Translations under genes and position numbers: made by a program | The notes under the pieces: generated by a model | Seen by the model: the letters and a program-made list of their open reading frames with translations, nothing else | Databases searched by the model: none | Told to the model about the DNA's origin: nothing | DNA from: Salaquimonas sp. | GTDB lineage: Bacteria > Pseudomonadota > Alphaproteobacteria > Rhizobiales > Rhizobiaceae | NCBI GenBank assembly: GCA_028289365.1 | Contig: JANQQM010000038.1 | Location: forward strand, 51,115-115,114 | Direction: 5' to 3' | Length of the DNA: 64,000 nt | Part shown: positions 1-64,000 of the stretch, piece after piece | Layout: every line of letters starts with the position of its first letter | Position numbering within the stretch: position 1 is the stretch's first letter

Positions 1-842
1 AATGCGATGCCGATCCAGCCTGCGCCGTCTCCAAATACCGGTCTGGGTGCGTAGTAGCCGGCGACATTGAGCAGGCCCAGCGGCCCGAGATCGAGCGGAT
101 CCTGCTTGCTGGGCAGCAATCTCAGAACAGAGAAATACCAGATGAATATCCATAACAGCAGTGGGATATTACGCATCACCTCAACGAAAGCGTAAGCGAC
201 CTGCGAGATAACAAAATTGGTCGACAGCCGGGCGACGCCGACAATAAAGCCGAGCAATGTCGCCAGGATAATCCCGAGTACCGCCACGATAAGCGTGTTT
301 TGCAGGCCAACCATGTAGACCGTCAGGTAGGTTGACGTTTCCGAATACTGAATGAAGGGTGAGAAGTTGATGCCAAAACCGGCTGCCCGGTCAAGAAAAC
401 CGAAACCGGAAGAAATGTTGGCTGCAGCCAGGTTGCGGACCGTATTGCCGACAAAAAACCAAAACACGAAACCCAGAAATGCCATGACAAGCATTTCGAA
501 GAAGAAATTGCGTAAGCCGCTGTCGTTGAATACGTTTCCGGCATAGCTTTGCTTGCCTTCAAAACCAAACCAGGCTTTTGTCCGGAAAATTATCGCGATG
601 GGAAACAGAAGGAGTACCAGCGCGATAAAGTTGAATATTTTTGCAATGTCGATGCTTACGACGCCGCCCGCTATGCCGCCGATACTGGCAAAGGGTGCGC
701 CATAGTCACCTTCAAAGTAATTGTAAACGGCGGACAAATAGAAGGCCAGGATCGCGAGCGCCGCAAAGACCGTTACCAATAGAAATCGAGGATCGGATTG
801 CGCGGAAACGTCACCATCCGCGATGGGTTGTTGAACTGCCAT
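1..842 (-). CDS. aapQ: General L-amino-acid ABC transporter permease, AapQ/BztB-like (C-terminal part lies outside the window)
   Basis: The minus-strand frame is open from ATG at complement(842..840) to the window edge. It is absent from the ORF track because no stop lies in the window. My translation MAVQQPIADGD...GLQNTLIVAVLGIILATLLGFIVGVARLSTNFVISQVAYAFVEVMRNIPLLLWIFIWYF is a multi-TM polar-amino-acid permease core. It lies directly downstream of the aapJ-like gene. Confidence 0.8.
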   Translation of the reverse strand, partial: MAVQQPIADGDVSAQSDPRFLLVTVFAALAILAFYLSAVYNYFEGDYGAPFASIGGIAGGVVSIDIAKIFNFIALVLLLFPIAIIFRTKAWFGFEGKQSYAGNVFNDSGLRNFFFEMLVMAFLGFVFWFFVGNTVRNLAAANISSGFGFLDRAAGFGINFSPFIQYSETSTYLTVYMVGLQNTLIVAVLGIILATLLGFIVGVARLSTNFVISQVAYAFVEVMRNIPLLLWIFIWYFSVLRLLPSKQDPLDLGPLGLLNVAGYYAPRPVFGDGAGWIGIA

Positions 843-1002
843 TTTTCCCCTTACCCGTTATTGATGTCCGAATTCTCTGGTCCGGATTGTCAACAATCGC
901 CGAATATTCCTTCCGACAAGGATACCCTTTGCCGCGACCTGTGTCACCGCGTAGATGTGGAAAGGGGGCCAACTTTGTCAGTTGGCCCCCAGTTTTTACC
1001 GA

Positions 1003-2028
1003 TTAGCGAACTGGCGGTGCGTATTGCAGGCCGCCCTTCGACCATAGATCGTTCACGCCGCGTGAAATCTGCAGCGGTGTTTCAGGACCAACATTGCGGT
1101 CAAACGTCTCGGCATAGTTACCGACCTGCTTGATGATGTTGTAGGCCCAGTCATTTCCGACGCCGATCATTTCGCCGAATGTACCTTCGGTTCCAAGCAG
1201 ACGCTTGATACCCGGGTTTTCGGTTTTCATCATTTCATCGACGTTACCTGAAGTCACGCCAAACTCTTCAGCGTTGACCATTGCGAAATGAGTCCATTTC
1301 ACCAGGTTGAACCACTGGTCGTCGCCCTGACGGACAACCGGACCAAGAGGCTCTTTGGAAATGATTTCAGGAAGAACGATGTGCTCGCCAGGATTGGTAA
1401 GCTTCAAGCGCTGAGCATACAGACCGGATTGGTCAGTCGTGTAAACGTCACAACGGCCAGCGTCGTAGGCGGCAACAACTTCGTCAGCCTTTTCAAACGC
1501 AACCACTTCATATTCCATGTTGTTGGCACGGAAATAATCAGCGACATTCAATTCGGTCGTTGTACCGGTGTTTGTGCAGATCGATGCACCGGAAAGTTCC
1601 AGCGCCGATTTGACGTCAAGCGATGAACGGACCATGAAGCCCTGACCATCGTAGTAGTTGACGCCTGCAAAGTTCAGGCCGAGCGATGTGTCGCGGCTCA
1701 TTGTCCAGGTCGTGTTCCTTGAAAGAACATCGACTTCACCGGACTGCAGCGCGGTAAAACGCTCTTTAGCGGAAAGTGGTGTGTACTTTACTTTTTCCGC
1801 GTCTCCGAAAACTGCGGCGGCAATGGCACGGCACAGATCAACATCGAGGCCAGTCCAATTACCCTTGTCGTCCGGATTGGAGAAACCAGGAAGTCCCTGG
1901 CTCACGCCACACTGGACAAATCCTTTGGCCTTAACGTCGTCAAGTGTAGCCGCTTGGGCGCCTGCTACAGCTAATCCTAGCGCTGTTACTGACAACGCTA
2001 CTGACTTCATTAATTTTTTCATTAACAA
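1003..2028 (-). CDS. aapJ: General L-amino-acid ABC transporter periplasmic binding protein
   Basis: 341 aa with a signal peptide ending AGAQA. It resembles Rhizobium AapJ as I remember it along nearly its full length (DVKAKGFVQCGV, LSRNTTWT, GRCDVYTTDQSGLY, SKEPLGPVVRQGDDQWF, KGGLQYAPPVR). Confidence 0.9.
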   Translation of the reverse strand: MLMKKLMKSVALSVTALGLAVAGAQAATLDDVKAKGFVQCGVSQGLPGFSNPDDKGNWTGLDVDLCRAIAAAVFGDAEKVKYTPLSAKERFTALQSGEVDVLSRNTTWTMSRDTSLGLNFAGVNYYDGQGFMVRSSLDVKSALELSGASICTNTGTTTELNVADYFRANNMEYEVVAFEKADEVVAAYDAGRCDVYTTDQSGLYAQRLKLTNPGEHIVLPEIISKEPLGPVVRQGDDQWFNLVKWTHFAMVNAEEFGVTSGNVDEMMKTENPGIKRLLGTEGTFGEMIGVGNDWAYNIIKQVGNYAETFDRNVGPETPLQISRGVNDLWSKGGLQYAPPVR

Positions 2029-2291
2029 CAGCCTTTTCTGTTACCCTTGGTTTTATCGTTAGCTGCGAACCTGTAATCGGTCGCCAGCCTGTGGAAAGAT
2101 GATACAAAACCCACAGCATGCCAACATCAGTTTCAGTCGTAAAACTGCATGACCAAGGTTTGCGCTGTGCGTTTCGATCTCAATCGGCGCCAATCACAAA
2201 TGATTTATGGTGATACGTCAAGGTGCTTTTTAGTTGTATAGTTGACGCCGCTTGCCGCATTTTCGCCTGATATCAAATAAATCGGCAAAAT

Positions 2292-3968
2292 TCAGAAGTC
2301 AGTGGGTGCACCGCCCTCGCGCTTTCGTTTCTCGACAAAACTCCGTAATTCTTCCTCGATCGCTTCGTCCAGCGGTGGTGCTTCAAATTCGTCGATGATG
2401 CGCTTCCAGATCTTATGAGCGCGCTCCAACGTGGTGACTGCGCCGCGGTCGCACCAGTTTTCATAATTCGACCAATCCGACAGAAACGGGCTATAAAACG
2501 CGGTTTCGTACCGGTCCTGAGTGTGTTGAATGCCAAAGAAATGCCCGCCTTGGCCTATCTCCCTGATCGCGTCCAGGGCAATTTCACTTTCATCCCAATT
2601 AACCGGCCGCATATAGCTGGTCAATTGTTGTAGATGCTCACAATCCATGACCAGTTTTTCGTACCCGGCACACAGTCCTCCTTCCAACCAACCGGCCGCG
2701 TGATAGACCATGTTTGCCTGCGAGGTTAGTACGGCAAACATCGAGTTCGCACTTTCCCATGTCGCCTGGTTGTCGGGCGTATTGGAAACACAGGTGTTGG
2801 TCGCCCTGAGCGGTAGACCATAACGGCGCGCCATCTGACCGGTAATCTGCGTCGCTCGCATATATTCCGGAGTCCCAAAGGCTGGCGCACCGGTTTTCAT
2901 GTCGACATTGGAACTGAACGTCCCAAGCACCGCAGGACAACCGGGGTTGATGATCTGGACAAGGGTGATCGCGCTCAAGCCTTCAGCGATAGACTGCGCC
3001 ACAGTTCCGGCAATCGTTATGGGCGACATTGCCCCTGCCAGGGTGAACGGAGTCACAATCGTCGGCTGACCCCGTCTGGCCAATCTCATCAATCCGTCAA
3101 TCATCGGCCAGTCATGTTTGAGCGGTGACGTCGAGTTGATATTGGTGAACATGCGCGGTTTGGCATCAAACTCCTCGTGAGTGAGGCCGGCTGCAATCCG
3201 CACCATCTCAATCACATCCTCGACGCGTTCGGTTCCCAGCGAATAGGCGTGAACCGTCTTGTCGGTGAGTGTGAGCATGTCGTAGAGGCAATCCAGGTGA
3301 CGGATTGACGGATGGATATCTATCGGTTCGACCGGATAGCCGCCACTGAAATGGAGGCAGTTGAAATACTGGGTAAGCTTCATCAGGTCCTGGAAGCTCT
3401 CCCGGTCGCCGGTGCGCCTGCCGCGATCGAGGTCGGAACAATTTGGTGGTGAAGATATATTTCCGAATACAATATTGTTCCCGCCTATTGGGATTTCCTT
3501 ATCCGGGTTTCTCGGCGTGATCGTAAATTGTGCCGGTGCAAGGGCAATTTTCTCCATGACCAGGTTACGGTCCATACGGACGACTGCGCTTTCGCCCGTT
3601 TCTTCCGAAATGGTGCAGCCTTCCCTACGAAATATTTCAACGGCCTCCATGTTGAGAAATTCTATTCCGATCTCTTCCAGGATTCTCATTGCGCCATCAT
3701 GGATGGCTTCAACACCTTCCTCGGGAATAGCCTGAATAGGTTGGTCTGGGTTTTGGGGGATTTGCCATTGCAGTTGTTCAATAATGCCAGCTTTGCCGCG
3801 CTTGTTTGCGGCACGGCCTCCCATCCGCCGCGATCGGCGTGGCGCAGTAGTCCCGCTTTCAGGCGCTGTGTCCAACGTATCTGGCATTTCCATCGATCCT
3901 TTGCCCGCCCGGGATTTCAAAATTCGTCGAAACAAATGATGACCAATTTGCTGCCTTCGTACAGACAA
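2292..3968 (-). CDS. MttB-superfamily (trimethylamine methyltransferase-like) protein, non-pyrrolysine type; probably a quaternary-amine/betaine methyltransferase
   Basis: 558-aa ORF; a shorter start at MEMPDTL (complement 3893) is plausible. MttB-family stretches are present, such as PTIVTPFTLAGAMSPITIAGTVAQSIAEGL and GWLEGGLCAGYEKLVMDCE. There is no in-frame TAG. Confidence 0.8.
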   Translation of the reverse strand: MSVRRQQIGHHLFRRILKSRAGKGSMEMPDTLDTAPESGTTAPRRSRRMGGRAANKRGKAGIIEQLQWQIPQNPDQPIQAIPEEGVEAIHDGAMRILEEIGIEFLNMEAVEIFRREGCTISEETGESAVVRMDRNLVMEKIALAPAQFTITPRNPDKEIPIGGNNIVFGNISSPPNCSDLDRGRRTGDRESFQDLMKLTQYFNCLHFSGGYPVEPIDIHPSIRHLDCLYDMLTLTDKTVHAYSLGTERVEDVIEMVRIAAGLTHEEFDAKPRMFTNINSTSPLKHDWPMIDGLMRLARRGQPTIVTPFTLAGAMSPITIAGTVAQSIAEGLSAITLVQIINPGCPAVLGTFSSNVDMKTGAPAFGTPEYMRATQITGQMARRYGLPLRATNTCVSNTPDNQATWESANSMFAVLTSQANMVYHAAGWLEGGLCAGYEKLVMDCEHLQQLTSYMRPVNWDESEIALDAIREIGQGGHFFGIQHTQDRYETAFYSPFLSDWSNYENWCDRGAVTTLERAHKIWKRIIDEFEAPPLDEAIEEELRSFVEKRKREGGAPTDF

Positions 3969-4170
3969 TTTCGCGGCAAAACGTGTCGTTTTAGTAAAGG
4001 TGGGCGTTCAGATGGCGTCCTGATTAGCATTTGGTTGACATCGCGAATTAATGTCGTCCATGTATCTGCCGATTGAACGATCGACTTAACCGAGCCAAGG
4101 CGTTGACCTGCATATAGCTGTTGACGGCAATCGGTGTTCGATTGCTGAACAAAACCATGACGGACCCCTG

Positions 4171-5511
4171 ATGAACGACAAAAAGACTGAAGAGGCGAAA
4201 GCCCATTTTCTCGAGTTTCTTTCTCATATGGAAAAGGACGAGTTCGATAAGGCTGAAGAACAGATTTTGGCCGCCTACGAGATTCTTCCTGAACGGCCAT
4301 CCATCGTCACCAATCTGCTGGCGATATCGGTACAAAATGAGAATTACGAATTCGCAGCTGACGTATTTGAGCGATTTAACGAAAATAACGATACCGACGA
4401 ATTCAGTGATTACTACTATGCAATTTCCTTGTCGCATACAAACAGGTTTGCACAATCACAAAAATTCATTCAGGAGAACATGGCTGAAATCACCAACTCG
4501 CCATCGCTGTATAAGCTGATTGGCGACAATTATTTTTATATGGGTGATTTCGAGAATTCGTTGCAACACTTCCAGACAGCAAAAAATCTCCTGAATGGCA
4601 GCAAAGATGACCCGCTAAATGACAAGATTGCCAGTTTGGAACATTGGGAAGGAATATTGGATTTTCGAATTGTCCGGTCGCTTGAAAGGCTGGGCAGGCA
4701 CGAGGAATGCTGGGAACTTTGTGCAGAATTGAACAGACCGGCAGCTGACGCCACTGTTGAAGATTATAAAATAGACGCCGACGCGCGCTGGAACATGCTA
4801 TCAGCGCTATCAGAATTTCCCCCAGCCGAAACCTCGGCGGACGAAAGCACGATAGACATTCCCTATACAATTTTCATATGGGGGCCTTCCAGATCCGGCA
4901 AGACATCTCTAGAAAAGTTCTTCGACGTTTTCCCAGGAATCGCAAAGCTTGGCGAAACTCGCATCATACGCGACATCGTGGATGAGACCGGGGCTGCAAT
5001 TAATGATCAAAGTCTTAGTCCTGAGCTTCTCAAGGAAAAGCGCATTGAATATTTCTACAACAGATATGTAGAATATTTGCGTAAAAATCATAAGGGCGAG
5101 AAAGCTGTGATATTTACCGCCCCTGGCGATTTACAATATATGAATGTAGTAATGGGGATCCCAAAATCCAGATTTATTTTTGTGGAACGAGATCTATATG
5201 ATTTGATATTCAGAATATTTTCAAGTTATTATATAGTGAAGCCAATAATTACTTCTGATATTCAACGAATACATGACCACGTCAAATGGTATCGGCAATT
5301 ATCCGGATTTTTGTATGAAAACTACAAGGATAAATCCATAGCCATTTCATACGACGAATTAGTCGAAGACCCTCGTGCCATTGTCGGCAGATTATGTGAA
5401 TTCCTTGATTTCACACCTGCCGAAATGAAACTTCGCGAACCCTATGATGACCGGGGCTGCGGGCAGCCCTACATTTCATACATGAGGGAGCTCGGAGTCG
5501 CGGAACATTAG
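4171..5511 (+). CDS. TPR-repeat / sulfotransferase fusion protein
   Basis: 446 aa. The N-terminal half has TPR-like helical repeats (GDNYFYMGDFENSLQHFQTAKNLL). The C-terminal half has a PAPS 5-prime-phosphosulfate-binding-type loop IWGPSRSGKTSL and a later VERDLYDLIFRIFSS motif. The gene is visibly more A+T-rich than its neighbours. Confidence 0.65.
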   Translation: MNDKKTEEAKAHFLEFLSHMEKDEFDKAEEQILAAYEILPERPSIVTNLLAISVQNENYEFAADVFERFNENNDTDEFSDYYYAISLSHTNRFAQSQKFIQENMAEITNSPSLYKLIGDNYFYMGDFENSLQHFQTAKNLLNGSKDDPLNDKIASLEHWEGILDFRIVRSLERLGRHEECWELCAELNRPAADATVEDYKIDADARWNMLSALSEFPPAETSADESTIDIPYTIFIWGPSRSGKTSLEKFFDVFPGIAKLGETRIIRDIVDETGAAINDQSLSPELLKEKRIEYFYNRYVEYLRKNHKGEKAVIFTAPGDLQYMNVVMGIPKSRFIFVERDLYDLIFRIFSSYYIVKPIITSDIQRIHDHVKWYRQLSGFLYENYKDKSIAISYDELVEDPRAIVGRLCEFLDFTPAEMKLREPYDDRGCGQPYISYMRELGVAEH

Positions 5512-5568
5512 CTCCGCGAGTAATGCAGCGCTCCTGCACCCCTTGAAATACACCAGCAGTTCTCGACG

Positions 5569-6690
5569 TCAGATCGAATAGCGCAAGATTGCAGCTAATG
5601 CAGTATCTCCTGGTAGGTCAGATTGCCGGACACCGAGTACCCTGCCGCCATGGCTCCAGGTACGGCGCGCTATCTCGTCATAGACGCTATAGGTTGAAGC
5701 GCCTTCTGAATCATCAAACGTCACGGCGCCTGTTTCCTCATCGACAATGCCGGGCTGTGTCGCATTGATATCTACTAGCAAGGTGTCGATTGCACCAAAC
5801 GTTGCAGCGCGGGCCGCATCGCTGACGTCCGATGTCGCGCGACCTTCCGAAAAGCGGCTTTCATAAAGACTGCGCAGCTTGGCAGTTTCGTCGGCATAAT
5901 GTGCATCCAGTACCGGACGCGCGGCATCTGACAATTCCGCATCGCTCATCTGATCGGGACTGTCGGAGATCGTTTTTTCAAGCAGGTTGGGATAGCTGTT
6001 CACGGAGGGATATAGATTACCCAGGCGGCCGGTCGCTGCAAGAATAAGCGGGATATGGCGTCCCGAAAGCACAGGCCGGAGCGCTGCATCGACGCGACGC
6101 GCATATTGGCGAAGCCTGACATTTTGACCTTCATCGCCTTGAATTCTCCCACTGGGGGAGCGGCTATTCAGATTTGCTGTCCGCGCAGCCCCTGCAGCAC
6201 TCTTGGGCAGGTCTTCAACCTTGACAGAAGTCGCGGGCAAATCGGCGGAGACTTCCACCAACCGTACTGCATTTTCAGAAAGCGCCAATACGAATGCGGT
6301 GTTTGAAAATGTGATCGCCCTTAGAAGCGGCGTCAGATGGAAACGATCGGATACCTGAACGTCAGGGGTGAGTGCATTTGCCAGTCGATAGTGGCGCATT
6401 CCCCTTGGTGTGGCAAACACAGCCAGGGAGTGGGCCTGAACAGCCCAGAAATCATCATCGCTGGCCAGATCCTCCAGCTGCTCCACTATTGCTGCAGTTT
6501 CGCGCTTGTCAAAATCATTTGCCTCGAGCTGGTCCTGTGCCTGCTTTGTGAGATTGCGAAGTTCAATCTGGGCTTCGCCTGCCTGTTGGCTTACAGGCGT
6601 GGTCTTGACGTAGATGGATACACAACCCCCTGCCCTCACGCGGCCAAGAGCTTCAAATTCCGACAAGGTCGGGACATCGACATACAGCAA
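5569..6690 (-). CDS. eRF1/Pelota-like protein (bacterial-archaeal eRF1 'baeRF' type), function unknown
   Basis: 373 aa with a TTG start and GGAG 7 nt upstream. The N-terminus (...GGCVSIYVKTTP...), central Gly/Gln loop (RSPSGRIQGDEGQN) and C-terminal ATFGAIDTLLVD resemble the eRF1 domain-3 GAVETLL-type motif. The assignment is from motif memory only. Confidence 0.45.
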   Translation of the reverse strand: MLYVDVPTLSEFEALGRVRAGGCVSIYVKTTPVSQQAGEAQIELRNLTKQAQDQLEANDFDKRETAAIVEQLEDLASDDDFWAVQAHSLAVFATPRGMRHYRLANALTPDVQVSDRFHLTPLLRAITFSNTAFVLALSENAVRLVEVSADLPATSVKVEDLPKSAAGAARTANLNSRSPSGRIQGDEGQNVRLRQYARRVDAALRPVLSGRHIPLILAATGRLGNLYPSVNSYPNLLEKTISDSPDQMSDAELSDAARPVLDAHYADETAKLRSLYESRFSEGRATSDVSDAARAATFGAIDTLLVDINATQPGIVDEETGAVTFDDSEGASTYSVYDEIARRTWSHGGRVLGVRQSDLPGDTALAAILRYSI

Positions 6691-6860
6691 TTGAATTCTC
6701 CGAAAAATAGTACAGGTTGGCGCCAGCCTGGCATTCCGTCTGGATGCCGGGAATGACGTGGGAAGCAGTCACTTTGCATCTAGGTGCAGCAATCGGGAAT
6801 TGCCAAATTTTTCGAACAATCAGTTGACAGAAATCAAATTTCCGATGGACAAGCGTTAAT

Positions 6861-6890
6861 TAATTCGATAATACTAGAATTATCGAATTA
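6861..6890. promoter_or_regulatory. Perfect 12-6-12 inverted repeat, candidate ArsR-family operator
   Basis: TAATTCGATAAT-actaga-ATTATCGAATTA; the arms are exact reverse complements. It ends 11 nt before the arsR-family ATG (6902), just upstream of the GGAG Shine-Dalgarno. Confidence 0.6.
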
Positions 6891-6901
6891 TTGGAGTCGA
6901 C

Positions 6902-7207
6902 ATGAACACCGATCTAGCAGCACAAGGTTTTTCCGCGATGGGCTCCGGATCCAGGCTGGAGGTTTTGAAGACACTCGTCAGGGCCGGTGATCCGGGACTT
7001 TCCGTAAGCCTGATCCAGAGCCGGACCGGTATTGCAGCGTCAACTTTGACTCATCACCTGAAGAATCTTGCGGCAGCAGGTCTAATCGATCAACAGCGCG
7101 ACGGCCGGACCATCAATGTCCAGGCAAATTACGAACATTTGCGTGCGTTGGCGGCGTTCATTCTGGCCGAATGTTGTGTTGAACAAGAAGGAACCCAGGA
7201 TGAGTGA
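6902..7207 (+). CDS. ArsR/SmtB-family transcriptional regulator
   Basis: 101 aa with a wHTH stretch SRLEVLKTLVRAGDPGLSVSLIQSRTGIAASTLTHHLKNLAAAGLI. Its stop overlaps the start of the next gene. Confidence 0.85.
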   Translation: MNTDLAAQGFSAMGSGSRLEVLKTLVRAGDPGLSVSLIQSRTGIAASTLTHHLKNLAAAGLIDQQRDGRTINVQANYEHLRALAAFILAECCVEQEGTQDE

Positions 7208-8246
7208 AGCCACACAAAGCCTTACAAGTCTGAATAAATGGGCATCCATCAAACCCGTATTCCTGAATGTCTGGACCCTGGTCGTACTACTGCCAATACT
7301 GGTAGCGATTTTCAATCAACCAAATTTCCTGCCGGTAATCCGTTTTGCATCCGGCGCGTTTTTGAATACGCTGCCCTATATTGCCTTTGCGGTGTTGCTC
7401 ATCGCATCGCTGAAGGCAGCGGGCGCGGAATCAGTAATCGCGAATGCGTTCAAAGGCCGGGAGAACCGGATGATCCTGTTTGCAGCCTTGTTTGGTGGAC
7501 TGGCTCCGTTCTGCTCTTGTGAAGTCATCCCGTTTATCGCCGGGCTGCTAGCGCTGGGTGCTCCGCTCTCGGCAGTCATGGCTTTCTGGCTATCTTCGCC
7601 GCTGATCGATCCACCGACATTATTGATAACCGCTGCCGCGCTTGGCTGGCCGTTTGCCGCCGGGAAGGCGATTGCCGCCGTCGCACTTGGGCTGTTTGGC
7701 GGTTTTGTGATCAAGATGCTTATCTCCGGTGGCGCGTTTGCCAATCCGCTCAAGGAATACAAAACGAAATCCTGTGGCTGTGGTCCGAATCCTTTCAGCG
7801 GTAAGCCGGAATGGACATTCTGGCGGGAAGCAGATCGCCGCACCGTATTCAAGAATGAGTTCCTGGAAAATGCGCTGTTTCTCGTCAAATGGCTAGCGCT
7901 GGCCTATGTGCTCGAGGCGCTTCTGGTTACCTATGTTCCGGCATCGCTGATCGCCAATCTTGTAGGCGGTGACGGTATCCTGACGGTTGGAATGGCTGCA
8001 CTCGTCGGCATGCCGGCTTATCTCAATTCCTATGTTGCTCCGCCGCTTGTGGCCGGATTGATGGATCAGGGCATGGGTACCGGTGCCGCGATGGCGTTCA
8101 TGGTCGCTGGTGCGGTCAGTTCCATTCCCGCGATGGCAGCGGTTTATTCGCTGGTCAAACCACGGGTTTTTGGCATGTATGTTCTGCTGGGCATTCTGGG
8201 CGCCATTGCTTCAGGTCTGGTGTACCAGTTTGCAATCCAGGCATAA
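7200..8246 (+). CDS. DUF318-type permease with vicinal cysteines (ArsP-like efflux permease)
   Basis: Multi-TM protein. ATG at 7200 overlaps the arsR stop by 8 nt; the ORF track begins at 7116. It has FCSCEVIPF and KSCGCG cysteine pairs, as in ArsP-type organoarsenical permeases. Confidence 0.7.
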   Translation: MSEATQSLTSLNKWASIKPVFLNVWTLVVLLPILVAIFNQPNFLPVIRFASGAFLNTLPYIAFAVLLIASLKAAGAESVIANAFKGRENRMILFAALFGGLAPFCSCEVIPFIAGLLALGAPLSAVMAFWLSSPLIDPPTLLITAAALGWPFAAGKAIAAVALGLFGGFVIKMLISGGAFANPLKEYKTKSCGCGPNPFSGKPEWTFWREADRRTVFKNEFLENALFLVKWLALAYVLEALLVTYVPASLIANLVGGDGILTVGMAALVGMPAYLNSYVAPPLVAGLMDQGMGTGAAMAFMVAGAVSSIPAMAAVYSLVKPRVFGMYVLLGILGAIASGLVYQFAIQA

Positions 8247-8290
8247 CGGATGGGAAGTGAGTTTAGCTGTTTAAAGAAACAACAGCGCTG

Positions 8291-8317
8291 AAGAAAATGG
8301 CGGCCAAAGGCCGCCAT
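8291..8317 (-). terminator. Rho-independent terminator between convergent genes
   Basis: ATGGCGGCC-aaa-GGCCGCCAT forms a perfect 9-bp stem (8297..8317). On the minus strand it is followed by TTTCTT. It sits between the permease stop (8246) and the MBL stop (8346). Confidence 0.6.
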
Positions 8318-8345
8318 ATCCGAATCCCCTCAATGGAGTTGATCC

Positions 8346-9608
8346 TTATTCCTTTGGCCGTAGCGGGAATTTGAAATCGGTATCAAATTTCTTGTTGAAG
8401 TTCTCGTGGACCTCATCCATGACCTCCAATGTTTCCCAGGCATAACCCTGCATTATCCAATCCGGCGTCTCATATTTCTCGCCGCCCGGAGCTGCCTGCT
8501 GTCTTGGTGTGACAGAAGGTGGCGGGAAAGGCTGGGAATTGAGCATGGCAACCCGCGTCCTGATATCGTCCTTTGTAATATTCCAAACCATGCCATCGAC
8601 GGCGAAGTCGACCGGTCCGTCATAGGTTTCGCGAACGGCCGTAACGACATCGGGCAATGTGTCAGGGTCATTCTGGAAATGATAAGCGACTGCCCTTCTG
8701 GGTTCGGTAAGCGCCATGATCTTTCCGAAGACCGGTGCTGTCGTGTGCACCAGCGTGCTGACATAGATCGCCTCGGCAGGCTGGAATTTGTAGCGGGTGA
8801 CAAAATCCTCATTTGGCAAGAAACACTCGTGAATTGCCAGATCCGCGCCCTTGGCTTCCTTGATCCACCACTGGTTGGCGAGCGTGTCACCGGAAAAAGC
8901 GATCTTCATGCCTTTCCATTCCAGGATCAAGCTGACGGAACCTTCCAGATGAATGGCAGGAATGGTGCGGATCACGACACCATTTTCGTCATAGATGACA
9001 TTATTTTCCTTTGACCAGTCGAATTCATTGACCTGCACGGAAAGCGAACGTGTATCGAGCGCGCCCTTGCTGGTCTCGAGCATCCAGTTGTAAAATTTCA
9101 ATATGCCGTCGACAGCACTCTTCATGCCCCAATTTTCGGGCATTCCGCCGCCGCCTGGTCCCCAGACTTCAAGCGGTTTGGACCGGCCATTTTGCATGCC
9201 GTAAATCCACATCGTTGGCAGATCACCCATATGATCGGCATGCTGATGGGTGATGAATATCTTGGTCATATAGTCGAGAGGGATGCCAAGCGCATAAAGC
9301 GTGGTGAATGAACCGGTTCCCAGATCAAATATGAACTTTTCACCATTACCGAGCTCAATCAGGAAACAGGCTGCAGCCTGTTTGGTACGCGGCATCGGCA
9401 TTCCCGAACCACAGGCGATGACCCTAATCTCCTCTTCTCCAAGTTCTTCCGTCCCAGGATAGTAGACCTCCTGCGAAGGATAGGGCTTGGTGGGCGACCA
9501 GCCTTCCTGGACAACTCCGCCGCCCGCGGCCTCTGCATCGTTCGATGCCAGAAGCGGCGCACTCAGAAGCAGAGCAGCAAAGACTGCAACTAGCTTGATT
9601 GTTTTCAT
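8346..9608 (-). CDS. Secreted metallo-beta-lactamase-fold hydrolase
   Basis: It has a signal peptide (MKTIKLVAVFAALLLSAPLLASNDAEA) and the HxHxDH motif ITHQHADHMGD. I prefer the ATG at complement 9608, which has AGGA upstream, over the ORF-track start at 9626. Confidence 0.8.
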   Translation of the reverse strand: MKTIKLVAVFAALLLSAPLLASNDAEAAGGGVVQEGWSPTKPYPSQEVYYPGTEELGEEEIRVIACGSGMPMPRTKQAAACFLIELGNGEKFIFDLGTGSFTTLYALGIPLDYMTKIFITHQHADHMGDLPTMWIYGMQNGRSKPLEVWGPGGGGMPENWGMKSAVDGILKFYNWMLETSKGALDTRSLSVQVNEFDWSKENNVIYDENGVVIRTIPAIHLEGSVSLILEWKGMKIAFSGDTLANQWWIKEAKGADLAIHECFLPNEDFVTRYKFQPAEAIYVSTLVHTTAPVFGKIMALTEPRRAVAYHFQNDPDTLPDVVTAVRETYDGPVDFAVDGMVWNITKDDIRTRVAMLNSQPFPPPSVTPRQQAAPGGEKYETPDWIMQGYAWETLEVMDEVHENFNKKFDTDFKFPLRPKE

Positions 9609-9609
9609 C

Positions 9610-9870
9610 TCAATTTTCCTTTTCATGCTGATTGGGCGCCGGGTGCAGGTAGAACAAAATTTCCTTGCGAAGGGCCGACAGGCTTTCGTTGATGTTCGCC
9701 AGATATTCCCGATCCCGGGGCTTCATGCTTTCGGAACAAAATTCGAGCTCCTTTCGCAGAGCGATGAAATCAGCGCAGATTTCATCAAAAACCGCATTGG
9801 TCCTGCGTAATTTGGCGATTTGCATTTCGAAGCCGGGAAATGCTTGTCCCAATGTGTCATCTCCGGTCAT
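9610..9870 (-). CDS. Small helical protein, possibly DUF465/YdcH-like
   Basis: 86 aa. Its stop lies 1 nt before the preferred MBL start, suggesting an operon. IAKLRRTNAVFDEICADFIALRKEL resembles the DUF465 pattern. There is no other support. Confidence 0.4.
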   Translation of the reverse strand: MTGDDTLGQAFPGFEMQIAKLRRTNAVFDEICADFIALRKELEFCSESMKPRDREYLANINESLSALRKEILFYLHPAPNQHEKEN

Positions 9871-9973
9871 CGCTTCGATTCCGTAGCGGGTGACATTGGG
9901 AAATTCTGCTCTATTGTGTGGGAGAGGAAACCGTATAAAACCGCTTGCTACGGTAGCATTTGCAAATAACCAG

Positions 9974-11329
9974 ATGAATGATCACGCCAACCAAGCTGAA
10001 TCATCGAACGGTGAGGAATACCGGAAACTCAAGCCGGAAGCCCAGGAAATCCTTGACGCTGTGGCGCGTCTGAACGCGTCGAAAGGGCTTTCGGGATCGC
10101 GACGCTTGAAGGGGTTCCTGGAATATGTCGTCGAGGAAACGCTAGCAGGCCGCGGCGATGCGATCCGGGCGAAGACACTGGCCATGGACGTCTACCACTA
10201 TCCTTCCGATCAGGTGATACAGCGTGAAAATGTAATCAGGGTAGATGCTGGCCGGTTACGCCGCCGGATGAGCGATTATTACAAGGATGCCGGGCTAAAT
10301 GATCCGCTGGAAATTGTTCTGCCTGTAGGCAGTTATACTCCGGAATTTAAACTGCGCTCCAGTCCGCAACCGGCACAAAAACCTCCCGTATCGAGACTAT
10401 CATATCTTTTGGCGATGGGCGCCGCGGTTATCCTGGTGGTCATTTTGACAATGATGGTGGTTCCCCATTGGCTCAATGAAACGTCGCGTCAGCGGGATGC
10501 AACCGGGTTTGATAATTCAAACCAAAAACGAACAGCTATATTCGAGGCCTCTCCTTCCCGGCTACAGGCGGTTAACCTGGCTGCTGAGGGCCGTGATCTC
10601 ATTTTCCCTGCAATCGAGCCTAACCGTCTAAAGGCAGCATTGCTGGTTTTTGAATCTGCAATCTCCTTGGATGCAAGCTATTTCGGTGGATTTGCCGGTG
10701 CTGCACAAGTTCATGGTCTGGTGGCATTGGTATCGAATGACCCGGAACTGGTGGAGACCTCCCTGGCGCAAGCAGCGGAGCGTGCCAACCGGGCTGCTGC
10801 CCTATCCCCTGAATCTGCTTGGAGTCAATCGGCTCTAGCCATGGTTGAATTTGCACAACAAAATTGGGACGAGGCAAAATCGCTTTCGGACCGGGCCATG
10901 AAAATTGACCCCGACGATCCGCATCTGATCGAATTTGATGCCTTGATCTCTTTATTCTCCGGTGATTTCGATCGTGTGCTGGCGGTGGTCGGCGAGGTCG
11001 TGAAATCGGACAAGGACGGATCGGGCTTCGTTTTTGAAAATGCTCTGGGTTCGGCAAAATTCCATACTGGCGATTTTGAAGGTGCGATTCAGACGTTTGA
11101 AGATGCAATTGCGGGTGGCGCACCCACTGGCCCGGTTTCTGTTGCCTATTTGACGGCTGCCCATTATCGGCTGGGAAATACGGCCAAGGCGGAGGAGCTT
11201 GCCAGAAAATACCAGGAAATCTCGCCGCACCAGGGAGTGGAAGTCCTGTTCAGCCGGCTATTCAAAAATCCCGAAGACGCCGATCAGCTCGTTCAAGCCA
11301 TAAATGGCGCGAGAGACTTGCTGGACTAG
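9974..11329 (+). CDS. Membrane-anchored regulator-like protein: CadC/OmpR-type wHTH-like N-terminus, one TM, periplasmic TPR domain
   Basis: ATG at 9974 (ORF track GTG at 9890). NVIRVDAGRLRRRMSDYYKDAGLNDPLEIVLPVGSYTPEF resembles the trans_reg_C wing. The TM segment is LSYLLAMGAAVILVVILTMMVV. The C-terminal part has TPR-like repeats. Confidence 0.6.
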   Translation: MNDHANQAESSNGEEYRKLKPEAQEILDAVARLNASKGLSGSRRLKGFLEYVVEETLAGRGDAIRAKTLAMDVYHYPSDQVIQRENVIRVDAGRLRRRMSDYYKDAGLNDPLEIVLPVGSYTPEFKLRSSPQPAQKPPVSRLSYLLAMGAAVILVVILTMMVVPHWLNETSRQRDATGFDNSNQKRTAIFEASPSRLQAVNLAAEGRDLIFPAIEPNRLKAALLVFESAISLDASYFGGFAGAAQVHGLVALVSNDPELVETSLAQAAERANRAAALSPESAWSQSALAMVEFAQQNWDEAKSLSDRAMKIDPDDPHLIEFDALISLFSGDFDRVLAVVGEVVKSDKDGSGFVFENALGSAKFHTGDFEGAIQTFEDAIAGGAPTGPVSVAYLTAAHYRLGNTAKAEELARKYQEISPHQGVEVLFSRLFKNPEDADQLVQAINGARDLLD

Positions 11330-11378
11330 GCCTCATCAAATTCGTGATATTTGATTCCATCAGTTGCCAAGAAAAATC

Positions 11379-11455
11379 TGGCGATCCCGGCAGGATTCGA
11401 ACCTGCGACCATCGGCTTAGAAGGCCGGTGCTCTATCCAGCTGAGCTACGGGACC
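11379..11455 (-). tRNA. tRNA-Arg (anticodon TCT)
   Basis: The reverse complement GGTCCCGTAGCTCAGCTGGATAGAGCACCGGCCTTCTAAGCCGATGGTCGCAGGTTCGAATCCTGCCGGGATCGCCA folds as a cloverleaf. It has a 7-bp acceptor stem, GCTC/GAGC D stem, CTTCTAA anticodon loop, GCAGG/CCTGC T stem and an encoded CCA. Confidence 0.95.
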
Positions 11456-11720
11456 GGTGGTTGATGCTTACAACACAATCCTGAAAATTTTTATAGACCC
11501 TGATTCAGATATTCCCTGCGAATTGAAATCCCGACGGATTCTTTTCGTTCCATACTGCCCAATCAATCTATTTTCTACCTATAGTGGATATAATAATCCA
11601 ATTGATAACTGATAGTAGTATTTTCATGTCATGTAATATTCATACTTCGTTTATTAAGAAAATACTGTATATTTTCTATGATTCGTTTCTGTCTCTGTAT
11701 TCAAAAAAATTGATAATGGA

Positions 11721-11924
11721 ATGGATGAAAAACTCGTAGAAAAAATTATAAAATACAAAAAATCTGGCGCGAAACTTATGTTCAGGCAAAGAAATTCTGA
11801 TGAACAGCGCCTGAAATTACGGCATGGTCCAGCGGGCATATTTGTGAAGCGATTTGACATGGATAATGAAACAGCGCAAATGATCAAGAATAGATTGAAA
11901 AATCTTGATAAAAATATTGCTTAA
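11721..11924 (+). CDS. Hypothetical small Lys-rich protein
   Basis: 67-aa ORF in a very A+T-rich tract. No motif was recognised, so it may not be coding. Confidence 0.25.
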   Translation: MDEKLVEKIIKYKKSGAKLMFRQRNSDEQRLKLRHGPAGIFVKRFDMDNETAQMIKNRLKNLDKNIA

Positions 11925-11961
11925 ATATTAGATACTTGCTGGAACTATTTTAAGTAGCGAA

Positions 11962-12399
11962 TCAATCGCTGGCGCTATCGTCTCCGCCTGTCAGGATCAT
12001 ATACCCAATTCCCGCAAAACCTGCGATTACCGGATAAGGTCCGAGACCCGCCGCAACTGGCCTTCTAGACACACGAACACAAAGCTGGCTTTGAATTTCA
12101 GTCACCGTCAATTCGGTATTTTCCCCGAGGTCAAGCGAACATTCATAAGAGAAATCAGCACGCGCCGCCGAGGCGGGGCCTACCACAAGCTGGGATCCAT
12201 TGGGAAGCGGTGTGCCAACCAATGCCGGTTGGAGCCCGCTAAAGGAAGATGCCCGGACGACGCCACGGACAAACTCAACCTGCCCCAGTGTCTGAAGCGG
12301 AAGCACGCAATCACAATCCTGCTGGTCTTGCGCAAAGCCAGAGGAAGCCGCAGTGGATGCAACAAGAAAAGCCGCAAGGCGAATAATGAATTGCTTCAT
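11962..12399 (-). CDS. Small secreted/anchored protein, paralogue A (FecR-like beta pattern, C-terminal TM + GGDDSASD tail)
   Basis: 145 aa with a signal peptide ending GFAQ and a CDC motif. It has the pattern G-V..S..GL.PA..G..L..GSQ.VVG..SA...F..EC..L..NTELTV....QLCVRV. The C-terminal hydrophobic helix is followed by GGDDSASD. It is a paralogue of 12738..13214. Confidence 0.7.
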   Translation of the reverse strand: MKQFIIRLAAFLVASTAASSGFAQDQQDCDCVLPLQTLGQVEFVRGVVRASSFSGLQPALVGTPLPNGSQLVVGPASAARADFSYECSLDLGENTELTVTEIQSQLCVRVSRRPVAAGLGPYPVIAGFAGIGYMILTGGDDSASD

Positions 12400-12737
12400 C
12401 TATTTTCCGCCTTTCCAGTCTCAATCTTGCGGTCAAATAATGAATTGCGTTGATAATGATCCAAAAATGCCCAATCCAAGTAAAAATTTTATTAAAAAAG
12501 TGTCAATTAGCGTCATCTCGATCGCATAAAGAACAAAAGTCTGACATCCCGATTGCCATTTGATAATACGAGATGCCGTGCTTCGCTGTTGCAACGCAGC
12601 AACATAGAATGAATTTTCAAATTTTTTGTTTTTGGACCCTGTTCTACAATTCGTAATCGCTCTATGGTTGCAGTCAATAACAATAAATAATTTATCAGGG
12701 CTTTGGCTTTTTTAGCAGGGGCAAGGGAATTTTTAAC

Positions 12738-13214
12738 ATGAGACGTACCGTGTTCAGCACAATTGCGGCTGTAAGTGTAGGCGTATTTACTGCGTTGAAT
12801 TTTACACAAGAAGCTGCATCACAGGAAATTTGCGATTGTATTGTCGGAGAAGCCGGCACTTTGGATAGCGCTGCAGGCGTCGTTCAAATGTCCGGAGCCA
12901 ATGGACTGGGACCTGCACAACAGGGTGCTGTTCTGGGAAGCGGCTCACAGGTCGTTGTCGGCGCTGGTTCTGCGACCGTCAATTTTGGCCAGGAATGCGA
13001 TGTGGCACTTTTGGGCGTTAATACCGAGCTGACTGTCAGCCCGCTTGATAACGGCCAACTCTGCGTCCGCGTGACCTCAGACAATGGCGTGGTTGTTGGT
13101 GAAGTCACACCGGATCTCAACCCGTTGTCAGTCTTGCTGGCAGGCGGTGCAATTGCCGGTATCATCTGGGCGATTGATGAAGCGTCGGGCGGTGACGATT
13201 CAGCAAGTGACTGA
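12738..13214 (+). CDS. Small secreted/anchored protein, paralogue B (FecR-like beta pattern, C-terminal TM + GGDDSASD tail)
   Basis: 158 aa with the same four conserved Cys, the same NTELTV/QLCVRV block, the same TM helix and an identical GGDDSASD end. The tail uses different codons from paralogue A. Confidence 0.7.
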   Translation: MRRTVFSTIAAVSVGVFTALNFTQEAASQEICDCIVGEAGTLDSAAGVVQMSGANGLGPAQQGAVLGSGSQVVVGAGSATVNFGQECDVALLGVNTELTVSPLDNGQLCVRVTSDNGVVVGEVTPDLNPLSVLLAGGAIAGIIWAIDEASGGDDSASD

Positions 13215-13280
13215 ACCGGATTCTGACCACGCTGAAACAAGTTAGATTCCGGTCTGCCGGATTACGATGGTCAATATCAA

Positions 13281-14060
13281 GTGATCGATCTTCATTGCCA
13301 TATTCTGCCAGCAATAGATGATGGAGCTCCGGATATTGAAACGTCGGTTCTGATGGCGAAAATGGCTTATGAGGCAGGCACGAGATTTATTGCCTGCACG
13401 CCACATATCGTTCCTGGAAAATATGACAATCAAGCTTCAAATATCGGACCCTTGGTACGAAAATTACAAAAGGAGCTTGATCGGCAGGAAATCGGCGTAA
13501 CCCTGGCCATAGGTGCGGATATTCATATCACACCCGATATCGTTGACGGACTACAATCCGGGCGACTGCCAACGCTTGCCGGCAGCCGATATTTTCTACT
13601 CGAGCCGTCACATCATGTGCTGTCGCCAAATCTGGTAAAATTCTGCATGCAAATCATGTCATCCGGATATGTGCCTATCTTGACGCACCCCGAAAGGTTG
13701 ACCTGGATCACAGGCCATTACGACGTGATCTGCGCGCTAGATGAAGCAGGCGTTCTGATGCAACTGACTGCCGGCTCAATAACCGGAAGATTTGGCAGTG
13801 CCGCCCGCGAGTGGTCGATGCGAATGCTCGAGGAGGAGCGCGTGGATCTGATTGCCAGCGACGGCCATGATACGAGAAAAAGACCACCGGTAATGTCCAG
13901 CGCTGCCAGTCAGATCAAGGACCTGGTCGGTGAGGTAGCAGCAAAGAGAATCTGTGTTGACGTTCCGAAGTCCATTCTCTTGAATGAGACCGTGATAAAA
14001 GTCTCTAAAGGAGCAGCTGGCAGAAAGCCGAAAGCCAAATCGAAATTGGGCTGGTTGTAA
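13281..14060 (+). CDS. PHP-family (CpsB/YwqE-type) protein-tyrosine phosphatase
   Basis: 259 aa with a GTG start. It has the N-terminal MIDLHCHILPAIDDGA motif, ACTPHI, and the later LTHPER and ASDGHD metal-binding motifs typical of CpsB phosphatases. Confidence 0.85.
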   Translation: MIDLHCHILPAIDDGAPDIETSVLMAKMAYEAGTRFIACTPHIVPGKYDNQASNIGPLVRKLQKELDRQEIGVTLAIGADIHITPDIVDGLQSGRLPTLAGSRYFLLEPSHHVLSPNLVKFCMQIMSSGYVPILTHPERLTWITGHYDVICALDEAGVLMQLTAGSITGRFGSAAREWSMRMLEEERVDLIASDGHDTRKRPPVMSSAASQIKDLVGEVAAKRICVDVPKSILLNETVIKVSKGAAGRKPKAKSKLGWL

Positions 14061-14286
14061 GCGGGGATTTCGTGCCGATTGTAATTTGCAATTTGCTGAT
14101 AACGCTTCGATACAAAAATTGAACCGTAGAAAGTTGCTCCGGTAGTGAACGATGGTATTGTGGATATATTCGGGAAATTCAATAACCATATCAAAGACTG
14201 TCGAAAATATGAATTGATGTAATTAAATGCGGTTGCTCTTTGGTTTATTTGCTAATGTACGCAGAATTGATTCGCGAAAGCTGACC

Positions 14287-14814
14287 ATGAACGCACAATT
14301 TGAAGTTGAACCGATAACATTACCAGATTGGTTTGTGATCGCGACCTTGCCAAGGAAAGAAATACTTGCTTGCGATCAACTTCGTAACCAAGGCATTGAT
14401 GTGTTTTTACCAACCAGGCGCAAGACAGTCCATCATGCCAGGCGGGCAAAGACCATCTTCGCACCGCTTTTTCCGAACTATCTTTTTGCAAGCATGGAAG
14501 CCGGTCCGGCGGTGATCCGATCGATCAATGGAACGCGCGGCGTAAATTACATATTGACCAGTGGCGAGGTCCCGACGCCACTACCTGCCGGCTTTGTTGA
14601 ATCCCTGGCGGCCAATCTCAATCAGGATGGTACAATCAATTTCATCCCGAATTTGAAACCTGGCGATCGCATAGAGTTTGCTTGCGGGCCGTTTGCTCGC
14701 CAGATCGGCGAGTTGCTAGCCCTTGATGAGCGGGGTCGTGTCAGTGTTTTGCTGGAGATGCTCGGGTCGCATATACCGGTAAAGGCGAGTGTAACGGATA
14801 TCCTGCCCGCCTGA
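14287..14814 (+). CDS. NusG-family specialised paralogue (RfaH-like transcription antiterminator)
   Basis: ATG at 14287. The NGN domain is WFVIATLPRKEILACDQLRNQGIDVFLP...PLFPNYLFA. The C-terminal KOW-like part is GDRIEFACGPFARQIGELLALDERGRVSVLLEMLG. Confidence 0.8.
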   Translation: MNAQFEVEPITLPDWFVIATLPRKEILACDQLRNQGIDVFLPTRRKTVHHARRAKTIFAPLFPNYLFASMEAGPAVIRSINGTRGVNYILTSGEVPTPLPAGFVESLAANLNQDGTINFIPNLKPGDRIEFACGPFARQIGELLALDERGRVSVLLEMLGSHIPVKASVTDILPA

Positions 14815-14929
14815 TCCCTGGAGCGGAAATCCGTTAACCGGATGATAGGGGTCTGGCAGGCGGAAAATTAACTGTTTGCTGCGAGATTGTCGGTGGGCAA
14901 GCACCGCCAGCATTCCAGATCAACAATGT

Positions 14930-14941
14930 GGCAGTAGGTGT
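14930..14941 (+). promoter_or_regulatory. ops-like element in the leader of the glycosyl-phosphate transferase gene (speculative)
   Basis: GGCAGTAGGTGT against enterobacterial ops GGCGGTAGnnTG matches 7 of 8 core positions (G4 is A). It lies about 20 nt upstream of ATG 14959 and directly downstream of the NusG-paralogue gene. Confidence 0.25.
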
Positions 14942-14958
14942 TTGGCGGGCGCTGCAAC

Positions 14959-16284
14959 ATGAATACAATACAAACAGCACGGTTTCTGGGCGTAAGGTCG
15001 CAATCTCCACCGTTGATAACCCGTGTGCGGTTTCAACTGCTTGGTGGATTGGTTTTTTGCGTCATTTTACCCGGCCTGCTCCGAAGCGGATCGGGCGCAA
15101 TTGCAGCCACACAGACTTCCGCCAACAATGCCCTGATCGGCGCCGCGATCGCGTTTGTGATTTCATACTACTTCTATCGAAGGATCGACAATTTCCCAGG
15201 CGTGAAAGCGGGCACCCATGTTTTCCTTTCGGTCATTCTGCCCTTTTCAACCATGGCAATCCTCTTCCTGATGCTGCGGCTCGACTATAGCCGGGCAATA
15301 TTCCTCTCCAGTTTTGCTGCCAGCCTGGTTTGGTTGATCGGACTTCAATTGCTGACCTCACGATTGATCAAGAGGTCTGTCTCAATCGTACCAGGCGGCA
15401 ATGCCGGTGCGCTCGATAAGCTGCCGAACATTGACTGGTCGGTGTTGAAGTCGCCGCCGAAGAATCTCGACAGAATACAGGCCGTCGCCGTTGACTTGAG
15501 AAGTGATCTTGATCCCGAGTGGGAGGGTTTCCTGGCAAATTGTGTGCTGGCCGGCAAACCCGTCTATCATTCGAAACAGCTGGTTGAGTCCATAACCGGC
15601 AAGGTTGACATCGAACATCTTTCCGAAAACGGATTTGGTTCACTTCTGCCCAATCTTGCCTATCTGAAGTTAAAGCAGATTGTCGATATAGGCGCAGCAT
15701 TCGTGCTCCTGCCATTCTTTGGAATTGTCTGCGTGTTTGTGGCCCCGCTCATCTATTTCAACTCCGGCTGGCCGGTGTTTTTTGTACAGGAGCGTATCGG
15801 GCATCGGGGCAAGTTGTTCAAAGTCTACAAATTTCGAACCATGAGCGCGAACCCGGTTCCGATAGCCGATGAAGGTGAAGAAAAATCGAACAAAGGCGAA
15901 GATATCGCTGTTGCCATGACTCAGGACAAGGATCCGAGAATAACGGCAATTGGCAAATTTTTGCGTAAATATCGCATTGATGAAATGCCGCAGATTCTGA
16001 ATATTCTGAGGGGTGAGATGAGCTGGATCGGTCCGCGACCCGAGGCGGTGACACTTGCAAAGTGGTATGAGGAGGACCTTGCGTTTTATCCCTATCGGCA
16101 CATTGTCAGACCCGGAATTTCTGGTTGGGCCCAGGTCAATCAAGGCCATGTCACCTCTCAAGAACAGGTGCTTGAAAAACTGCACTATGATTTTTTCTAC
16201 ATCAAATATCTTTCACCCTGGCTGGACCTTATCATCCTGGTTCGAACCATCAGAACGATGATGTTTGGTGTCGGGGCAAAATAG
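14959..16284 (+). CDS. Undecaprenyl-phosphate sugar phosphotransferase (WbaP/ExoY-class initiating enzyme)
   Basis: Multi-TM N-terminus plus a bacterial sugar-transferase domain: PVFFVQERIGHRGKLFKVYKFRTM, DPRITAIGKFLRKYRIDEMPQILNILRGEMSWIGPRP, GISGWAQVNQ. Confidence 0.9.
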   Translation: MNTIQTARFLGVRSQSPPLITRVRFQLLGGLVFCVILPGLLRSGSGAIAATQTSANNALIGAAIAFVISYYFYRRIDNFPGVKAGTHVFLSVILPFSTMAILFLMLRLDYSRAIFLSSFAASLVWLIGLQLLTSRLIKRSVSIVPGGNAGALDKLPNIDWSVLKSPPKNLDRIQAVAVDLRSDLDPEWEGFLANCVLAGKPVYHSKQLVESITGKVDIEHLSENGFGSLLPNLAYLKLKQIVDIGAAFVLLPFFGIVCVFVAPLIYFNSGWPVFFVQERIGHRGKLFKVYKFRTMSANPVPIADEGEEKSNKGEDIAVAMTQDKDPRITAIGKFLRKYRIDEMPQILNILRGEMSWIGPRPEAVTLAKWYEEDLAFYPYRHIVRPGISGWAQVNQGHVTSQEQVLEKLHYDFFYIKYLSPWLDLIILVRTIRTMMFGVGAK

Positions 16285-16518
16285 CCCGCCAATTCACAGT
16301 CAGCTGGAAGGTGGATATCCGGTTATCACACGTCCGAAAAACTGGGCGTAGTCTACTTACATAAACTGTTACTGTTAATTGAATGGTCAGACCAGATGGG
16401 ATATATAGTTTGACGGCGGCTGATTTGGAAATCAGGTTAATATATACGTTACAATTTCTGGACTAATAATAGCATTATGCGGTGTACTTGCGGACCAGTG
16501 ACGAAGCTATTGAGTCTC

Positions 16519-17262
16519 ATGCCGATCAGGATGATCCTGATCGGGGTGGCGACAATTGTTCTGCATGCCTGCAGCGCAAGTACTTCGAGCGTGACAAGCT
16601 ATGCGCCGGAAAACGGAGAAAGTTCGCTGAACGTTGCAGCCCAATATGAGGATCTGCAACTCGTACCGAAATTGCCACCTCCGAACAACACCAATCAGGG
16701 TGCCGACGAATTGATTGCCGTCAATGACCTGCTTGAGATCGACGTTTTCCAGGTCGATGACCTTGATCGAACCGTTCGTGTCGATCCCAAAGGCAATATC
16801 TCCATGTCGCTGATCGGGCGGGTGGCCGCTGCCGGAAAAACGATACCGGATCTGGAAAGCGAGATTGAACGTCTTTACGGAGTCAATTATCTCCAGAAGC
16901 CCGAAGTTACTGTATTCATGAAGGAATCCTCGGGCAATCGGATTACCATCGACGGCGAAGTACGCAAGCCCGGTATATATCCGACCTCCAGCACATCGAC
17001 CCTGCTCGAGATCATCGCGGTTGCTGGCGGTTTCACCAAACTGGCGGATGATAGAAAGCTTTATGTCTATCGTGCATTCGGAGACAAAAAGCTGGTCGCC
17101 AACTATGATGTGAAGCAAATCCGGGCAGGAAAAGCCCGCGATCCGCGGATATTCGGCGGAGATGTCATTGTGTCCTTTACCTCGGATGCAAAAGTAGCGG
17201 CACAAAATCTGAAGGAAGCGCTTGGCATCGCAGGTAGAGCAGCATTTATTGGTACTCTGTAG
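16519..17262 (+). CDS. Outer-membrane polysaccharide export protein (Wza/ExoF/GumB-like OPX lipoprotein)
   Basis: The lipobox-like start is MPIRMILIGVATIVLHAC. The Poly_export motif region is DLLEIDVFQVDDLDRTVRVDPKGNISMSLIGRVAAAGKT. The SLBB-like part is ITIDGEVRKPGIYP. The ORF track begins at 16477. Confidence 0.85.
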   Translation: MPIRMILIGVATIVLHACSASTSSVTSYAPENGESSLNVAAQYEDLQLVPKLPPPNNTNQGADELIAVNDLLEIDVFQVDDLDRTVRVDPKGNISMSLIGRVAAAGKTIPDLESEIERLYGVNYLQKPEVTVFMKESSGNRITIDGEVRKPGIYPTSSTSTLLEIIAVAGGFTKLADDRKLYVYRAFGDKKLVANYDVKQIRAGKARDPRIFGGDVIVSFTSDAKVAAQNLKEALGIAGRAAFIGTL

Positions 17263-17538
17263 ATCATCGCCTGCCGGCGCTGTTGGTAAACTTGTGGTTT
17301 TGATGTTACAGGCTTGGTTAGCCTGGTTGTATCAAGCAGGAATGCTACCAAAATTGCGCGTAAAGCGATAGCAATTATCGCTAAAATCCAGTAGTGTGAA
17401 ATCGGTGAGACGCGGCCCTGACGGCTAGTTCGTTCTTGTATTGCGGGCCAAGAATCGCAGAAATTGCGGGGAATTTGTGCATTGAATTCGCTGGAACCAG
17501 GGATACCACGGCAAAATCTGCCTGCCGAGGCCGGTGGC

Positions 17539-19842
17539 ATGTATCAGCCCCCCTCGCCCTATATGCATTCCCAACCCTATCCTGGTTATGCTCCGCCAGA
17601 AGCGGAAGAAGAAAACGGTTTTGATCCGCTAAAACTGCTTTGGTTTGTGGTTCATTACCGGTGGCTAATCGCGGTTTGTCTTATCGTCGGCCTGATCAGC
17701 GGCGTGGTGCTGACCATGCTGCAGACACCGCTTTATCGTGCTGCTGCAAATCTTGAGATTGTGACAACAGGCGCCAAAGTTATCCAGGACCTTGAAGCCG
17801 TTGTGCAGACGAGCGACATGCGTACGTTCGAGAATGCACGCGTAAAGATGAAGAGCCGCGACCTGGCGCGCCGCGTGGTCTACGAGTTAAATCTGAGTGA
17901 AGACGAGACATTCCTTGCGCCTACCCCGACTTTCTCCCTGAGCAATCTGATAAACCGGGCGCTTGGAACCAGCCGGGAGGCAGACATAGAAGGGCTAACC
18001 CCGGAACAACGGGAAGCGCGGGCTGTCGGACTTGTCCAGGCAAATCTTGCCATCGCCCTTGTCCGAAACACATCGATCCTGAATATCAGCTTTAGCCACG
18101 CTTCGCCTGAGCATGCGGCCATGGTCGCAAATCAGGTAGCGCGGAGCTATATCGATCAAACGGTCGACAAAACCAGCGAAACCTCGGATCTAGCCAGGCA
18201 GTTCATCCAGGAGCAGGTGATTGAAACCAAGGCCAAATTACAGGAATCCGAAGCAGCACTTGTTGCTTATGCAAAAGAAGCCGGAATTACAGTTACCGGA
18301 AGCGACGCCTCCCTGATTTCGGAAAACATATCGAAGATCAATGCCGCCCTTGGCCAGGCAATTCAGGACCGTCTCGATGCGCAACGCGATGTCGAACAGG
18401 TGCGGGCAGGAAATGCCGGCTCGCTGCCTCAGGTATTCGAGAGCGAGTCCATCCAGACAACCAAACAGAAAATTGCCGAATTGAGAGCCACCTACCAGGA
18501 AAAGCTCAATACGCTGAAACCTGGTTTTCCCGAGATGATCAGGCTCAGTTCGCAAATAGGTGAGTTGCAAAAGCAGGTGGATGCAGAAGTCGCGTCTATC
18601 GCTCGTGCAGTGGAAATCAAGTTTGAACAATCCAAGGAAAAGGAAACAGCACTCAAGGAAGAATTGGCGCAGCTGGAAGCTGAACAAAGCACCTTTCAGG
18701 ACAAAAATATCCAATACACGATCCTGAAGCGCGAGGTCGATTCAAATCGCTCGCAATATGACACATTGATCAACAAGTTGAATGAAGTTGGTGTGGGGTC
18801 GGAGCTACGCTCAAGCAATGCCTCCATCGTAGATTTGGCAGTTATGCCGGGCAGGCCTTACACACCAAACATGAACAGAAACCTGATGCTTGCAATGGTT
18901 CTGTTTGCTGCTTTTGCGGCTGGCATTATCTACCTGCTTGAACTGATGAATAATACATTTGCTGTACCTGACCAGATCGAATCCGAGCTTAAACTCCCTG
19001 TCCTGGGCGTAATCCCGTTCGTAGATCAGGAAGAGCTCCATAATGCATTTTCCGACAATAAATCGTCTGTATCGGAAGCATATCGATCGCTTCGAACGTC
19101 GATCCAGTTCACTGGAACCGAAAATGCGATGCGGACGATATTGGTGACATCATCAGAACCGTCGGAAGGCAAGTCATCAACGGCCTACAAGCTGGCTTGC
19201 GACTTTGCAGCATTGGGAAAACGTGTTCTGATTGTCGATGCGGACTTGAGAAAACCGCGAATGCACCGGATTTTCAATATTTCCAACACGATGGGGCTTA
19301 GCAACCTGCTTTCAAATGTTGTTCGAAAAGGCGATGTCAGTTCACTATTCCAGGTCACATCTGTACCTAACGTAACGGTGCTATCTTCGGGGACAATTCC
19401 GCCTAACCCGGTCGACCTGCTCATGTCTTCGCGCATGGGTTTGACGCTTAGCTATTGTGCCAAACAATATGATCTGGTGATCGTCGATTCACCCCCTGTC
19501 ATGGGACTGTCGGACTCGCCAATTCTGAGTCGCCAAATGGATGCAACCTTGCTTGTTGTGGCAGCGAAACAGGTAACCCGCAAGGCTGCCAAAACAGCGC
19601 TTGCCAGATTAAATGCGGCGGGCGGGAATGTTGTAGGCGCTGCGTTTACCCGCTTCGCGGTCGATAAGCTCGACTACAATTACGCCTATCGTTATATGCA
19701 ATATAACTATTACAGCTATGACACCAATCCTGCACAGCTGGAGAACCATGCTACACAAAACGCAAATGCGCCCGCTCCAAACGTCAGGCGCACTGGTCCT
19801 GTTGCTGCTTTGTTTGATCGCTTCATGCCTGGTCCTTCTTGA
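17539..19842 (+). CDS. Polysaccharide co-polymerase PCP-2a with C-terminal tyrosine autokinase (Wzc/ExoP-like), copy 1
   Basis: ATG 17539 is preceded by GAGG. It has two TM segments flanking a long coiled-coil region. Kinase motifs are Walker A SEPSEGKSSTAYKLA, VLIVDADLRKP and DLVIVDSPPV. The Tyr cluster is DYNYAYRYMQYNYYSYD. Confidence 0.9.
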   Translation: MYQPPSPYMHSQPYPGYAPPEAEEENGFDPLKLLWFVVHYRWLIAVCLIVGLISGVVLTMLQTPLYRAAANLEIVTTGAKVIQDLEAVVQTSDMRTFENARVKMKSRDLARRVVYELNLSEDETFLAPTPTFSLSNLINRALGTSREADIEGLTPEQREARAVGLVQANLAIALVRNTSILNISFSHASPEHAAMVANQVARSYIDQTVDKTSETSDLARQFIQEQVIETKAKLQESEAALVAYAKEAGITVTGSDASLISENISKINAALGQAIQDRLDAQRDVEQVRAGNAGSLPQVFESESIQTTKQKIAELRATYQEKLNTLKPGFPEMIRLSSQIGELQKQVDAEVASIARAVEIKFEQSKEKETALKEELAQLEAEQSTFQDKNIQYTILKREVDSNRSQYDTLINKLNEVGVGSELRSSNASIVDLAVMPGRPYTPNMNRNLMLAMVLFAAFAAGIIYLLELMNNTFAVPDQIESELKLPVLGVIPFVDQEELHNAFSDNKSSVSEAYRSLRTSIQFTGTENAMRTILVTSSEPSEGKSSTAYKLACDFAALGKRVLIVDADLRKPRMHRIFNISNTMGLSNLLSNVVRKGDVSSLFQVTSVPNVTVLSSGTIPPNPVDLLMSSRMGLTLSYCAKQYDLVIVDSPPVMGLSDSPILSRQMDATLLVVAAKQVTRKAAKTALARLNAAGGNVVGAAFTRFAVDKLDYNYAYRYMQYNYYSYDTNPAQLENHATQNANAPAPNVRRTGPVAALFDRFMPGPS

Positions 19843-21040
19843 TGCTGTCAGCACGGCATTAATTCCAGACTCCAAAGAATCGGCATTGAAGATAAACCCG
19901 CTCAGTTCTCCGGCGAGAATTGCAACCATCGAAGCCGAACTTGATGATCTAAGGAATGGCAGAATTCTGCAGGACGACGAGTTACGGGAAATCATTCTCG
20001 ATGGAATTCGGCTTTCTCCGATTGATGCTCGGTATTACAGCGCGCTTGGAATTGTGGATGCAAGTTCCGGAGATCAGGATCAGGCAAAGCAACTCTTTGC
20101 CCACTCATTGGAATTACTACCGACCGAAATACAGGCCTTGACCCACCAGTTGGTTTATTCCGTACAGGAGGAGAGATTCACCGATGCTGTCGATCATCTG
20201 GAACTGATTGCAAGGCGATGGCCGAAATACTGGAGCGACATTGCCCCTGCCCTGCCGGTGTTGCTGGCAAATGAAGCAGCTTATCAAGATGTGACAACGC
20301 GCTTTTCGGCCGAACCCAATCTACGGCGCATGCTGGTGGATATTCTTTCCCGATCGCCGGAGACTCTGGGGCTGGCCATGAATGTATTGCTGGAGTGGGA
20401 TCATGCGGGAATATCCGGGATTTCGGGGGATTTGAACACAGTTACCCGGAGACTGGTGGGATCAGGTCGACCTTCTGAGGCCTTCCTCCTTTTCAACCTG
20501 ACCCGTGATCCGTCTGCACCAAATGGATATGTCTACAACGGAAATTTTGAAGTCGAACCAAGCGGAAATCCGTTTGACTGGTCGTGGCAATCGCAGGCGG
20601 GAGCGGATATCCGGATTGTCAACCGGAAGACGATCCGGGATGCTTCAACGACTGCCGAACCGGCATCCGAGACCGGTAAGGCGCTTTCGATCCGATTTCT
20701 CGACAATCCGGTGCGATTTGACAATGTCCGTCAACTGACACGACTGGTGGCAGGAAATTACACGCTTTCGGTAACCTATTCGGTCAGCAATCTGCGAACA
20801 CCGAAAGTCCTGAATCTCGGGATCCGGTGCAGAGGAAAGGGCGGGATTCTCGCAAGTGTTCAATTTGACACCGAGGTTGACGAACCAACAACGCTGGAGA
20901 CCAATTTTACAGTCCCGCCCATTGATTGCGACCTGCAGCAAATCACGATTTACAACAGGAACCTGACCGACAGCTGGAAGAACCGTTACAGTGGCACGCT
21001 CTTCCTGCATTCTGTGGCAATAACCCGTCCGGGAGTCTGA
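19748..21040 (+). CDS. Membrane-anchored protein of unknown function (N-terminal TM, TPR-like helical region, C-terminal beta-rich CBM-like region)
   Basis: Candidate starts are 19718, 19748 and 19766, all upstream of the TM helix ALVLLLLCLIASCLVLL and all inside the 3-prime end of the PCP gene. The C-terminal part has YVYNGNFEVEPSGNPFDWSW, a pattern seen in carbohydrate-binding-type beta sandwiches. Confidence 0.55.
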   Translation: MLHKTQMRPLQTSGALVLLLLCLIASCLVLLDAVSTALIPDSKESALKINPLSSPARIATIEAELDDLRNGRILQDDELREIILDGIRLSPIDARYYSALGIVDASSGDQDQAKQLFAHSLELLPTEIQALTHQLVYSVQEERFTDAVDHLELIARRWPKYWSDIAPALPVLLANEAAYQDVTTRFSAEPNLRRMLVDILSRSPETLGLAMNVLLEWDHAGISGISGDLNTVTRRLVGSGRPSEAFLLFNLTRDPSAPNGYVYNGNFEVEPSGNPFDWSWQSQAGADIRIVNRKTIRDASTTAEPASETGKALSIRFLDNPVRFDNVRQLTRLVAGNYTLSVTYSVSNLRTPKVLNLGIRCRGKGGILASVQFDTEVDEPTTLETNFTVPPIDCDLQQITIYNRNLTDSWKNRYSGTLFLHSVAITRPGV

Positions 21041-21088
21041 CCAATTCCAACGGAACACCGAAGCATTGCCTTTTACTATGCCGGCGCG

Positions 21089-22354
21089 GTGATCCTGGCC
21101 GCCATGATCCTGGGCGGCGGGACCAGCCAGTATATCTGGACAGACAACCTGTTGCAGATTTTGATGTTGCCATGCCTTTTCCTGGGCATAGTGAGCATCA
21201 GTTCCACCCGCCTTGAGTGGCCTTCGCAGCTTCTGGCAGTCGGCATATTGCTGTTGATATTCCTTCAGTTCTTGCCGGTGATACGGGAATCCCCCACTCC
21301 GGAATTATTACCCACAACATCCGGATGGGCTTTTTACTCGCTTTCTCCTTCAAACAGTCTGGAAGCCGGACTGTTTGGAATTTCGATCCTCGGTTTTGCG
21401 CTGTTTGTCTCCCGCTTGTCAGATCTTGCGCAGGAACGGTTGTTGCGATTCCTGTTCCTGGGGCTGTTCCTCAATGCGCTGATCGGCATCATTCAATTGT
21501 CCTTCGAACGCCGGGAGGTGATCACAGACCTCCTGCCCTTCAACATGAATGTCGGCGTATTTGCCAATGAGAACCATTATTCGACCCTGTTTTTCCTGAC
21601 CATCCCACTGCTGGCCTATCTTGCGCTGGTACGGTGGAAGAAGCCGTTGTCCTATCTGCTGTTTTCCAGCCTGCTTGTGTTTATCCTGTTTGCTGTAGGC
21701 TCCCGTGCCGGGATGTTCATTTCATCGGGTCTCGCAGTCTTCTGCTTTGTATGGTTCAGCCTCAATCTGTCTTCGCGAATTGCACGGTTGGGACTGATTG
21801 GCGCAGCGGCATTCGCCTTGATAATGATCGTTACTTTCTTCCCATTGGACGAAATTCTCGCCGGTGATTTGAGATCGGTAATCTTTGCAAACACCATGCG
21901 TGCCATCTCCGACAACTGGCTGGCCGGTACCGGGCTTGGAAGCTTTGTCTTGATCTACCCGTCCTATGAGGCCCGAGAGCAGGTCCTGCAGACCTATATC
22001 AATCATGCCCATAACGACTATATGGAGCTTGTTCTTGAAACCGGCATTTTCGGGATTGTGCTGATCGTCGGCTACTACGCTGTCATCTTGCGCAATTTCA
22101 TGCATTCGCGGCTGGCTGAAGCTGCGTTCATTTCAATCATGGCGGTCAGCCTGCATTCGCTTGTCGATTATCCTCTGCGGACGATGGCGATTGCGGTTCC
22201 CTTTGCCCTTCTCAGCGCCATTATCCTGTCCACCAAGCCGCACATTCTGGACCAGCGACGCGAGATGGAGCGGCAGGAAGCGCAAAGGCAATTCGAATCC
22301 GGCTCATCGGCAGAATATGGCACGCTCGAAGCGGAGCAATTTTTTGATCGCTGA
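21089..22354 (+). CDS. O-antigen ligase / Wzy-type polymerase family membrane protein
   Basis: About 10-12 TM helices. The periplasmic loop motif YINHAHNDYMELVLETGIFG is characteristic of the O-antigen-ligase (Wzy_C) domain. Confidence 0.8.
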   Translation: MILAAMILGGGTSQYIWTDNLLQILMLPCLFLGIVSISSTRLEWPSQLLAVGILLLIFLQFLPVIRESPTPELLPTTSGWAFYSLSPSNSLEAGLFGISILGFALFVSRLSDLAQERLLRFLFLGLFLNALIGIIQLSFERREVITDLLPFNMNVGVFANENHYSTLFFLTIPLLAYLALVRWKKPLSYLLFSSLLVFILFAVGSRAGMFISSGLAVFCFVWFSLNLSSRIARLGLIGAAAFALIMIVTFFPLDEILAGDLRSVIFANTMRAISDNWLAGTGLGSFVLIYPSYEAREQVLQTYINHAHNDYMELVLETGIFGIVLIVGYYAVILRNFMHSRLAEAAFISIMAVSLHSLVDYPLRTMAIAVPFALLSAIILSTKPHILDQRREMERQEAQRQFESGSSAEYGTLEAEQFFDR

Positions 22355-22365
22355 CGAAGATCCGT

Positions 22366-23475
22366 TTATTGCAGGCCCTTGATTGCAGCGAGGTTTCTGC
22401 TCAGGAATTGCCTGATCCGCATTGGCGAAAGAAGCCCGGACAAGAATTGGCGACGGGCGGCAGGACCGCTGGACAATCTTCCCCATATCCACGCAAAAAT
22501 GGAAGCCAGCATGGCTAATCGGTGCCGACCTGGTTCGGCTGTCAGATCAAGCGTCGTTTGTACCCAATTTTCTGCTTCAACGCTCGTTGAATCTATTGGA
22601 TTTTCTGCCTCAAGCACATTGCAAGACAATTCAATAAATGACTGAAAATATTGTGATAATTCTGCTTCATCAAATCTGGCGGACGCTTCCAGAATCCCGT
22701 CTTTCCCGAACTTCGCAAACATTCTTGCATAGTCCGCGACATCGCGAAGCAAGACCAGATTTGAGGAATACCGGCCGCTATCGATCTGCGCGTGGCTGAC
22801 AAGATGGCATATGCGATCGACGGGCGCCGGTGCCCTCAAAGCCGGATCAAGGCCGGATACGGCATTTTGAAATAGTTCCTGCGGCGGAAGAATTCCCAAG
22901 GCCGGACTGGCGGAGGCGGCAGTATGCAACTCGATCGCGGTAAGTTCACCGGCACGCCAAAGTGCCGGCGCATGCCGCATGGTGCGATCATAGGCAAGAT
23001 CATCATCGGTATAGCCATTGGATTTCAGGATATTTATTGCCTCATCAATCCGGTCTTCAGGCACCAGGACGTCCAGATCACTCAAGATGCGGTCTGCGGG
23101 ATCATCGTAGATTGGAGTAACAAATTCCGTGGCCCCCTTTAGTGCAATGGTCGGAATTCCATCACGCTGAAGCAGGTTTGAAGCTTCCGTCAATTGATCT
23201 GCGAGCCGTTTGTTGCGCTCCCGGTTCTGCTCACGCAGATGCCGGAAAAACCCCATGACTTCAGGATCAAGGCAATCTGCGATCTGACCGTGTTCAAATG
23301 CCCTGGGGATGAAATTGGCAATTGAGTGCGCCGTCGCCAGCCGAACCAGTTGCTGGGTATCGGCCTTGCGTAGCTCTTCTCGATCTTTGGTGTCGATCGA
23401 GTTTCCCAATGCGCTACGCATTAGAACAAGAAGGCATTTTACAGAATGGCGACGCATTTTCCGGCTTGATGTCAT
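22366..23475 (-). CDS. NTP_transf_5-type nucleotidyltransferase-fold protein, copy 1
   Basis: ATG at complement 23475 forms an ATGA overlap with the stop of the upstream kinase gene. The motif region is LLQRDGIPTIALKGATEFVTPIYDDPADRILSDLDVLVPEDRIDEAINILKSNGY. Confidence 0.75.
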   Translation of the reverse strand: MTSSRKMRRHSVKCLLVLMRSALGNSIDTKDREELRKADTQQLVRLATAHSIANFIPRAFEHGQIADCLDPEVMGFFRHLREQNRERNKRLADQLTEASNLLQRDGIPTIALKGATEFVTPIYDDPADRILSDLDVLVPEDRIDEAINILKSNGYTDDDLAYDRTMRHAPALWRAGELTAIELHTAASASPALGILPPQELFQNAVSGLDPALRAPAPVDRICHLVSHAQIDSGRYSSNLVLLRDVADYARMFAKFGKDGILEASARFDEAELSQYFQSFIELSCNVLEAENPIDSTSVEAENWVQTTLDLTAEPGRHRLAMLASIFAWIWGRLSSGPAARRQFLSGLLSPMRIRQFLSRNLAAIKGLQ

Positions 23476-24599
23476 GCCACCAATTCCTGCAGAACCGCTG
23501 CGGCATCTTCGCCGGTCCCGTACCTGAATGAAAATGCCGGAATGTTCTGACACAAGCCAACCATTGACCGGATGCTGTTATTGTGTCCGCAAGCCCGGCT
23601 GCCAGCTGCAGTCAGCCGGTGGAGGGCTTCAAGCTCATCGATTTGGGTCAAATTCGAGCCGTCAAATTCTGCTCGAAATTCCGGAAAGCAAAGATGGGTG
23701 GCTTTGTGCCAGCTCTGATCCGAATTAGCCTGCCAATAGCGAAAACCATATTCATCGGCATCCGGCAAAGGTGGATGTCCATTGTCTTTCAATTGCCGAT
23801 CCAGGATCTCGTGGCTACCCGATTTGATGCTGATATTTGCAGATAATCCAAACACGTAGCCGCCGCTCGACGATAGCGCAATCAGATCATCGCCCAGATA
23901 GGTTCCTCCCGTCATTACAAGTTGCGCCATTAATGTCGACTTGCCCGAACCGCTGGTACCGGAAAGAAGCAAGGTGCCCTGCCCCAGGCGGACCGCACTT
24001 GCGTGTAGTACAGCACCTACCTCACCGGGCCCCAAAGCGGTCTCCAGCAATGCCTGCAAAAACATGTGGCGACAGCCGGCAAAATCCTCACAGGACCAGT
24101 AGTGTTTGCCGTTCACCGCGACGAGAAAACTTCCATCGGTCGCAATCAGATCAACAACATCGGAAACTGCATCGTCCTCGTCATCCGTCAGAAGCGGTTC
24201 GAGGAGCCGGTGCAATACGGAACCGGCGGCCAAATCGTTACACCGAACAAAGACCGTGTTTTCGCCCAGTTTGATGCAATGGTTCCAGCAAAATTTGCCT
24301 TGCAGTCTTGCACCAGCCAGTAGCGTCACATGTTTGCCTGAGAACAGTCCGGCATCCGTCCAATGAGCCAGCATGGCATCAAAATCTGTTTCGACCCTGG
24401 CGCGATCCTGCTCCAACAACCGGGAAAGCCGTTCCACAGCTTGTGCCTTGTCGGCGGATTGCTGATAGGCAGCCAACATCAGCCGCGCGGTTTCGTTCAA
24501 AAGGACGATTGAACCATTTTCGGTCGAGTGGCCGATTGTATGACCACCAAAGGGCACCAGCTCTATGGCCTGTGCACTGGATTGCCGCTGATCAGACAT
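23472..24599 (-). CDS. PqqD/RRE-like domain fused to an HPr-kinase-C-like P-loop kinase (HprK-related kinase), copy 1
   Basis: The N-terminal SIVLLNETARLMLAAYQQ...DFDAMLAHWTDAGLF is PqqD-like. The C-terminal LHASAVRLGQGTLLLSGTSGSGKSTLMAQLVMTGGTYLGDDL is an HprK-type P-loop followed by an acidic motif. I chose ATG at complement 24599; a TTG at 24653 is also possible. Confidence 0.75.
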   Translation of the reverse strand: MSDQRQSSAQAIELVPFGGHTIGHSTENGSIVLLNETARLMLAAYQQSADKAQAVERLSRLLEQDRARVETDFDAMLAHWTDAGLFSGKHVTLLAGARLQGKFCWNHCIKLGENTVFVRCNDLAAGSVLHRLLEPLLTDDEDDAVSDVVDLIATDGSFLVAVNGKHYWSCEDFAGCRHMFLQALLETALGPGEVGAVLHASAVRLGQGTLLLSGTSGSGKSTLMAQLVMTGGTYLGDDLIALSSSGGYVFGLSANISIKSGSHEILDRQLKDNGHPPLPDADEYGFRYWQANSDQSWHKATHLCFPEFRAEFDGSNLTQIDELEALHRLTAAGSRACGHNNSIRSMVGLCQNIPAFSFRYGTGEDAAAVLQELVA

Positions 24600-24752
24600 T
24601 GCATCACCGAGTTTGGTAAGACTGGCCTCTAAAGACAAAGCCAATTCGGCCAAAACCGTTTATCAAACCGGTTGATCAGTCCCCTCAATTACGGGATTTG
24701 GCCCAGAATCGACCATAGGTTCGATATGGTTAATGAACTCTTTACAAACGTC

Positions 24753-27170
24753 CTAGGCTGCCCTGGTCTGGCGCTTTTGCGGCCGTTCGGAATTGCCCTT
24801 GGTTTCAGATGCAGGCGTCAGTTTCTGTGCGGTGTATTGTACTGCACCGGAAAAGCCGTTTCGAATGAGCTGCAGATCCCGTTCCAGCCAAGGCGCGTAA
24901 TGCTTGACAGTTCCGGCAGGCGGCGTTTCCACGGTCTCGTCGTGGCTATAGGTCAGATGACGATAGGCATAGGCATAGCTGAGGCGCTCCATGGAGAGGC
25001 ATGTCAGCGCTGCGCCGACTACATTGGCTCCCGCCATGTCCAATCTGGCCAAAGCAGCCTTTGCCGACTTGCGCGTCACCGATTTGGAGGAGACGACCAG
25101 CATGGTCGCATCGACCTGACCGCTCAGGATTTGGGCGTCTGCCAGATCGAGAATTGGCGGACTGTCGATGATAATCAGGTCGAAATATCTCGAACAACAC
25201 CTTAGTAGTGCACCCATTTTCGACGACGACAGCAGGTCAGCCGGATTTGGTGGTGGTGTCCCGGCTGACAGGAAGGTAACGCCCGGGAATTTCGTGCGCT
25301 GGAACAGGTCCAGCACCTGACTTTCATCAATCACATTGGACAGAAGGTTGCTAAGACCCGGACCCTCAGACGCCGAATAGATTTCATGAAGCCGCGGTTT
25401 GCGAAGATCGGCATCGATGACCAGCACGCGGCGACCAAGCGCAGCAAAATCCTGGGCGAGCTTGTAAACCGTTGTCGACTTGCCTTCGCCCGGCTGTGAT
25501 GATGTCACCAACAGGCTTTTTACGTCCTGTTCAACACCAGTAAAGCGCAGGGAAGATCGAAGGCTGCTGTAATTCTCAGAAATCTTGGATCGTGGGTTTT
25601 CCAGATCCTTGATCAAGGTTTCCTCATCGTTTTCGGGAATGGTTCCAAGAACCGGCAGTTTCAGTTCGGATTCCACACGTTCAGGTGTATCGAACTTGTT
25701 GCTGATCAACTCGATCAGGTAGATCAATGCTGCGCAAAGTGCTCCGAAAAATACCAATGCCATCAACATGTTACGTTCAAGGCGCGGTGTAAACGGCGCA
25801 CCCGGCGTGCGTGCATAGTCGATAATCGAGGCGTTGGTGTTCTTGAGTTCGGAACCAATGCCTACTTCGCTCAATTGAGCAATCAGCTGATCATATTGGG
25901 TGCGGTTTGAGTCCACCTCGCGCTTGAGGATCGTGTACTGGATATTCTTGTCCTGGAATTCCCGCTGTTTGGTTTCCAGCTCACCCAGTGCCCGGCGGAT
26001 ACTCTCTTCCTTCTGTGCTGCCAGTCCGGCCCGTGTTTCGACCGTTGCACCAATCGTGGCAGTCTCTTCCTTGATCTGACGCTGCAATTCCCTGATTTGT
26101 GCCTGGATCTTGCGCATTTCAGGATGATCGGGTTTCAGGGTGCTGCGCTTTTCTTCATAACCAGCCCTGAGCTCGGCAATTTTCTGCTTGGTGGTCTGAA
26201 TTGTCTCGCTCTCATAGACGGCCGGCAGGGATGTGATCTTGCCTGCGTTTGCCTGCTCCAGGTCGCGATCGGCAGCCAACCGTTCCTGAATTGCTTCGGC
26301 AAGCGCTTCATTTAGTTGCCCGATATTGTCTACAATCAACGAGGCATCATTTCCGGTGATGGTAATATTTTGCGCCTTTGCGTAGTTTACGAGCGCCTTT
26401 TCCGAATTTTGAAGCTTTGCCTTAGCTTCAACCACGCGCTGGTTAAGAAATTGACGTGCGAGATCGGAAGATTCACTCGTTTTATCAACGGTATAGTCGA
26501 TATAGCTACGCATCGCCTGATTGGCGACGAGTGCCGTGTATTTGGGGACTTCATGCGTAAACGAGACCCGGATAACGGAGCTGTCGCGGATGATGCTGAC
26601 GGACAATCCGCCACGGACGAGACCTACAGCCGCAGCTTCCCGTTCTTCTTTGGTCCAATCTGCCAGGCTGTTTTCCGATTCAGCACCAAATGCACGATCG
26701 ACCAGGTTCATCAGAGAAAATCCCGGCTTTGGCGCAATGAATGCGTCTTCATCGCCAAGGTTCAATTCGTGAACGATGCGCCGCGCAATATCTTCGCTTT
26801 CAAACTTGATGATCACATTTTCCATCGCGGAAAAGCGATCATATTGCGAAACGACTTCAAATTCCTCGAAGACCCGCGGCGTTGGGGTCTGGATTTCGAG
26901 ACGTGCTGAAGCACTATAGAGCGGCGTCTGCGACCAAGTATTAATTAGTCCGGCCGATATGCCGAGAATTACAAACCCCAGGATCAACCAACGATATTGG
27001 ATAGCATAGGAAATCAGCTTCAGCGGATCGAAACCAAATCCATCGTCTGCGATATCGTCTTGCATACGCGAGGTACGCCCGTTGTTTGACTGCAAGCCCT
27101 GCAGTTCCGACAGCGTCAGCATTACACATGGTTCTTCTTTCATGTGGCTGCCTGTATTGATCAAATTCAT
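24753..27170 (-). CDS. Polysaccharide co-polymerase PCP-2a with C-terminal tyrosine autokinase, copy 2
   Basis: 805 aa and clearly paralogous to copy 1 (FDPLKL, DKNIQYTILKREVDSNRTQYD, ESELKLPVLG). Kinase motifs are Walker A SQPGEGKSTTVYKLA, VLVIDADLRKP and DLIIIDSPPI. The Tyr patch SYAYAYRHLTYSHD is shorter and is followed by a long non-Tyr tail. Confidence 0.9.
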   Translation of the reverse strand: MNLINTGSHMKEEPCVMLTLSELQGLQSNNGRTSRMQDDIADDGFGFDPLKLISYAIQYRWLILGFVILGISAGLINTWSQTPLYSASARLEIQTPTPRVFEEFEVVSQYDRFSAMENVIIKFESEDIARRIVHELNLGDEDAFIAPKPGFSLMNLVDRAFGAESENSLADWTKEEREAAAVGLVRGGLSVSIIRDSSVIRVSFTHEVPKYTALVANQAMRSYIDYTVDKTSESSDLARQFLNQRVVEAKAKLQNSEKALVNYAKAQNITITGNDASLIVDNIGQLNEALAEAIQERLAADRDLEQANAGKITSLPAVYESETIQTTKQKIAELRAGYEEKRSTLKPDHPEMRKIQAQIRELQRQIKEETATIGATVETRAGLAAQKEESIRRALGELETKQREFQDKNIQYTILKREVDSNRTQYDQLIAQLSEVGIGSELKNTNASIIDYARTPGAPFTPRLERNMLMALVFFGALCAALIYLIELISNKFDTPERVESELKLPVLGTIPENDEETLIKDLENPRSKISENYSSLRSSLRFTGVEQDVKSLLVTSSQPGEGKSTTVYKLAQDFAALGRRVLVIDADLRKPRLHEIYSASEGPGLSNLLSNVIDESQVLDLFQRTKFPGVTFLSAGTPPPNPADLLSSSKMGALLRCCSRYFDLIIIDSPPILDLADAQILSGQVDATMLVVSSKSVTRKSAKAALARLDMAGANVVGAALTCLSMERLSYAYAYRHLTYSHDETVETPPAGTVKHYAPWLERDLQLIRNGFSGAVQYTAQKLTPASETKGNSERPQKRQTRAA

Positions 27171-27438
27171 ACCGGACCCATCCCATTGAACTCAATCGGG
27201 GTTTGTGTGTTGCCTTCAGGTCCCCGATTTGACCTCTTAAACGACGGTTCAATTCCTTGACGAATTACCGAAGTTTTTAACAATCTCGTCAAACAATAGG
27301 ATCTCGCTCATAAATTTTCGCTAATATACGTGGTAAACAAATTATGGATATTTGGCTGCCGCTGCCGCGGCCAGGTATCTAACGCTATTTTACTTGTAAT
27401 TTTTCTTGAAAATCCAAATTCAAATAAGCACAAAAATG

Positions 27439-27457
27439 TTATGTGCAGTGCACATAA
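27439..27457. promoter_or_regulatory. 19-bp palindrome in a divergent A+T-rich promoter region (candidate operator)
   Basis: TTATGTGCA-G-TGCACATAA has perfect 9-bp arms. It lies between PCP copy 2 (minus strand) and the plus-strand kinase/PqqD/NTase operon. Confidence 0.4.
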
Positions 27458-27556
27458 ATGATCTTGTTGATACAACCATTAATACGTTCAGTTTTTATCT
27501 CTGCGCGACTATGGTTATCTTCACGTACCGGGCTTACAAAAAAAGAATGCGAAAAA

Positions 27557-27871
27557 ATGTCCCGCGCCTACTTTGAAGATTTATTAAGTGACCCGAGATG
27601 GACGAGCGAAGAAAGAGCGTTCATTGAATTTGTTTGCGGGCCAACACCTTTCATTGTCGAATTTCTAGATAGCGAGCTGAAAAAGGAACGCATTACTGAA
27701 ATCAAGGACTGGTGCACCGAGAAATATGGTGACCCGTCCGATCCGTTCCGCGGTAAAACCGGTGATTGGCGGATTTGCTCAATTTCGGACCAAAAATCGA
27801 TCTGTTTTCGGCTTGAGGAACAATTGTCCGATTTCCTGACCTATCGAAAGAAACTTAAACAATATTCATGA
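27557..27871 (+). CDS. Hypothetical small protein
   Basis: About 104 aa from ATG 27557 (ORF track TTG at 27458). It is A+T-rich, has no recognised motif and no clear RBS. Confidence 0.35.
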   Translation: MSRAYFEDLLSDPRWTSEERAFIEFVCGPTPFIVEFLDSELKKERITEIKDWCTEKYGDPSDPFRGKTGDWRICSISDQKSICFRLEEQLSDFLTYRKKLKQYS

Positions 27872-28009
27872 GTTAGTGGCATCGCATTTGTCATTGATCT
27901 GCTGATACATCTGCCTTCTTACACGCAAGTTTGAATCATCCCGCATCTTGCCTGATGGTGTCTTAAACATGCGAATCATCTAAATTGCCGCATCGAGACA
28001 ACCCAAGAT

Positions 28010-28975
28010 ATGGTCTCGGTTGCACAAAGGCTTCAGCAAATGCCTAGATTTTCGTTATCCGCGAAATGGCATACGCCATGCTATGAGAAACTCTCCGCGC
28101 TCGAATGGACCAGCGGATTTTCGATTGCCTCCCATGGCGTCAGGATTGGGGTGCGGACGTCCGATCCGTCTATTGTCCCGATTTTGAAGGACAGCCTTCC
28201 AGCCAGTTGTGAACTGTGCGAGGCGGAAGCCGTTGATACGGTATTGTCAGTCGTATTGGGGGGGCGGGATAAAAAAACACGGACCCGCCGGTACCACCTG
28301 GTCTATCATAATCATTCGGTATTCTCGCGCTCGCATCGGCTTGAGGAAATCATTGACGGTTTCAAATCCTGTCTTGCAATGAACCTGGCGACATTGGCGA
28401 GGCGCCGTGTTTTCATTCATGCCGGTGCTGTTGGCTGGCAGGGCAAGGCAATTGTCTTTCCCGGTAAATCCTATAGCGGCAAGAGCACCTTGGTGCTGGA
28501 ACTGATCAAGGCCGGGGCGAGCTATCTTTCCGATGAATTTGCAGTGCTGGATTTCAAGGGCCGGGTTCACCCCTATCCCAAACCAATCTCCCTGCGTAAG
28601 ACAGCCAACGGCAAACAAATGGACGTGTCGATTTCGTCTATTGGCGGAACGACGGCAGATGCTCCGTTAACATTGGGGCTCGTTGTGGACACGCAGTTTC
28701 AGCCCAATGCGCTCTGGCTCCCCCGGATGCTTTCACCCGGCGAAGGATTGCTTTCGCTCCTGGCGAATTGCGCAGCCGCAAGATATGCGCCGGAGCGCTG
28801 CCTGCGGGCTATGGAACGGGCGTCACAAAACGCACAGTTCATTGCCTCACCGCGCGAGGAAGCAGCCAGCGTGGTGCCGGAGATATTGGATCTATTGCGT
28901 ACCGAAACAGAAACTGACGAATTCGCCGGTGTTGTTCAAGGTTCCGCGGAAAGCGCTCATTCCCTGGGATTGTGA
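28010..28975 (+). CDS. HPr-kinase-C-like P-loop kinase (HprK-related kinase), copy 2
   Basis: 321 aa. IHAGAVGWQGKAIVFPGKSYSGKSTLVLELIKAGASYLSDEFAVLD aligns with the copy 1 kinase core. Confidence 0.75.
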   Translation: MVSVAQRLQQMPRFSLSAKWHTPCYEKLSALEWTSGFSIASHGVRIGVRTSDPSIVPILKDSLPASCELCEAEAVDTVLSVVLGGRDKKTRTRRYHLVYHNHSVFSRSHRLEEIIDGFKSCLAMNLATLARRRVFIHAGAVGWQGKAIVFPGKSYSGKSTLVLELIKAGASYLSDEFAVLDFKGRVHPYPKPISLRKTANGKQMDVSISSIGGTTADAPLTLGLVVDTQFQPNALWLPRMLSPGEGLLSLLANCAAARYAPERCLRAMERASQNAQFIASPREEAASVVPEILDLLRTETETDEFAGVVQGSAESAHSLGL

Positions 28976-29463
28976 TGCCAATGCCATCCGAAATCAGACC
29001 GAAAGCGCGCACTGCTCGCATCGTGGTTCGCGAACTTGGGAGCGAGGTACTGATCTATGATCTGGACAGTCATGATGCGACATGTCTGAACGCAGCGGCA
29101 AGCAAGGTCTGGAAGCTCTGTGACGGTAAGAGAACCATTGGCGAGATATCTGCAGAACTGGAAAATGAGGCGTGCGGTGGCAGTGCCGAAGAAAACGTTT
29201 TGACGGCGTTAGAAAATTTCATTCAGGCGAATCTTCTGGAAGAGGTTCCCGAAATTGAGACGTCAGATGGAGAAAATCGCAGAGATGTTCTTCGTGGGAT
29301 CGTCGCGTCCGCAACCGCCATTCCCCTTGCCACAACCATCTCGGTGCCGGCCATGGCTCAAATCGCTTCGTGTCTTGGCAGGCGCGAACGGTGCAGGCGA
29401 TTTTTCGGTCCGGAATGTTGTCCGGGACTTGAGTGCCGCCGCCGCAGATGCAGACCGGAATGA
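28972..29463 (+). CDS. PqqD/RRE-like domain protein with internal Tat-like signal and C-terminal Arg-rich six-Cys peptide
   Basis: 163 aa. Its start overlaps the kinase stop (GTGATG). The PqqD-like part is ARIVVRELGSEVLIYDLDSHDATCLNAAASKVWKLCDGKRTIGEISAEL. This is followed by NRRDVLRGIVASATAIPLATTISVPAMA, then QIASCLGRRERCRRFFGPECCPGLECRRRRCRPE. Confidence 0.7.
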   Translation: MMPMPSEIRPKARTARIVVRELGSEVLIYDLDSHDATCLNAAASKVWKLCDGKRTIGEISAELENEACGGSAEENVLTALENFIQANLLEEVPEIETSDGENRRDVLRGIVASATAIPLATTISVPAMAQIASCLGRRERCRRFFGPECCPGLECRRRRCRPE

Positions 29464-29499
29464 CAACAAGGACATGCGAGACCTGCCTTGATCGCCCCA

Positions 29500-30630
29500 A
29501 TGCCAAATGACCCGAAATATACCAATGCTCAGATCATCGCGGAGCTGCTGTCCGGCGCATGGCGAAATGAAGTGGATCCGGCGTGGATTTCTCCCGAAGC
29601 ACTGCATGACATCCACCCGATTGTCCTTTCGACCGGCGCAGGCCCCTTATGCTGGCGGCGCATCGAAACCGTGCCCGAATTGCGGGAGACGGATGCCGGT
29701 CAACTTTTGCGTAAAAGCTATCTGATGACTGCCCTTCGCGGCCAAATGCTTGAGGAAACGCTTGAGCGCATTTGCGAGGTGCTTGACGAGTTCGAGGTCA
29801 TCCCTTTGATCTTCAAGGGTTGGTCAGTTGCACAATATTATGGTGATCCTGATTTACGCCCGTTTGGCGACATCGATCTTTGTGCTCCGCCAGATCGCTA
29901 TTTAGAGACCGCAGGTTACCTTTCACAATACGCGACAACACCACCAGATGGCGGCCGCAAGCGGCAGTTTGTTCCCGGCAAGAAAACCACAGTGTTTGGG
30001 TTTGACTGCGAATTACCGGGAAATGTAACCCAGATAGATCTGCATCGCGATCTTCAGCGCTTTCGATTTGATCAGCTTGAAGCGGTCTATGCGCGTTCTC
30101 GACTGATTCCAGTCAAGTCCCGCCAAATCCGGGTGCTGTCACCGGAAGATCATTTGCGGCTGCTTTGCCTGCATTTTCTCGACCATGGTGGCTGGCGACC
30201 AATCTGGCTCTGCGATATTGCCGCATTGCTCGAGGCACTGCCCGATGATTTCGATTGGGATCTCTGTCTCGGCGACGATCCCCTCACCCGTCATTGGGTG
30301 GAGATCGCGGTCGCGCTGGCCTGTCAACTTTTATGCGCTAATCCCAAAACCAGGCCTCAATTGCCGGCTTTGCCCTCCTGGCTAATCACCGAAGTTCTGG
30401 AACAGTGGCGCCGTCCGTTTGAGGCCCATATGCCCCGAACGAGATTTTTGCAGGTGCTTTTGCATTATCCGCTTGAGATAGTTTCTGAAGCTGCGGCTCG
30501 CTGGCCAAACAAGATCAGGGCAACTTGTGCAACAAAATCCAGGTTCGACGATAGACCGCGCTGGCCATATCAGCTATCTGAATTTTCTCGGCGTGCTTTC
30601 TCCTTTTTTGAGCTATCGGGTGCGCGCTGA
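29500..30630 (+). CDS. NTP_transf_5-type nucleotidyltransferase-fold protein, copy 2
   Basis: ATG at 29500 (ORF track TTG at 29488). The motif region is LDEFEVIPLIFKGWSVAQYYGDPDLRPFGDIDLCAPPDRYLETAGYL. Confidence 0.75.
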   Translation: MPNDPKYTNAQIIAELLSGAWRNEVDPAWISPEALHDIHPIVLSTGAGPLCWRRIETVPELRETDAGQLLRKSYLMTALRGQMLEETLERICEVLDEFEVIPLIFKGWSVAQYYGDPDLRPFGDIDLCAPPDRYLETAGYLSQYATTPPDGGRKRQFVPGKKTTVFGFDCELPGNVTQIDLHRDLQRFRFDQLEAVYARSRLIPVKSRQIRVLSPEDHLRLLCLHFLDHGGWRPIWLCDIAALLEALPDDFDWDLCLGDDPLTRHWVEIAVALACQLLCANPKTRPQLPALPSWLITEVLEQWRRPFEAHMPRTRFLQVLLHYPLEIVSEAAARWPNKIRATCATKSRFDDRPRWPYQLSEFSRRAFSFFELSGAR

Positions 30631-31016
30631 TTTGTTTCCCGAATCCGCCGTTCTACCGGGGGTTTAAATTCTTCTAGAAATACAAGAAATAGTAACAAAA
30701 AGAGGGCTGAACATATCAGCTCCAACGGCATCAATTCCGTAGCTTCGTGTGACAAAAGTGTTGCAGTTTCCGGATAATTTCGAATGCCAGCGGTTGGTTT
30801 AGCAAACAATCATAAACCCAAGAAAAGAAACCCTTGCATTGCCCGGCAAAATTGATTCAAAAGGAACATGTAGCGATTCTAAATTGCTAGAGTGGGTGTG
30901 TGGGGCCACTTCATTCGTCTGGGCCAATCAAGCACATTCAGAACAAGTACCGACCTAAGCGATTGATGGTCGATAAAAAGCTGAATTTTGCCATCTCGGG
31001 TGCGAGTCACCGTGAG

Positions 31017-31028
31017 TGCGGTAGCTTT
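31017..31028 (+). promoter_or_regulatory. ops-like element in the leader of the manC operon (speculative)
   Basis: TGCGGTAGCTTT against ops GGCGGTAGnnTG matches positions 2-8 and T11. It lies about 20 nt upstream of the TTG start of manC (31046). Confidence 0.3.
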
Positions 31029-31045
31029 ATTTTCATTTTCGCCTT

Positions 31046-32473
31046 TTGACCGTCATTCCTGTCATTTTATCCGGTGGATCCGGGACACGGCTCTGGCCGT
31101 TATCCAGGGCGTCCAAGCCCAAGCAGTTCCTATCCTTTGGTACGCAACATTCGTTGTTCCAGGAGACAGCGTTGCGGTGCCGCTCGGATTCATTTGATGC
31201 CAAACCCATAATCGTCGGATCCGAACCGCACCGGTTTCTGATCGCCGAAGATCTGCAATCGGTCGGCATCAAGGCGGATATTCTGCTGGAACCGGTTCCA
31301 CGGAATTCGACGGCTGCCATTGCAGCCGGCTGTCTGCAGGCATTGAAACGGGATCCGGAATCAATGGTCCTGATCCTGGCTGCCGACCATCATATTCCCG
31401 ACCATGATGCTTTTTGCGATGCTGTGATATTAGCCACCAAAGATGCGGCCGATGGTTATCTGATCACTTTTGGCATCAGGCCGACGCGGCCAGCCACCAG
31501 CTATGGCTATATCGAGCCGGGAGACATGCTGAAAGCCGGCTACAAGGTTCGCAATTTTATCGAGAAACCGGATCTAGAAAATGCGCGGGATAATATTCAA
31601 GCGGGCTATCTCTGGAACAGCGGCAATTTCCTGTTCCGGGCAGATGTCTTCATGGAAGAACTCGCCCGGCTCGCACCGGAAATAAGCGAGGCCGTAACAA
31701 AGGCATTTGAAGGTGGCGAAAGCGATCTTGATTTCATCCGGCTGGATAGTGCCGAGTTTGAAAAGGCACCATCCATCTCTGTTGACTATTGCGTCATGGA
31801 AAAGACCGAGAGAGCAGCGGTGCTTCCAGTTAGTTACCTCTGGTCTGATGTCGGCAGTTGGGATTCGGTCGCCGATCTGGCGCCTGGTGACGAACAGAAC
31901 AATTCGGTGATCGGTGAAGCAAGCATTCTTAAGGGCAAGGGCAATTTCATCCATTCCCAGGAGCGGCTTTCGACGATCGTGGGTATCAACAATGCCATTG
32001 TTGTTGCCACGCGCGATGCGGTTCTGGTTGCCGACAAGCACCATGCAGAGGACGTCAAGGCGCTGGTGACCCAGTTACAGGATGAGGGAAAGAGCGAAGC
32101 CAATACGGCGTTGCAGATCTTCCGGCCCTGGGGGAACTACGAGCAGTTGGATGTCGGGCCCAGCTATCAGGTCAAGCGCATAACGGTAAAACCGGGCGGC
32201 GAATTATCGCTGCAAAAACACGAACGCCGGGCTGAACACTGGATCGTGGTTTCCGGTGAAGCCGAGGTAACGATTGGTGATGAAGTTTCCATACTGCAGC
32301 CCAATCAATCTGCCCATATACCCTTGGGCGCAGTGCATCGACTGGCCAATCGCGGCAGCGAAAATCTGGTCTTGATCGAGGTACAGTCGGGCGATTATTT
32401 CGGTGAAGATGATATTATCCGGCTGGAGGATGTCTATCGCCGCAGCGAGAAACCGGAAAGCGTACTTGAATAG
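31046..32473 (+). CDS. manC: Mannose-1-phosphate guanylyltransferase / mannose-6-phosphate isomerase (bifunctional type II PMI-GMP)
   Basis: 475 aa with a TTG start. It has VIPVILSGGSGTRLWPLSR and a C-terminal cupin region with VKRITVKPGGELSLQKHERRAEHWIVVSG. Confidence 0.9.
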   Translation: MTVIPVILSGGSGTRLWPLSRASKPKQFLSFGTQHSLFQETALRCRSDSFDAKPIIVGSEPHRFLIAEDLQSVGIKADILLEPVPRNSTAAIAAGCLQALKRDPESMVLILAADHHIPDHDAFCDAVILATKDAADGYLITFGIRPTRPATSYGYIEPGDMLKAGYKVRNFIEKPDLENARDNIQAGYLWNSGNFLFRADVFMEELARLAPEISEAVTKAFEGGESDLDFIRLDSAEFEKAPSISVDYCVMEKTERAAVLPVSYLWSDVGSWDSVADLAPGDEQNNSVIGEASILKGKGNFIHSQERLSTIVGINNAIVVATRDAVLVADKHHAEDVKALVTQLQDEGKSEANTALQIFRPWGNYEQLDVGPSYQVKRITVKPGGELSLQKHERRAEHWIVVSGEAEVTIGDEVSILQPNQSAHIPLGAVHRLANRGSENLVLIEVQSGDYFGEDDIIRLEDVYRRSEKPESVLE

Positions 32474-32513
32474 ATTTTAAGATGGGAATCTGTACCAAGA
32501 TGATGTTGCTAAA

Positions 32514-33500
32514 ATGACCCGGCTTTACGATAGCCGAAAGCGAATCCTAGTCACTGGCGGTGCCGGTTTTCTGGGATCTCACCTGGTGGACAGGCTTCTG
32601 GAACGGGGCCATGAAGTATTGTGCGTCGACAACCTTTTTACGGGTACCAAGCGCAATATCGACCATCTGCACAATCATCCACGCTTTGAATTCATGCGCC
32701 ATGATGTGTGTTTTCCGTTGTTCGTGGAAGTCGATGAAATCTACAATCTCGCCTGCCCTGCTTCGCCTATCCACTATCAGCATGATCCGGTCCAGACGAC
32801 CAAGACTTCTGTCCATGGCGCAATCAACATGCTTGGTCTTGCCAAGCGCCTGAGATGCAAAATTTTGCAGGCCTCGACCAGCGAAATCTATGGTGACCCG
32901 TCAGTTCATCCGCAGGGGGAAGCATATTGGGGCAATGTCAATCCTATCGGGCCACGCTCCTGCTATGATGAAGGCAAGCGCTGCGCGGAGACGCTGTTCT
33001 TCGATTATCGCCGGCAGCATAACCTGTCGATCAAGGTCATGCGGATCTTCAACACCTATGGGCCGCGCATGCACCCGATGGATGGCCGGGTCGTCTCGAA
33101 TTTCATTCTACAGGCGTTAAAAAACGAACCCATTACGCTCTATGGCGATGGCAGTCAGACCCGCTCGTTTTGTTATGTCGATGATCTCATCGTCGGAATG
33201 ATGGCGCTGATGGATAGTGACGATTCTATTACCGGGCCGATCAATATCGGCAATCCGAATGAATTCACCATCCGGCAACTGGCTGAGAAAATCATCGAAA
33301 AGACCGGGTCCTCGTCGGAGCTGACAATCCATCCCCTCCCCCAGGATGATCCCAAGCAACGGCAGCCGGATATCTCCCTAGCCGGTGAGTTGCTGGCGTG
33401 GAAGCCTAATACGCAACTCGAAGCCGGGCTGGACCCGACGATCGCCTATTTCCGCGAACTGGTTGACGAAGGTGCGGTCGCGCCAATTGAGACTGTCTGA
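32514..33500 (+). CDS. uxs: UDP-glucuronate decarboxylase (UDP-xylose synthase-like SDR)
   Basis: 328 aa. [43 protein letters not shown]...[11 protein letters not shown], together with [11 protein letters not shown], is typical of the UXS family. Confidence 0.8.
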
Positions 33501-33502
33501 CC

Positions 33503-34516
33503 GTGATGGGTGATATGGGAACCGTGCTGGTTACGGGTGGCGCCGGCTATATTGGCAGCCATACCTGCAAGGCGCTTTCGGCAGCCGGATACACCCCAGT
33601 TACCTATGACAACCTGATCTTTGGCCATTCAGAAGCAGCGCAATGGGGACCGCTCGAGATTGGCGATATTGCCGATCGCCAGCGATTAGACGAAGTAATT
33701 TCGCAACACCAACCAACTGCGATTTTGCACTTTGCCGCTTTTGCCTATGTCGGCGAATCCGTTGCAGATCCCGGCAAATATTATCGCAATAATGTTGCCG
33801 GGTCTCTCAACCTGCTCGAGGCGGCCCGAGATAACCAGATCAATAGGTTCGTCTTTTCCTCTACTTGTGCAACCTATGGCATTCCACAGACCTTGCCGAT
33901 CACCGAAGATGAGCCTCAAAAGCCGATAAACCCCTATGGCCATTCCAAGCTGATGGTTGAACAGATGCTCGCAGATTTTGGTACCGCGCATGACATTGGC
34001 TGGATCGCCTTGCGGTATTTCAATGCCGCTGGTGCGGATCCCGACAATCAGATCGGCGAAGATCATGATCCGGAGACCCATCTGATCCCGCTGGTTCTCG
34101 ATGCCGCATCCGGACGCAGGGATTCCATTACCGTATTCGGATCAGATTACGATACCCCAGACGGCACCTGTATTCGCGATTACATCCATGTCAGCGACCT
34201 GGCCGAGGCGCATGTGCTGGCCCTACAACATCTCGAAGCTGGTTCGGAATCCGGTGCCTATAATCTTGGCAATGGGACAGGATATTCTGTCCGCGATGTC
34301 ATTTCCGTCGCCGAAAAGGTGACCGGATTGAAGGTACCTGTGATCGAAGGTGGACGACGGCCCGGCGATCCAGCACGCCTTATTAGCGACGCATCGCAGG
34401 CGCATGACATGCTCGGCTGGCAGCCAAAAATTTGTGATCTGGAAGAGATCGTCGGTACCGCATGGGCATGGCATCAGCGCCAATCTGCCACCAATAAAGA
34501 AAGTGCTATCGTCTGA
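33503..34516 (+). CDS. galE: UDP-glucose 4-epimerase
   Basis: It has [26 protein letters not shown] and [11 protein letters not shown] (YxxxK). The start may be GTG 33503, ATG 33506 or ATG 33515. Confidence 0.85.
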
Positions 34517-35619
34517 TGACCAGGAAAACTGCACTCATAACCGGGATAACCGGGCAGGATGGGGCCTATCTGGCAGAATTGCTGTTGGGCAAAGGGTATG
34601 AAGTGCACGGGATCAAGCGCCGATCCTCCTCGTTCAACACGGCAAGAATTGACCATCTGTATCAGGATCCGCATGAAGAAGATGTGCGACTAAACCTCCA
34701 CTATGGTGACATGACGGATGCGACAAATCTGATCCGTATTGTCCAGGACGTTCAGCCGGATGAAATCTATAATCTGGCCGCACAAAGCCATGTGCAGGTA
34801 AGTTTTGAAACGGCGGAATATACGGCCAACGCAGATGCGATCGGGCCGCTGCGCATTCTTGAGGCTATCCGATTATTGAGGCTTGGCGAAAAGACCAGGT
34901 TTTATCAGGCATCTACCTCGGAGCTTTATGGAAAAGTGCAGGAGATTCCACAGCGCGAGACGACGCCGTTTTATCCACGATCCCCTTATGGCGCGGCAAA
35001 ACTCTACGCCTACTGGATTACCGTAAACTATCGCGAAGCCTATGGTCTGCATGCCTCAAACGGTATTTTGTTCAACCACGAAAGTCCGATACGCGGGGAG
35101 ACATTCGTAACCCGCAAGATCACGCGCGCGGTTGCTGCCATTTCGCTTGGTCTGCAGGAAAACCTCTATCTGGGCAATCTCGATGCCGAGCGCGATTGGG
35201 GTCATGCGCGGGATTATGTCGAAGGCATGTGGCAGATCATGCAGCAGGATGAGCCCGATGATTATGTGCTCGCCACCGGTCGCAAGGTTTCTGTCAGACA
35301 ATTTGTCGAGCAGGCATTTTCCGAGGTCAATATTTCCATTCAGTGGCAAGGCGAAGGTGTCGACGAGATCGGTGTCGATGCTGATGGTGGCAAGACCCTG
35401 GTCGCCATTGACCCGCGATATTTCCGGCCGACTGAAGTCGAACTGCTGATTGGTGATCCCACCAAGGCAAAAGAGAAGCTGGGCTGGCAGGCGAAGACCA
35501 GTTTTGAAGACATGGTAGCCGATATGGTGCGGTCCGATATTGCACTGGTCGCCCGCGAGGCCGAACATCGCGGACTGGATGAAGACCATCTTGGCCATCG
35601 GAAAATAGTGGCAAAATAG
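34516..35619 (+). CDS. gmd: GDP-mannose 4,6-dehydratase
   Basis: 367 aa. It has [65 protein letters not shown] and [16 protein letters not shown]. Confidence 0.95.
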
Positions 35620-35634
35620 TATCCCGGCAGGCAG

Positions 35635-36402
35635 ATGAAAATTTCGGTTATCACCGTTTGCTACAACGCTCAGGCGACCATTGGATATGCACTGGAGAGC
35701 TTTCTGGATCAGCGCCATGCGGACAAGGAATTGCTGGTAATTGACGGTGCCTCGACCGACGGGACGCCAGATATTGTCAAATCCTTCAAATCCGACCAGA
35801 TCAAAGTGCTAAGCGAGCCGGACAAGGGCATGTATGACGCCTTGAACAAGGGATTGGCACTTTATACCGGTGACGCCGTTGGCGTGCTCCATTCTGACGA
35901 TACCTATCATGACAAGGATGCTCTGAGCCGGATTGCGCAAGCGCTGGAGAGCGCCGATATTGTACACGGGCACCTGAATTTCGTGGATGATCACGCCCGG
36001 AAACGTGTTGTCCGCCATTGGCGCGGGCAAGAACGCCCGGCAAACGGTTTCAGGACCGGCTGGATGCCGGCGCACACCACCTTGCATGTGCGGCGCCATG
36101 TGGCCGAGACGGTGGGGCCATTCGATCTCAGCCTCCGAACAGCATCCGACTATGACTGGATGATCCGCGCGATTGACGTGCATGGCTTTGAAACCAGGAT
36201 GATAGACCACATCCTGGTGGATATGGCCGAGGGAGGGAAAAGCACTTCCGGCATTAGCGCCCATATTCACCACAATCTCGAAGCGCTGAAAGCGCGCCGG
36301 CGCTGGCTCGGCACCGGCGTTATTGATTTTGCGCTGTTTGCCAAGCCGGCAAGAAAGATCGGTCAGTTTTTTCGGCCTGGCCAGCGATCGCAACTCGCAT
36401 GA
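35635..36402 (+). CDS. Glycosyltransferase family 2
   Basis: MKISVITVCYNAQATIGYALESFLDQRHADKELLVIDGASTDGT and a DDT (DxD-like) motif. It is inserted between gmd and fcl. Confidence 0.85.
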   Translation: MKISVITVCYNAQATIGYALESFLDQRHADKELLVIDGASTDGTPDIVKSFKSDQIKVLSEPDKGMYDALNKGLALYTGDAVGVLHSDDTYHDKDALSRIAQALESADIVHGHLNFVDDHARKRVVRHWRGQERPANGFRTGWMPAHTTLHVRRHVAETVGPFDLSLRTASDYDWMIRAIDVHGFETRMIDHILVDMAEGGKSTSGISAHIHHNLEALKARRRWLGTGVIDFALFAKPARKIGQFFRPGQRSQLA

Positions 36403-37355
36403 CCGCAGCTGAAATCTTTTCGCTTAAGGGCAAGCGTGTCTGGGTCGCAGGGCATCGCGGCATGGTTGGTTCGGCGATTGTTCGCAGGCTCGCTACAGAG
36501 GATTGCGAAATCCTGACCGCAAGCCGCGAGACTGTCGATCTCAGCCGTCAGGCAGAAGTAGAAGACTGGGTTGAAGCGAACAGGCCGCAAGTGGTTTTTC
36601 TGGCGGCAGCGAAAGTCGGGGGCATCCAGGCCAATGCCACCTACCCTGCCGAGTTTCTCTATGACAATCTGATGATCGAGGCGAATGTCATCCATGCCAG
36701 CCAAACTAATGGTGTCGAGAAATTGCTGTTTCTAGGTTCGACCTGCATCTACCCGAAAATGGCAGCCCAGCCCATGCGCGAAGAGGCATTGCTGACCGGC
36801 CCGCTGGAAGAAACCAATGAGTGGTATGCGATCGCGAAAATAGCCGGAATCAAGCTTTGCCAGGCCTATCGCAAACAATATGGCAGTGATTTCATTGCCG
36901 CCCAGCCGACCAATCTCTACGGGCCGGGTGACAATTATGATCTTGAGACCAGCCATGTTTTGCCGGCGCTGTTGAGAAAGGCGCATGAGGCAAAAATGGC
37001 AAAGGCAGCTGCAATGGATGTCTGGGGCACCGGCACGCCGAAGCGCGAACTGCTGCATGTCGATGATCTGGCCGATGCGGCGGTGTTTCTGATGAAACAC
37101 TATTCCGGTGAGATGCACATCAATATCGGGTCCGGGGAGGAAATCGCGATTGGCGATCTTGCCGAACTGGTTTGCAAGGTTGTCGGATATGCGGGCGAAC
37201 TGAATTTTGATACCACCAAGCCCGACGGCACCCCACGCAAGCTCGCTGATGCTTCCCGCCTGAAACAGCTGGGATGGCATGGTGCGAGACCGCTGGAGAC
37301 CGGAATTGGCGAGACCTATGCCGATTGGCTGGGGAGCGACCGATATGCCGGTTAA
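36399..37355 (+). CDS. fcl: GDP-L-fucose synthase (GDP-4-keto-6-deoxymannose 3,5-epimerase/4-reductase)
   Basis: ATGA overlap with the upstream GT2 gene. It has VWVAGHRGMVGSAIVRRL, FLGSTCIYP, WYAIAKIAGIKL and PTNLYGPGDNY. Confidence 0.9.
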   Translation: MTAAEIFSLKGKRVWVAGHRGMVGSAIVRRLATEDCEILTASRETVDLSRQAEVEDWVEANRPQVVFLAAAKVGGIQANATYPAEFLYDNLMIEANVIHASQTNGVEKLLFLGSTCIYPKMAAQPMREEALLTGPLEETNEWYAIAKIAGIKLCQAYRKQYGSDFIAAQPTNLYGPGDNYDLETSHVLPALLRKAHEAKMAKAAAMDVWGTGTPKRELLHVDDLADAAVFLMKHYSGEMHINIGSGEEIAIGDLAELVCKVVGYAGELNFDTTKPDGTPRKLADASRLKQLGWHGARPLETGIGETYADWLGSDRYAG

Positions 37356-37401
37356 GTTGGTGTTGCGCCTGGAAAGCAAACAAACCAGCTGGGTATGATG
37401 C

Positions 37402-38304
37402 GTGGCGCCACCTATCCTCTTTCTTGTCTTCAACAGACCCGAGCCGACTGCCAAAGTCTTTGCAGAAATCCGGCAAGCCCGGCCGGAACGCCTTTACGTT
37501 GCGGCCGACGGGCCGCGCGACGGTGTTGCAGGCGACAAGGATAAATGTGCCCAGGTTCGAAAGATCGCCACGGAAGTTGACTGGCCATGCGAAGTCGAAA
37601 CCCTGTTTCAGGCAGAAAACCTGGGTTGCCTGAGGGGTGTGAGTGCCGGGATTGACTGGTTTTTTTCAAAGGAAGAATGCGGGATCATCCTGGAAGATGA
37701 TGTTGTTCCCACGCCGGCATTTTTCCCGTTTTGCGACACCATGCTGTTGCGCTATCGAGATGACAGGCAGGTATATACAGTTTCCGGTTTTAATCTGCTT
37801 CCGCGCAGGTTTGGCCGCAAAGGCTACTTCAAATCTCGATATTTTAAGCCCTGGGGATGGGCTGGCTGGGCGGATCGTTGGCAGGAAATGGATATAGGAT
37901 TGCCAGACTTTGAGCGTGATCACGCCGCGGCCATCAGTGCGGGGCATCTCAAATGGTGGGAGAAGAAGCATTGGAGAAACAAGGTTTCGGGAGCTTTAAA
38001 AAAGCAACACACCTGGGACTATCAGTGGCAATTTTTCATTCTTTCCAAGGGCGGGCGGACGATCCGGCCAACCGCAAACATGATTACCAATGTTGGATTT
38101 GGTCCGGATGCGACCCACGCAACCAGACCCAGCCGATATATTAATCGACTGAAACCAACAAATGCGCGGACAAACTGGACTGATCGTGAGGTCAGGCCGG
38201 GCTTTTTTGAGGATTTTCGGCTTTTCGTTTACGGCTATGGCGGCGGCCCGATCAATTTTATCAAACGAAGTTTTTTCAACAAGAAGACGCGGGTTTTCGG
38301 GTGA
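37402..38304 (+). CDS. GT-A-fold nucleotide-diphospho-sugar transferase (HlpA-like family)
   Basis: GTG start. It has PILFLVFNRPEPTAKVFAEIRQARPERLYVAADGPR and ILEDDVVP (DxD). Confidence 0.6.
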   Translation: MAPPILFLVFNRPEPTAKVFAEIRQARPERLYVAADGPRDGVAGDKDKCAQVRKIATEVDWPCEVETLFQAENLGCLRGVSAGIDWFFSKEECGIILEDDVVPTPAFFPFCDTMLLRYRDDRQVYTVSGFNLLPRRFGRKGYFKSRYFKPWGWAGWADRWQEMDIGLPDFERDHAAAISAGHLKWWEKKHWRNKVSGALKKQHTWDYQWQFFILSKGGRTIRPTANMITNVGFGPDATHATRPSRYINRLKPTNARTNWTDREVRPGFFEDFRLFVYGYGGGPINFIKRSFFNKKTRVFG

Positions 38305-38379
38305 AGTGGTGCTCATTGATAAAATCAGCCGGTTCTTTGTTTCATGTTGTTTGAATTTTTTACATGAACAATTGAATCA

Positions 38380-39219
38380 ATGGGTGTCAAAATAAACCTG
38401 AAAGGTGGATTGGGTAATCAACTGTTTCAATATTCAGCAGCGCGCGCCTTATCACTTGAAAACAATACCAGCACAATTATTGATCCCTTCTTTTATAAAA
38501 AACCGAATGTAAAAGGTAATAGGCATTTTGAGCTGGAGCATTTTCCGATAAACGCGAAAATATTGAAGTATTATGATGTTTTGCAAGGACGGGATAAGTT
38601 CTTAATTGATAAATATTACAGTTATGTTCATGACAAGTACAAACCTCGTCGATTTATTTACGATGACAATTTCTGGAATCTCAGCCGAAATGTAACACTG
38701 TCGGGGTATTTCCAGTCAGTTCATTACTTTTATCGCCAGTATGATTGTTTCAGAAAAGAGATTGACCTTACGGAAATGGTTCTGGCTGACACTTCAAATG
38801 AGCAGCGAGAAAAGTTTTCGAAAGCCATTGGCATCCATGTCAGAAGAGGCGATTTTCTCAATGATGAAAAATACAGGATGGCCAATCCAACAAGATACTA
38901 TCGGGATGCAATTGATTGCATCAGGGTAGAAAGCTCTCTCGATAACTTGATTGTTTTTTCGGATGACATTGATTGGTGCAAGGCGCAGCGTGAATTCAAG
39001 GGTGCAGAATTTCGGGCCGCCAATCTGGAGCGTCCGCATATCGACCTGTTTTCCCTGGCGGGTTGTGGTGCGGTAATTGCTGCCAACAGCACGTTTTCCT
39101 GGTGGGCGGCCTGGTTTGCCGCTGCTCGCGGAAAATGCGTGGTTGTTCCAAACAATTGGCGAAAAGGCATTGAAATAAAGGATGTCGGCCTATTACCCGA
39201 GGGATGGTTTTCGAGATGA
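38380..39219 (+). CDS. Alpha-1,2-fucosyltransferase (glycosyltransferase family 11)
   Basis: GT11 motifs are present: KGGLGNQLFQYSAARAL, IGIHVRRGDF and STFSWWAAWF. The gene is markedly A+T-rich. Confidence 0.85.
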   Translation: MGVKINLKGGLGNQLFQYSAARALSLENNTSTIIDPFFYKKPNVKGNRHFELEHFPINAKILKYYDVLQGRDKFLIDKYYSYVHDKYKPRRFIYDDNFWNLSRNVTLSGYFQSVHYFYRQYDCFRKEIDLTEMVLADTSNEQREKFSKAIGIHVRRGDFLNDEKYRMANPTRYYRDAIDCIRVESSLDNLIVFSDDIDWCKAQREFKGAEFRAANLERPHIDLFSLAGCGAVIAANSTFSWWAAWFAAARGKCVVVPNNWRKGIEIKDVGLLPEGWFSR

Positions 39220-39226
39220 AGGTACC

Positions 39227-39325
39227 GTGGGGTTTGGGGATTGATGATCGGTGGATTTGGGGGTTTGGGCGGTTCGGCGCTGATGATCGGCGTTATCGGG
39301 GGTTTGGGTGGTTTGGACGCCTAAA
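39227..39325. repeat. Degenerate G-rich tandem repeat (about 2.5 units of 30-39 bp)
   Basis: There are three copies of GGGG(G)TTTGGG (starting at 39229, 39259 and 39298) and two copies of TGATGATCGG (39242 and 39281). It lies directly after the GT11 stop. Confidence 0.7.
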
Positions 39326-39705
39326 TTATAGATATTGAAAATACAAAAGACAGATGATTGAATTCAAGAAATACAAATGGGCTCACCCAAAGCCAATTGA
39401 TCCATGTTGCTAGTATGGGTTTAGACCAGACACGGAACTTTATCTTTAATCATCTTGTAATAAGGGAACATGCAAATTCGATGCTGGCGCATATTTGCTA
39501 AGTAGCAGTTTCAAAGCTGAATATAGGACAATCGATAGAATAAAATCTCTTCTGGAAATTAAATTTTTGAAATCGCTATTTGAAACGTAAATAAAATTTA
39601 AAAATTCTTGGAAATTTCAATAGTTAATAATTAAAAATTATTCCGATCTGAAATTTGAACGGTTCATTGTGTTGTCAAAGACTAAACGAGAACTCTAAGA
39701 AACTG

Positions 39706-41541
39706 ATGTGTGGCATCAACGGCATCTTTGCCTACCATTATGCGGCAAATCCGGTAGATCGTTCCGAGCTTTTGCGTACTCGCGACCACATGGCTGCACG
39801 TGGACCAGATGGAAAGGGTGAGTGGATTGCAAATGACGGCCGTGTCGGCTTCGGTCATAGGCGCCTTGCAATAATTGACCTCACCGATGGCGGCGCCCAG
39901 CCGATGGCCAGCGACGATGGTTCACTAATCATTACCTTCAACGGCGAAATCTACAATTACCGAGAACTTCGCCAAGATCTCGAGGCCGAGGGTCATGTCT
40001 TTCGAAGCAACTCTGATACCGAGGTCCTTCTGCATCTTTATGCTGTAAAAGGCGAGGCAATGGTCCACGAATTGCGCGGTATGTTCGCCTTCGCGATCTG
40101 GAATAACAAGCGTGGCGAAGTGTTTCTGGCGCGAGATCCTTACGGCATCAAGCCCCTCTATTATGCCGATGATGGCTGGACGCTGCGCTTTGCATCCTCC
40201 GTCAAGGCTTTGATGGCAGGCGGCCGTATATCGACCGATCCCGAACCGGCCGGTTGGGTTGGCTTCTACTTATTCGGCAGCGTACCGGAGCCCTTTACCA
40301 CCTATCGAGAAGTGCGCGCGCTTCCCGCCGGCGCAACACTCCTCGTAGATGCACAGGGCCCGCAAATGCCGCACCGCTATTTCTCGATTGCCGCGATCTG
40401 CGCGCAGTCGGACGGTGAGTTGGCGACTTCTTACAAAGTACACAACGCGCAGAAACAAACGCGCGCTGCACTCATAGACAGCGTGCGCGCTCACCTGGTA
40501 GCGGATGTCCCGGTTGGCGCATTCCTGTCTGCAGGTATCGATTCAGGTGCGCTAGTTGGCTTGATGCGCGACGTAGGGCAAGAAGATGTCACTACAGTAA
40601 CGTTAGCGTTTGATGAGTTTGAGGGTCAGCATGATGATGAAGCGCCAATAGCTGCAGAGGTTGCCCACCATTTTGGCACACGCCATCATCGACGACTGGT
40701 GACAGAACGCGAGTTTCAAGACGATCTGCCGCTAATTCTGGAAGCAATGGACCAGCCCAGTATTGACGGCCTTAACTCCTGGTTTGTAAGCAAAGCGGCA
40801 CGGGAGCTGGGTCTGAAGGTCGCGATTTCCGGACTCGGCGGCGATGAATTGTTCGGTGGCTACCCCTCCTTTAGCGATATCCCCCGTTGGCACCGTCTGC
40901 TAGCGGTTCCTTCGCGCATGCCGTTCCTGGGCGAGGCCGCACGTTGGGCAATAACGGCGGGGCGTACCTTTTGGCCCGGGTTGAACCCCAAGAGCGCGGG
41001 CCTCATTAAATATGGTGGCAGCTTTGCAGGAGGATATCTCTTGCGGCGCGGTTTGTTTATGCCTTGGGAGTTGGAAATGGTCATGGACCCCGCCATGGCA
41101 CGCGATGGTCTACAACGACTAGAGCCGCTTCACCATATCCGACAGGCTTTGGACCCAATGCCGCAGTCGAGTTTTGCAAAGGTAGCGACACTCGAGGCCT
41201 CGCTTTATATGCGAAACCAATTACTCCGTGACACCGACTGGGCCAGCATGGCCCATTCGCTGGAAGTCCGAGTACCACTCGTCGACAGTCATCTTCTGGT
41301 GACCCTAAATGCTGCCCGTCGCGCCGCAGGCGGCCTTGACGGCAAGACTATTCTGGCCATGAGCCCCGCAAAATCCTTGCCGGACACGGTGATACATCGC
41401 CTCAAGACAGGATTCACGACGCCGATCGCGACCTGGTTGCAACGGGATAAACGGGCAGAACGCTGGAAGAAAAGGTCGTCCCTAACATCGTCCTATTGCC
41501 CATGGGCCCGACGCTGGGCTTATAGTGTAGGGGCAGCGTGA
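39706..41541 (+). CDS. asnB: Asparagine synthase (glutamine-hydrolysing) family amidotransferase
   Basis: The start was set at ATG 39706 so that Cys2 is the Ntn nucleophile (MCGINGIF). It has GHRRLAIIDL, the FNGEIYNY GATase region, and the synthetase PP-loop-like LSAGIDSG. Confidence 0.85.
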   Translation: MCGINGIFAYHYAANPVDRSELLRTRDHMAARGPDGKGEWIANDGRVGFGHRRLAIIDLTDGGAQPMASDDGSLIITFNGEIYNYRELRQDLEAEGHVFRSNSDTEVLLHLYAVKGEAMVHELRGMFAFAIWNNKRGEVFLARDPYGIKPLYYADDGWTLRFASSVKALMAGGRISTDPEPAGWVGFYLFGSVPEPFTTYREVRALPAGATLLVDAQGPQMPHRYFSIAAICAQSDGELATSYKVHNAQKQTRAALIDSVRAHLVADVPVGAFLSAGIDSGALVGLMRDVGQEDVTTVTLAFDEFEGQHDDEAPIAAEVAHHFGTRHHRRLVTEREFQDDLPLILEAMDQPSIDGLNSWFVSKAARELGLKVAISGLGGDELFGGYPSFSDIPRWHRLLAVPSRMPFLGEAARWAITAGRTFWPGLNPKSAGLIKYGGSFAGGYLLRRGLFMPWELEMVMDPAMARDGLQRLEPLHHIRQALDPMPQSSFAKVATLEASLYMRNQLLRDTDWASMAHSLEVRVPLVDSHLLVTLNAARRAAGGLDGKTILAMSPAKSLPDTVIHRLKTGFTTPIATWLQRDKRAERWKKRSSLTSSYCPWARRWAYSVGAA

Positions 41542-42635
41542 CGATGAACGGAACCGATATACATGTTTCTGCGTTGGTAACCGACGCGTTCGGTGGCTTC
41601 GGCGGTATTGCGCAATACAACCGTGATTTTCTTACCGCCCTGGCGCAGACCAATTGCGTTGAACGGATTACTGTGTTGCCTCGCCTAGGCGATATACCGA
41701 TCGAAACGCTGCCGACAAAGCTTCGCCAACACCCTGCCGCAGGAAACAAGTTGGCCTACGCTCTCAATGCGTTCGCCGCACTTGGGCCGATCGGGCGTGT
41801 AGACACGATCTTCTGTGGCCACATTCACATGATGCCAATCGCCGCGCCTCTCGCCCGATTGTCTGGCGCTTCGCTCTGGCTGCAGATCCACGGGATAGAG
41901 GCCTGGGAACGGCCGTCGCGCCTATTGCAATGGTCTGTTCGCCAAGCCAATCTGGTCACAGCCGTCAGCCGCCACACCCGCCGGCGTTTCCTATCATGGG
42001 CCGGAATTGCCCCAGAAAAGGTCAAAGTCCTTCCTAACACGATCCATGAAAAGTTTAGCTCCGGCCCGAAATCAGCCAATCTGCTCGATCGCTACGACCT
42101 TCATGGAAGCAAAGTACTGCTGACGGTCTCTCGCCTCGCTGCGTCCGAGCGTTACAAGGGGCACGACCGGGTAATCGAAGCCCTGCCACTCGTGCTCGCT
42201 GTTTGTCCGCAAATGCGCTATCTGATTGCGGGCGATGGTGACGACCGACCGCGGCTTGAAGAACTTACTAAACGTCACGGAGTGACCGACAAGGTTGTCT
42301 TTGCTGGTCATGTGCCCGAGGACGAGCTAGTAGATCATTTTCGACTCGCCGATGTGTTCGTCATGCCGAGCCTGGGCGAAGGTTTTGGGATTGTTTTCCT
42401 GCAGGCAGCCGCCTGCGGTCTGAATGTTATTGCAGGTAATCTTGACGGAAGCGTGGATGCTTTGGCCGATGGGCGCCTGGGGCGACTCATTGACCCGCTC
42501 GATGAAGACGCCCTTGCCGAGGCAATCATAATTGCGCTAAGCGAAAAAAATCTGCAATCGGCAGAAGTTGTTGATCGATTTAGTCCCGGCCGATTTGGGC
42601 TTGAGGTTAAAGGTCTTCTCCGGCATGTCGTCTGA
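41538..42635 (+). CDS. Glycosyltransferase family 4 (GT-B)
   Basis: It has ADVFVMPSLGEGFGIVFLQAAACGLNVIAGNLDGSVDAL (E-x7-E region). GTG 41538 overlaps the asnB stop; ATG 41544 is an alternative start. Confidence 0.85.
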   Translation: MTMNGTDIHVSALVTDAFGGFGGIAQYNRDFLTALAQTNCVERITVLPRLGDIPIETLPTKLRQHPAAGNKLAYALNAFAALGPIGRVDTIFCGHIHMMPIAAPLARLSGASLWLQIHGIEAWERPSRLLQWSVRQANLVTAVSRHTRRRFLSWAGIAPEKVKVLPNTIHEKFSSGPKSANLLDRYDLHGSKVLLTVSRLAASERYKGHDRVIEALPLVLAVCPQMRYLIAGDGDDRPRLEELTKRHGVTDKVVFAGHVPEDELVDHFRLADVFVMPSLGEGFGIVFLQAAACGLNVIAGNLDGSVDALADGRLGRLIDPLDEDALAEAIIIALSEKNLQSAEVVDRFSPGRFGLEVKGLLRHVV

Positions 42636-43506
42636 AAATGCGATGAAATCGCAACCTACATCCGAATCTAACGGCACTACCGCGCAGCGACTTATTATCC
42701 TGGAGCCAGGCCGCTCAGAGCGCAATTATTGGCACGATCTCTGGCACTATCGCGAGCTTTTCTTGATCCTCGCCTGGCGCGACGTGTCCGTACGCTACAA
42801 GCAAACGGTAATCGGGTTTGCTTGGGCCATCATTCGACCTTTCCTGACGATGGTGGTATTCACGGTCATATTTGGCAATATCGCCAAGCTACCCTCGGAC
42901 GGGGACGTGCCTTATCCGATCCTCGTATTTGCTGGCATGCTCCCCTGGTTCTTGTTTTCCGGGGTTTTGTCGGATTCGTCAAACAGCCTCGTAGGAAACG
43001 CCAACCTGATTTCCAAAGTTTATTTCCCGCGGCTCGTGATCCCGACCTCCACCGCAGTAGTTGCCTTGGTCGATTTTCTGATCAGTTTCTCGATGCTAGC
43101 GCTTCTAATGGTTTGGTTCGGCTTCCTTCCGAACTGGCAGATTATCTTCCTGCCTTTGTTCATTGTACTGGCTATTCTTGCCAGCATCGGCCCTGCGCTC
43201 TGGATCGCCGCGCTGAACGTCAAATACCGAGATTTTCGTTATATCATACCCTTTATTGTTCAGTTTGGTCTCTATGTCTCGCCTGTGGGGTTCTCGAGCG
43301 CCGTCGTACCGGAGAAGTGGCGGCTGTTCTACAGCCTCAATCCGGTGGTCGGCGTCATTGATGGATTCCGCTGGTGCCTGCTCGGCGGTCAGAGCCCGAT
43401 TTACTGGCCGGGCTTTCTCCTGAGCCTTGTCGTGGTAGCCTTCTTCCTCTGGTTCGGTGTCCGCTATTTCCGCAAAACAGAGCGCACCTTCGCGGACATG
43501 GTGTAG
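42625..43506 (+). CDS. wzm: ABC-2-type polysaccharide/O-antigen export permease
   Basis: ATG 42625 overlaps the GT4 stop. It has YRELFLILAWRDVSVRYKQTVIGFAWAIIRPFL and six TM segments typical of Wzm. Confidence 0.85.
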   Translation: MSSENAMKSQPTSESNGTTAQRLIILEPGRSERNYWHDLWHYRELFLILAWRDVSVRYKQTVIGFAWAIIRPFLTMVVFTVIFGNIAKLPSDGDVPYPILVFAGMLPWFLFSGVLSDSSNSLVGNANLISKVYFPRLVIPTSTAVVALVDFLISFSMLALLMVWFGFLPNWQIIFLPLFIVLAILASIGPALWIAALNVKYRDFRYIIPFIVQFGLYVSPVGFSSAVVPEKWRLFYSLNPVVGVIDGFRWCLLGGQSPIYWPGFLLSLVVVAFFLWFGVRYFRKTERTFADMV

Positions 43507-43510
43507 TCAG

Positions 43511-44803
43511 GTGAGCGATGTCGTCATCAGAGCTGAAAGCCTCGGCAAGCGATATCTGATTGGCCACCAATCGGTCGAGCGTGAGAGCTACACTGCACTT
43601 CGTGACGTCATTGGTCGTACGCTCAAAAGTTTCGGTCGTTCAACCCTAGATACCCTTCGCGGTCGGCAGATCATCGCCGGCGATGAGATTGAGGAATTCT
43701 GGGCTCTAAGGGAAGTGACTTTCGAGATCAAACGCGGTGAAGTGGTTGGCATCATAGGTCGCAACGGCGCTGGCAAATCCACGTTGCTCAAGATTCTCTC
43801 GCGCATCACGGAACCTTCAGAGGGTCATGTAGAGATCAGAGGCCGCGTCGCAAGCCTGCTCGAGGTTGGCACTGGCTTCCACCCGGAGCTTACGGGGCGC
43901 GAGAACATCTATCTGAATGGTGCCATTCTCGGCATGACCCACGCCGAGATCAAACGCAAGTTCGATGAAATCGTCGACTTCGCCGAAGTTGAAAAATTCC
44001 TCGACACGCCAGTCAAGCGGTATTCGAGCGGCATGTATGTTCGGCTCGCATTTGCAGTAGCCGCACATCTGGAGCCGGAAATCCTGATCGTCGACGAGGT
44101 TCTGGCGGTCGGAGATGTGGAGTTTCAGAAAAAATGTCTCGGCAAGATGCAGGACGTCGCAGGGCACGGCCGCACAGTTCTTTTCGTTAGCCATAACATG
44201 GCAGCGATCTCAGCATTAACAAGTCGTTGCATTTATTTGAATAAAGGTAGTGTAAAAATCGAAGGGTCTACAAGAAAGACGATAGAGGCGTACTTAGATA
44301 GCGGTGCAAGCTTAACTTCCAACAGCTACAAAGCTGTTGCCGGGAGTAAGCCGTCGATCGTGTCAGTGCGAACTAATCTGGAGTCGAGGAGTAGCCCTCT
44401 AATTTCAGGGTCTCGATTTAGGGTTTTTATTGAGGTCTTCTGCCCAGAATTGGTAAGACCGTGCGTATCATTTCAGATCCAAAATGTAGATGGCGTGCCT
44501 ATTATTCATTGTGAGTCCGATGGCACAATTCCGTACGTCGAAGGAAGTGTAGAATTTTCGTTCGAAATACCGGAACTAAGTCTCAACGTAGGAAACTATA
44601 GCCTAAATGTATATTTCTCTGAGCCGCCTGGCGGGAGAGCATTCGATGTAGTTGAAAATGCATGTCGTTTCAGCGTTGACATACTTGAAACAACATCGCT
44701 ATTTGGATGGAGACCTGATGTTTGCGCCTATATAGTGAAGTATTCGTGCTCGCTAGAACACAGACCGGAGACTGGTTTTGCTAACAGAACTATCGGAAGG
44801 TGA
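43511..44803 (+). CDS. wzt: Polysaccharide/O-antigen ABC exporter ATPase with C-terminal extension (Wzt-type)
   Basis: GTG 43511 lies 4 nt after the wzm stop. Motifs are Walker A GRNGAGKSTLLK, signature YSSGMYVRLAFA and Walker B ILIVDEVLAVGD. An extra C-terminal beta-rich domain of about 170 aa follows. Confidence 0.9.
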   Translation: MSDVVIRAESLGKRYLIGHQSVERESYTALRDVIGRTLKSFGRSTLDTLRGRQIIAGDEIEEFWALREVTFEIKRGEVVGIIGRNGAGKSTLLKILSRITEPSEGHVEIRGRVASLLEVGTGFHPELTGRENIYLNGAILGMTHAEIKRKFDEIVDFAEVEKFLDTPVKRYSSGMYVRLAFAVAAHLEPEILIVDEVLAVGDVEFQKKCLGKMQDVAGHGRTVLFVSHNMAAISALTSRCIYLNKGSVKIEGSTRKTIEAYLDSGASLTSNSYKAVAGSKPSIVSVRTNLESRSSPLISGSRFRVFIEVFCPELVRPCVSFQIQNVDGVPIIHCESDGTIPYVEGSVEFSFEIPELSLNVGNYSLNVYFSEPPGGRAFDVVENACRFSVDILETTSLFGWRPDVCAYIVKYSCSLEHRPETGFANRTIGR

Positions 44804-45551
44804 ATACCTAGCCGACCGCACGAATCCTTCCCCCGGCGGTGAAGCATATTTGGTGCTAGGGGATCTTAAACTTGCGCTTGAGGAGCTGATCCCAAAAAAG
44901 GCGGTGTCGGTATTAGATTTTGGATGTGGAGGTTCTCCTTACCGAGAATTGTTTAGCGGGCAGTATGATAGGGCAGACATAGAGGATAATCCTAACCGTG
45001 ATATTACACTCGAAGATGCAAGCAGCCTTCCAATCAATATAGGGAGCTATGACGCAGTCCTATCTACTCAAGTACTAGAACACGTTCCAGAACCAGATAA
45101 ATACTTAAGAGAGTGTAATCGTGCACTTAGGAACGGCGGGAATCTAATCCTAACTACTCACGGCATGTTCCACGATCACCCCTGTCCAACAGACTTCTGG
45201 CGATGGACGGGTAGTGGTCTTGAAAAAACAATTCGTTCTGCTGGATTCACACCCGTTCGAATGCTGCAGGTTACAAATGGTCCGAGAGCATCGATTTCAA
45301 TGTTTCTCGATGATTTGGATAGTATATGTGCACAAAGTAAAAGTTCCGGATATTTCTTATTACACCTTATATTTCGAATGCTTCGTAAGTATGGACGCAC
45401 GCGCCTTCACAAATTTGCCGATATAGCTTTCCAAAAATTCAGAGTTATGGATGCAACTCTCGACGGGGCACCAAACAACTATATTGTGATAGCCTGTTTG
45501 GCAGTAAAAACAAAATGCTTGGAACGGAATTCAACCGATGCAGTTAACTGA
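44778..45551 (+). CDS. Class I SAM-dependent methyltransferase
   Basis: SAM motif I is VLDFGCGGSPY. It also has VLSTQVLEHVPEPDKYLRE and GGNLILTTH. TTG start. Confidence 0.75.
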   Translation: MLTELSEGEYLADRTNPSPGGEAYLVLGDLKLALEELIPKKAVSVLDFGCGGSPYRELFSGQYDRADIEDNPNRDITLEDASSLPINIGSYDAVLSTQVLEHVPEPDKYLRECNRALRNGGNLILTTHGMFHDHPCPTDFWRWTGSGLEKTIRSAGFTPVRMLQVTNGPRASISMFLDDLDSICAQSKSSGYFLLHLIFRMLRKYGRTRLHKFADIAFQKFRVMDATLDGAPNNYIVIACLAVKTKCLERNSTDAVN

Positions 45552-46329
45552 GCTAGCGCTTAAATTTGGAACAGATAAAGGGGTCCACATCGGGGAAGCT
45601 CACGGCTATACTATTGTATACGATTTGCTATTTGCTGCGTTGAAGTCAAGTGACGTCGCATTGGCTGAATTAGGCCTTCAAGTTGGCGCTTCTGAGAGCA
45701 ATCCACTTGAGAAAAACGTAACCGATGTACCGTCAGCACGCATGTGGCTTACGTATTTCCCTAACATCTCTTTTTTTGGGATCGATATTTGTGACTTTAC
45801 TGAGTTGTCGCGTGGTCAGTTTACATTTCTACGAGCTGATGCCGGAATTGCAGTTGATTTAAAACGGGTGGTCCAGGAACTACCACCTGTCGATATATTT
45901 ATCGACGATGGCTCTCATGCATCGTACCACCAACAGTTGACGCTTCAGTATTTGTTTCCCAAAGTAAAAAAGGGCGGTTTCTATATAATTGAAGATCTTC
46001 ATTGGCAACCAGATCCGATTGAAAAAATTGGCAATATAGAATTCAATACTGCTGAGATTGCCAAACTCGCAATAAATGACCGTTTCTCTGGAGAGCAAAA
46101 TGGTACAAAATTGTTTAAGAACGATTTCTCTATTTCAACTTACGAAGCTGTACGCAATGCAGAAATAGCGGTTTTATTTAGTACGGCTGATCTAAATAGT
46201 ATGGCGAAACATGTACTACCGCCACACGTTCGCGCAGAACCTGTAGTCTCTCTAAGGAAATATATATTTGACTGGCGCCGAAAAAAAAATCAGCTGTCAA
46301 GCCCTAAACTTTTAGTATTACAACGATAA
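45538..46329 (+). CDS. Putative SAM-dependent (sugar O-)methyltransferase
   Basis: FGTDKGV...HGYTIVYD and FIDDGSHASYHQ motifs recur in glycan O-methyltransferases as I recall them. Confidence 0.55.
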   Translation: MQLTELALKFGTDKGVHIGEAHGYTIVYDLLFAALKSSDVALAELGLQVGASESNPLEKNVTDVPSARMWLTYFPNISFFGIDICDFTELSRGQFTFLRADAGIAVDLKRVVQELPPVDIFIDDGSHASYHQQLTLQYLFPKVKKGGFYIIEDLHWQPDPIEKIGNIEFNTAEIAKLAINDRFSGEQNGTKLFKNDFSISTYEAVRNAEIAVLFSTADLNSMAKHVLPPHVRAEPVVSLRKYIFDWRRKKNQLSSPKLLVLQR

Positions 46330-46372
46330 AACAATAGATTCAGATTTTTTCAATGATTACAAATAATTTAAG

Positions 46373-47539
46373 ATGAAAACACGATCCTTTTTCTTTGTTT
46401 CAACACTCTATGCCGCCCCTTGGGCAGGCAGCGAAGAATTGTGGGCCAGAGCTGCCTCGAACTTAGCTGAGAGGGGCCATACTGTAGATGCAGCAGTGCA
46501 GATTTGGCCGGTTGCACCAAGGCAATGGACCGATTTAGATTCTTGCGGCGTAAGGTTGGTTCCGCGATCTTCAACTTTTCCCTGGTCAAAAAGACTGGCA
46601 AGACGCCTACTACCAAGCAGGCTGGCAACAACTATCTCGACTCCAATAATTGCTACCCATGCGAGGCAGTGTATTGCAAAAAATCGATATGACTTAGTTG
46701 TAATTTGTGAGGCAGCGGCTTGGCCACCAGTGCAGCTTCTTCAGGCGATAGAAATTATGAAAGTACCTTTTGTATTTATTAGTCAAGGTAACTCTGAGGA
46801 ATATTGGCCTTCTGAAACGAATGCACAAGAATACGGCCGGATATTAGGGAGAGCTGCCGCCACATATTTTGTTGCTGATGAGAATCGAGCTTTAGCAGAG
46901 TCCCAAATTGGATATGAATTACCGAATGCTAGAATAGTGCGCAACCCAATCAAATTTCACGCTAAGACTCCATTGCCGTGGCCAAATCGCAACGGCACTA
47001 CATTCAAAATGGCTTGTGTCGCTCGACTTTATCCAGCTCAAAAGGGGCAGGACAAGCTACTTCGAACACTGGCTTTGCCGCACTGGAGGGATCGTGATTG
47101 GAAATTGTCCTTCGCTGGTGAGGGGCCTCACGAGGGGGCTCTGAGAAGAATGGTATCTCTACTAGGTCTCGGAAATAGAGTGGAATTTCTCGGTCAGGTT
47201 TCGAATATTCAGGAATTATGGAGGAACAACCATCTACATGTATTGCCATCTCGATATGAAGGGATGCCGCTTTCTATACTGGAAGCGTCGGCGTGTGGTC
47301 GTCCAACGCTTACAACGAGAGTGGCTGATAACGACAGATTTGTTACCGACGATCGGACAGGCATTCTAGCTGCAGCTTCTGATGTTAACTCTCTAGATCT
47401 CGCATTGGAGCGTGCCTGGACGCTTAGGCCAACCCTGCAAAAGATGGGTTTGGCGGCATACGCATCGGCCATTACTAGCCAAGAGTTGGTGGCAGAGGAT
47501 GAATTAGCAATATCATTGGAGCAAGTTGCTAGCGATTGA
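46373..47539 (+). CDS. Glycosyltransferase family 4 (GT-B)
   Basis: HLHVLPSRYEGMPLSILEASACGRPTLTTRVADNDRFVTDDRTG. Confidence 0.85.
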   Translation: MKTRSFFFVSTLYAAPWAGSEELWARAASNLAERGHTVDAAVQIWPVAPRQWTDLDSCGVRLVPRSSTFPWSKRLARRLLPSRLATTISTPIIATHARQCIAKNRYDLVVICEAAAWPPVQLLQAIEIMKVPFVFISQGNSEEYWPSETNAQEYGRILGRAAATYFVADENRALAESQIGYELPNARIVRNPIKFHAKTPLPWPNRNGTTFKMACVARLYPAQKGQDKLLRTLALPHWRDRDWKLSFAGEGPHEGALRRMVSLLGLGNRVEFLGQVSNIQELWRNNHLHVLPSRYEGMPLSILEASACGRPTLTTRVADNDRFVTDDRTGILAAASDVNSLDLALERAWTLRPTLQKMGLAAYASAITSQELVAEDELAISLEQVASD

Positions 47540-47736
47540 CGGTAGTCACTCTTGACTAATTCGTATTGCTTGAAACGAACGTCTCTTTTGTCAAAGCGCT
47601 CCCGTTTTGAACCAGAACTATAATTCATCCCTCCATTTTGGCGAAAAGAGTGCATCATATACACGCGGGATCAAACCACTAGGAATCATTGGGTCAACGT
47701 AAACGATGATCGAATTTACCTGAAGTGGGAACGTAA

Positions 47737-48669
47737 ATGAGCATTAAGAATTTCGCGCAGAAAGTGATATTCTACCCGAAAGCTTTGATGCTTCGTTACG
47801 ATATTTATCGCGCGCGAAATTTAATCTTCGGAGAGTATCGTTACCATGTATTTGACAGACTTGGCATCGCGGGATTTGGTGATCACCTTCTGAGAATTGA
47901 TTTCCCTCCCCCGCATCCTGTAAGCGCCACGCTGGGTAACGCGACAATAGCTTTGCGCGACATTTTTGAAAAATCCCATACCCAAATACTTGATCATTTC
48001 ACAGGTGCTCTTCAGATGCTAGATGAGTATGGCTCATTGCCATTAACCAAACCATCTGAACCATCTGATATAAGGCCCTGGAGGAACAACGAGTTTTTTT
48101 TTGGAGCCGACATAATTGCCTTGATGTATATATTAGAGCGCTACTCGCCGAAGCGTTTCATTGAAATCGGTTCCGGGATGTCAACGCGGGTTGCGCGCTA
48201 TACACTTGGGCGGGATAGCAAACATCAAATAATCTCGATCGACCCTGAACCCCGCATTGCCATCGAACAGATCGCAGATAAGGTTATCCGAAAACCATTG
48301 CAGAGTGATTCATGCGCTGACATACTTGAAATCGTTCGTCCGGGTGATGTTGTCTTCTTCGATGGCAGCCACCGCTCATTACCGGGTAGCGATGTTAATG
48401 TTTTTTTCCTTGAATTGCTGCCGGAACTCCCTGCTGGCTGCATCGTTCATATTCACGATATCTATTTACCGTACGAGTACCCCTCAAATATGTTCAATAG
48501 ATTCTGGTCTGAACAATATATGCTGGCTACCTTCCTGATCGCAGGTGGATGGCGGAAACTCGAGCCGCTAATGCCAATTTATTATTGTTTTCAAAGGGAC
48601 GAGTATATTGATGTCCTCGGCTCTCAAAAAATTGAAACGGGAACTGGCTTCTGGGGAATGACAAGGTAG
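47737..48669 (+). CDS. Class I methyltransferase-fold protein
   Basis: FIEIGSGMSTRVA (motif I-like) and GDVVFFDGSHRSLPGSDVN...IVHIHDIYLPYEYP. Confidence 0.5.
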   Translation: MSIKNFAQKVIFYPKALMLRYDIYRARNLIFGEYRYHVFDRLGIAGFGDHLLRIDFPPPHPVSATLGNATIALRDIFEKSHTQILDHFTGALQMLDEYGSLPLTKPSEPSDIRPWRNNEFFFGADIIALMYILERYSPKRFIEIGSGMSTRVARYTLGRDSKHQIISIDPEPRIAIEQIADKVIRKPLQSDSCADILEIVRPGDVVFFDGSHRSLPGSDVNVFFLELLPELPAGCIVHIHDIYLPYEYPSNMFNRFWSEQYMLATFLIAGGWRKLEPLMPIYYCFQRDEYIDVLGSQKIETGTGFWGMTR

Positions 48670-48682
48670 AACGGTTAATACG

Positions 48683-49618
48683 TTGTCTACGATCGCACTT
48701 TTGACGCCAATATACAATGGTTCGCGCTTTGTGGAGCGCTTTCACGATCAAGTGAAAAAATTAGTTGAGCCATTCGATGAAATATTGCTTCTTGATGACT
48801 GCAGCACGGACGACGGGCCTTACGAACTTCGACAGCTTGGCTACAATGTAATTCACGGCGGCCAAAACGTTGGTCCTGGAGGTGCCCGCAATTTTCTTGC
48901 GTCTGCCTCGACGGCGTCATGGATCCATTTTCACGATATCGATGATGAACTTGATCCTGAATATGTTACTCGTGTTCGGCATCATCTTGGGCCAGATCAC
49001 GATGTCTTGTTTCACGATGTAATCTTCATAGATGAGGCCTCGAGAAGGCCGGTGATAGTGTTTAAATGGCATGATGATTTAATTTCAGATCCCATATTGA
49101 CTCTCCTTAAGCATCCTATGCCTACACCAAGCAGCGTGATCCGACGGGATATTTTTCTGTTGGCAGGCGGGTTCGCTCAAGATCTACGATGTTTTGAAGA
49201 TGGAGATCTCCACCTGAGATTGGTGGCGGCTGGTGCAAGAGTTACAGCACTCAGAGAGACCCTTGAAACGGCATTGCGGCACGATGAAGGCGCGAGCCAG
49301 GACATGCGGTATTGTCACCGGTGCCGATTGAAGTTTCTTGAACGCTACCTAACCGAACTACCGGCAAAATATCATCAAGACGTTAGAGATCAAATACTAT
49401 TTACTGCAAGGGATTTATTAGTTAGCGGAGATCGTGAGACCGCCAAGAAGGCAATTGAGCAATATCGGAGTCTAGGTGGGGCTTTTCCCATTACAAAAAA
49501 CCAACTGCTACGTATTGCGTCCGGTTATCTGCCAGACTTATGGGTCCTGAGTTCGCAAGTCGCATATTCTCGTTTGGTTACTGAAGTCCGAAAGATAACT
49601 GGACTGGCGATACGATGA
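48683..49618 (+). CDS. Glycosyltransferase family 2
   Basis: [17 protein letters not shown]...[12 protein letters not shown] and HDIDDE (DxD). TTG start. Confidence 0.8.
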
Positions 49619-50160
49619 ACTTAGGTTCGATTAGGAGCGCGAGTCTTCAGCTAATTCGGCGTTTTCGCGCGCAAGGCCTTGGTGCTGAGGTTAGCAAGAA
49701 CTGCACCATTGGTGCCAATTGCCAATTCGTCGATGCAAGAAGAGGAAGGATCCGCATCAGCGAGGCTGTCGAACTCCAAACGGGTGTAATTCTGAACACT
49801 TATGGTGGTTCTATCGAACTCGCTCAGAGGGCATTTTTAGGGCCATACGTAGTGGTATATGGGCACGGTGGAGTTTATATTGGCGAAAATTCGCTCATAA
49901 GTATGCATTGCTGCATTGTCAGCTCGAACCATTCGATCCCACCTGTAGGTGTACAAATCCGGTCCCAACCTGATATTAAGCGTCAGACCGTTATTGGCAG
50001 TGACGTTTGGATAGGCGCGAACTCAACAGTTCTATCGGGAGTGACGATCGGCGATGGAGCAGTGATTGGCGCGGGATCATTGGTAAGCCGGGATATCCCG
50101 TCAGGTTCAATTTGCTATGGCGCACCTGCAATCCCAAAAAGTGCGCGCGGATCTAGCTAA
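49615..50160 (+). CDS. Hexapeptide-repeat O-acetyltransferase
   Basis: ATGA overlap with the upstream gene. The left-handed beta-helix repeats are [36 protein letters not shown]. Confidence 0.85.
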
Positions 50161-51106
50161 ATTGAGTGTAACAGCAATAGTCTGCACCCACAATTGTCCA
50201 CCTGAGCGCTTAGCTGCCGTGGTGCATGCGCTTGTCAATCAAGATGACATAAGCTTCGATATAGTCATCATCGATAACTTGAGTGATCCACCTGTGGGCA
50301 AAGATATTATGGCTGCACACAGCCGTGTCCGCATCGTCGTGGAAGCGGAACTTGGATTGACGCCAGCACGGCTGCGCGGCGCAAGAGAATCCTCGTCAGA
50401 GGTGCTCGCTTTCGTAGATGACGATAACTTCGTATCTTCGAACTATCTTCGAGATGGATTGGCGCACTTTGAGAACCCATCAACCGGGGTGGTTGGCGGT
50501 CGGAGCCGGCCGCTATTCCAAGCACCTGTGCCAGATTGGCTCAAACGTAAAAAATATGCGCCTGGCTGCAACGATTCAGGAGACGCAATCCTAACCACAA
50601 ATTGGCGAGATACATCCGCGACAAGTCGAACTTACCCGAGTTTTGCTCCGATCGGAACTGGCATGCTGGTTCGCCGTAGCGTTTTCGACGTTTATGCAAG
50701 GGCACTCTCCTGTGATCCCAAGCGCCGTCTGTTGGATAGGCGCGGCAAGTCATTGGCCTCGGGCGGTGACAACGACATTGTGCTGACTGCGCTTGGCTTG
50801 GGTTTTGATGCGATCTACGACCCTTCAATAGAAATCCTTCATGAGATACCAGCTGGCCGTTTATCATTTGAATACGTTAGGCGCTATGCCTACGAAACGA
50901 ACCTGACTTGGGTCCAGGTATTGTCGTATCACGGTATCTCGCCATGGAAACCGATTCAGCCCTGGACTGCTAGTCTCCGTAAAGCGAGGGCATGGTTTCG
51001 CATGCGCCCGTGGCAAGGTCCGAGCGAGGCAATCGAATGGGCCGGCGCTTGTGGCATGATTGACGGGCGCGCTCATATCAAGCGCGATACGAACTTCAAG
51101 GTTTGA
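50117..51106 (+). CDS. Glycosyltransferase family 2
   Basis: [25 protein letters not shown]...[10 protein letters not shown] and FVDDDN (DxD). Confidence 0.8.
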
Positions 51107-51143
51107 ATCAAGACTTCATGATCCGGTGAAGGGCAAGACAGCA

Positions 51144-52133
51144 ATGAGTCTTCCGAACAGTCCCTTTAGGGGGCTTGCCAAACGTGTTGGATTGGCAGGC
51201 CTAGCGGTTCATGCTTGGCATCGGCCAAGAGAATATATTCGCCGAATGCTTCTTGAGGGAGGTCCCTTGCAGCAGAGTAGGACTGCGCGTGGTCACGAAT
51301 GCATGAGAAAAGCTGCGATGGACATGCCTGCACTAATTGAACCAAGACTGGGCCCTCAAGCAAAGGTGAATTTTCTCAGCGGATCACGGTTTTGGCATCA
51401 GACTCTCTTTTGCATGGTGTCTCTACAGATTTTATCTCCCTTCAAAATTACACCTGTTGTCTTCGATGACGGTAGCCTCGACCAAGACACCAAAACGAAC
51501 CTTAGTCGAGTCATACCTTGGATCCAGTTTATTGACGCAAGCCTCATCGAGTCCCGATTGGATAGTGTATTGCCCAATGGGGCATTTCCGTCTCTGCGTC
51601 AACGCAGACGCGATTACATTCACTTGCGTAAACTGATTGATATTCATGTATGTAGTACTGACACTTGCTTAATAATGGATTCGGATATGTTGTTTTTTCG
51701 TTATCCACATGCGGTTCTCGAATGGTTTGAATCTCCTCATGCATTGTATATGCAGGATGTTTCAACAGCGTACGGTTATCCGTTAGATTTCTTAAATGAA
51801 CTCGCAGGTGCTACCGTGCCGGAGAGATTAAATGTAGGTTTGTACTCTCTTGGCAATCTAGAGCTGGAATGGGATCAACTAGAGTTTTGGTGTCGTCGCC
51901 AATTGGACGCCTATGGACCAAGTTATTTCCAAGAACAGGCACTGACCGCCATGCTGTTCGCAAAACTATCGGCCAAATTACTGCCGCGGCGCCGCTACAT
52001 TGTGCAACCAGACTTGCGTGAAGGGCGGGCTCAAACCGCAGTGCTGCACCACTACGTCGCCCAGTCCAAACGGTCATATTTCCAGTATGGATGGCGACGG
52101 ATTCTGGAGGAACGGACAAATATGGCGGGATGA
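51144..52133 (+). CDS. Hypothetical protein, possibly a GT-A-like glycosyltransferase
   Basis: ATG at 51144 (ORF track begins at 51060). VVFDDGSLDQ and IMDSDMLFF are DxD-like. Otherwise nothing was recognised. Confidence 0.4.
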   Translation: MSLPNSPFRGLAKRVGLAGLAVHAWHRPREYIRRMLLEGGPLQQSRTARGHECMRKAAMDMPALIEPRLGPQAKVNFLSGSRFWHQTLFCMVSLQILSPFKITPVVFDDGSLDQDTKTNLSRVIPWIQFIDASLIESRLDSVLPNGAFPSLRQRRRDYIHLRKLIDIHVCSTDTCLIMDSDMLFFRYPHAVLEWFESPHALYMQDVSTAYGYPLDFLNELAGATVPERLNVGLYSLGNLELEWDQLEFWCRRQLDAYGPSYFQEQALTAMLFAKLSAKLLPRRRYIVQPDLREGRAQTAVLHHYVAQSKRSYFQYGWRRILEERTNMAG

Positions 52134-53125
52134 CAGTGTTAATGGCACGACAATCCACTCCTACAGTTTCAGTCTGCGTCCCTGTATTCAATGCGGAGCG
52201 CTATGTAGCAGCTGCGCTCGACAGCGTATTAGCGCAGAGCTGGCCAGGGATCGAGATTGTCGCAATCAATGATGGCTCTACCGATGGTTCGCGTGCCGTG
52301 CTCGCCGGGTACGAGCATCGCGTCAAAGTTGTCGACCAGAAGAATTGCGGGGCCGCTGCCGCCCGAAACGCGGCTCTGTCGCATACTTCGGGTTCGCATG
52401 TGCTGTTTCTCGACGCAGACGACCTGCTGCATCCGGATCACGTAGCTGCACTCGTCGTCGCCTATGCCCGAGGGACCGCCGGATCCATCGCCTTTTCCCG
52501 TTGGGCTCGATTTTTTGACTCACTTACCGATGCGGTCTATCTGGACCAACCAACAGAGTCGGACATGTCGGGCGTAGATTGGCTCCTAACGGATTGGGCT
52601 GACACGTTGCCGATGACCCAGTGCGGGATGTTTCTTCTACCTAGGTCTCTGCTGGACCAGACTGGAGGCTGGGACGAGCGATTGTCTCTCATTGACGATT
52701 TTGAGTTTTTTACGCGTGTAATCTCAGCTTGCGACGGGATGGTCTTCGCAACCGATGCCTGCCTATACTACCGTTCCGGCGTTGGTGATAGCCTGTCGAG
52801 ACAGAAATCGCGCAAAGCGATCGAGTCCCAATTCCTTTCCTTAATGCTGGGCACCGGTCATCTTCTTGCCTCAGAGGATACACCATGCACCCGGCTGGCC
52901 TGTGCGAATATGCTACAGCAGTTCGAATATGAGCACTATCCAGCCCACTCGGACCTGCGAGCCCAGATTCGTGCACGAGTTGCCGATCTTGGTGGTGCGG
53001 ATATTTTACCCATCGGCCCTCCGAAGTTTCATCAGGCTCGCAAATTCGTGGGTTGGCGATTGGCTCGATTGCTCCAGAGAGCTTTCGGACCACGTAACCC
53101 CCTGAACCAGACAGGTATCCGATGA
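52130..53125 (+). CDS. Glycosyltransferase family 2
   Basis: ATGA overlap with the upstream gene. VSVCVPVFNAERYVAAALDSVLAQSWPGIEIVAINDGSTDGS and LDADDL. Confidence 0.85.
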   Translation: MTVLMARQSTPTVSVCVPVFNAERYVAAALDSVLAQSWPGIEIVAINDGSTDGSRAVLAGYEHRVKVVDQKNCGAAAARNAALSHTSGSHVLFLDADDLLHPDHVAALVVAYARGTAGSIAFSRWARFFDSLTDAVYLDQPTESDMSGVDWLLTDWADTLPMTQCGMFLLPRSLLDQTGGWDERLSLIDDFEFFTRVISACDGMVFATDACLYYRSGVGDSLSRQKSRKAIESQFLSLMLGTGHLLASEDTPCTRLACANMLQQFEYEHYPAHSDLRAQIRARVADLGGADILPIGPPKFHQARKFVGWRLARLLQRAFGPRNPLNQTGIR

Positions 53126-53528
53126 AGACCTCATTTGGCGCTGACTCAATGCGACCCTCACTGCCGCGGCATAGTTGCGAGATACCGCTGCTGTTCCGAT
53201 GCATCGGGCGTCGCATCGGAGTTGGTTTCTACGTCTATGACTAGTTACATGCGTAAGCAGTACTTTTGCATGTAACAGGACGCCAAACACACGACGGCCA
53301 AATGAGAAGCGGGGCTGCTAGTGTCAGCTGCTACGCTTCGACGGAAGACACGATCTGCTAGGTTCGTATTTCCACGCCGCCTTGCTTGATGGACTTGCGG
53401 TCTCAAGTTTGTCCTATTTGGATTTTTCCTCTGTACCGTTCGAGAAGGATGTGCTGCGTTTCGGATTTAGGCCCCTGTGTTGCTTGAAAGAAAACACATG
53501 AAATCTATTGTTGTGCTTTCATCCGCAG

Positions 53529-53801
53529 CTATCTTTGGGCAGCGGGCTGCGCGGTTCTTTCATTAAAGTCGGAGAGCCCGAGGACGATTTTATATCGCTT
53601 GCCTATCGGCGGTCTGACTCCTTCACACAGATCATGATGGCGGTCTCGAATGAGCTTCCCATTGCGACCAAATCGGAGCATCGTTCGGTAAAACCCTCGT
53701 CGGTTAACAAATTCTATGGACAAGCCATTCCAAAATCTCTGAACATGGCCCTCACCAGCGGCGGTGGCGAAGTCCAAAACGCCGTCAAGATCTCGGATCA
53801 C
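53529..53801 (-). pseudogene. Possible relic of the C-terminus of an rve-type (IS481/IS3-like) transposase
   Basis: GEGHVQRFWNGLSIEFVNRRGFYRT...IRDRHHDLCEGVRPPIGKR loosely parallels the conserved NGKVERFNRTL..E...Y......YNHHRPHSALGG.PP end of DDE integrase-core transposases. No N-terminal part is present. It lies in an otherwise non-coding 700-bp gap. Confidence 0.3.
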
Positions 53802-53827
53802 ATTTCCATTGATTTCACGTGGCCGTC

Positions 53828-54877
53828 ATGCGCATAGCCCTGACCGCCGATCCCGAAATACCCGTGCCACCCATCAATTACGGCGGAATCGAGCGGATTG
53901 TCGACATGCTGGCGAGAGGGCTTGCCTCGCGTGGGCATGAAGTCACGCTTTTTGCTCACGGCGAGTCGACCTGCCCGGTCGAGAGGGTGAGTTGGCCTGG
54001 CGCGAGCAGTATAAGTAAACTCGATACCACAATGAATTGTGCGATGCTGGCAAGCAAAGTTCTTACTGGACGCTTCGATATTGTTCATTCGTTCTCAAGG
54101 ATCGCTTACCTCACTCCGCTGCTTCCATTTTCGATCCCGAAACTGATGACTTACCAGCGCGAGATCAGCACCAAGACTGTTGGCTTCGGCCACCAGTTAT
54201 CACGGGGCACACTAGAGTTTTCGGCGATCAGCCAGTGGATGGTCGAGCGCGTTAGGCACATCGGAAAGTGGTACATCATCCCGAATGGGGTGCCGCTTCA
54301 AGTCTATGATTTCAGCGCCGAGGTTGCACCGGATGCACCCCTGGTGTTCCTAGGCCGAATTGAAGAAATAAAGGGACCTCATCTCGCGATCGATATCGCC
54401 AGACGAGCGAATGCAAACCTGATTATTGCCGGCAATATACCCGCTGAACATAACGGCTGGTTCCAACAAAACGTGGCACCGCACATTGACGGCAGACAGA
54501 TCTCATATGTTGGCCCGGTGAACGATCGGCAGAAGAATGAACTGCTCGGTCGCGCTCGAGCCTTCCTGATGCCGATTTTGTGGGAGGAACCGTTCGGTAT
54601 TGTGATGGCGGAAGCGATGGCTTGTGGAACACCAGTGATCGGCACTAGGCGCGGCGCTGTGCCCGAGGTGGTCGTGGATGGGATCACGGGATTCGTTGGC
54701 GAAACGGTCGATGATTTCGTCAGCGCGATTTTGCGCCTGTCGACGATCGATCGTGCTGCCTGTCGCGCTCGGGTGGAGAGACTATATTCGGATCGCGCCA
54801 TCGTCGATGGCTATCTGAAGCTCTATGAAGAAATGATAGCTAGGCGCAGTGAAATCTCAGCCACGTCAGAACGATGA
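53828..54877 (+). CDS. Glycosyltransferase family 4 (GT-B)
   Basis: MRIALTADPEIPVPPINYGGIERIVDMLARGLASRGHEV and FLMPILWEEPFGIVMAEAMACGTPVIGTRRGAVPEVV. Confidence 0.85.
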   Translation: MRIALTADPEIPVPPINYGGIERIVDMLARGLASRGHEVTLFAHGESTCPVERVSWPGASSISKLDTTMNCAMLASKVLTGRFDIVHSFSRIAYLTPLLPFSIPKLMTYQREISTKTVGFGHQLSRGTLEFSAISQWMVERVRHIGKWYIIPNGVPLQVYDFSAEVAPDAPLVFLGRIEEIKGPHLAIDIARRANANLIIAGNIPAEHNGWFQQNVAPHIDGRQISYVGPVNDRQKNELLGRARAFLMPILWEEPFGIVMAEAMACGTPVIGTRRGAVPEVVVDGITGFVGETVDDFVSAILRLSTIDRAACRARVERLYSDRAIVDGYLKLYEEMIARRSEISATSER

Positions 54878-56118
54878 GTGTGAACAAAATCTGCATCATC
54901 TCGCCGGGGCACCTTTCGACCAATCCTCGCCTAGTCAAGGAAGCTGATGCGCTCGCCGAAGCAGGGCATGAGGTATCAGTAATTATTGCGGACTTCCTGC
55001 CTTGGGCGCGAGACAAAGATTTAAGTTTTGGTGGCAAACCCTGGCGTATTACGGCAAAATTGCCCTTCGGGCCGTACGCTCCTTTCGTTACCCGCGTGAA
55101 ACAGGTTCTGCGCCATAACCCGGCGAGGTGGCTGGCGAAACAGGGTATTGGACCAAAATTCATGTTGGAAGCAGCGGCACATCCTATTACGGAAGGATTA
55201 ACGGCCGCAGCCTGCAAGACCCCTGCCGATCTATACATCGCCCACTATGTGGCGGCACTACCCGCCGCGGCTGCAGCAGCACGTCGCCACGCCACACTGT
55301 ACGCCTACGACGCAGAGGATTTTCACATGGGTGACTGGCCAGAAGATCCGGCTTTTGAGTTCGAGCGTCACCTGGTGCGCGAAATCGAAGGCCGTTACAT
55401 ACCGGGATGCGCCTATGTCACCGCCGCTTCGCCGATGATCGCTGAAGCTCTAGTCGAGACATACGCGATAGAGACGCCTCAGGTGGTGCTAAACGTCTTT
55501 CCCCGTAGCCAGGCACCAGCCAAGCCAAAGACTCGAGGCAGTATCGCGACCGAGCCTTCGATCTATTGGTTTTCGCAGACCATAGGCCCAAATCGTGGCC
55601 TCGAGTGTGCCGTTCGCGCTATTGGTCTCTCCGTCCATTGCCCGCATCTCTACCTTCGTGGTACGCCAGTGGCGGGCTACCTATCTAAACTTGAAAAGCT
55701 TGCGGGTGAAAGCGGTGCGGAGGGACGTGTACACTTTCTACCCCCCTCCGAACCTGAACAAATGGAAATACTCGCGGCAGAATATGATCTCGGGCTATGT
55801 GGGGAGCCTGGCCATACCCGTAACAATCGCCGGGCCCTCGCCAACAAACTCTTCTCTTTCCTACTCGCCGGTCTGCCACCCCTGATGTCGGCAACGCCGG
55901 CTCAGCATCGCTTTGTAACCGAGGCGGGCTTTCCCGAGCTTGTCTACCCGATAGACAACGCACAAGCGCTTGCAAAGCTTATTGACAGATTGCTTGGCGC
56001 TCCTGACCAATTGGCTACCCTACGTGAGAGGATGTGGTGTCTTGGTCAGGAGCGATATAATTGGGAACGGGAAGGCGAATTGGTGAAGAACCTTGTCGCT
56101 CGTACACTGAAACGATGA
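54874..56118 (+). CDS. GT-B-fold glycosyltransferase (GT4-like)
   Basis: ATGA overlap with the upstream gene. KICIISPGHLSTNPRLVKEADALAEAGHEV. The C-terminal Rossmann half has an atypical acidic motif. Confidence 0.6.
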   Translation: MSVNKICIISPGHLSTNPRLVKEADALAEAGHEVSVIIADFLPWARDKDLSFGGKPWRITAKLPFGPYAPFVTRVKQVLRHNPARWLAKQGIGPKFMLEAAAHPITEGLTAAACKTPADLYIAHYVAALPAAAAAARRHATLYAYDAEDFHMGDWPEDPAFEFERHLVREIEGRYIPGCAYVTAASPMIAEALVETYAIETPQVVLNVFPRSQAPAKPKTRGSIATEPSIYWFSQTIGPNRGLECAVRAIGLSVHCPHLYLRGTPVAGYLSKLEKLAGESGAEGRVHFLPPSEPEQMEILAAEYDLGLCGEPGHTRNNRRALANKLFSFLLAGLPPLMSATPAQHRFVTEAGFPELVYPIDNAQALAKLIDRLLGAPDQLATLRERMWCLGQERYNWEREGELVKNLVARTLKR

Positions 56119-57404
56119 CTTCTCGCTCGGTCGTTATTCTTTCGCCCTATTTCCCACCCTCGACTCTCGCAGGTGTACATCGGTCAAGGCTGCTCGCAAA
56201 GCAGCTTCCGAGGCATGGATGGGAGCCAATCATACTCTGTGTCGGCGAGGCATTTCATGAACAGCGGCTTGATCCGGGTCTCGCTGCGCTGGTACCAGAG
56301 GATCGCGAAGTCATCAAGGTATCTGCTCTGCCGATCGGCTTGACACGTCCGTTTGGGCTCGGCGAAATCAGCCTGCGCGCCTGGCGGTCGTTGCGCCAAA
56401 AGCTCTTTCAAATATTATCGATGCGCGAGATCGACGCCGTTCTCATTACAGGCTCACCGTTCTATCCGATGCTATTTGCACCAGAAATCAAAAAGCGCTT
56501 TGGCGTTCCGGTCGTGCTCGACTTCCAAGATCCTTGGGTCTCGGCTTGGGGGGGCCAACAAAAGCTCTCGACAAAAGCAGGTGTTGTGCATCGACTAGCC
56601 ACATGGCTCGAGCCAAAGGCGTTGCGTGCCGCCGACTTCATCACTTCAGTATCAGACAATCAAAATGTAGAAATGGCTACTCGTTATCCCTGGCTCAAAC
56701 GTTCGAACATGGCAGCAATACCGATTGGTGGCGATCCGGAGGATTTCGACTACCTGCGTCGGCGCAAAGTCGGGTCGGTAAGCATGCATCTGGAGCCCGA
56801 GAGGGTCAATCTCAGTTTTGTAGGTACGTTCATGCCGCGCACAGGAGAACCGATGCGGGCCCTGTTTCGTGGACTCCGTAGTTTGATAAACGAAGCTCCA
56901 GAACTTGTGGAACGCCTGAGACTGAATTTTATAGGAACCAGCAATCAACCCAATATTCAAACGAAACCCAGTGTTATGCCTATCGCTTCAGAAATAGGTG
57001 TAGCCGACTACGTGCGCGAAGTACCGCAACGCGTGCCTTATTTGGAAGCACTGAGCATCTTAGCTCGCTCAGATGGTATTCTGCTTATCGGTTCTGACGA
57101 GCCTCACTATACGGCGTCGAAAATCTATCCGGCGTTGATGTCTGGTACACCATATTTATCTTTGTTCCGCAGTCAGAGCAGTGCACATACGATTCTGTCA
57201 GCTGCAGGAGGTGGTGTTGCCCTATCGTTCGGTTCGCCTGAGGCGCTTGCTGGTCTCGTTCCGGCGCTCGCTAATGGTCTCAAGCAATTTTCCACCGATT
57301 CGGCGGTATTCGGCCATGTAGACCCTGCAGCCTATGCAGCATACGAGGCTTCCGCTGTCGCCGAACAATACGCAAAAATCTTTCACGATATCAGCTGCTT
57401 GTAG
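56115..57404 (+). CDS. GT-B-fold glycosyltransferase-like protein
   Basis: ATGA overlap with the upstream gene. VVILSPYFPPSTLAGVHRSRLLAKQLPRHGWEP. The canonical E-x7-E was not recognised. Confidence 0.55.
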   Translation: MTSRSVVILSPYFPPSTLAGVHRSRLLAKQLPRHGWEPIILCVGEAFHEQRLDPGLAALVPEDREVIKVSALPIGLTRPFGLGEISLRAWRSLRQKLFQILSMREIDAVLITGSPFYPMLFAPEIKKRFGVPVVLDFQDPWVSAWGGQQKLSTKAGVVHRLATWLEPKALRAADFITSVSDNQNVEMATRYPWLKRSNMAAIPIGGDPEDFDYLRRRKVGSVSMHLEPERVNLSFVGTFMPRTGEPMRALFRGLRSLINEAPELVERLRLNFIGTSNQPNIQTKPSVMPIASEIGVADYVREVPQRVPYLEALSILARSDGILLIGSDEPHYTASKIYPALMSGTPYLSLFRSQSSAHTILSAAGGGVALSFGSPEALAGLVPALANGLKQFSTDSAVFGHVDPAAYAAYEASAVAEQYAKIFHDISCL

Positions 57405-57789
57405 TCGATTGCCTGGAAAAACTGATTGCCTTAACTCGCGGGAAGCGGGTTGCCCGGCCATCGGCCGAGTTCGAAAGGGAATGCGCGAGCAAATCAGCAA
57501 TAGAGAAGACCTGCTTGTCGCTAAATCACGTAGGGCTCCATGCAGATGCACTTGTTTGAGCATGGTCGATGTCCGCGTTTGGGGAATTCGCGACAGCCAT
57601 TCCAAACTGGAACCCGCGTATTGCGAGATGCTCTATTATACTCGATCGCTCCAGCGGTCTTTAGGTTAGCAAGAATAATGTCCCTAACTGAATGATTATG
57701 ATCAGCTACGATATGATCGAAAATCTCGTCGATCTATTCAAGCCAGACGAACGCACAATTTACTTCAGATCGTGCGGAGACGAATAGGG

Positions 57790-58725
57790 ATGAATCGAAA
57801 TCGCTATAAACCCTTGGGCCATAACTCACCTGCTCCTACTTTTTTAGGCCTGGGCGCTCCGAAGGCAGCAACGACTTGGTTGTTCCAGTGCCTGCGAGAA
57901 CACCCTTCGATATTCATTCCGGACGAAAAGGAGATCGGCGTTTTTTCCTGTTCGGACGAAATAGATGAACGTCTTACCGAGTATCTCGCTCATTTTCATA
58001 AGTCGGGCACTGCTGATGCGCGCGGAGAGATATTCGTACTGTATCTCAGCAGTCCGCTCGCGGCCGAACAGATTAAGCGTTATCTTCCCGATGCAAAGTT
58101 GTTCGTTAGTTTGCGTAATCCTGTTGATCAGATCTATTCTCACTACTGGCATTTGAAACGTCAAAATTTCCATCGCTGGGGTGATGGAAATTTCGTTCCG
58201 CCGACCTCGTTCGCTTCCGCCATTGATGAATTGTATGACGATCTTGTTGCGCCGGCTTGTTACGCGCAACATCTAAAGCGTTGGCTAGCTTTCTTCCCGC
58301 GCGAGCAGATCCACATTATGCTATATGAGGATATAGAGTCAGATCCGCTTCGCGAGCTGAAGTCGCTATACTGCTTTCTAGAAGTTGACGATGGCTTCGT
58401 TCCATCCTTTCTGAATCGGAGGGATGCCGCAGTTCGCGCCGGCGTTTCCCCAAGAAGCGACGTTTTAGACCGTTTGCATACCAAGACTTATGACGGACTC
58501 AATCGCTTCGTCTATCATAAGATGAAGCAATTGATCGGCGTATCCGCCGCTGCCCGGATCAAGGATACATTGCGGATTCGTCAGCTCATGCAGGCGATCT
58601 TTTATAGAAAAGGTTACCCAAAGATGGATCAGAAGGATAAAAAGAGACTCGTGGCCTTGCTGAGCGAAGATATCTGTGAACTAGAGAACCTGCTCGGACG
58701 TGATCTATCACATTGGTTGGGTTGA
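57790..58725 (+). CDS. PAPS-dependent sulfotransferase
   Basis: The 5-prime-PSB loop is FLGLGAPKAATTWLFQCL and the 3-prime-PB motif is SLRNPVDQIYSHYWH. ATG 57790 is preceded by AGGGA. Confidence 0.85.
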   Translation: MNRNRYKPLGHNSPAPTFLGLGAPKAATTWLFQCLREHPSIFIPDEKEIGVFSCSDEIDERLTEYLAHFHKSGTADARGEIFVLYLSSPLAAEQIKRYLPDAKLFVSLRNPVDQIYSHYWHLKRQNFHRWGDGNFVPPTSFASAIDELYDDLVAPACYAQHLKRWLAFFPREQIHIMLYEDIESDPLRELKSLYCFLEVDDGFVPSFLNRRDAAVRAGVSPRSDVLDRLHTKTYDGLNRFVYHKMKQLIGVSAAARIKDTLRIRQLMQAIFYRKGYPKMDQKDKKRLVALLSEDICELENLLGRDLSHWLG

Positions 58726-58737
58726 GCCGATCGATTG

Positions 58738-59907
58738 ATGCGCATTGCAATTGTCACTTCCCACCCAATCCAGTATTACGCACCGCTATTTCGAGAACTG
58801 GCGCAGAGGATGGAGGTGCATGTTTTCTACATGCACCAGGTTACAGCGCAGGATCAGGCAGTGGCAGGGTTCGGTGTCGGCTTCAACTGGGACATTGATT
58901 TACTGTCAGGCTATGAAAATAGCTTTCTGCGTAATGTATCCACCCAGCCAGGCTTACATCATTACAGAGGTGTCGACGTTCCGGGAATCGGTGCGTCGTT
59001 GAAGCAGGGCGGTTTTGATGTTGTGCTCGTAACTGGCTGGCATCTTAAGGGATATTTGCAGACGATCTTGGCGGCGAAACGGCAGGGTATTCCAGTCATG
59101 GTCCGCGGTGACAGCCAACTGGATACTCACCGCAGTTTGGTCAAGCGTGCAGTCAAGGCACTAACCTATCCTGTTCTCTTGCGCTTCTTCGATGCTGCGC
59201 TTTACGTCGGTGTACGCTCAAAACACTATTGGTGCCATTACCGCTATCCCGAACGCAGGCTTTTCTTTTCACCCCATTGTGTGGATAACGGTTGGTTTGC
59301 CGCGCGCGGAAGCGTCGAAGCCGGCGCAGCACTTCGCCAAAAGCTGGGTATCGCACCGCTGACACCTGTCGTACTGTTCGCTGGAAAGCTACAGCCATTC
59401 AAGCGTCCGCTCGATGTGATCGATGCTTGCGCTAAGCTTCGTAGTAATGGAAAGGACGTGCAGTTGCTGATTGCCGGTTCTGGTGAACTCGACCACACTC
59501 TGCAGCAAAGAGCAGCTGTAGAAGGTGTGACTATTCAGATGCTCGGATTTCAAAACCAAACGGCGATGCCGGCCGTTTATGCGGCGGCGGATGTTCTTGC
59601 GCTACCATCATCATCAGCAGAAACATGGGGACTCGTTGTCAACGAAGCGCTAGCCTGTGGTACACCGGTTGTGGTGTCCGACGCCTGCGGCTGCGCACCA
59701 GACCTTGTCGAGGATGGCAGCGCGGGTGTGACCTATCCAATGGGCGATGTTAATGCACTGGCAGCACGCTTATCGGCGTTGATTGGTCGACCGCCTGATA
59801 AATCGCAAATCGCAGCTAAGATTTCGCACTATGGCTTGACGAACGCTTCCGACGGTATCGAGGAAGCCTCATTGGCAATTTGTCAAGGTCCACGTAGAGC
59901 TGTTTGA
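58738..59907 (+). CDS. Glycosyltransferase family 4 (GT-B)
   Basis: MRIAIVTSHPIQYYAPLF and VLALPSSSAETWGLVVNEALACGTPVVVSDACGCAPDLV. Confidence 0.85.
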   Translation: MRIAIVTSHPIQYYAPLFRELAQRMEVHVFYMHQVTAQDQAVAGFGVGFNWDIDLLSGYENSFLRNVSTQPGLHHYRGVDVPGIGASLKQGGFDVVLVTGWHLKGYLQTILAAKRQGIPVMVRGDSQLDTHRSLVKRAVKALTYPVLLRFFDAALYVGVRSKHYWCHYRYPERRLFFSPHCVDNGWFAARGSVEAGAALRQKLGIAPLTPVVLFAGKLQPFKRPLDVIDACAKLRSNGKDVQLLIAGSGELDHTLQQRAAVEGVTIQMLGFQNQTAMPAVYAAADVLALPSSSAETWGLVVNEALACGTPVVVSDACGCAPDLVEDGSAGVTYPMGDVNALAARLSALIGRPPDKSQIAAKISHYGLTNASDGIEEASLAICQGPRRAV

Positions 59908-61361
59908 TGAAGGCTACCGGAATAACAGCGCTGGTCCGCTCGCCCTTGCCGCCCGTAGTCTTTCCAGCGGCCTTTGTGTTCCTGCTGCTGTTTGGTTTCG
60001 GACCAAACCTACCTTTGGCAATCCTATCAGTCATTATTCTAATTCTTGGCAGCGCCCTTCTCTGGCGTCCTGGAGATTCGCCGATACTTTTGTTGCTTTT
60101 CGGCTACCAATGGCTTCAAGCCAGCGCACGGATTTTCCATTCCAACTTCAAGGGTGTTGACGTTAGCGATCTTTCATATGCCGTTGGACAGGTGTCCCTG
60201 GCATCCTTTCTCTCGCTTGTGGCCCTGCTGACTTTGGCTATCGGTCTGCGTATAGGTGCCGGCCCTTGGCGCGCATTTGACGGACAGGTCTGCCGCTACA
60301 TAGCAATCTCCCAGAACACGAAATCTTGGTTCAGGCTCTATGCCTTGGCTTGGGTAGGTTCGGCGGCAGCATTACTTTTGGCTCAATACGTTCCAGGCCT
60401 CAGTCAACCACTACTGGCCGCTACGACCCTGAAATGGGCTTTCTTCTGGATTCTCGCCTATGCCACCTTCATTAGACCCAGCGATGATCGGAAGTATCTA
60501 TTGCTGGCGTTCTTATTTGAATTGGCCTTAGGGTTGGGCGGGTATTTTTCGGAGTTCAGGACGGTCTTCTTCATTACAATAATGGCCATGGCAGCGGCGG
60601 GAACAAGGATATCGGGCAGATGGATTGTGGCGCTCTCCGCCTTGGGCGCTTTATTGTTGACGATCGCGGTCGTCTGGACAGCCGTAAAGGATGAATATCG
60701 TGATTTCGTCAGCGGTGGCAGGAAGGCACAAATCGTTACAGTCGACTATAGCGCTCGGATGACAGTGCTCACGCAAATGGTCGCGGACCTCGAAATGGGG
60801 GAGCTCGCTGATGCCGTTGAAGAGACTGTCAACCGGGTCGGCTATGTCGACTTTTTCGCGGTCGTGCTCAACACGGTGCCGAATATCATCCCGCATGAGC
60901 ATGGTACGCTCTGGTTGGACGCGATTAGCCGGCCTTTCATGCCCCGCATTCTGTTCCCCGGAAAATCGGCGATCAATGACAGCGAGAGGACCAATTACTA
61001 CACAGGGCTCGGCGTTTCGGACCATACTGCCGGAACGTCAATCAGCATAGGTTATATAGGCGAAACTTATATTGACTTTGGCGAAATCGGTATGATGGTG
61101 GCAATCTTCACCTATGGCCTAGTTCTGGGTAGGGTGTACAGGTGGTTCTTGCAAGGGCCCCGCACCCAGGGCCTGCTTGGAATGGCCTTAAATAGCGCAA
61201 TTCTTCTTGGCGCTACCGCCCTGGAGACAAGTATTACAAAAGTCCTGGGGGGTCTCATCGTGAACATACTGGTTGCATTTCTGTTCGCTCGATACATCGT
61301 GCCCAGCTATGTTCCGTGGATTGTTTTCAACAGAAAGAGAGTCCGGTCGCCGGCAGCTTGA
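59907..61361 (+). CDS. Polytopic membrane protein, candidate Wzy-type polymerase or other glycan-handling protein
   Basis: The ATG overlaps the upstream stop by 1 nt. There are at least 10 hydrophobic helices and one soluble loop of about 90 aa (KDEYRDFVSGG...PHEHGTLWLD). No catalytic motif was recognised. Confidence 0.5.
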   Translation: MKATGITALVRSPLPPVVFPAAFVFLLLFGFGPNLPLAILSVIILILGSALLWRPGDSPILLLLFGYQWLQASARIFHSNFKGVDVSDLSYAVGQVSLASFLSLVALLTLAIGLRIGAGPWRAFDGQVCRYIAISQNTKSWFRLYALAWVGSAAALLLAQYVPGLSQPLLAATTLKWAFFWILAYATFIRPSDDRKYLLLAFLFELALGLGGYFSEFRTVFFITIMAMAAAGTRISGRWIVALSALGALLLTIAVVWTAVKDEYRDFVSGGRKAQIVTVDYSARMTVLTQMVADLEMGELADAVEETVNRVGYVDFFAVVLNTVPNIIPHEHGTLWLDAISRPFMPRILFPGKSAINDSERTNYYTGLGVSDHTAGTSISIGYIGETYIDFGEIGMMVAIFTYGLVLGRVYRWFLQGPRTQGLLGMALNSAILLGATALETSITKVLGGLIVNILVAFLFARYIVPSYVPWIVFNRKRVRSPAA

Positions 61362-61391
61362 GGCTGCAATCGACGAGGTCTGTTGCTTCTT

Positions 61392-62531
61392 ATGGAGAAT
61401 GAATCCAAATTGATCTGTCGGCAGATCGTGGCCTCGATCGATGAGGAAGCCGCTGGGCCAAGTTATTCCGTTGTCTCGCTATCTCGTGCGCTTAACGTAT
61501 TAGGCGCCGACAGCAAGGTTATGGCGATTGGTCGACGTAGGCCGGAATCTGGATTGGAAATTTTCAAGCAGGACTGGGCATCAGTTCCAGGCGCTGGTCG
61601 CCTGATGTTCTCCGCGTCGCTCATGTGCGCCTTGGAACAGGCTGCCAGTACAGGCGCCATCCTTCACGGACACGGGCTTTGGCTGATTCCCAACATCCAG
61701 CCCGCAAGAATTGCCGCCAGGCATGGCGTTCCTTTCCTAGCCTCTCCGCGCGGAATGCTTAGTCCTGAGGCGCTGGCTTTTTCTTCCAAGCGGAAGAAGA
61801 TTGTTTGGGCGCTCGCGCAGTATCGCGCTCTAGAATTCGCCATCTGTCTTCACGCAACTAGCGTCTCGGAATATGAGGACATTCGCAGGATGTCACTTCG
61901 AGCACCTGTGGCCGTGATCCCAAATGGAGTTGATATCCCGGATGGCGAGCCAAGCCCCACCTGTACGATACTTCATCTCGGTCGAATTCATCCAAAAAAA
62001 GGGATCGATCGTCTGATCGAAGCATGGTCACGTGTTGCCGTCGGTTTTCCGGATTGGCAACTACGCATTGTGGGGCCATCCGAAATTGGATATCGCGAAG
62101 CTCTTGAGGCGCAAGTGGCGCGTTTGGCGGTGCCACGTGTTAGCTTCGATGATGGACTCTTTGGCCAAGCCAAGTGGAGTGCTTATCGTCGGGCTGGTGT
62201 CTTTGTCTTGCCAACATTGAACGAGAATTTTGGTTTGGTTGTTGCCGAAGCTTTAGCGGCAGCAACTCCTGTGATCTCAACCAAAGGCGCACCGTGGCCC
62301 GGGCTTGTCGAGGAACGCTGTGGCTGGTGGATCGACCAGGGCGTGGACGCCCTCGAGGCAGCACTCCGCCAGGCTCTTGCAATTTCGTCGGAAGAGCGCC
62401 TAGCCATGGGTAAGCGGGGACGCGACTGGATGAGACGCGATTTTGGCTGGGATGGGATAGCCGATAGAATGGCTGCAACCTACGCATGGTGCCTGGGCAA
62501 GGGAGAACGGCCGGAATGGGTAGTGCAATGA
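61392..62531 (+). CDS. Glycosyltransferase family 4 (GT-B)
   Basis: LHLGRIHPKKGIDRLIEAW and VFVLPTLNENFGLVVAEALAAATPVISTKGAPWPGLV. Confidence 0.85.
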   Translation: MENESKLICRQIVASIDEEAAGPSYSVVSLSRALNVLGADSKVMAIGRRRPESGLEIFKQDWASVPGAGRLMFSASLMCALEQAASTGAILHGHGLWLIPNIQPARIAARHGVPFLASPRGMLSPEALAFSSKRKKIVWALAQYRALEFAICLHATSVSEYEDIRRMSLRAPVAVIPNGVDIPDGEPSPTCTILHLGRIHPKKGIDRLIEAWSRVAVGFPDWQLRIVGPSEIGYREALEAQVARLAVPRVSFDDGLFGQAKWSAYRRAGVFVLPTLNENFGLVVAEALAAATPVISTKGAPWPGLVEERCGWWIDQGVDALEAALRQALAISSEERLAMGKRGRDWMRRDFGWDGIADRMAATYAWCLGKGERPEWVVQ

Positions 62532-63085
62532 ATCCGCCTCCCACCACAAATATCGCTGCTAACCGAGCCGCTCGGAAATGGAACAGGAAGGAACAGGCAG
62601 GGCGAGCCATTTGGATCATTTTATGGCCACTTTTCCGTTTCAGCCCTCGCCCGTTATTCTGGGCTTGGCGTCGCCTACTTCTGCGTCTTTGTGGCGCGAG
62701 GATTGCAAGCAATGTTCACATTCATCCGAGCGTTCGGATCGCAATACCCTGGAATATCGAGATTGGGTCATATGCGGCTATTGGTGACGGGGCAATACTA
62801 TATTCCCTAGGGCTGATCCGTATAGGCTCTCACGCCACTATCTCACAAGGTGCACATCTTTGCGCAGGGACACATGATTGGCGAGATCCGACGATGCCGT
62901 TGCTCAAAATACCCATCGACATTGGTTCCAATGCTTGGATTTGCGCTGATGTTTTTATTGGGCCCGGAGTTTCCGTTGGTGAGGGCGCGATCGTCGGAGC
63001 ACGCGCTGTAGTTACGAAAGATGTTGTTCCGCGATCAATAGTAGCGGGCAACCCCGCGCAGGTAATCGGCGAGCGAGACCCATGA
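62528..63085 (+). CDS. WcaF-like hexapeptide-repeat acetyltransferase
   Basis: ATGA overlap with the upstream gene. It has the N-terminal membrane-associated segment WIILWPLFRFSPRPLFWAWRRLLLRLCGA typical of WcaF-type enzymes, followed by IGSNAWICADVFIGPGVSVGEGAIVGARAVV. Confidence 0.85.
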   Translation: MNPPPTTNIAANRAARKWNRKEQAGRAIWIILWPLFRFSPRPLFWAWRRLLLRLCGARIASNVHIHPSVRIAIPWNIEIGSYAAIGDGAILYSLGLIRIGSHATISQGAHLCAGTHDWRDPTMPLLKIPIDIGSNAWICADVFIGPGVSVGEGAIVGARAVVTKDVVPRSIVAGNPAQVIGERDP

Positions 63086-63340
63086 ACGGCGAATTGGCCA
63101 TCGTCGGCAACGAACACGTCAATACAGGTTGCTAAGACACCCACGCTGATAGCTTTGCGACCGCTGAGGGAGACCTGGCGATCAATCAAAACACCGTAGT
63201 AAAGTCTGCAAGTTCCTCTGCTTTGGCTACATATATTCCAGTACTGGAACATAGCGCAAGAACGACGTTCTGGTATGGTACATTTGGTATTCAGAAATGC
63301 GCAATATTCTGCAGAAGGCTCGGAATTGGATGAAACGCCG

Positions 63341-64000
63341 GTGAAAGTATCCGTCCTCATTCTGACCCATAACGAAGAACGCAACATCTCAGCATGTCTC
63401 GGTTCTCTTTCTGGCATCGACGATATTGTAGTAATTGACTCTGGCAGTACCGACCGCACCCCCGCATTGGTTGAGGAGAAAGGCGCTCGAATGCTCACGC
63501 GCCCCTTCGACAACTTTGCCAACCAGCGCAATTTCGGTTTGGATGAGGGCGAGCTCCGGAACGAATGGGTCTTGCATCTCGATGCCGATGAGGTAGCCAC
63601 GCGTGAGTTTCTGGTTGCGCTCAAAAAACTGGACAACAAGCCGGGGATCGATGCATATCGCGTGCCATCGAAGACGATCCTAAATGGAAGATGGCTTCGG
63701 TATTCTGGCATGTATCCAACTTACCAAGTTCGTCTTGGTCACCGCGACAAGATGCGGTTCAAGCAAGTTGGGCATGGACAACGGGAAGACCTGACACCTG
63801 AACAAATTGGGACATTTGACGAGCCATATCTGCATTACAGTTTCTCGCACGGCATCAAACAATGGCTGACCAAACACGTTACCTATGCTGAAGCCGAGTC
63901 AGAGCAGTTTTTTCGAGAACTTCAGGAACCTCTTTATCGCAAAGAACTTTTCTCTAGAAACAGTACGGAGCGCCGTAGGGCTGTGAAGCGACTTGTAAAC
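63341..64000 (+). CDS. Glycosyltransferase family 2 (3-prime end outside window)
   Basis: The frame is open to the window edge, so it is not in the ORF track. My translation from GTG 63341: KVSVLILTHNEERNISACLGSLSGIDDIVVIDSGSTDRT...HLDADE. An in-frame ATG at 63275 is an alternative start. Confidence 0.8.
   Translation, partial: MKVSVLILTHNEERNISACLGSLSGIDDIVVIDSGSTDRTPALVEEKGARMLTRPFDNFANQRNFGLDEGELRNEWVLHLDADEVATREFLVALKKLDNKPGIDAYRVPSKTILNGRWLRYSGMYPTYQVRLGHRDKMRFKQVGHGQREDLTPEQIGTFDEPYLHYSFSHGIKQWLTKHVTYAEAESEQFFRELQEPLYRKELFSRNSTERRRAVKRLVN

What the first reader, a model, noticed from the sequence alone, without database searches (positions are those of the whole stretch)
22366..24599. 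Triad copy 1: PqqD/RRE-like domain fused to an HprK-like kinase, translationally coupled to an NTP_transf_5 nucleotidyltransferase, downstream of a BY-kinase
The kinase ORF starts with a PqqD-like peptide-binding domain (IVLLNETARLMLAAY...DFDAMLAHWTDAGL) and ends with an HPr-kinase-type P-loop (SGTSGSGKSTL...GDD). Its TGA overlaps the ATG of the NTase (ATGA). HPr-kinase homologues plus RRE domains are known from paeninodin-type lasso-peptide clusters, where they phosphorylate a precursor peptide. NTase-fold partners have been reported to decorate the phosphate further. I also recall NCBI family names 'HprK-related kinase A' and 'HPr-rel-A system PqqD family peptide chaperone' for an uncharacterised system. 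Here there is no lasso cyclase or protease, and no obvious precursor gene next to this copy. The genes are co-oriented behind PCP copy 2.
Basis: partly seen in the sequence, partly recalled or inferred. Interest (0 to 1): 0.65.

Follow-up and report, generated by a model that had tools for sequence, protein, structure and literature searches.

The report
Peptide-guided kinase and nucleotidyltransferase pair
Two overlapping genes in a coral-associated bacterium's sugar-coat gene cluster encode a kinase with a built-in peptide-binding domain and a partner nucleotidyltransferase, and they most likely decorate a small exported peptide whose own gene has been lost next to this copy, so it is an uncharacterised system rather than an ordinary sugar enzyme.

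Summary
On the minus strand, a 375-aa PqqD/RRE + HprK/PEPCK-fold P-loop kinase (24599..23472) overlaps by ATGA a 369-aa NTP_transf_5 nucleotidyltransferase (23475..22366), downstream of a second BY-kinase co-polymerase. Both enzymes keep their catalytic motifs and are under purifying selection.

It is related to NCBI's uncharacterised "HPr-rel-A system" but fails that family's cut-offs. It belongs to a large family of fused PqqD-kinases that no full-length NCBIfam or Pfam model covers.

New here: related cassettes carry a neighbouring gene with a twin-arginine-like leader. This holds for one of the two canonical HPr-rel-A loci, for the kin2-type and for the fused type.
- The 66%-identical relative has a 73-aa leader-plus-core ORF between the co-polymerase and the kinase. 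The window lacks it.
- In the window's copy 2 the "PqqD" protein itself ends in this leader plus a six-cysteine, knottin-like peptide.

Best reading: an RRE-guided kinase/NTase tailoring pair for exported ribosomal peptides. The chemistry is inferred by analogy with pseudomycoidin. The pair is repeatedly embedded in polysaccharide loci. There is no lasso machinery, and neither substrate nor chemistry has been shown.

The parts
23472..24599 (-). kin1: 375-aa fusion of an N-terminal PqqD/RRE peptide-binding domain with an HprK/PEPCK-fold P-loop kinase
   Evidence: ORF and translation. Pfam PqqD 27.2 bits and TIGR04352 E 5e-14. AF2 pLDDT 87.8. Foldseek matches PEPCK and HprK/P. dN/dS 0.18 against L088.
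24345..24566 (-). RRE (PqqD-like) domain of kin1, residues about 12-85
   Evidence: Pfam PqqD at residues 26-85. The AF2 secondary structure is E12-17, E20-25, E31-34, H36-48, H51-62, H66-83. 35 of 36 sampled family members hit Pfam PqqD.
23934..23960 (-). Walker-A P-loop GTSGSGKST of kin1 (residues 214-222)
   Evidence: Sequence. G219, K220 and T222 are invariant in 36 family members.
23886..23894 (-). GDD motif of kin1 (residues 236-238), the HprK/P-type catalytic acidic pair
   Evidence: Sequence. It aligns to the GDD of M. pneumoniae HprK/P 1knx. D238 is invariant and D237 at least 90% conserved.
23472..23475 (-). ATGA stop/start overlap between kin1 and nt1
   Evidence: conserved in L086 and L088.
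22366..23475 (-). nt1: 369-aa NTP_transf_5 (Pol-beta-fold) nucleotidyltransferase
   Evidence: PF14907 at 109.7 bits, E 2.3e-31. Invariant K113 G114, R129, D133-x-D135 and H184 across 11 partners, including the third gene of a canonical HPr-rel-A locus. dN/dS 0.07 against L086.
23071..23079 (-). DxD (D133-L-D135) catalytic carboxylates of nt1
24753..27170 (-). PCP-2: 805-aa polysaccharide co-polymerase / BY-kinase directly upstream of kin1 on the same strand
   Evidence: TIGR01007 at 161 bits, above its cut-off, and TIGR01005. 55% identical to PCP-1 at 17464-19842. The order PCP-2, kin1, nt1 is kept in L088 and L086.
24600..24752 (-). 153-nt PCP-2/kin1 spacer. Its first ~100 nt are conserved in relatives. 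In L086 the equivalent spacer is 457 nt and holds a 73-aa precursor-like ORF that is absent here.
   Evidence: Alignment; L086 sequence; motif scan. No significant RNA fold (z = -1.09) and no Rfam match.
21089..22354 (+). Wzy_C-domain membrane protein (O-antigen ligase/polymerase family), convergent with nt1
   Evidence: Pfam Wzy_C 44.4 bits. The same convergent neighbour is 73% identical in L086. Wzy_C genes recur next to related triads.
28010..28975 (+). kin2: unfused HprK-like kinase of triad copy 2
   Evidence: TIGR04352 58.6 bits. hhalign of the kin1 family against the kin2 family: probability 98.8%, 261 columns. 581 relatives in genome contigs.
28972..29463 (+). Copy-2 'PqqD' protein. 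It is a composite: RRE domain, then a twin-arginine-like leader (NRRDVLRG..., RR at 29278-29283), a hydrophobic stretch and AQIAS, then a 30-aa six-Cys cationic core CLGRRERCRRFFGPECCPGLECRRRRCRPE (29371-29460). It is the only precursor-like gene in the window.
   Evidence: Pfam PqqD 31.7 bits. The same architecture is seen in 46 complete homologues. The core is near-identical in the sister MAG.
29488..30630 (+). nt2: NTP_transf_5 nucleotidyltransferase of copy 2
   Evidence: PF14907 107.4 bits. It aligns with nt1 and shares the catalytic residues.

Best explanation
Copy 1 is a two-enzyme tailoring module for a ribosomally made, exported peptide.

Proposed mechanism:
1. The N-terminal PqqD/RRE domain of kin1 binds the conserved leader of a small precursor. 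That leader has a twin-arginine motif [S/T]RRx-hydrophobic-hydrophobic-[K/R], a mildly hydrophobic stretch and an AxA site.
2. The RRE presents the precursor to the attached HprK/PEPCK-fold kinase, which uses ATP to phosphorylate a Ser/Thr hydroxyl.
3. The translationally coupled NTP_transf_5 enzyme then uses a nucleotide-activated donor to extend that phosphate or to nucleotidylate the peptide. The analogy is PsmK/PsmN of pseudomycoidin.
4. The leader then directs export, and signal-peptidase-type cleavage releases the short basic or cysteine-rich core.

In this lineage the module is wired into a polysaccharide locus in the order PCP-2, kin1, nt1, with a convergent Wzy_C gene. The cognate small precursor gene present in the 66%-identical relative is missing here. 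Copy 1 therefore probably acts on the copy-2 precursor (28972-29463) or on a peptide encoded outside the window.

Shown:
- Domain identities and intact catalytic motifs.
- Purifying selection on both enzymes.
- Gene order and its conservation.
- Precursor-like ORFs next to related cassettes.
- Recurrent polysaccharide context.

Inferred:
- That the RRE binds that leader.
- Which residue is phosphorylated.
- What the NTase adds.
- The export route.
- Which peptide copy 1 uses in this genome.
For: Domains and fold.

The fused architecture is a large conserved family. A profile search found 2,099 50%-identity clusters at E<1e-30, and about 141 of the top 150 are full length. Of 36 sampled members, 35 hit PqqD and all 36 hit TIGR04352. 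H199, G219, K220, T222 and D238 are invariant.

The RRE appears in three positions. This is a Rosetta-stone-type argument that RRE, kinase and peptide work together.
- Free-standing: canonical L089 and L093.
- Fused to the kinase: kin1.
- Fused to the precursor: kin2-type.
The kinase bodies of the kin1 and kin2 families are homologous (hhalign 98.8%).

Precursor-like ORFs sit beside three independent fused-type kinases: L086:576-794, L091:1336-1575 and L002:1897-2118.
- They are mutually similar (E 5.7e-4 to 0.029 among 40,048 pieces).
- An HMM built from them hits next almost only the C-terminal halves of kin2-type PqqD proteins.
- A 161-aa protein with the same SRRMLML leader sits upstream of a RefSeq-annotated HPr-rel-A triad.

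Leader statistics over 52 sequences: 32 match the strict Tat-like motif, 51 the loose one, and 49 have AxA.

Cores are hypervariable, as in RiPPs. 35 of 46 have six Cys, most often spaced C-x6-C-x5-CC-x3-C-x4-C.

Selection: kin1 dN/dS is 0.18 against L088, which also lacks the small ORF, and nt1 is 0.07 against L086. The NTase catalytic residues are conserved.

Published precedent for kinase then NTase on a peptide Ser: PMC8498205.
Against: - No precursor gene lies next to copy 1 in the window or in L088.
- The RRE of kin1 and the RRE of the copy-2 protein show no detectable sequence similarity. Shared leader recognition is therefore unproven.
- No core position is conserved as Ser/Thr except the residue before the first Cys, which is S/T in 31 of 46. 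There is no conserved C-terminal Ser as in paeninodin-type precursors.
- NCBIfam returned no family at E<=1, so no twin-arginine signal model matched the small ORFs.
- One canonical locus (L089) and the P0007/P0130 type (L001, L087) have no such ORF nearby.
- PEPCK, a small-molecule kinase, is the best structural match.
- That the lasso-cluster NTases belong to PF14907 rests on my memory and was not verified.
- There is no expression or biochemical data. The source is a coral metagenome with no RNA runs.
Confidence: 0.5

Rival explanations
1. Glycan or small-molecule modification. The kinase phosphorylates a sugar, a nucleotide-sugar or an undecaprenyl-linked repeat unit of the exopolysaccharide. 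The NTase-fold partner adds a phospho-alcohol or nucleotide, in the manner of LicD. The PqqD-like domain is only a regulatory or docking module.
For: - The genes sit inside a polysaccharide locus and are kept there in relatives.
- 30 of 82 related loci carry PCP, Wzy_C, OPX or PGT genes.
- The best structural matches are PEP carboxykinases, which are small-molecule kinases.
- PF14907 also occurs beside phosphonate genes with a thymidylate kinase (PMC8942020).
- About a quarter of kin2-type loci have kinase and NTase with no PqqD gene.
Against: - A PqqD/RRE domain is found in 35 of 36 fused family members and as a neighbouring gene in most others.
- Leader-plus-core ORFs are adjacent or fused.
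- Many triads lie outside any polysaccharide context, for example L083, L089 and L093.
Confidence: 0.15
2. Regulatory protein modification of the assembly machinery. As the first reader suggested, kin1/nt1 phosphorylate or nucleotidylate a Ser/Thr on PCP-2 (for example its ~65-residue tail after the Tyr cluster) or on another EPS protein, to tune chain length or export.
For: - The PCP-then-kinase adjacency on one strand is seen in the window, L088 and L086.
- It recurs in the kin2-type loci L031, L070 and L074. PCP lies directly beside the triad in L041 and L082.
- HprK/P itself is a regulatory Ser kinase (established knowledge).
- PCP-2 is more conserved than kin1 (94% against 85% identity; dN/dS 0.05 against 0.18).
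Against: - The PCP-2 tail has no RR-leader-like segment (translation; scans).
- Most related triads (about 70 of 82 loci) have no PCP within 10 kb.
- This reading does not explain the fused or adjacent hypervariable core peptides.
Confidence: 0.13
3. Export gate or chaperone. The PqqD domain acts like a Tat proofreading chaperone (REMP) on a twin-arginine signal peptide. The kinase and NTase modify the signal region itself to hold or release export, rather than decorate the mature peptide.
For: - The conserved part of all precursor-like sequences is the signal-like segment, and the Ser of SRR is common.
- In copy 2 the RRE is covalently upstream of that segment.
- The cores are too variable to offer a common modification site.
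Against: - No precedent is known to me for kinase or NTase gating of Tat signals.
- No twin-arginine signal family was returned for the small ORFs at E<=1.
- Six-Cys peptides would normally fold after export.
- In lasso systems the homologous kinase modifies the core (PMC8498205).
Confidence: 0.1
4. Orphaned remnant. After losing its precursor gene, copy 1 is non-functional and is being carried along with PCP-2.
For: The small ORF present in L086 is absent from the window and from L088. kin1 evolves faster than PCP-2.
Against: - Both ORFs are intact, with all catalytic motifs.
- dN/dS is 0.18 between the two genomes that both lack the ORF.
- The ATGA coupling is kept.
Confidence: 0.04

Closest known systems
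NCBIfam 'HPr-rel-A system': TIGR04353 PqqD family peptide chaperone, TIGR04352 HprK-related kinase A and a nucleotidyltransferase family protein (uncharacterised)
   Same: The same three functions occur in one cassette. TIGR04352 is the best NCBIfam hit for kin1 and kin2. The third gene of a true system aligns with nt1 and shares its catalytic residues. A leader-bearing small protein sits upstream in Sphingomonas.
   Different: Scores fall far below the family cut-offs: 52 and 59 bits against 200, with no TIGR04353 hit. Here the PqqD domain is fused to the kinase (copy 1) or to the precursor (copy 2). The canonical loci seen lie next to glmU/glmS, not polysaccharide assembly genes.
Lasso-peptide tailoring: paeninodin-type HPr-kinase homologues (PadeK/ThcoK) and the pseudomycoidin PsmK kinase plus PsmN nucleotidyltransferase
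   Same: An HprK-like kinase works with an RRE-containing pathway on a ribosomal precursor. An NTase then adds to the phosphate (PMC8498205). The kin1 RRE has weak similarity to lasso PqqD models (NF033530; 30 of 36 family members).
   Different: No lasso cyclase or B2 protease was seen among the genes scanned. The only Asn synthase has a GATase domain. The precursors have a twin-arginine-like leader and no conserved C-terminal Ser. The setting is a polysaccharide locus.
PqqD-PqqA-PqqE paradigm (an RRE presenting a peptide to an enzyme) and the SynChlorMet cassette ScmC/ScmD
   Same: A PqqD-type RRE is paired with a modifying enzyme. ScmC (TIGR04249) is a weak relative of these kinases and ScmD of the PqqD part.
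   Different: There are no radical-SAM enzymes. The enzyme partners are a P-loop kinase and a Pol-beta-fold NTase.
HPr kinase/phosphorylase (HprK/P) and ATP-dependent PEP carboxykinase
   Same: Shared P-loop kinase fold, Walker A motif and GDD motif.
   Different: TIGR00679 scores 20 bits against 240. There is no HPr context. An extra N-terminal RRE is present, and the family is distinct.

Membership tests
NCBIfam HPr-rel-A system | Kinase reaches the TIGR04352 (HprK_rel_A) cut-off of 200 bits | tested here: not met
   kin1 scores 52.1 bits over profile positions 98-280 only. kin2 scores 58.6 bits. The positive control L089 scores 222.3 bits.
NCBIfam HPr-rel-A system | PqqD component reaches the TIGR04353 (PqqD_rel_X) cut-off of 35 bits | tested here: not met
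   No TIGR04353 hit at E<=0.01 for kin1 or for the copy-2 PqqD protein. Only 1 of 36 fused-family members hits it weakly. The control L089 scores 47.5 bits.
NCBIfam HPr-rel-A system | Cassette of PqqD-type chaperone, HprK-like kinase and nucleotidyltransferase | tested here: met
   All three functions are present and adjacent, with PqqD fused to the kinase. The RefSeq example shows the same trio.
Pfam PF05402 PqqD (RRE) | Score at or above the gathering threshold, with a three-strand, three-helix fold | tested here: met
   27.2 bits against 23.4. The AF2 model shows E12-17, E20-25, E31-34, H36-48, H51-62 and H66-83.
Pfam PF07475 Hpr_kinase_C / HprK-PEPCK kinase fold | Pfam gathering score of 33.3 bits | tested here: not met
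   18.2 bits, E 0.0019. 12 of 36 family members hit at E<=1e-3.
Pfam PF07475 Hpr_kinase_C / HprK-PEPCK kinase fold | P-loop kinase fold with Walker A and the GDD acidic pair | tested here: met
   Foldseek matches PEPCK at E 1.7e-7 and HprK/P 1kkl at E 7e-5. The motifs align to 1knx and are conserved in the family.
Pfam PF14907 NTP_transf_5 | Score at or above the gathering threshold, and the NTase G[SG]...DxD signature | tested here: met
   109.7 bits against 31.2. K113 G114 and D133-x-D135 are invariant in the alignment.
Phosphorylated lasso peptide (paeninodin/pseudomycoidin-type) cluster | Lasso cyclase (Asn-synthase homologue without a GATase domain) and a B2 transglutaminase-type protease in the cluster | tested here: not met
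   None was found among the window genes scanned. The Asn synthase at 39655-41541 has GATase_7 and GATase_6 domains.
Phosphorylated lasso peptide (paeninodin/pseudomycoidin-type) cluster | Short precursor with a C-terminal Ser as the phospho-acceptor | tested here: not met
   The candidate precursors end in varied residues, and the window core ends ...CRPE.
Twin-arginine (Tat) signal peptide, for the candidate precursors | [S/T]RRxFLK-like motif, a moderately hydrophobic h-region and an AxA site near the N-terminus | tested here: inconclusive
   The motif is strict in 32 of 52 and loose in 51 of 52, with AxA in 49 of 52. No twin-arginine signal family was returned for the small ORFs at E<=1. 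In kin2-type proteins the segment is internal, after a ~100-aa domain. The export route cannot be tested here.

The most novel reading that the evidence does not exclude
These triads define an undescribed class of exported, RRE-guided, phospho-modified and NTase-modified ribosomal peptides.
- The class would include bacterial knottin-like six-cysteine peptides whose precursor carries its own RRE and an internal twin-arginine-type leader.
- It would be functionally coupled to Wzy/PCP-dependent polysaccharide assembly. For example, the peptide could be a phosphoglycosylated acceptor or anchor for glycan ligation by the neighbouring Wzy_C protein. Alternatively it could be a matrix-binding or regulatory partner of the co-polymerase.
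- Copy 1 would be the trans-acting (RRE-on-enzyme) version and copy 2 the cis-acting (RRE-on-substrate) version, both working on the one precursor in this locus.
Probability: 0.3. Interest if true: 0.85.

Novelty: new variant of a known kind. Interest (0 to 1): 0.64.

Why it matters
The PqqD, HprK-like kinase and NTP_transf_5 trio is widespread. Here it showed 581+ relatives of one type in species-representative genomes and about 2,000 clusters of the fused type in metagenomes. In the papers searched I found no study that names a substrate or product for this trio.

This analysis gives it a testable substrate class: small proteins and peptides with a conserved twin-arginine-like leader and a hypervariable basic or knottin-like core. 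It also shows that evolution has attached the peptide-binding domain in turn to nothing, to the enzyme and to the substrate.

If the chemistry is confirmed, three things follow:
- A new peptide natural-product class found in Acidobacteriota, Gemmatimonadota and Alphaproteobacteria.
- A first function for PF14907 outside lasso peptides.
- A possible peptide component in exopolysaccharide or biofilm loci of a coral-associated bacterium.

For annotation, these genes should not be named PqqD (as JGI does), HPr kinase or HPr-rel-A members.

Tried and rejected
- AlphaFold2 of the copy-2 PqqD/precursor protein as a single sequence gave pLDDT 49 and was unusable. Homologues from the loci could not be supplied as an alignment.
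- The metagenome-contig scan with the fused-kinase alignment failed once. It then returned only one locus because the P-loop pattern is too generic. That locus did serve as a positive control for the true HPr-rel-A families.
- Word-index homologue searches badly under-reported the fused family, at 8 and 13 hits. The full HMMER scan corrected this. Contexts of those proteins could not be fetched.
- tblastn of kin1 against plasmids found nothing.
- Cluster member names were only 'hypothetical protein' or 'PqqD'.
- Profile search against PDB sequences found HprK/P only at E 0.086 for kin1, nothing for the kin2 profile and nothing meaningful for nt1.
- A 17-codon ORF in the PCP-2/kin1 spacer (MVDSGPNPVIEGTDQPV) is not kept in L086 and was rejected as a precursor.
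- A piece at 39449-39616 (-) containing SRRDF has no ATG, GTG or TTG start and was rejected as chance.
- The spacer shows no significant RNA structure (z = -1.09), and Rfam has no hit in 22000-31100.
- The promoter and terminator scan was no better than shuffles, so co-transcription with PCP-2 is undecided.
- No RNA sequencing runs exist. The source is a coral metagenome.
- Literature searches for 'HprK-related kinase', PF14907, and RRE with HPr kinase found nothing on this system.
- No similarity was found between the kin1 RRE and the copy-2 RRE.


Full report
OBSERVATION

The two genes lie on the minus strand.
- The kinase ORF runs from ATG 24599 to TGA 23474-23472 (375 aa).
- The nucleotidyltransferase (NTase) ORF starts at ATG 23475-23473 and ends at 22366 (369 aa). 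The two genes therefore share ATGA. This overlap is kept in two relatives.
- Upstream on the same strand, after 153 nt, is an 805-aa polysaccharide co-polymerase/BY-kinase, PCP-2 (27170..24753). It is 55% identical to PCP-1 at 17464-19842.
- A Wzy_C membrane protein (21089-22354) converges on the NTase.

DOMAINS

Profile scores:
- Pfam PqqD passes its threshold (27.2 against 23.4 bits, residues 26-85).
- NTP_transf_5 is strong (109.7 bits, E 2.3e-31).
- Hpr_kinase_C is below threshold (18.2 against 33.3 bits).
- The best NCBIfam hit is TIGR04352 'HprK-related kinase A' (E 5e-14). It scores only 52 bits against a 200-bit cut-off and covers only the C-terminal two thirds of the model.

Structure:
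- An AlphaFold2 model built on eight homologues is confident (pLDDT 87.8, pTM 0.86).
- It shows a three-strand, three-helix RRE-type domain at residues 12-83, followed by an alpha/beta kinase body.
- Foldseek against the PDB returns ATP-dependent PEP carboxykinases (E 1.7e-7) and HprK/P (1kkl, E 7e-5). This is the expected superfamily.

Conserved residues:
- The Walker A motif (GTSGSGKST), H199 and D238 are conserved among 36 family members.
- In the NTase, K113 G114, R129, D133-x-D135 and H184 are invariant across eleven partners of all cassette types.

Both enzymes look active. The domain part of the finding is confirmed.

THE REST OF THE LOCUS

The window is a large polysaccharide locus. 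In order it encodes:
- a PHP-type phosphatase and an RfaH/UpxY-like antiterminator;
- a polyprenyl glycosylphosphotransferase, an OPX exporter and PCP-1;
- a TPR protein and a Wzy_C protein;
- copy 1 and PCP-2 on the minus strand;
- copy 2 on the plus strand: kin2 (28010-28975), a 163-aa PqqD protein (28972-29463) and nt2 (29488-30630);
- GDP-mannose/fucose genes, glycosyltransferases, an AsnB-type amidotransferase with a GATase domain, and a Wzm/Wzt ABC transporter with methyltransferases.

No lasso cyclase or B2 protease was seen.

FAMILY RELATIONSHIPS

Kinase families:
- kin2 belongs to a large family. It gave 494+ word-index hits and 581 relatives in species-representative genomes. These are mostly Acidobacteriota (Pyrinomonadaceae and Blastocatellia). 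Others are Mesorhizobium, Rhizobiales, Roseiarcus, Methylomirabilis, Gemmatimonadales, Chloroflexota and others.
- kin1 first looked rare, with 8 hits. A full HMMER scan of 1.84 billion representatives with the kin1-family profile found 2,099 clusters at E<1e-30. About 141 of the best 150 aligned end to end at 370-410 aa.
- Of 36 sampled members, 35 carry Pfam PqqD. All 36 hit TIGR04352, and none comes near the cut-off.
- The kin1 and kin2 kinase bodies are homologous over 261 columns (hhalign probability 98.8%).

Membership of the HPr-rel-A system:
- A genuine member was recovered as a control in L089: PqqD_rel_X 47.5 bits against 35, and HprK_rel_A 222 bits against 200. It is followed by an NTase that aligns with nt1.
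- The window cassettes are therefore relatives of that named but uncharacterised system, not members by its own criteria.

PRECURSORS (THE MAIN NEW RESULT)

The kin2-type 'PqqD' protein is composite in the window and in 46 complete homologues. It has four parts:
- an RRE domain;
- a linker;
- a conserved segment such as SRRELIR-LGLAAAVALPVVTSIVAPTPAQAAS;
- a hypervariable 23-63-aa C-terminal peptide.

Of these C-terminal peptides, 35 of 46 have six cysteines. The most common spacing is C-x6-C-x5-CC-x3-C-x4-C, which is knottin-like. The window version ends ...NRRDVLRGIVASATAIPLATTISVPAMAQIAS followed by CLGRRERCRRFFGPECCPGLECRRRRCRPE. The core is nearly identical in the sister MAG.

The conserved segment reads like a twin-arginine signal. 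Over 52 sequences, 32 match [ST]RRx-hydrophobic-hydrophobic-[KR], 51 match a looser form and 49 have an AxA site. However, NCBIfam returned no family for the small ORFs at E<=1.

For the fused type, which is the type of copy 1:
- Three independent loci have a small ORF next to the kinase with the same design but no RRE. They are L086:576-794, L091:1336-1575 and L002:1897-2118.
- These ORFs resemble one another (E 5.7e-4 to 0.029 in 40,048 six-frame pieces).
- An HMM built from them hits next almost only the C-terminal halves of kin2-type PqqD proteins.
- A RefSeq-annotated canonical triad is preceded by a 161-aa 'hypothetical protein' with ...TSRRMLMLGAVGASTVIAVRPALAQ....

The RRE is thus free-standing, fused to the kinase or fused to the substrate in different cassettes. 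This argues that RRE, kinase and leader-bearing peptide act together, much as PqqD, PqqA and PqqE do.

WHAT THIS MEANS FOR COPY 1

- L086 is the 66%-identical relative and has the same order: PCP-2, kinase, NTase, then a convergent Wzy_C gene.
- Its PCP-2/kinase spacer is 457 nt and contains the 73-aa ORF MTANLKSRDRAGHSRRDFLRSVGKFSAYVAPATLVLLDTDSAYAKKNCSQHPRPKPGRNCIPAGAAARGRGRP.
- In the window and in the 85%-identical L088 the spacer is 153 nt and the ORF is absent.
- Scans of all six frames of the window found no other leader-type ORF except the copy-2 protein.
- kin1 is still under purifying selection between the two genomes that lack the ORF (dN/dS 0.18; PCP-2 0.05; nt1 against L086 0.07). 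It probably still has a substrate, either the copy-2 precursor or a peptide encoded outside the 64-kb window.
- The two RRE domains share no detectable sequence similarity, so this assignment is open.

POLYSACCHARIDE LINKAGE

Across 82 related loci, 30 carry a PCP, Wzy_C, OPX or initiating transferase gene within the DNA held.
- PCP lies immediately beside the triad in L031, L070, L074, L041 and L082, as well as in the window lineage.
- An alphaproteobacterial locus (L038) repeats the window's set of PHP phosphatase, triad, Wzy_C and antiterminator.
- L084, L046 and L055 sit in glycosyltransferase or ABC-transporter glycan clusters.
- Many Acidobacteriota share the order GT4-family transferase, Wzy_C, TPR, a 219-aa secreted protein, TPR, then the kinase. 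Much of that is one family, so those counts are not independent.

Other triads lie elsewhere: L083, L089 and L093. The link is recurrent and crosses phyla, but it is not obligatory.

About 1,050-aa Peptidase_C25 proteins sit beside the triad in 17 loci. They could be leader peptidases. None is in the window.

MECHANISM

Best reading, confidence about 0.5:
1. RRE-guided Ser/Thr phosphorylation of a leader-bearing ribosomal peptide.
2. NTase-catalysed extension of the phosphate or nucleotidylation of the peptide.
3. Export and cleavage.

The kinase-then-NTase order and chemistry are borrowed from paeninodin and pseudomycoidin (PMC8498205). They are not shown here. That the lasso NTases are PF14907 members is from my memory only.

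Rivals, each set out with its tests in the Rival explanations section:
- Glycan or small-molecule modification. PEPCK is the best structural match, and PF14907 occurs beside phosphonate genes.
- Regulatory modification of PCP-2.
- A Tat-chaperone-like export gate.
- An orphaned remnant.

NOVELTY AND LIMITS

No paper in the searchable library describes this system or these precursors. I rate it a new variant of a known kind: RRE-dependent peptide tailoring by an HprK-like kinase and an NTase. There is a realistic chance that it is a new peptide class tied to exopolysaccharide assembly.

Limits:
- There is no expression data. The source is a coral metagenome.
- Contexts for most fused-family members could not be fetched.
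- The copy-2 protein could not be modelled.
- All substrate and chemistry statements are inferences.

Noticed in passing
window 28972-29463 (+): The copy-2 'PqqD' gene encodes an RRE domain fused to a twin-arginine-like leader and a 30-aa, six-Cys, strongly cationic peptide (CLGRRERCRRFFGPECCPGLECRRRRCRPE). The same RRE-leader-core design occurs in 46 homologues across several phyla. Most cores have knottin-like cysteine spacing, and one (L041) has a tandem 12-Cys core.
   Followed up: yes
L086:576-794, L091:1336-1575, L002:1897-2118, L093:6984-7469: Small ORFs with the same RR-hydrophobic-AxA leader but no RRE sit next to fused PqqD-kinases. One also sits next to a RefSeq-annotated canonical HPr-rel-A triad, where it is called 'hypothetical protein'. 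No NCBIfam model matches them.
   Followed up: yes
window 24650-24752 (-), just after the PCP-2 stop: About 100 nt of non-coding sequence is conserved in L088 and L086, including an inverted repeat ACCATA-N7-TATGGT. There is no significant RNA fold and no Rfam hit. It could be a protein-binding or regulatory site.
   Followed up: partly
window 27458-27871 (+): A 137-codon ORF (more likely about 104 aa starting at MSRAYFEDLL) lies between PCP-2 and kin2, after an AT-rich divergent spacer. It has no Pfam or NCBIfam hit but is partly conserved in the sister MAG contig L088.
   Followed up: no
L010, L017, L026, L029, L048, L053, L059, L060, L064, L066-L068, L072, L075, L078 and others: Peptidase_C25 (gingipain-family) proteins of about 1,050 aa lie directly beside kinase-PqqD-NTase triads in 17 loci. 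They are candidate leader or sorting peptidases. None is in the window.
   Followed up: partly
L005-L065 (Pyrinomonadaceae/Blastocatellia loci): A conserved upstream block precedes the kinase: Glycos_transf_4, Wzy_C, a TPR protein, a 219-aa secreted Ala/Gly-rich protein with a hydrophobic C-terminus, and a second TPR protein. About a quarter of these loci have no PqqD gene at all.
   Followed up: partly
window 14938-22354 and 42568-44803: The locus combines two glycan assembly routes. One is Wzy/PCP/OPX-type, with two PCP paralogues 55% identical. The other is a Wzm/Wzt ABC-transporter route with a Wzt_C domain and adjacent methyltransferases.
   Followed up: no
window 39655-41541 (+): An asparagine synthase homologue near the cluster has full GATase_6/7 domains. 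It is an AsnB-type amidotransferase typical of glycan loci, not a lasso cyclase.
   Followed up: partly
window 8346-9626 (-): An MBL-fold hydrolase scores above the NCBIfam cut-off for GntH, the guanitoxin-biosynthesis metallo-hydrolase (403.8 against 333 bits). No other guanitoxin genes were noticed nearby.
   Followed up: no
window 38001-40000 and 44001-50000: Low-GC patches (0.435-0.47 against about 0.52-0.55 elsewhere) coincide with a GT11 fucosyltransferase and several glycosyltransferase and methyltransferase genes. This suggests mosaic acquisition within the glycan locus.
   Followed up: no
L094 (Gemmatirosa kalamazoonensis KBS708 plasmid 1, about 7146-11408): A cultured strain carries a kin2-type kinase, a PqqD-leader-Cys-rich precursor (...ILPAVKSIVAPTPAAADSTGVVTGACTDLLRGCDINTCTGTCKR...) and an NTase on the opposite strand. 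The PLSDB record has no annotation. It is a possible experimental model.
   Followed up: partly
L090:6017-12296: Another variant has a separate PqqD, a 364-aa HprK-like kinase, an ABC exporter (ABC_membrane + ABC_tran) and a second HprK-like protein on the opposite strand. It is flanked by a phosphoglycosyl transferase, a BY-kinase-like protein and Wzy_C. A 56-aa ORF upstream is a possible precursor.
   Followed up: no

Follow-up and report, generated by a model that had tools for sequence, protein, structure and literature searches.

We identified, in the 64,000-nucleotide stretch of DNA analysed here (the window), a cassette of three tightly linked genes encoding an HprK-related kinase, a fusion protein composed of a PqqD-like RRE domain, a signal-like segment and a cysteine-rich tail, and an NTP_transf_5 nucleotidyltransferase-fold enzyme (NTase). 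The reading we put forward, with about even confidence, is that this cassette is a self-contained RiPP-type peptide-maturation pathway whose precursor brings its own recognition domain. A RiPP pathway requires a precursor that is modified by neighbouring enzymes; we infer that this applies here from the conserved linkage of the three genes and from the precursor-like pattern of the fusion protein.

Gene layout and the two enzymes

The three open reading frames proposed in an earlier, sequence-only reading of this DNA were all found, in the order kinase, PqqD fusion and NTase on the forward strand (Table 1). Base-by-base inspection likewise confirmed the GTGATG stop/start overlap and the 36-nt spacer that had been described. 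The kinase stop codon TGA occupies 28973–28975 and its A doubles as the first base of the ATG at 28975, while an alternative GTG start at 28972 generates the string GTGATG across the junction. The fusion-gene stop lies at 29461–29463, exactly 36 nt before the NTase ATG, and an in-frame TTG provides a further possible NTase start. The fusion gene is translationally coupled to the kinase gene, and the 162-aa form of its product is on record in NCBI and Logan. A promoter and terminator scan of 27.1–31.1 kb was uninformative, since its counts were no different from shuffled expectation. An orphan ORF upstream of the kinase (27557–27871) was not counted in the cassette, since it matches no family and related loci hold no homologue of it.

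Table 1. Positions of the cassette genes, the parts of the fusion protein, and neighbouring genes in the window
Feature	Position	Strand	Details
HprK-related P-loop kinase	28010..28975	+	321 aa; NCBIfam HprK_rel_A E=5e-16, sub-cut-off
Fusion protein (RRE/PqqD, signal-like segment, Cys-rich tail)	28972..29463	+	163 aa from GTG, 162 aa from ATG 28975
RRE (PqqD-like) domain, ~aa 14–88	29011..29235	+	Pfam PqqD E=2e-7; three strands then three helices
Twin-arginine signal-like segment, aa 102–129	29275..29358	+	NRRDVLRG, h-region IVASATAIPLATTISVP, AMA (AxA)
Candidate core peptide, aa 130–163 (about 30 aa): QIASCLGRRERCRRFFGPECCPGLECRRRRCRPE	29359..29460	+	six Cys; very cationic
NTP_transf_5 nucleotidyltransferase-fold enzyme	29500..30630	+	376 aa from ATG, 380 aa from TTG 29488
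Copy 1: RRE/PqqD domain fused to HprK-related kinase	23472..24653	-	Pfam PqqD E=5e-6 (aa 44–103), Hpr_kinase_C E=0.002
Copy-1 NTP_transf_5 enzyme	22366..23553	-	Pfam PF14907 E=3e-31
Wzy_C (O-antigen ligase/polymerase-like) membrane protein	21089..22354	+	Pfam Wzy_C
Wzc-type chain-length determinant + tyrosine autokinase	24753..27170	-	NCBIfam eps_fam, Wzc matches
Second Wzc-type gene	17464–19842	+	NCBIfam eps_fam, Wzc matches
Glutamine-hydrolysing AsnB	39655–41541		TIGR01536 399 bits vs cut-off 267

The kinase has the characteristics of HprK/P-type (PEPCK-like) enzymes: a Walker A motif, a conserved His and Asp, and a PEPCK-like fold. Residues H137, G157–K158 (P-loop) and S174–D175 are invariant in an alignment of 21 relatives. 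The AlphaFold (AF2) model (pLDDT 84.9) matched PEPCK and HprK/P structures (1kkl, 3tqf, 2qmh) in Foldseek at E=1e-4 to 1e-6; a search of the kinase profile against PDB sequences returned nothing useful, and fold comparison alone placed the kinase. Its further NCBIfam matches were HprK_rel_B (8e-6) and hpr-ser (1.3e-5). Because the Pfam Hpr_kinase_C match is weak and under the cut-off (E=0.09, 12.7 bits against 33.3), the kinase is a member of the HprK/P-type superfamily, not an HprK/P orthologue. The protein is predicted to be cytoplasmic, and no signal peptide was seen in it.

The NTase matched PF14907 at E=1e-30, with 107.4 bits against a gathering cut-off of 31.2, and contains the G-[GS] and D-x-D motifs and the third carboxylate of NTP_transf_5 enzymes. 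Residues K110–G111, D128-x-D130 and D184/H186 are kept in at least 91% of 74 family members and constitute the Pol-beta-type NTase signature. Searching the NTase sequence against the PDB gave nothing useful. Both cassette enzymes retain their catalytic residues and are without signal peptides.

A second, very divergent set of related genes (copy 1) lies nearby in the window; the cassette itself is copy 2. Its kinase matched HprK_rel_A at E=6e-14 and is 39% identical to the cassette kinase over only 49 aa around the P-loop, and the two NTP_transf_5 enzymes are 27% identical over 73 aa. With only the P-loop and the NTase motifs common to both, a recent duplication as the origin of copies 1 and 2 was rejected. 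The copy-1 kinase has few homologues; these measure about 400 aa and contain PF05402. That RRE and kinase form a single polypeptide in copy 1, as in its homologues, is domain-fusion evidence for cooperation between the two.

Architecture of the fusion protein

The PqqD protein had been proposed to carry its own candidate substrate, and the comparative evidence favours this view: its C-terminal extension has the same architecture in every homologue examined, ending in a variable Cys-rich tail, and some loci hold two to four tandem fusion paralogs. At two such loci (L002 and L062) the N-terminal part is 56–80% identical between paralogs and the tail 30–43%; across the family, mean identity is 44% in the RRE, 43% in the signal-like segment and 20% in the tail with Cys excluded. 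With its tandem paralogs and variable tail, the fusion protein behaves like a precursor.

An RRE is a peptide-binding domain, and RREs are normally separate proteins or enzyme fusions. The domain in the fusion protein exceeds the PF05402 cut-off (31.7 bits against 23.4), and its AF2 model comprises strands at 17–22, 25–30 and 35–39 followed by helices at 41–49, 56–66 and 72–85 (pLDDT 80–88), the arrangement expected of an RRE. Its best PDB matches in Foldseek were structures of the lasso B1 protein TbiB1 with leader peptide (5v1u/5v1v; TM 0.82, rmsd 1.9 Å), followed by PqqD 5sxy; the TruD, CteB and SuiB RREs were also matched. We know of no lasso B1 protein with an extension of this kind. A disordered linker of about 12 residues joins the RRE to the signal-like segment. 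The AF2 model of the fusion protein was built on 7 sequences only, with pLDDT 41–68 from residue 95 to the terminal hairpin, which is the one confident element of the tail; a strand at 120–124, inside the signal-like segment, has moderate-to-low confidence (pLDDT about 61).

The signal-like segment follows the family consensus SRReliRrlGlAaAvALPvVtSIvAPtAAqA, in which R103, R104, P118 and P126 are invariant. Of the elements of a Tat signal (a motif resembling S/T-R-R-x-F-L-K, an h-region and AxA), the motif was present in 145 of 148 representatives, and the residue before RR is S, T or N in 128/145. When ten excised segments were scored with the NCBIfam TAT_signal_seq model (TIGR01409, cut-off 16.7), two passed, at 19.6 and 17.5 bits, both from relatives, and two more fell just under the cut-off; the window's own segment is also under it and gave only a weak formate_TAT match (E=0.11). 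Tat signals are expected at the N-terminus, but here a folded domain comes first and RR falls, with few exceptions, at residues 95–116; for Tat, a signal that starts some 100 residues into the protein is unusual. The h-region, with mean Kyte-Doolittle 2.0 over 15 residues, is rather hydrophobic, and the segment may therefore be a Sec signal or a membrane anchor that stays uncleaved. A lipoprotein signal (lipobox) suggested by an 'IASC' motif was discarded, since position -1 is often Thr across the family.

In the tail of the window protein, the Cys residues are spaced C-x6-C-x7-CC-x4-C-x4-C (6,7,0,4,4), a six-Cys, C-C-CC-C-C knottin framework; the commonest spacing in the family is C-x6-C-x5-CC-x3-C-x4-C. 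Of 145 representatives, 142 have an even number of tail Cys, 89 show the C-x-C-x-CC framework and 104 have a Ser or Thr immediately before the first Cys. The framework is common to inhibitor-cystine-knot (ICK) peptides such as spider toxins and the conotoxin O-superfamily. Family tails matched Toxin_7, Toxin_18, Omega-toxin and Conotoxin_I2 in Pfam, from weakly to above threshold; the window tail scored 17.4 bits against the Toxin_7 (ICK family) cut-off of 27 (E=0.0055) and one related tail (L044) exceeded that of Toxin_18, but the cassette tails are bacterial, and these matches may reflect Cys spacing alone and do not imply homology. In some family members the C-terminus is a self-cleaving PT-HINT or Peptidase_S74 module, in keeping with release of the peptide. 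Together, the tail and the twin-arginine-like segment, neither of them noticed in the sequence-only reading, point to a secreted, disulfide-rich product.

An alternative, which we judge distinctly unlikely, is that the fusion protein stays uncleaved in the membrane, which it crosses once from a cytoplasmic N-terminus, and that its periplasmic knottin-like module binds or senses, for example, polysaccharide while the RRE recruits the enzymes; it would then be a signalling or anchoring device, not a precursor. The hydrophobicity of an internal segment that follows basic residues (positive-inside rule) agrees with this, as do the even Cys counts, expected of an extracytoplasmic domain, and a strongly cationic window tail that could bind an acidic polymer. 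Yet the two invariant prolines of the segment, its conserved AxA and the small residues just before the tail are typical of signal peptides and not of anchors, and some relatives pass the Tat-signal model. Tandem paralogs with diverse tails and self-cleaving C-terminal modules also fit released products better.

Distribution and genomic neighbourhood

This is a large family. It counts 977 clusters at 50% identity (E<=1e-30), and every match covers the full length. In reference genomes the kinase was found at no fewer than 592 loci, mainly in Acidobacteriota and also in Pseudomonadota, Gemmatimonadota and Methylomirabilota. The operon-like triad of the sequence-only reading proved to be a conserved cassette in a check of co-occurrence across genomes: all three genes are present at 44 of 82 non-redundant related loci from several phyla, in the window's order and strand at 32 of these 44. 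Judged across the loci compared, this arrangement is far beyond chance. The fusion gene stands beside the kinase gene in 35 of 41 kinase lineages.

At 26 of the 82 loci, kinase and NTase genes have no fusion gene in the surrounding 8 kb; a neighbouring precursor is thus not needed for the two enzymes to be maintained. These fusion-less loci belong to essentially one Pyrinomonadaceae clade, of which two members still hold a fusion gene between kinase and NTase. At 29 loci without a fusion gene, a search for an ORF with a signal and a Cys-rich region but no PqqD domain found none.

Genes for Wzy_C, Wzc, GT4 or GT1 proteins lie within 8 kb in 18 of the 41 kinase lineages, spanning at least four phyla. 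Homologous Wzy_C genes are near the kinase at 27 loci, other phyla included, and Wzc-like genes adjoin the cassette at 9–10 other loci in Alphaproteobacteria, Acidobacteriota, Gemmatimonadota and Methylomirabilis. From the first three loci the polysaccharide context had looked like an accident, an idea dropped once neighbour clustering recovered Wzy, Wzc and glycosyltransferase genes in these 18 lineages. The cassette nevertheless lies among unrelated genes at a Mesorhizobium locus (L006) and an acidobacterial one (L004). The link to polysaccharide export suggested in the sequence-only reading needs this qualification: as a genomic association it is recurrent, but neither universal nor obligatory.

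This neighbourhood bears on a second alternative, in which the target of kinase and NTase is a non-peptide component of the polysaccharide pathway, for example a sugar, the polymer or a lipid-linked repeat unit, or else the Wzc/Wzy machinery, with the fusion protein as an accessory or regulator. We consider it unlikely, although besides the 18 lineages it can draw on the loci without a nearby fusion gene, where the enzymes directly follow GT-Wzy-TPR genes, on a kinase fold common to PEPCK, a small-molecule kinase, and on the NTP_transf_5 family, to which Pfam assigns no chemistry. The fusion-less state is, however, essentially that of one recent clade with two members still bearing the gene between the enzymes, and many complete cassettes are far from any polysaccharide gene. 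RREs bind peptides, and in copy 1 the RRE is fused to the kinase. Moreover, the only characterised relatives of this kinase/NTase pair act on peptides (PMC8498205).

Proposed pathway and its known relatives

In the peptide-maturation pathway that we favour, the RRE in cis would serve as the handle by which kinase and NTase engage the fusion protein, and perhaps also as a clamp on the signal segment, whose conservation is unusual, in the way that leaders are bound by RREs and signal peptides by Tat chaperones. Acting in the cytoplasm, both enzymes would modify a hydroxyl residue of the fusion protein. If paeninodin and pseudomycoidin are a guide, the kinase would add a phosphate, to which a glycosyl or nucleotidyl group would then be transferred. 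Our best guess for the site is the conserved Ser/Thr directly before the first Cys. Tat or Sec would then carry the C-terminal part across the membrane, with cleavage behind AxA, and oxidation of the Cys residues beyond the cytoplasm would leave a small modified peptide with a knotted fold. The product would probably act at the cell surface with Wzy/Wzc-dependent polysaccharide in the window and in many genomes, a frequent but not obligatory partnership. Several observations weigh against this pathway: the tails show no conserved C-terminal Ser like that used by lasso kinases, the signal-like segment is internal and rather hydrophobic, the window's own segment scores under the Tat cut-off, 26 of 82 loci have both enzymes with no fusion gene close by, and the AF2 model of the fusion protein is of low confidence over most of its C-terminal part.

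The most specific form of this proposal is improbable when all its parts are taken together: a new RiPP-like class in which a precursor with its own RRE and an internal twin-arginine signal is phospho-glycosylated or nucleotidylated at the Ser/Thr by the first Cys, before export, by an HprK-type kinase and an NTP_transf_5 enzyme, and the released knottin-like peptide is a surface primer, anchor or partner of a Wzy/Wzc polysaccharide. A neighbouring Wzy_C-type ligase, for example, might attach glycan to the released peptide.

If correct, the pathway would extend RiPP logic by a precursor that combines its own RRE, an export signal and a disulfide-knot core, and would reveal a very large peptide family that is prominent in soil Acidobacteriota and numbers about a thousand clusters at 50% identity. 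It would take the kinase/NTase pair outside the lasso context and supply a defined, genetically linked substrate for the HprK-related kinase A-like and NTP_transf_5 families, for which there is, to our knowledge, almost no biochemistry. The repeated Wzy/Wzc adjacency raises the question of whether a small peptide, modified and secreted, has a part in some exopolysaccharide systems, and bacterial knottin-like scaffolds are of interest to peptide engineering.

The nearest known relatives of the pathway are lasso-peptide phospho-glycosylation and the HPr-rel-A system. The kinase/NTase pair is known from a few Firmicute lasso peptides, whose kinases act on, and require, a C-terminal Ser. The lasso tailoring set (the paeninodin kinase PadeK; the pseudomycoidin kinase and NTase; the B1 RRE) consists of the same three protein families as the cassette. 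In paeninodin/pseudomycoidin-type systems a precursor Ser receives a phosphate from the kinase, and the NTase puts hexoses on that phosphate (PMC8498205), so the parallel drawn in the sequence-only reading agrees with the literature. Its claim that lasso-type maturases are missing also proved correct. The sole Asn_synthase gene of the window is a true AsnB, scoring 182 against 525 in the lasso cyclase model, and AsnB-like genes occur at 2 of 81 related loci. No B2 transglutaminase-like protease or lasso-type precursor appeared in Pfam scans of window ORFs from about 1 to 59.9 kb or, beyond that range, in comparison with PDB sequences only, and no recurrent neighbour family of either kind was found across the 81 loci. 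The cassette differs further from lasso clusters in that its RRE, while B1-like by Pfam PqqD score and by its closeness to TbiB1, is fused to the candidate substrate; that the candidate core is a six-Cys, knottin-spaced peptide behind a signal-like segment, unlike lasso precursors; and that the tails have no conserved C-terminal Ser of the kind lasso kinases require.

That the cassette is a decayed phosphorylated lasso cluster, with cyclase, protease and precursor lost, would explain the shared families and an RRE structurally nearest to lasso B1, but this explanation is effectively refuted already. Dozens of lineages, and about a thousand clusters at 50% identity, keep the cassette with no lasso genes beside it, all catalytic residues are retained, the RRE has gained a conserved extension, and the window's Asn synthase is not a lasso cyclase.

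The pathway had also been called undescribed. Neither the stand-alone cassette nor the fusion protein turned up in literature searches, and no precursor combining an RRE leader with an export signal was found in RRE surveys (PMC7470986, PMC12710340); that part of the claim stands, but NCBIfam already names an 'HPr-rel-A system', a computationally defined pair, as in the cassette, of a kinase (TIGR04352) and a PqqD family peptide chaperone (TIGR04353). In the literature searched, no experimental work on this system was found. TIGR04352 is the best NCBIfam match of the window kinases (copy 2, 58.6 bits; copy 1, 51.9), far below its equivalog cut-off of 200, and an acidobacterial relative reached 70.4 bits. 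The window PqqD protein gave no match to TIGR04353 at E<=0.01 (cut-off 35 bits), and the best fusion-family member matched weakly at 22.5 bits. By these profile scores, the cassette proteins are sub-threshold relatives of the HPr-rel-A system; the name TIGR04353 denotes a stand-alone chaperone, whereas the cassette protein is a chaperone–signal–peptide fusion.

Two further systems offer partial parallels. Tat signals have dedicated cytoplasmic chaperones of the TorD, DmsD and NapD type, and the cassette may share with them a cytoplasmic domain that holds a signal until the cargo is ready; its signal-like segment resembles Tat signals in an S/T-R-R-x-hydrophobic-hydrophobic-basic motif, a moderately hydrophobic stretch and AxA. 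It differs in that the signal lies some 100 residues in, the putative holder is the cis-fused RRE, and the cargo is without cofactor. The NHLP and Nif11 families are RiPP precursors with large protein-derived leaders and, like the cassette protein, have a long conserved N-terminal part, a short variable Cys-rich core and tandem paralogs beside modifying enzymes; the cassette leader, in contrast, is an RRE fold followed by an export signal.

Cassette architecture, conservation and a second subtype

The sequence-only reading of the cassette proved exact when checked on the sequence: the ORF coordinates agree, the kinase stop and the fusion-gene start overlap in the string GTGATG, and 36 nt separate the fusion-gene stop from the NTase ATG (table). 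The second protein matches Pfam PqqD above its cut-off (E=2e-7), and the third matches NTP_transf_5 (E=1e-30). HprK likeness of the kinase is faint in Pfam; its nearest NCBIfam model is HprK-related kinase A (E=5e-16, below cut-off), and the HprK-related kinase B and HPr(Ser) kinase models also match, both under their NCBIfam cut-offs. The AlphaFold model of the kinase (pLDDT 84.9) has PEPCK and HprK/P as structural matches, and one His, the GK[ST] P-loop and an S-D pair are invariant across 21 aligned relatives. At least 91% of 74 relatives keep the NTase residues of Pol-beta type, G-G/S, D-x-D and a third carboxylate.

Coordinates of features in the window and, where a locus handle (L0xx) is given, in related loci
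Feature	Position	Strand	Remark
HprK-related kinase ORF, 321 aa	from 28010, stop TGA 28973-28975	+	first of three same-strand ORFs
Fusion (PqqD) gene	start GTG 28972 or ATG 28975, end 29463	+	Pfam PqqD
Cysteine-rich tail of fusion protein	29359-29460	+	
NTP_transf_5 gene	ATG 29500, alternative in-frame TTG 29488; ORF set ends 30630	+	Pfam NTP_transf_5
RRE (PqqD)-kinase fusion, HprK-related	23472-24653	-	copy 1
Copy-1 NTP_transf_5 gene	22366-23553	-	
AT-richer intergenic stretch	27200-28000		GC 0.47
Orphan ORF, 104-137 aa	27458/27557-27871		
Asn synthase	39655-41541		
ABC-2 permease and Wzt-type ATPase	42568-44803	+	Wzt_C domain
Release-factor-like protein	5569-6690	-	baeRF family 11, E=6e-56
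Two-knottin-like-unit tails, 12 Cys	L044 8902-9468; L046 8888-9454	-	Pfam Toxin_18 (conotoxin O-superfamily) and UPF0506 above gathering cut-offs
Peptidase_C25 (gingipain-type) very large surface proteins	L003 715-7338; L063 2836-5994		adjoin cassette
Tandem fusion paralogs	L002 682-4066		4-kb metagenomic contig
Kinase, divergent NTase, separate PqqD protein	L079 3779-6265		acidobacterial
Gene pair upstream of kinase	L010 5947-7981		Pyrinomonadaceae

Databases contain at least 494 relatives of the kinase, and species-representative genomes hold at least 592 kinase loci, mostly in Acidobacteriota (Pyrinomonadaceae, Blastocatellia), with other carriers in Mesorhizobium, other Rhizobiales, Roseiarcus, Limibaculum, Methylomirabilis, Gemmatimonadota, Abditibacteriales and an actinomycete genome. 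We ran HMMs built from the sequences of this analysis on 82 non-redundant loci: kinase, fusion gene and NTase occurred together in 44, with the order and strand of the window in 32 of these, while 26 loci carried kinase and NTase without the fusion gene and 9 carried kinase and fusion gene without the NTase. When the kinases were clustered at 65% identity into 41 lineages, the fusion gene adjoined the kinase in 35. Fusion-less loci nearly all belong to one Pyrinomonadaceae clade, two members of which retain the fusion gene between kinase and NTase. The three genes co-occur in other genomes, and the cassette is conserved and self-contained. At the acidobacterial locus L079 the kinase is accompanied by a divergent NTase on the opposite strand and, where the contig ends, by a separate PqqD protein of 99 aa; this arrangement may represent a split or lasso-type variant.

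Copy 1, the minus-strand system of the window, lies between Wzy_C and the second Wzc. It has the catalytic motifs alone in common with the cassette (copy 2), and its kinase belongs to a small family (22 matches) of ~400-aa PqqD-kinase fusions; the two copies were therefore ruled out as duplicates and represent distinct subtypes. No cysteine-rich precursor was seen beside copy 1. Its RRE-kinase fusion provides independent evidence that RRE and kinase work together.

The fusion-protein family

All homologues of the fusion protein, at identities from 86% down to ~33%, have one architecture: a PqqD domain, a short linker, an Arg-Arg/hydrophobic segment with AxA, and a short cysteine-rich tail. A profile run against 1.84 billion cluster representatives returned 977 at E<=1e-30 and 5,398 at E<=1e-10; the best 150 listed are near full-length matches, and 148 of them supplied the residue and Cys statistics. 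Across the family, conservation is equal for the RRE and the signal-like segment, with mean identities of 44% and 43%, and the tail without its Cys averages 20%. The AlphaFold model contains an N-terminal domain of three strands and three helices (pLDDT 80-88), whose best PDB match is the leader-bound lasso B1 protein TbiB1 (TM 0.82, rmsd 1.9 A); PqqD comes next, then the RREs of TruD, CteB and SuiB.

An RR and hydrophobic segment lies near residue 100 in 145 of 148 representatives, preceded by S, T or N in 128. Among homologues RR is invariant and leads into a hydrophobic stretch that includes two prolines, both invariant, and AxA; the family consensus, SRReliRrlGlAaAvALPvVtSIvAPtAAqA, resembles a twin-arginine signal. 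Excised Mesorhizobium and Limibaculum segments score above the NCBIfam TAT_signal_seq cut-off, with two more narrowly below; the segment of the window protein matches only a Tat-target model, and that weakly. The segment lies inside the protein and is quite hydrophobic (mean Kyte-Doolittle 2.0), and the fusion protein might be an uncleaved membrane device, which we consider distinctly improbable; a released peptide is pointed to by self-cleaving modules that follow the tail in rare members, namely PT-HINT in the family members P0140 (E=1e-21) and P0193 (E=9e-23) and the Peptidase_S74 intramolecular chaperone domain in P0201.

Directly ahead of S/T-R-R, 115 of 145 representatives have M, L, V or I; a G-M-S-R-R reading is frequent among acidobacterial members, and the window has Glu at that Met position. 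This hydrophobic residue may be a relic of the start codon of a once-separate signal-peptide gene, or mark an internal initiation site.

Tail Cys number is even in 142 of 145 representatives and is six in 77. A C-x-C-x-CC framework occurs in 89, most commonly as C-x6-C-x5-CC-x3-C-x4-C (C-x6-C-x7-CC-x4-C-x4-C in the window), and Ser/Thr precedes the first tail Cys in 104. Inhibitor-cystine-knot toxin families match the fusion tails weakly, and the double-unit tail of L044 exceeds Pfam cut-offs for two families (table). Tandem fusion paralogs, two to four per locus, occur at L002, L062, L071 and L054; those of L002 and L062 are 56-80% identical in the N-terminal part and 30-43% in the tail. Such a conserved leader with a variable core is the pattern of RiPP precursors and secreted peptide families.

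At L002, one NTase stands amid four paralogs with near-identical leaders and different cysteine-rich tails. The window tail, with 10 Arg in 30 residues, is unusually cationic, and acidobacterial tails are near-neutral; the former could be defensin-like or suited to binding acidic polysaccharide.

A candidate modification pathway and its nearest relatives

In lasso systems, a kinase phosphorylates the precursor Ser and an NTase puts hexoses on the phosphate (PMC8498205). In the cassette, the RRE would act as a cis handle for the cytoplasmic kinase and NTase, and might also hold the conserved signal segment; the lasso analogy suggests that the two enzymes modify a hydroxyl residue, after which the tail would be exported by Tat or Sec, cut after AxA and oxidised. 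We regard this reading as a whole, from RRE-guided modification to oxidation of the tail, as evenly balanced. It is grounded in the observed architecture, catalytic-residue conservation, gene linkage and distribution, and is weakened by four points: a conserved C-terminal Ser is absent from the fusion-family tails, the signal sits within the protein, one clade lacks a neighbouring fusion gene, and the fusion model is of low confidence past residue 95.

Lasso-type maturases are absent, as had been proposed: Pfam and NCBIfam scans found no lasso protease in window ORFs up to ~59.9 kb, the Asn synthase satisfies the glutamine-hydrolysing AsnB model and scores far under the lasso cyclase cut-off, and of 81 related loci only 2 contain AsnB-like genes. 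Among characterised systems, the phosphorylated and phospho-glycosylated lasso peptides come closest; among named ones it is the NCBIfam 'HPr-rel-A system', with the window proteins well under its cut-offs. Neither full-text literature searches nor two RRE surveys (PMC7470986, PMC12710340) yielded an account of a kinase-RRE-NTase cassette standing alone, or of an RRE joined to a signal peptide and cysteine-rich core; in the later survey, 21% of PF05402 proteins exceed a discrete RRE in length and lack other annotation. The earlier description of the pathway as undescribed is thus partly borne out: these searches returned neither cassette nor fusion, but a related system already has a name in NCBIfam. 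RiPP-type logic and the enzyme families are known; the precursor architecture and context appear new, given the negative literature result and matches to the nearest named system that stay below cut-offs.

Polysaccharide setting and neighbouring genes

The window ORFs to ~59.9 kb show a large polysaccharide locus. Among its products are CpsB, a NusG-like protein, the sugar transferase for initiation, Wza, two copies of Wzc, Wzy_C, ManC and enzymes for GDP-sugars, together with numerous glycosyltransferases and an ABC-2/Wzt pair. The first three comparison loci and the Mesorhizobium locus are not polysaccharide loci; the polysaccharide-free picture from the first three was overturned by clustering of all neighbour genes, in which the Pfam families Wzy_C (27 loci), Glycos_transf_4 (20), Glycos_transf_1 (12) and Wzc-like (10) recur, as does a TPR membrane protein family (42 loci). 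At least one polysaccharide-type marker lies within 8 kb in 18 of the 41 kinase lineages, including Alphaproteobacteria (window, L040, L041), Acidobacteriota, Gemmatimonadota (L084) and Methylomirabilis (L020). The suggested link to polysaccharide thus exists and recurs without being obligatory, Mesorhizobium being one exception. A non-peptide or polysaccharide substrate of the kinase and NTase, which such markers would suit and the marker-free lineages would not, seems unlikely to us. Giant Peptidase_C25 proteins, the second recurrent neighbour (13 of 41 lineages, 17 loci), might be the leader protease or be unrelated.

In Pyrinomonadaceae, a conserved gene pair lies between Wzy_C and the kinase (L010 and ~29-42 related loci). 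One gene specifies a secreted protein of 215 aa that matches no family and has a Gly-rich membrane anchor at its C-terminus, the other a membrane TPR protein of 440-475 aa. Within the window, the orphan ORF of the AT-richer intergenic stretch has neither a family match nor a homologue in related loci. The bacterial archaeo-eukaryotic release-factor-like gene has no relation to the polysaccharide locus. The ABC-2 permease and Wzt-type ATPase share that locus with Wza, Wzc and Wzy, so that two export routes are apparently encoded together.

What the first reader, a model, noticed from the sequence alone, without database searches (positions are those of the whole stretch)
29272..29463. Internal Tat-like signal followed by a 34-aa Arg-rich six-cysteine peptide with knottin-type spacing, fused to the RRE domain
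In the direct translation, residues 102-129 are NRRDVLRGIVASATAIPLATTISVPAMA. This has a twin-Arg, a hydrophobic core and AxA, so it looks like a Tat-type signal, yet it lies after a PqqD-like domain of about 95 aa. The final 34 residues are QIASCLGRRERCRRFFGPECCPGLECRRRRCRPE, giving C-x6-C-x7-CC-x4-C-x4-C with 10 Arg and 4 Glu. That spacing falls within the inhibitor-cystine-knot consensus of eukaryotic knottin and defensin-like peptides. RRE domains normally bind a separately encoded precursor; here the candidate cargo is attached in cis. I know of no characterised system with this architecture. The product could be a secreted, modified cationic peptide with an antimicrobial, signalling or matrix-binding role.
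Basis: seen in the sequence. Interest (0 to 1): 0.85.

Follow-up and report, generated by a model that had tools for sequence, protein, structure and literature searches.

The report
RRE-fused, signal-bearing bacterial knottin-like precursor
This gene is a real member of a large, apparently undescribed bacterial family whose proteins combine a peptide-binding (PqqD/RRE) domain, an internal twin-arginine export-type signal and a small, variable six-cysteine tail predicted to fold like spider or cone-snail knottin toxins.

Summary
ORF 28972..29463 (+) encodes 163 aa in three parts. The first is a PqqD/RRE domain: Pfam scores above threshold, and the AlphaFold model superposes on the lasso RRE TbiB1. 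The second is N-RR-DVLR, a 21-aa moderately hydrophobic stretch and AMA. The third is a 34-aa tail with spacing C6C7CC4C4C.

It is neither a frameshift nor a one-off. An exhaustive profile search gave 947 cluster representatives at E<=1e-30. The listed ones are mostly 155-230 aa and match full length. RR is present in 152/155. [STN]RRxΦΦ is present in 142/152. RR lies a fixed 32 residues before Cys1, and an A-x-A type site precedes [S/T]-C.

Tail Cys counts are even in 149/152, and non-Cys tail positions are hypervariable. The tail profile hits only ICK toxins in the PDB (E down to 1e-6). The predicted fold matches ICK structures (TM 0.78).

An HprK-like kinase is adjacent in 11 of 20 relatives' loci, and an NTP_transf_5 gene in 6.

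Most likely this is a cis-RRE precursor whose knottin-like tail is exported, cleaved and possibly phospho-modified. Export, cleavage and modification are inferred, not shown. I found no paper describing this architecture. The Arg-rich charge is peculiar to this clade.

The parts
28972..29463 (+). Whole ORF, 163 aa (162 aa if started at ATG 28975): RRE domain, linker, Tat-like signal and Cys-knot tail
   Evidence: The identical gene is in an independent assembly, L002.
28999..29241 (+). PqqD/RRE domain, residues 10-90 (three strands 17-22, 25-30, 35-39; three helices 41-49, 56-64, 72-85)
   Evidence: Pfam PF05402 scores 31.7 bits against GA 23.4. AlphaFold pLDDT is above 90. Foldseek matches TbiB1, lasso B1 and PqqD.
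29242..29274 (+). Acidic, poorly conserved linker (residues 91-101)
   Evidence: Residues 91-100 have mean pairwise identity 0.12, against 0.45 for the RRE. The model has low pLDDT here.
29275..29358 (+). Tat-type signal-like segment, residues 102-129: N-R103-R104-D-V-L-R, h-region GIVASATAIPLATTISVPAMA, predicted signal peptidase site AMA|Q
   Evidence: Family motif statistics. The 21-aa uncharged stretch has mean Kyte-Doolittle 1.48, and the best 19-aa window is 1.56. P118 and P126 are at least 90% conserved. TAT HMMs are only sub-threshold on relatives.
29359..29460 (+). 34-aa core/tail QIASCLGRRERCRRFFGPECCPGLECRRRRCRPE, a six-Cys knottin-like mini-domain. S133 is its only hydroxyl residue
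   Evidence: Cys columns are conserved. The tail profile hits only ICK toxins in the PDB. The AlphaFold tail model has pLDDT 84.8, and its top Foldseek hits are ICK toxins with TM 0.7-0.78.
28010..28975 (+). HprK-like P-loop kinase (321 aa), translationally coupled to the precursor gene
   Evidence: TIGR04352 scores 58.6 bits (cutoff 200) and TIGR00679 gives a weak hit. Homologues lie beside the family gene in 11 of 20 other loci.
29488..30630 (+). NTP_transf_5 (PF14907) nucleotidyltransferase-family protein (376-380 aa), 25-60 nt downstream
   Evidence: Pfam scores 107 bits. It is the commonest Pfam among neighbours. It is present in L001, L003, L012, L015, L020 and L028.
27458..27871 (+). 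Conserved small ORF of unknown function upstream of the kinase (137 aa by ORF scan, 104 aa as called)
   Evidence: A 54% identical homologue sits in the same position in L001. It has no Pfam or NCBIfam hit.
23472..24653 (-). Second, divergent cassette: PqqD domain fused to an HprK-like kinase (393 aa), with no Cys tail
   Evidence: Pfam PqqD scores 27.1 bits and there is a P-loop. TIGR04352 scores 51.9 bits. It is only distantly related to the first cassette.
22366..23553 (-). Second NTP_transf_5 gene (395 aa), partner of the PqqD-kinase fusion
   Evidence: Pfam scores 109 bits. It is a distant paralogue of 29488..30630.

Best explanation
The gene encodes a three-part precursor from a large, uncharacterised bacterial family.

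**Shown (computationally).** There is an N-terminal RRE/PqqD fold. It is followed by a position-specifically conserved segment with the twin-arginine signal consensus, a moderately hydrophobic h-region and an A-x-A type site. The protein ends in a hypervariable tail on a conserved, even-numbered Cys framework that is predicted to adopt an inhibitor-cystine-knot fold.

**Inferred mechanism.** The RRE domain stays in the cytoplasm. The signal-like segment inserts N-in/C-out, probably through Tat. Signal peptidase I cuts after AMA129, and a roughly 4.09 kDa three-disulfide mini-protein is released into the periplasm or beyond.

The cis-RRE would play the role that a separate RRE plays in RiPP pathways. 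It could hold its own leader/signal strand (the model has a beta-strand at 120-124). It could also dock the translationally coupled HprK-like kinase, so that the core is modified before export. The most plausible modification is phosphorylation, possibly followed by NTP_transf_5-dependent glycosylation. This follows the analogy of the lasso peptides paeninodin and pseudomycoidin. S133 is the only hydroxyl residue in this core.

The biological role of the mature knot is unknown. Options include a toxin or bacteriocin, a protease inhibitor, or an EPS/matrix-associated factor. In this window the cassette sits inside a polysaccharide export locus.
For: **RRE.**

**Family size and full-length conservation.** There are 9717 hits at E<=1e-3 and 947 at E<=1e-30. 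Most of the 150 listed are 155-230 aa and nearly all match the full profile.

**Signal segment.**
- RR is present in 152/155.
- [STN]RRxΦΦ is present in 142/152.
- The RR-to-Cys1 distance has median 32 (IQR 32-33).
- The c-region is P(-8), A(-5), x, A(-3), [A/S/G](-2), [S/T](-1), C.
- The segment is as conserved as the RRE (pairwise identity 0.43 against 0.45), while the linker is 0.12. This implies a specific binding constraint, not only generic hydrophobicity.
- The h-region here has Kyte-Doolittle 1.48-1.56, below the classical TM-anchor level.

**Disulfide signature.** Tail Cys number is even in 149/152. CC adjacency occurs in 69/80 six-Cys tails. The modal framework is C6C5CC3C4C.

**Knottin.** The PDB profile hits are exclusively ICK toxins, with E 1.1e-6 and 2.9e-6 at the top. 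The predicted tail fold matches ICK structures at TM 0.77-0.78 and rmsd 1.4 A over all 33 residues.

**Released-product logic.**
- Non-Cys tail positions are only 24% identical.
- Tandem paralogue arrays occur in L003, L008, L013 and L019.
- L014 has repeated knots.
- Some variants have a PT-HINT autoprocessing domain fused directly after the knot.

**Enzyme partnership.**
- The HprK-like gene is adjacent in 11/20 loci and is often immediately upstream.
- NTP_transf_5 is adjacent in 6/20.
- Stop and start overlap here.
- A paralogous cassette in the same window has the RRE fused to the kinase.

**Precedents.**
- HPr-kinase homologues phosphorylate lasso precursors, and a nucleotidyltransferase adds hexose to the phosphate (PMC8498205).
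- Bufferins are RiPPs exported through a Sec signal and cut at the signal peptidase site (PMC11626156).
Against: - No experiment shows export, cleavage, disulfides or any modification.
- The Tat HMMs do not reach threshold: TIGR01409 scores 14.3-14.6 against 16.7, and PF10518 scores 18.2 against 22.7, on relatives only. This protein gives no hit.
- I know of no precedent for a Tat signal placed after a folded soluble domain. The known internal Tat signals follow Sec-inserted helices (PMC3471235, PMC5449189).
- Small disulfide peptides would normally be Sec cargo.
- The signal segment has low model confidence (pLDDT 58-67). I could not inspect coordinates, so docking of the strand on the RRE and the disulfide connectivity are both unverified.
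- Foldseek E-values for the 33-residue query are not significant (0.47 and above), and AlphaFold may be biased towards known ICK folds.
- Curated knottin Pfam models are below threshold (Toxin_7 scores 17.5 against 27).
- Nine of 20 loci show no kinase within the sequence held, and one member sits alone in an integrase/ParA region. Modification is therefore not obligatory.
- The lasso kinases target a C-terminal Ser, which this family lacks.
Confidence: 0.55

Rival explanations
1. This is an uncleaved type II (N-in/C-out) single-pass membrane protein. The hydrophobic segment is a signal-anchor and the RR is positive-inside charge. The cytoplasmic PqqD domain scaffolds or regulates the HprK-like kinase and NTP_transf_5 at the membrane of the polysaccharide machinery. 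The small Cys knot is an extracytoplasmic sensor or anchoring knob.
For: The family's uncharged stretch has median length 21 and mean Kyte-Doolittle 1.84, which could span a membrane. EPS-locus context recurs: the window, L020 with Wzy_C and Poly_export, and L016 with Wzc. The fusion is always kept, and apparent stand-alone forms were fragments or miscalls.
Against: RR is invariant rather than any basic pair, and the S/T-RR-x-Φ-Φ-K/R context and A-x-A c-region with Pro at -8 are conserved. These are signal-peptide features, not anchor features. This protein's h-region is below the usual TM threshold. AlphaFold does not model the segment as a helix. Hypervariable tails, tandem paralogue arrays, repeated knots and PT-HINT fusions fit released effectors better than sensors.
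Confidence: 0.2
2. This is an unmodified secreted Cys-knot bacteriocin, toxin or protease inhibitor. The PqqD-like domain is only an intramolecular export chaperone (pro-domain) that binds its own signal peptide until the protein is ready for export, in the way Tat proofreading chaperones do. The neighbouring kinase and nucleotidyltransferase would then act on something else, such as the polysaccharide or other proteins.
For: The family gene occurs without a kinase or NTase in 9 of 20 loci, including a mobile-element-like region. The signal segment is conserved position by position and is modelled as a strand. Peptidase_C25 genes lie beside family genes in L025/L026 and L027, and once among the neighbour ORFs scanned.
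Against: The HprK-like gene is the most consistent neighbour and is translationally coupled here. RRE-kinase fusion in the second cassette argues that the RRE and kinase work together. Many of the 'solitary' loci are short contigs.
Confidence: 0.17
3. This is a cytoplasmic protein. The hydrophobic segment is only an RRE-bound leader-like strand, and the Cys-rich tail is a metal-binding or enzymatically cross-linked (RiPP-type) core that is never exported by Sec or Tat.
For: The model has a strand at 120-124 and no TM helix. RRE domains bind leaders as an added strand, as in the TbiB1 complexes that are the best structural matches.
Against: Even Cys counts in 149/152, the CC framework and the ICK-type profile and fold matches point to disulfides, meaning an oxidising compartment. 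No radical-SAM, YcaO, MNIO or other Cys-modifying enzyme recurs among neighbours. The Tat/AxA consensus would be unexplained.
Confidence: 0.06
4. This is an artefact: a frameshift or misassembly joining a PqqD gene to a separate small secreted-peptide gene, or a lasso-peptide cluster fragment.
For: None was found.
Against: The fusion is conserved in hundreds of divergent sequences and in an independent assembly. Internal initiation is not general, and this gene has GAA at the candidate codon. No lasso cyclase or B2 protease is adjacent. The AsnB homologue 10 kb away scores as an asparagine synthase or EPS amidotransferase, and its lasso-cyclase score is 181.8 against a cutoff of 525.
Confidence: 0.02

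Closest known systems
Lasso-peptide tailoring set: B1 (PqqD-type RRE), HPr-kinase homologue and nucleotidyltransferase (paeninodin, pseudomycoidin)
   Same: The same three protein types are clustered. The best structural matches of the N-domain are lasso B1 RREs in complex with their leaders. The kinase phosphorylates the precursor, and the nucleotidyltransferase adds hexose to the phosphate (PMC8498205).
   Different: There is no lasso cyclase, B2 protease or short A peptide. The RRE is fused to the presumed substrate. The core is a six-Cys knot with a signal peptide, not a macrolactam lasso, and there is no C-terminal Ser. The kinase scores far below NCBIfam cutoffs.
Bufferins and other signal-peptide-bearing RiPPs (BufA with a Sec signal, plus an MNIO enzyme and an RRE-containing partner)
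   Same: Both are Cys-containing mini-protein precursors. Export uses the general machinery, with cleavage at the signal peptidase site. The signal may overlap with the leader (PMC11626156).
   Different: The bufferin signal is N-terminal and Sec-type, and the RRE is on a separate protein. The modification is thiooxazole formation by MNIO, and no such enzyme is present here.
Internal twin-arginine signals of dual Sec/Tat membrane proteins (actinobacterial Rieske proteins and others)
   Same: A twin-arginine signal-like helix is not at the N-terminus, and the C-terminal domain is translocated (PMC3471235, PMC5449189, PMC7317946).
   Different: Those signals follow Sec-inserted transmembrane helices, are not cleaved, and carry cofactor-containing domains. 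Here the signal follows a soluble folded domain, has an A-x-A site, and carries a 30-aa disulfide knot.
Animal inhibitor-cystine-knot toxins (spider, cone snail, remipede Xt3a)
   Same: The framework is C-x6-C-x5-7-CC-x3-4-C-x4-C, including a (D/Q)CCSG-x-C motif. A conserved pre/pro region is paired with a hypervariable mature peptide. The profile and predicted fold match.
   Different: This is a bacterial family. The pro-region is an RRE fold and the signal is Tat-like and internal. Homology as opposed to convergence is not established. Curated Pfam toxin models are sub-threshold. The KNOTTIN database mentions 'bacterial knottins' only as modelled sequences without experimental structures (PMC5753296).
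Borosins (core peptide fused in cis to its own processing domain). This rests on my own knowledge; the paper PMC8429565 was listed.
   Same: The substrate and the recognition or processing module are on one polypeptide.
   Different: In borosins the fused module is the catalytic methyltransferase and there is no export signal. Here the fused module is a non-catalytic RRE.
Tat proofreading chaperones (TorD, DmsD, NapD). This rests on my own knowledge.
   Same: These are small cytoplasmic proteins that bind a Tat signal peptide until the cargo is ready. The cis-RRE could do the same.
   Different: They have unrelated folds, are encoded separately and serve cofactor enzymes. No evidence here goes beyond the modelled strand at 120-124.

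Membership tests
PqqD / RiPP recognition element (PF05402) | Sequence match to the curated model above the gathering score | tested here: met
   Scores 31.7 bits against 23.4, over residues 25-88.
PqqD / RiPP recognition element (PF05402) | Winged helix-turn-helix fold: a three-stranded sheet plus three helices, superposable on solved RREs | tested here: met
   AlphaFold pLDDT is above 90. Foldseek to TbiB1 5v1u/5v1v gives E 2.4e-4 to 9.4e-4, TM 0.79-0.81 and rmsd 1.8-2.0 A. Lasso B1 (6jx3) and PqqD (5sxy) also match.
PqqD / RiPP recognition element (PF05402) | Binds a leader peptide as an added strand next to beta-3 | tested here: inconclusive
Twin-arginine (Tat) signal peptide | S/T-R-R-x-F-L-K-type motif with near-invariant RR | tested here: met
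   This protein has N-R-R-D-V-L-R. In the family, RR is present in 152/155, [STN]RRxΦΦ in 142/152, and 105/152 also have K/R. The consensus is as given in PMC7317946.
Twin-arginine (Tat) signal peptide | h-region of at least 12 residues with moderate hydrophobicity, then a c-region with A-x-A | tested here: met
   This protein has 21 uncharged residues with Kyte-Doolittle 1.48, then A-M-A. A small-x-small site is present in 148/152 family members.
Twin-arginine (Tat) signal peptide | Located at the N-terminus of the precursor | tested here: not met
   It starts at residue 102, after a folded domain. Internal translation start is rejected.
Twin-arginine (Tat) signal peptide | Reaches the cutoff of TIGR01409 or PF10518 | tested here: not met
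   This protein gives no hit. Relatives score 14.3-14.6 against 16.7, and 18.2 against 22.7.
Twin-arginine (Tat) signal peptide | Tat-dependent export and cleavage | not testable with these tools
   This needs tatC and RR-to-KK genetics and mass spectrometry. TatP and SignalP were not available.
Inhibitor cystine knot (knottin) | Six Cys with ICK-type loop lengths and a CC doublet at III-IV | tested here: met
   Spacing is 6,7,0,4,4 here. The family mode is 6,5,0,3,4, and CC occurs in 69/80. The published loop ranges are quoted from memory.
Inhibitor cystine knot (knottin) | Match to a curated knottin family model above threshold | tested here: not met
   Toxin_7 scores 17.5 bits against 27. 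Other toxin families are weaker.
Inhibitor cystine knot (knottin) | Similarity to solved ICK structures | tested here: met
   All top hits of the tail profile in the PDB are ICK toxins, with E from 1.1e-6 up to about 1e-2. The predicted fold gives TM 0.77-0.78 and rmsd 1.4 A against 5epm_C and 2mxm, although Foldseek E is 0.47 or more.
Inhibitor cystine knot (knottin) | I-IV, II-V, III-VI disulfides with the third threading the ring | not testable with these tools
This needs NMR or partial-reduction mass spectrometry.
RiPP precursor / biosynthetic cluster | Conserved leader with hypervariable core | tested here: met
   Pairwise identity is 0.45 for the RRE, 0.43 for the signal and 0.24 for non-Cys tail positions.
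RiPP precursor / biosynthetic cluster | Co-located tailoring enzymes acting on the core | tested here: inconclusive
   An HprK-like gene is adjacent in 11/20 loci and NTP_transf_5 in 6/20. Activity is untested.
Lasso peptide cluster | Asn-synthetase-like cyclase and transglutaminase-like B2 protease beside the RRE | tested here: not met
   No such genes lie in 22-31 kb. The AsnB at 39655 scores 181.8 against 525 for the lasso cyclase model.
HprK-related kinase A system (TIGR04352) | Kinase reaches the equivalog cutoff | tested here: not met
   Scores are 58.6 and 51.9 bits against a cutoff of 200. The protein is only a distant relative.

The most novel reading that the evidence does not exclude
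These proteins define a new class of ribosomal peptide products. In this class a knottin-type mini-protein is made as a fusion to its own RRE. It is tagged by an HprK-like kinase (with or without a nucleotidyltransferase) that the cis-RRE recruits. It is then exported through an internal, cleavable twin-arginine signal that doubles as the RRE-bound leader. That would be both the first biosynthetic logic of this kind and the first characterised bacterial cystine-knot peptide family. It is widespread in Acidobacteriota, Chloroflexota, Actinomycetota and Alphaproteobacteria.
Probability: 0.3. Interest if true: 0.88.

Novelty: new variant of a known kind. Interest (0 to 1): 0.72.

Why it matters
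If the inferred route is right, bacteria make disulfide-knotted mini-proteins of the type known from animal venoms and plant defence.

- **Scale.** The family is large. It has 947 clusters at 50% identity with E<=1e-30, and soil lineages are prominent.
- **Natural-product library.** The hypervariable loops on a fixed scaffold amount to a ready-made library of stable peptides for discovery and engineering.
- **RiPP logic.** The architecture would extend RiPP logic to a recognition element fused in cis to its substrate.
- **Tat biology.** It would also extend Tat biology to a cleavable signal placed after a folded soluble domain.
- **Function of the recurrent gene set.** It gives a concrete candidate substrate for the PqqD / HprK-like kinase / PF14907 set. 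In this window that set occurs twice within a polysaccharide export locus, and its function is unknown outside lasso peptides.
- **Testability.** Each step can be tested directly with a roughly 4.09 kDa mass target and a single candidate phospho-site (S133).

Tried and rejected
- **Frameshift or misassembly.** Rejected.
- **Internal translation start** just before RR, making a normal N-terminal Tat pre-peptide. The -2 residue is often M/L/V/I. However, the codons are start-type in only about half of 19 loci, there is no consistent Shine-Dalgarno sequence, and this gene has GAA there. Rejected.
- **Stand-alone signal-plus-knot genes lacking the RRE.** A profile search with signal plus tail returned only 49-116 aa proteins. 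Those listed (16 of 34) mostly carry the end of the RRE domain, one lies at a contig edge (L028), and one is a miscall of a full in-frame fusion (L027). No evidence for separate genes.
- **Lasso cluster.** Rejected, since there is no cyclase or B2 protease.
- **Dedicated models.** TAT and knottin curated HMMs give only sub-threshold hits.
- **Genome scan with the 56-sequence alignment.** It failed because no stretch was conserved enough. The 8-sequence alignment worked, but its single pattern found only 13 loci, so the taxonomic picture is a sample, not a census.
- **PDB sequence searches** with the kinase and the NTP_transf_5 protein found nothing.
- **Literature.** Searches for PqqD + HPr kinase + nucleotidyltransferase, bacterial knottin + Tat + RiPP, RRE fused to precursor, PF14907 and 'HprK-related kinase' found no description of this architecture. 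Source names are only 'hypothetical protein'.
- **Model coordinates.** I could not obtain them, so strand docking and disulfide pairing were not checked.
Full report
**1. What is in the sequence**

The ORF scan and raw sequence show a 163-codon ORF at 28972..29463 on the + strand. It starts at GTG 28972, or more probably at ATG 28975. That ATG shares one base with the TGA stop of the upstream gene at 28973-28975, which suggests translational coupling.

- Residues 102-129 are NRRDVLRGIVASATAIPLATTISVPAMA.
- Residues 130-163 are QIASCLGRRERCRRFFGPECCPGLECRRRRCRPE.
- Cys sit at 134, 141, 149, 150, 155 and 160, giving spacing 6,7,0,4,4.
- The tail has ten Arg and four Glu.

The stated start coordinate 29272 is codon 101.

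**2. The N-terminal domain is an RRE**

Pfam PqqD (PF05402) matches residues 25-88 at 31.7 bits, above the gathering score of 23.4. NCBIfam gives only sub-threshold hits to several PqqD-type chaperones.

I built an AlphaFold2 model from a 56-sequence family alignment. It has pLDDT above 90 over residues 10-90, with three strands and three helices. Foldseek against the PDB puts the lasso-peptide RRE TbiB1 in complex with its leader first (E 2.4e-4, target TM 0.79-0.82, rmsd 2.0 A). Another lasso B1, cyanobactin heterocyclase RRE domains and PqqD itself follow.

**3. It is a member of a very large family, not an oddity or an artefact**

The word-indexed search found seven relatives at 34-100% identity, and all keep the same three parts. 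An exhaustive HMMER search of 1.84 billion cluster representatives with that alignment found:
- 9717 proteins at E<=1e-3
- 5367 at E<=1e-10
- 947 at E<=1e-30

Most of the 150 listed are 155-230 aa, and nearly all match the profile end to end. An identical copy is present in an independent Logan assembly. A frameshift or misassembly is therefore excluded.

A limited genome scan placed members in Blastocatellia/Pyrinomonadaceae (Acidobacteriota), Hyphomicrobiales, Chloroflexia and Thermoleophilia/Solirubrobacterales.

The window itself probably comes from an uncultured Hyphomicrobiales alphaproteobacterium. Its MttB protein is 74-77% identical to those of Nitratireductor, Roseitalea, Salaquimonas and Oricola. 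A Wza-type outer-membrane exporter indicates a diderm.

**4. The middle segment**

Statistics over 152 family members:
- The consensus is G-Φ-[S/T/N]-R-R-[E/Q/D/A]-Φ-Φ-[R/K]-[R/K]-Φ-G.
- RR is present in 152 of 155.
- [STN]RRxΦΦ is present in 142/152.
- RR lies a fixed 32 residues before the first Cys (IQR 32-33).
- An Ala/Val/Gly-rich uncharged stretch follows (median 21 residues), with two near-invariant prolines.
- The c-region is P(-8)..A(-5)-x-A(-3)-[A/S/G]-[S/T]-C.

This fits the published Tat description (PMC7317946): S-R-R-x-F-L-K, a moderately hydrophobic h-region that is rich in Gly and poor in Leu, and A-x-A. In this protein the h-region has Kyte-Doolittle 1.48, and the best 19-residue window is 1.56, below the classical membrane-anchor level. 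The early mature part is strongly basic, which disfavours Sec.

Against a simple Tat assignment:
- The dedicated HMMs stay below threshold on relatives and give nothing for this protein.
- The signal is internal.

Two observations suggest the segment does more than target export. First, it is as conserved as the RRE (pairwise identity 0.43 against 0.45), whereas the linker is 0.12. Second, the model draws residues 120-124 as a beta-strand, not a helix, at low confidence. A leader bound to an RRE would look like this, but I could not inspect coordinates.

An internal start codon that would give an ordinary N-terminal signal is not a general feature and is absent here.

**5. The tail**

Across 56 relatives C141, C149, C155 and C160 are invariant, and C134 and C150 are at least 90% conserved.

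Features of the family tails:
- The number of Cys is even in 149 of 152 (mostly 6, then 8, 10, 12, 14). This is the signature of disulfide pairing.
- The modal framework is C6C5CC3C4C.
- CC is adjacent in 69 of 80 six-Cys tails.
- Non-Cys positions are only 24% identical.
- Net charge has median 0 (range -6 to +8). The +6 of this protein is a clade peculiarity.

A 28-position profile of 38 tails, searched against all PDB sequences, returns only inhibitor-cystine-knot peptides. The top hits are remipede Xt3a (E 1.1e-6) and Aca toxin 1 (E 2.9e-6). Spider toxins, omega-conotoxins and Dickkopf follow, and a (D/Q)CCSG-x-C motif is shared.

AlphaFold models the tail with pLDDT 80-92 in the full model and 84.8 alone, with the C-terminal hairpin. 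Foldseek's top hits are ICK toxins with TM 0.77-0.78 and rmsd 1.4 A over all 33 residues. The E-values for so short a query are not significant.

Curated knottin Pfam models are sub-threshold. The fold assignment is therefore well supported as a prediction. Family membership by homology and the disulfide connectivity are not established.

**6. Variants that bear on function**

- Some loci carry two to four tandem paralogues with different tails: L003, L008, L013 and L019.
- L014 has repeated knots in one protein.
- P0017 and P0068 (300 aa) have a PT-HINT autoprocessing domain fused directly after the knot, with junction ...C|CFVAGT.

These features fit a released, diversifying peptide better than a sensor or scaffold.

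A search with signal plus tail alone gave only short proteins. Those examined (16 of the 34 hits) are mostly fragments that still carry the end of the RRE domain, and the two I traced to DNA are a contig-end fragment and a miscall of a full fusion. I found no stand-alone version.

**7. Neighbours**

In the window the gene lies between an HprK-like P-loop kinase and an NTP_transf_5 protein.
- The kinase is at 28010..28975 (TIGR04352 58.6 bits, far below the cutoff of 200).
- The NTP_transf_5 protein is at 29488..30630 (107 bits).
- A conserved unknown ORF lies upstream at 27458..27871.

Among 20 other distinct loci, an HprK-like gene is adjacent in 11, usually immediately upstream. NTP_transf_5 is adjacent in 6. 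Nothing else recurs comparably. Nine loci show no kinase in the sequence held, and one member sits alone in an integrase/ParA region.

The window also has a second, very divergent cassette on the other strand. In it the PqqD domain is fused to the kinase (23472..24653), next to another NTP_transf_5 gene (22366..23553).

Both cassettes flank a Wzc-like gene inside a large polysaccharide locus that includes Wza, two Wzc, Wzy_C, sugar-nucleotide enzymes, glycosyltransferases, an AsnB-type amidotransferase and an ABC-2/Wzt exporter. A relative (L020) shows the same trio beside Wzy_C and Wza, and L016 lies near a Wzc gene.

**8. Most likely mechanism**

The modular anatomy, its conservation and the gene partnership are shown computationally. 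The steps below are inferred.
- The RRE domain remains cytoplasmic.
- The signal-like segment inserts N-in/C-out, probably through Tat.
- Signal peptidase I cuts after AMA129.
- The knot oxidises outside the cytoplasm, giving a peptide of 4088.94 Da.
- Before export, the cis-RRE holds the leader/signal, recruits the kinase, or both.

By analogy with lasso peptides, the core may be phosphorylated and then glycosylated. In those systems HPr-kinase homologues phosphorylate the precursor, and a nucleotidyltransferase adds hexose to the phosphate (PMC8498205). S133 is the only hydroxyl residue in this core, and S/T occupies that position in 108/152 relatives.

Bufferins show that a RiPP can use the general export signal and signal peptidase (PMC11626156). 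Internal Tat signals are known only after Sec-inserted helices (PMC3471235, PMC5449189).

I put 0.55 on this overall route. My confidence is about 0.8 for the three-part anatomy and about 0.35 for kinase or NTase action on the core.

**9. Rivals**

- An uncleaved type II membrane protein that scaffolds the enzymes (0.20).
- An unmodified secreted knot whose RRE is only an intramolecular export chaperone (0.17).
- A cytoplasmic metal-binding or cross-linked protein (0.06).
- An artefact or lasso-cluster fragment (0.02, refuted).

**10. Novelty**

Each module is known, but I found no description of the combination. Full-text searches and two RRE genome-mining papers gave nothing. Source annotations are only 'hypothetical protein'. 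The KNOTTIN database mentions bacterial knottins only as modelled sequences without experimental structures.

I rate it a new variant of known kinds, namely RRE-dependent peptide maturation and signal-peptide-exported Cys-rich peptides. There is a substantial chance that it is a new class once the chemistry is known.

Noticed in passing
window 22366..24653 (-): A second, very divergent cassette. A PqqD domain is fused to an HprK-like kinase (393 aa), followed by another NTP_transf_5 gene. There is no Cys-rich tail and no obvious substrate gene.
   Followed up: partly
window 17464..19842 (+) and 24753..27170 (-): Two paralogous Wzc-type proteins (Wzz + GNVR + tyrosine autokinase) in one polysaccharide locus. 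The second lies between the two PqqD/kinase/NTase cassettes.
   Followed up: no
window 27458..27871 (+): A small ORF upstream of the HprK-like kinase. It has a 54% identical homologue in the same position in L001, and no Pfam or NCBIfam match.
   Followed up: partly
P0017 and P0068 (L021 7001-7903, L022 6064-6966): 300-aa family members in which a PT-HINT/Hint autoprocessing domain follows the Cys knot directly (junction C|CFVAGT). This suggests Hint-mediated release or C-terminal activation of the knot.
   Followed up: partly
L003 682-3610; L019 4255-7314; L008 4345-6567; L014 5986-6684: Tandem arrays of two to four family paralogues with different Cys-rich tails (8-24 Cys in some members). 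One protein has repeated GGCxCxTGSDCCSSACV modules.
   Followed up: partly
L025 3157-4020, L026 932-2020, L027 4391-7363: Peptidase_C25 (gingipain-family) genes lie next to family genes in Acidobacteria-type loci. In L027 a large CarboxypepD_reg/DUF4214 protein is also adjacent. This could hint at a protease-inhibitor or processing relationship.
   Followed up: no
L023 175-672 / L024 4984-5481: A family member with no kinase or NTase nearby, sitting beside a phage-type integrase, ParA and many small unknown ORFs. This is a possible mobile element.
   Followed up: no
L027 3730-4207: The public gene call (68 aa, P0160) truncates a full in-frame RRE-signal-knot ORF. Short database entries of this family are often miscalls or contig-end fragments.
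   Followed up: yes
window residues C38 and C50 of the ORF (29083-29085, 29119-29121): The cytoplasmic RRE domain itself carries a near-invariant Cys (C50, at least 90% conserved) and a frequent second Cys in the A-H-C-L-N motif (C38). Their role is unknown.
   Followed up: no
window 39655..41541 (+): An AsnB-type amidotransferase. It scores above cutoff for asparagine synthase, and below cutoff for the XrtA/PEP-CTERM amidotransferase and for the lasso cyclase. It is most likely a polysaccharide-modifying enzyme, not a lasso cyclase.
   Followed up: partly
window 2292..3968 (-), 4171..5511 (+), 5569..6690 (-): An MttB-family methyltransferase whose closest named relatives are Hyphomicrobiales (74-77% identity), a sulfotransferase-domain protein, and a baeRF (bacterial eRF1-like) family protein.
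   Followed up: partly
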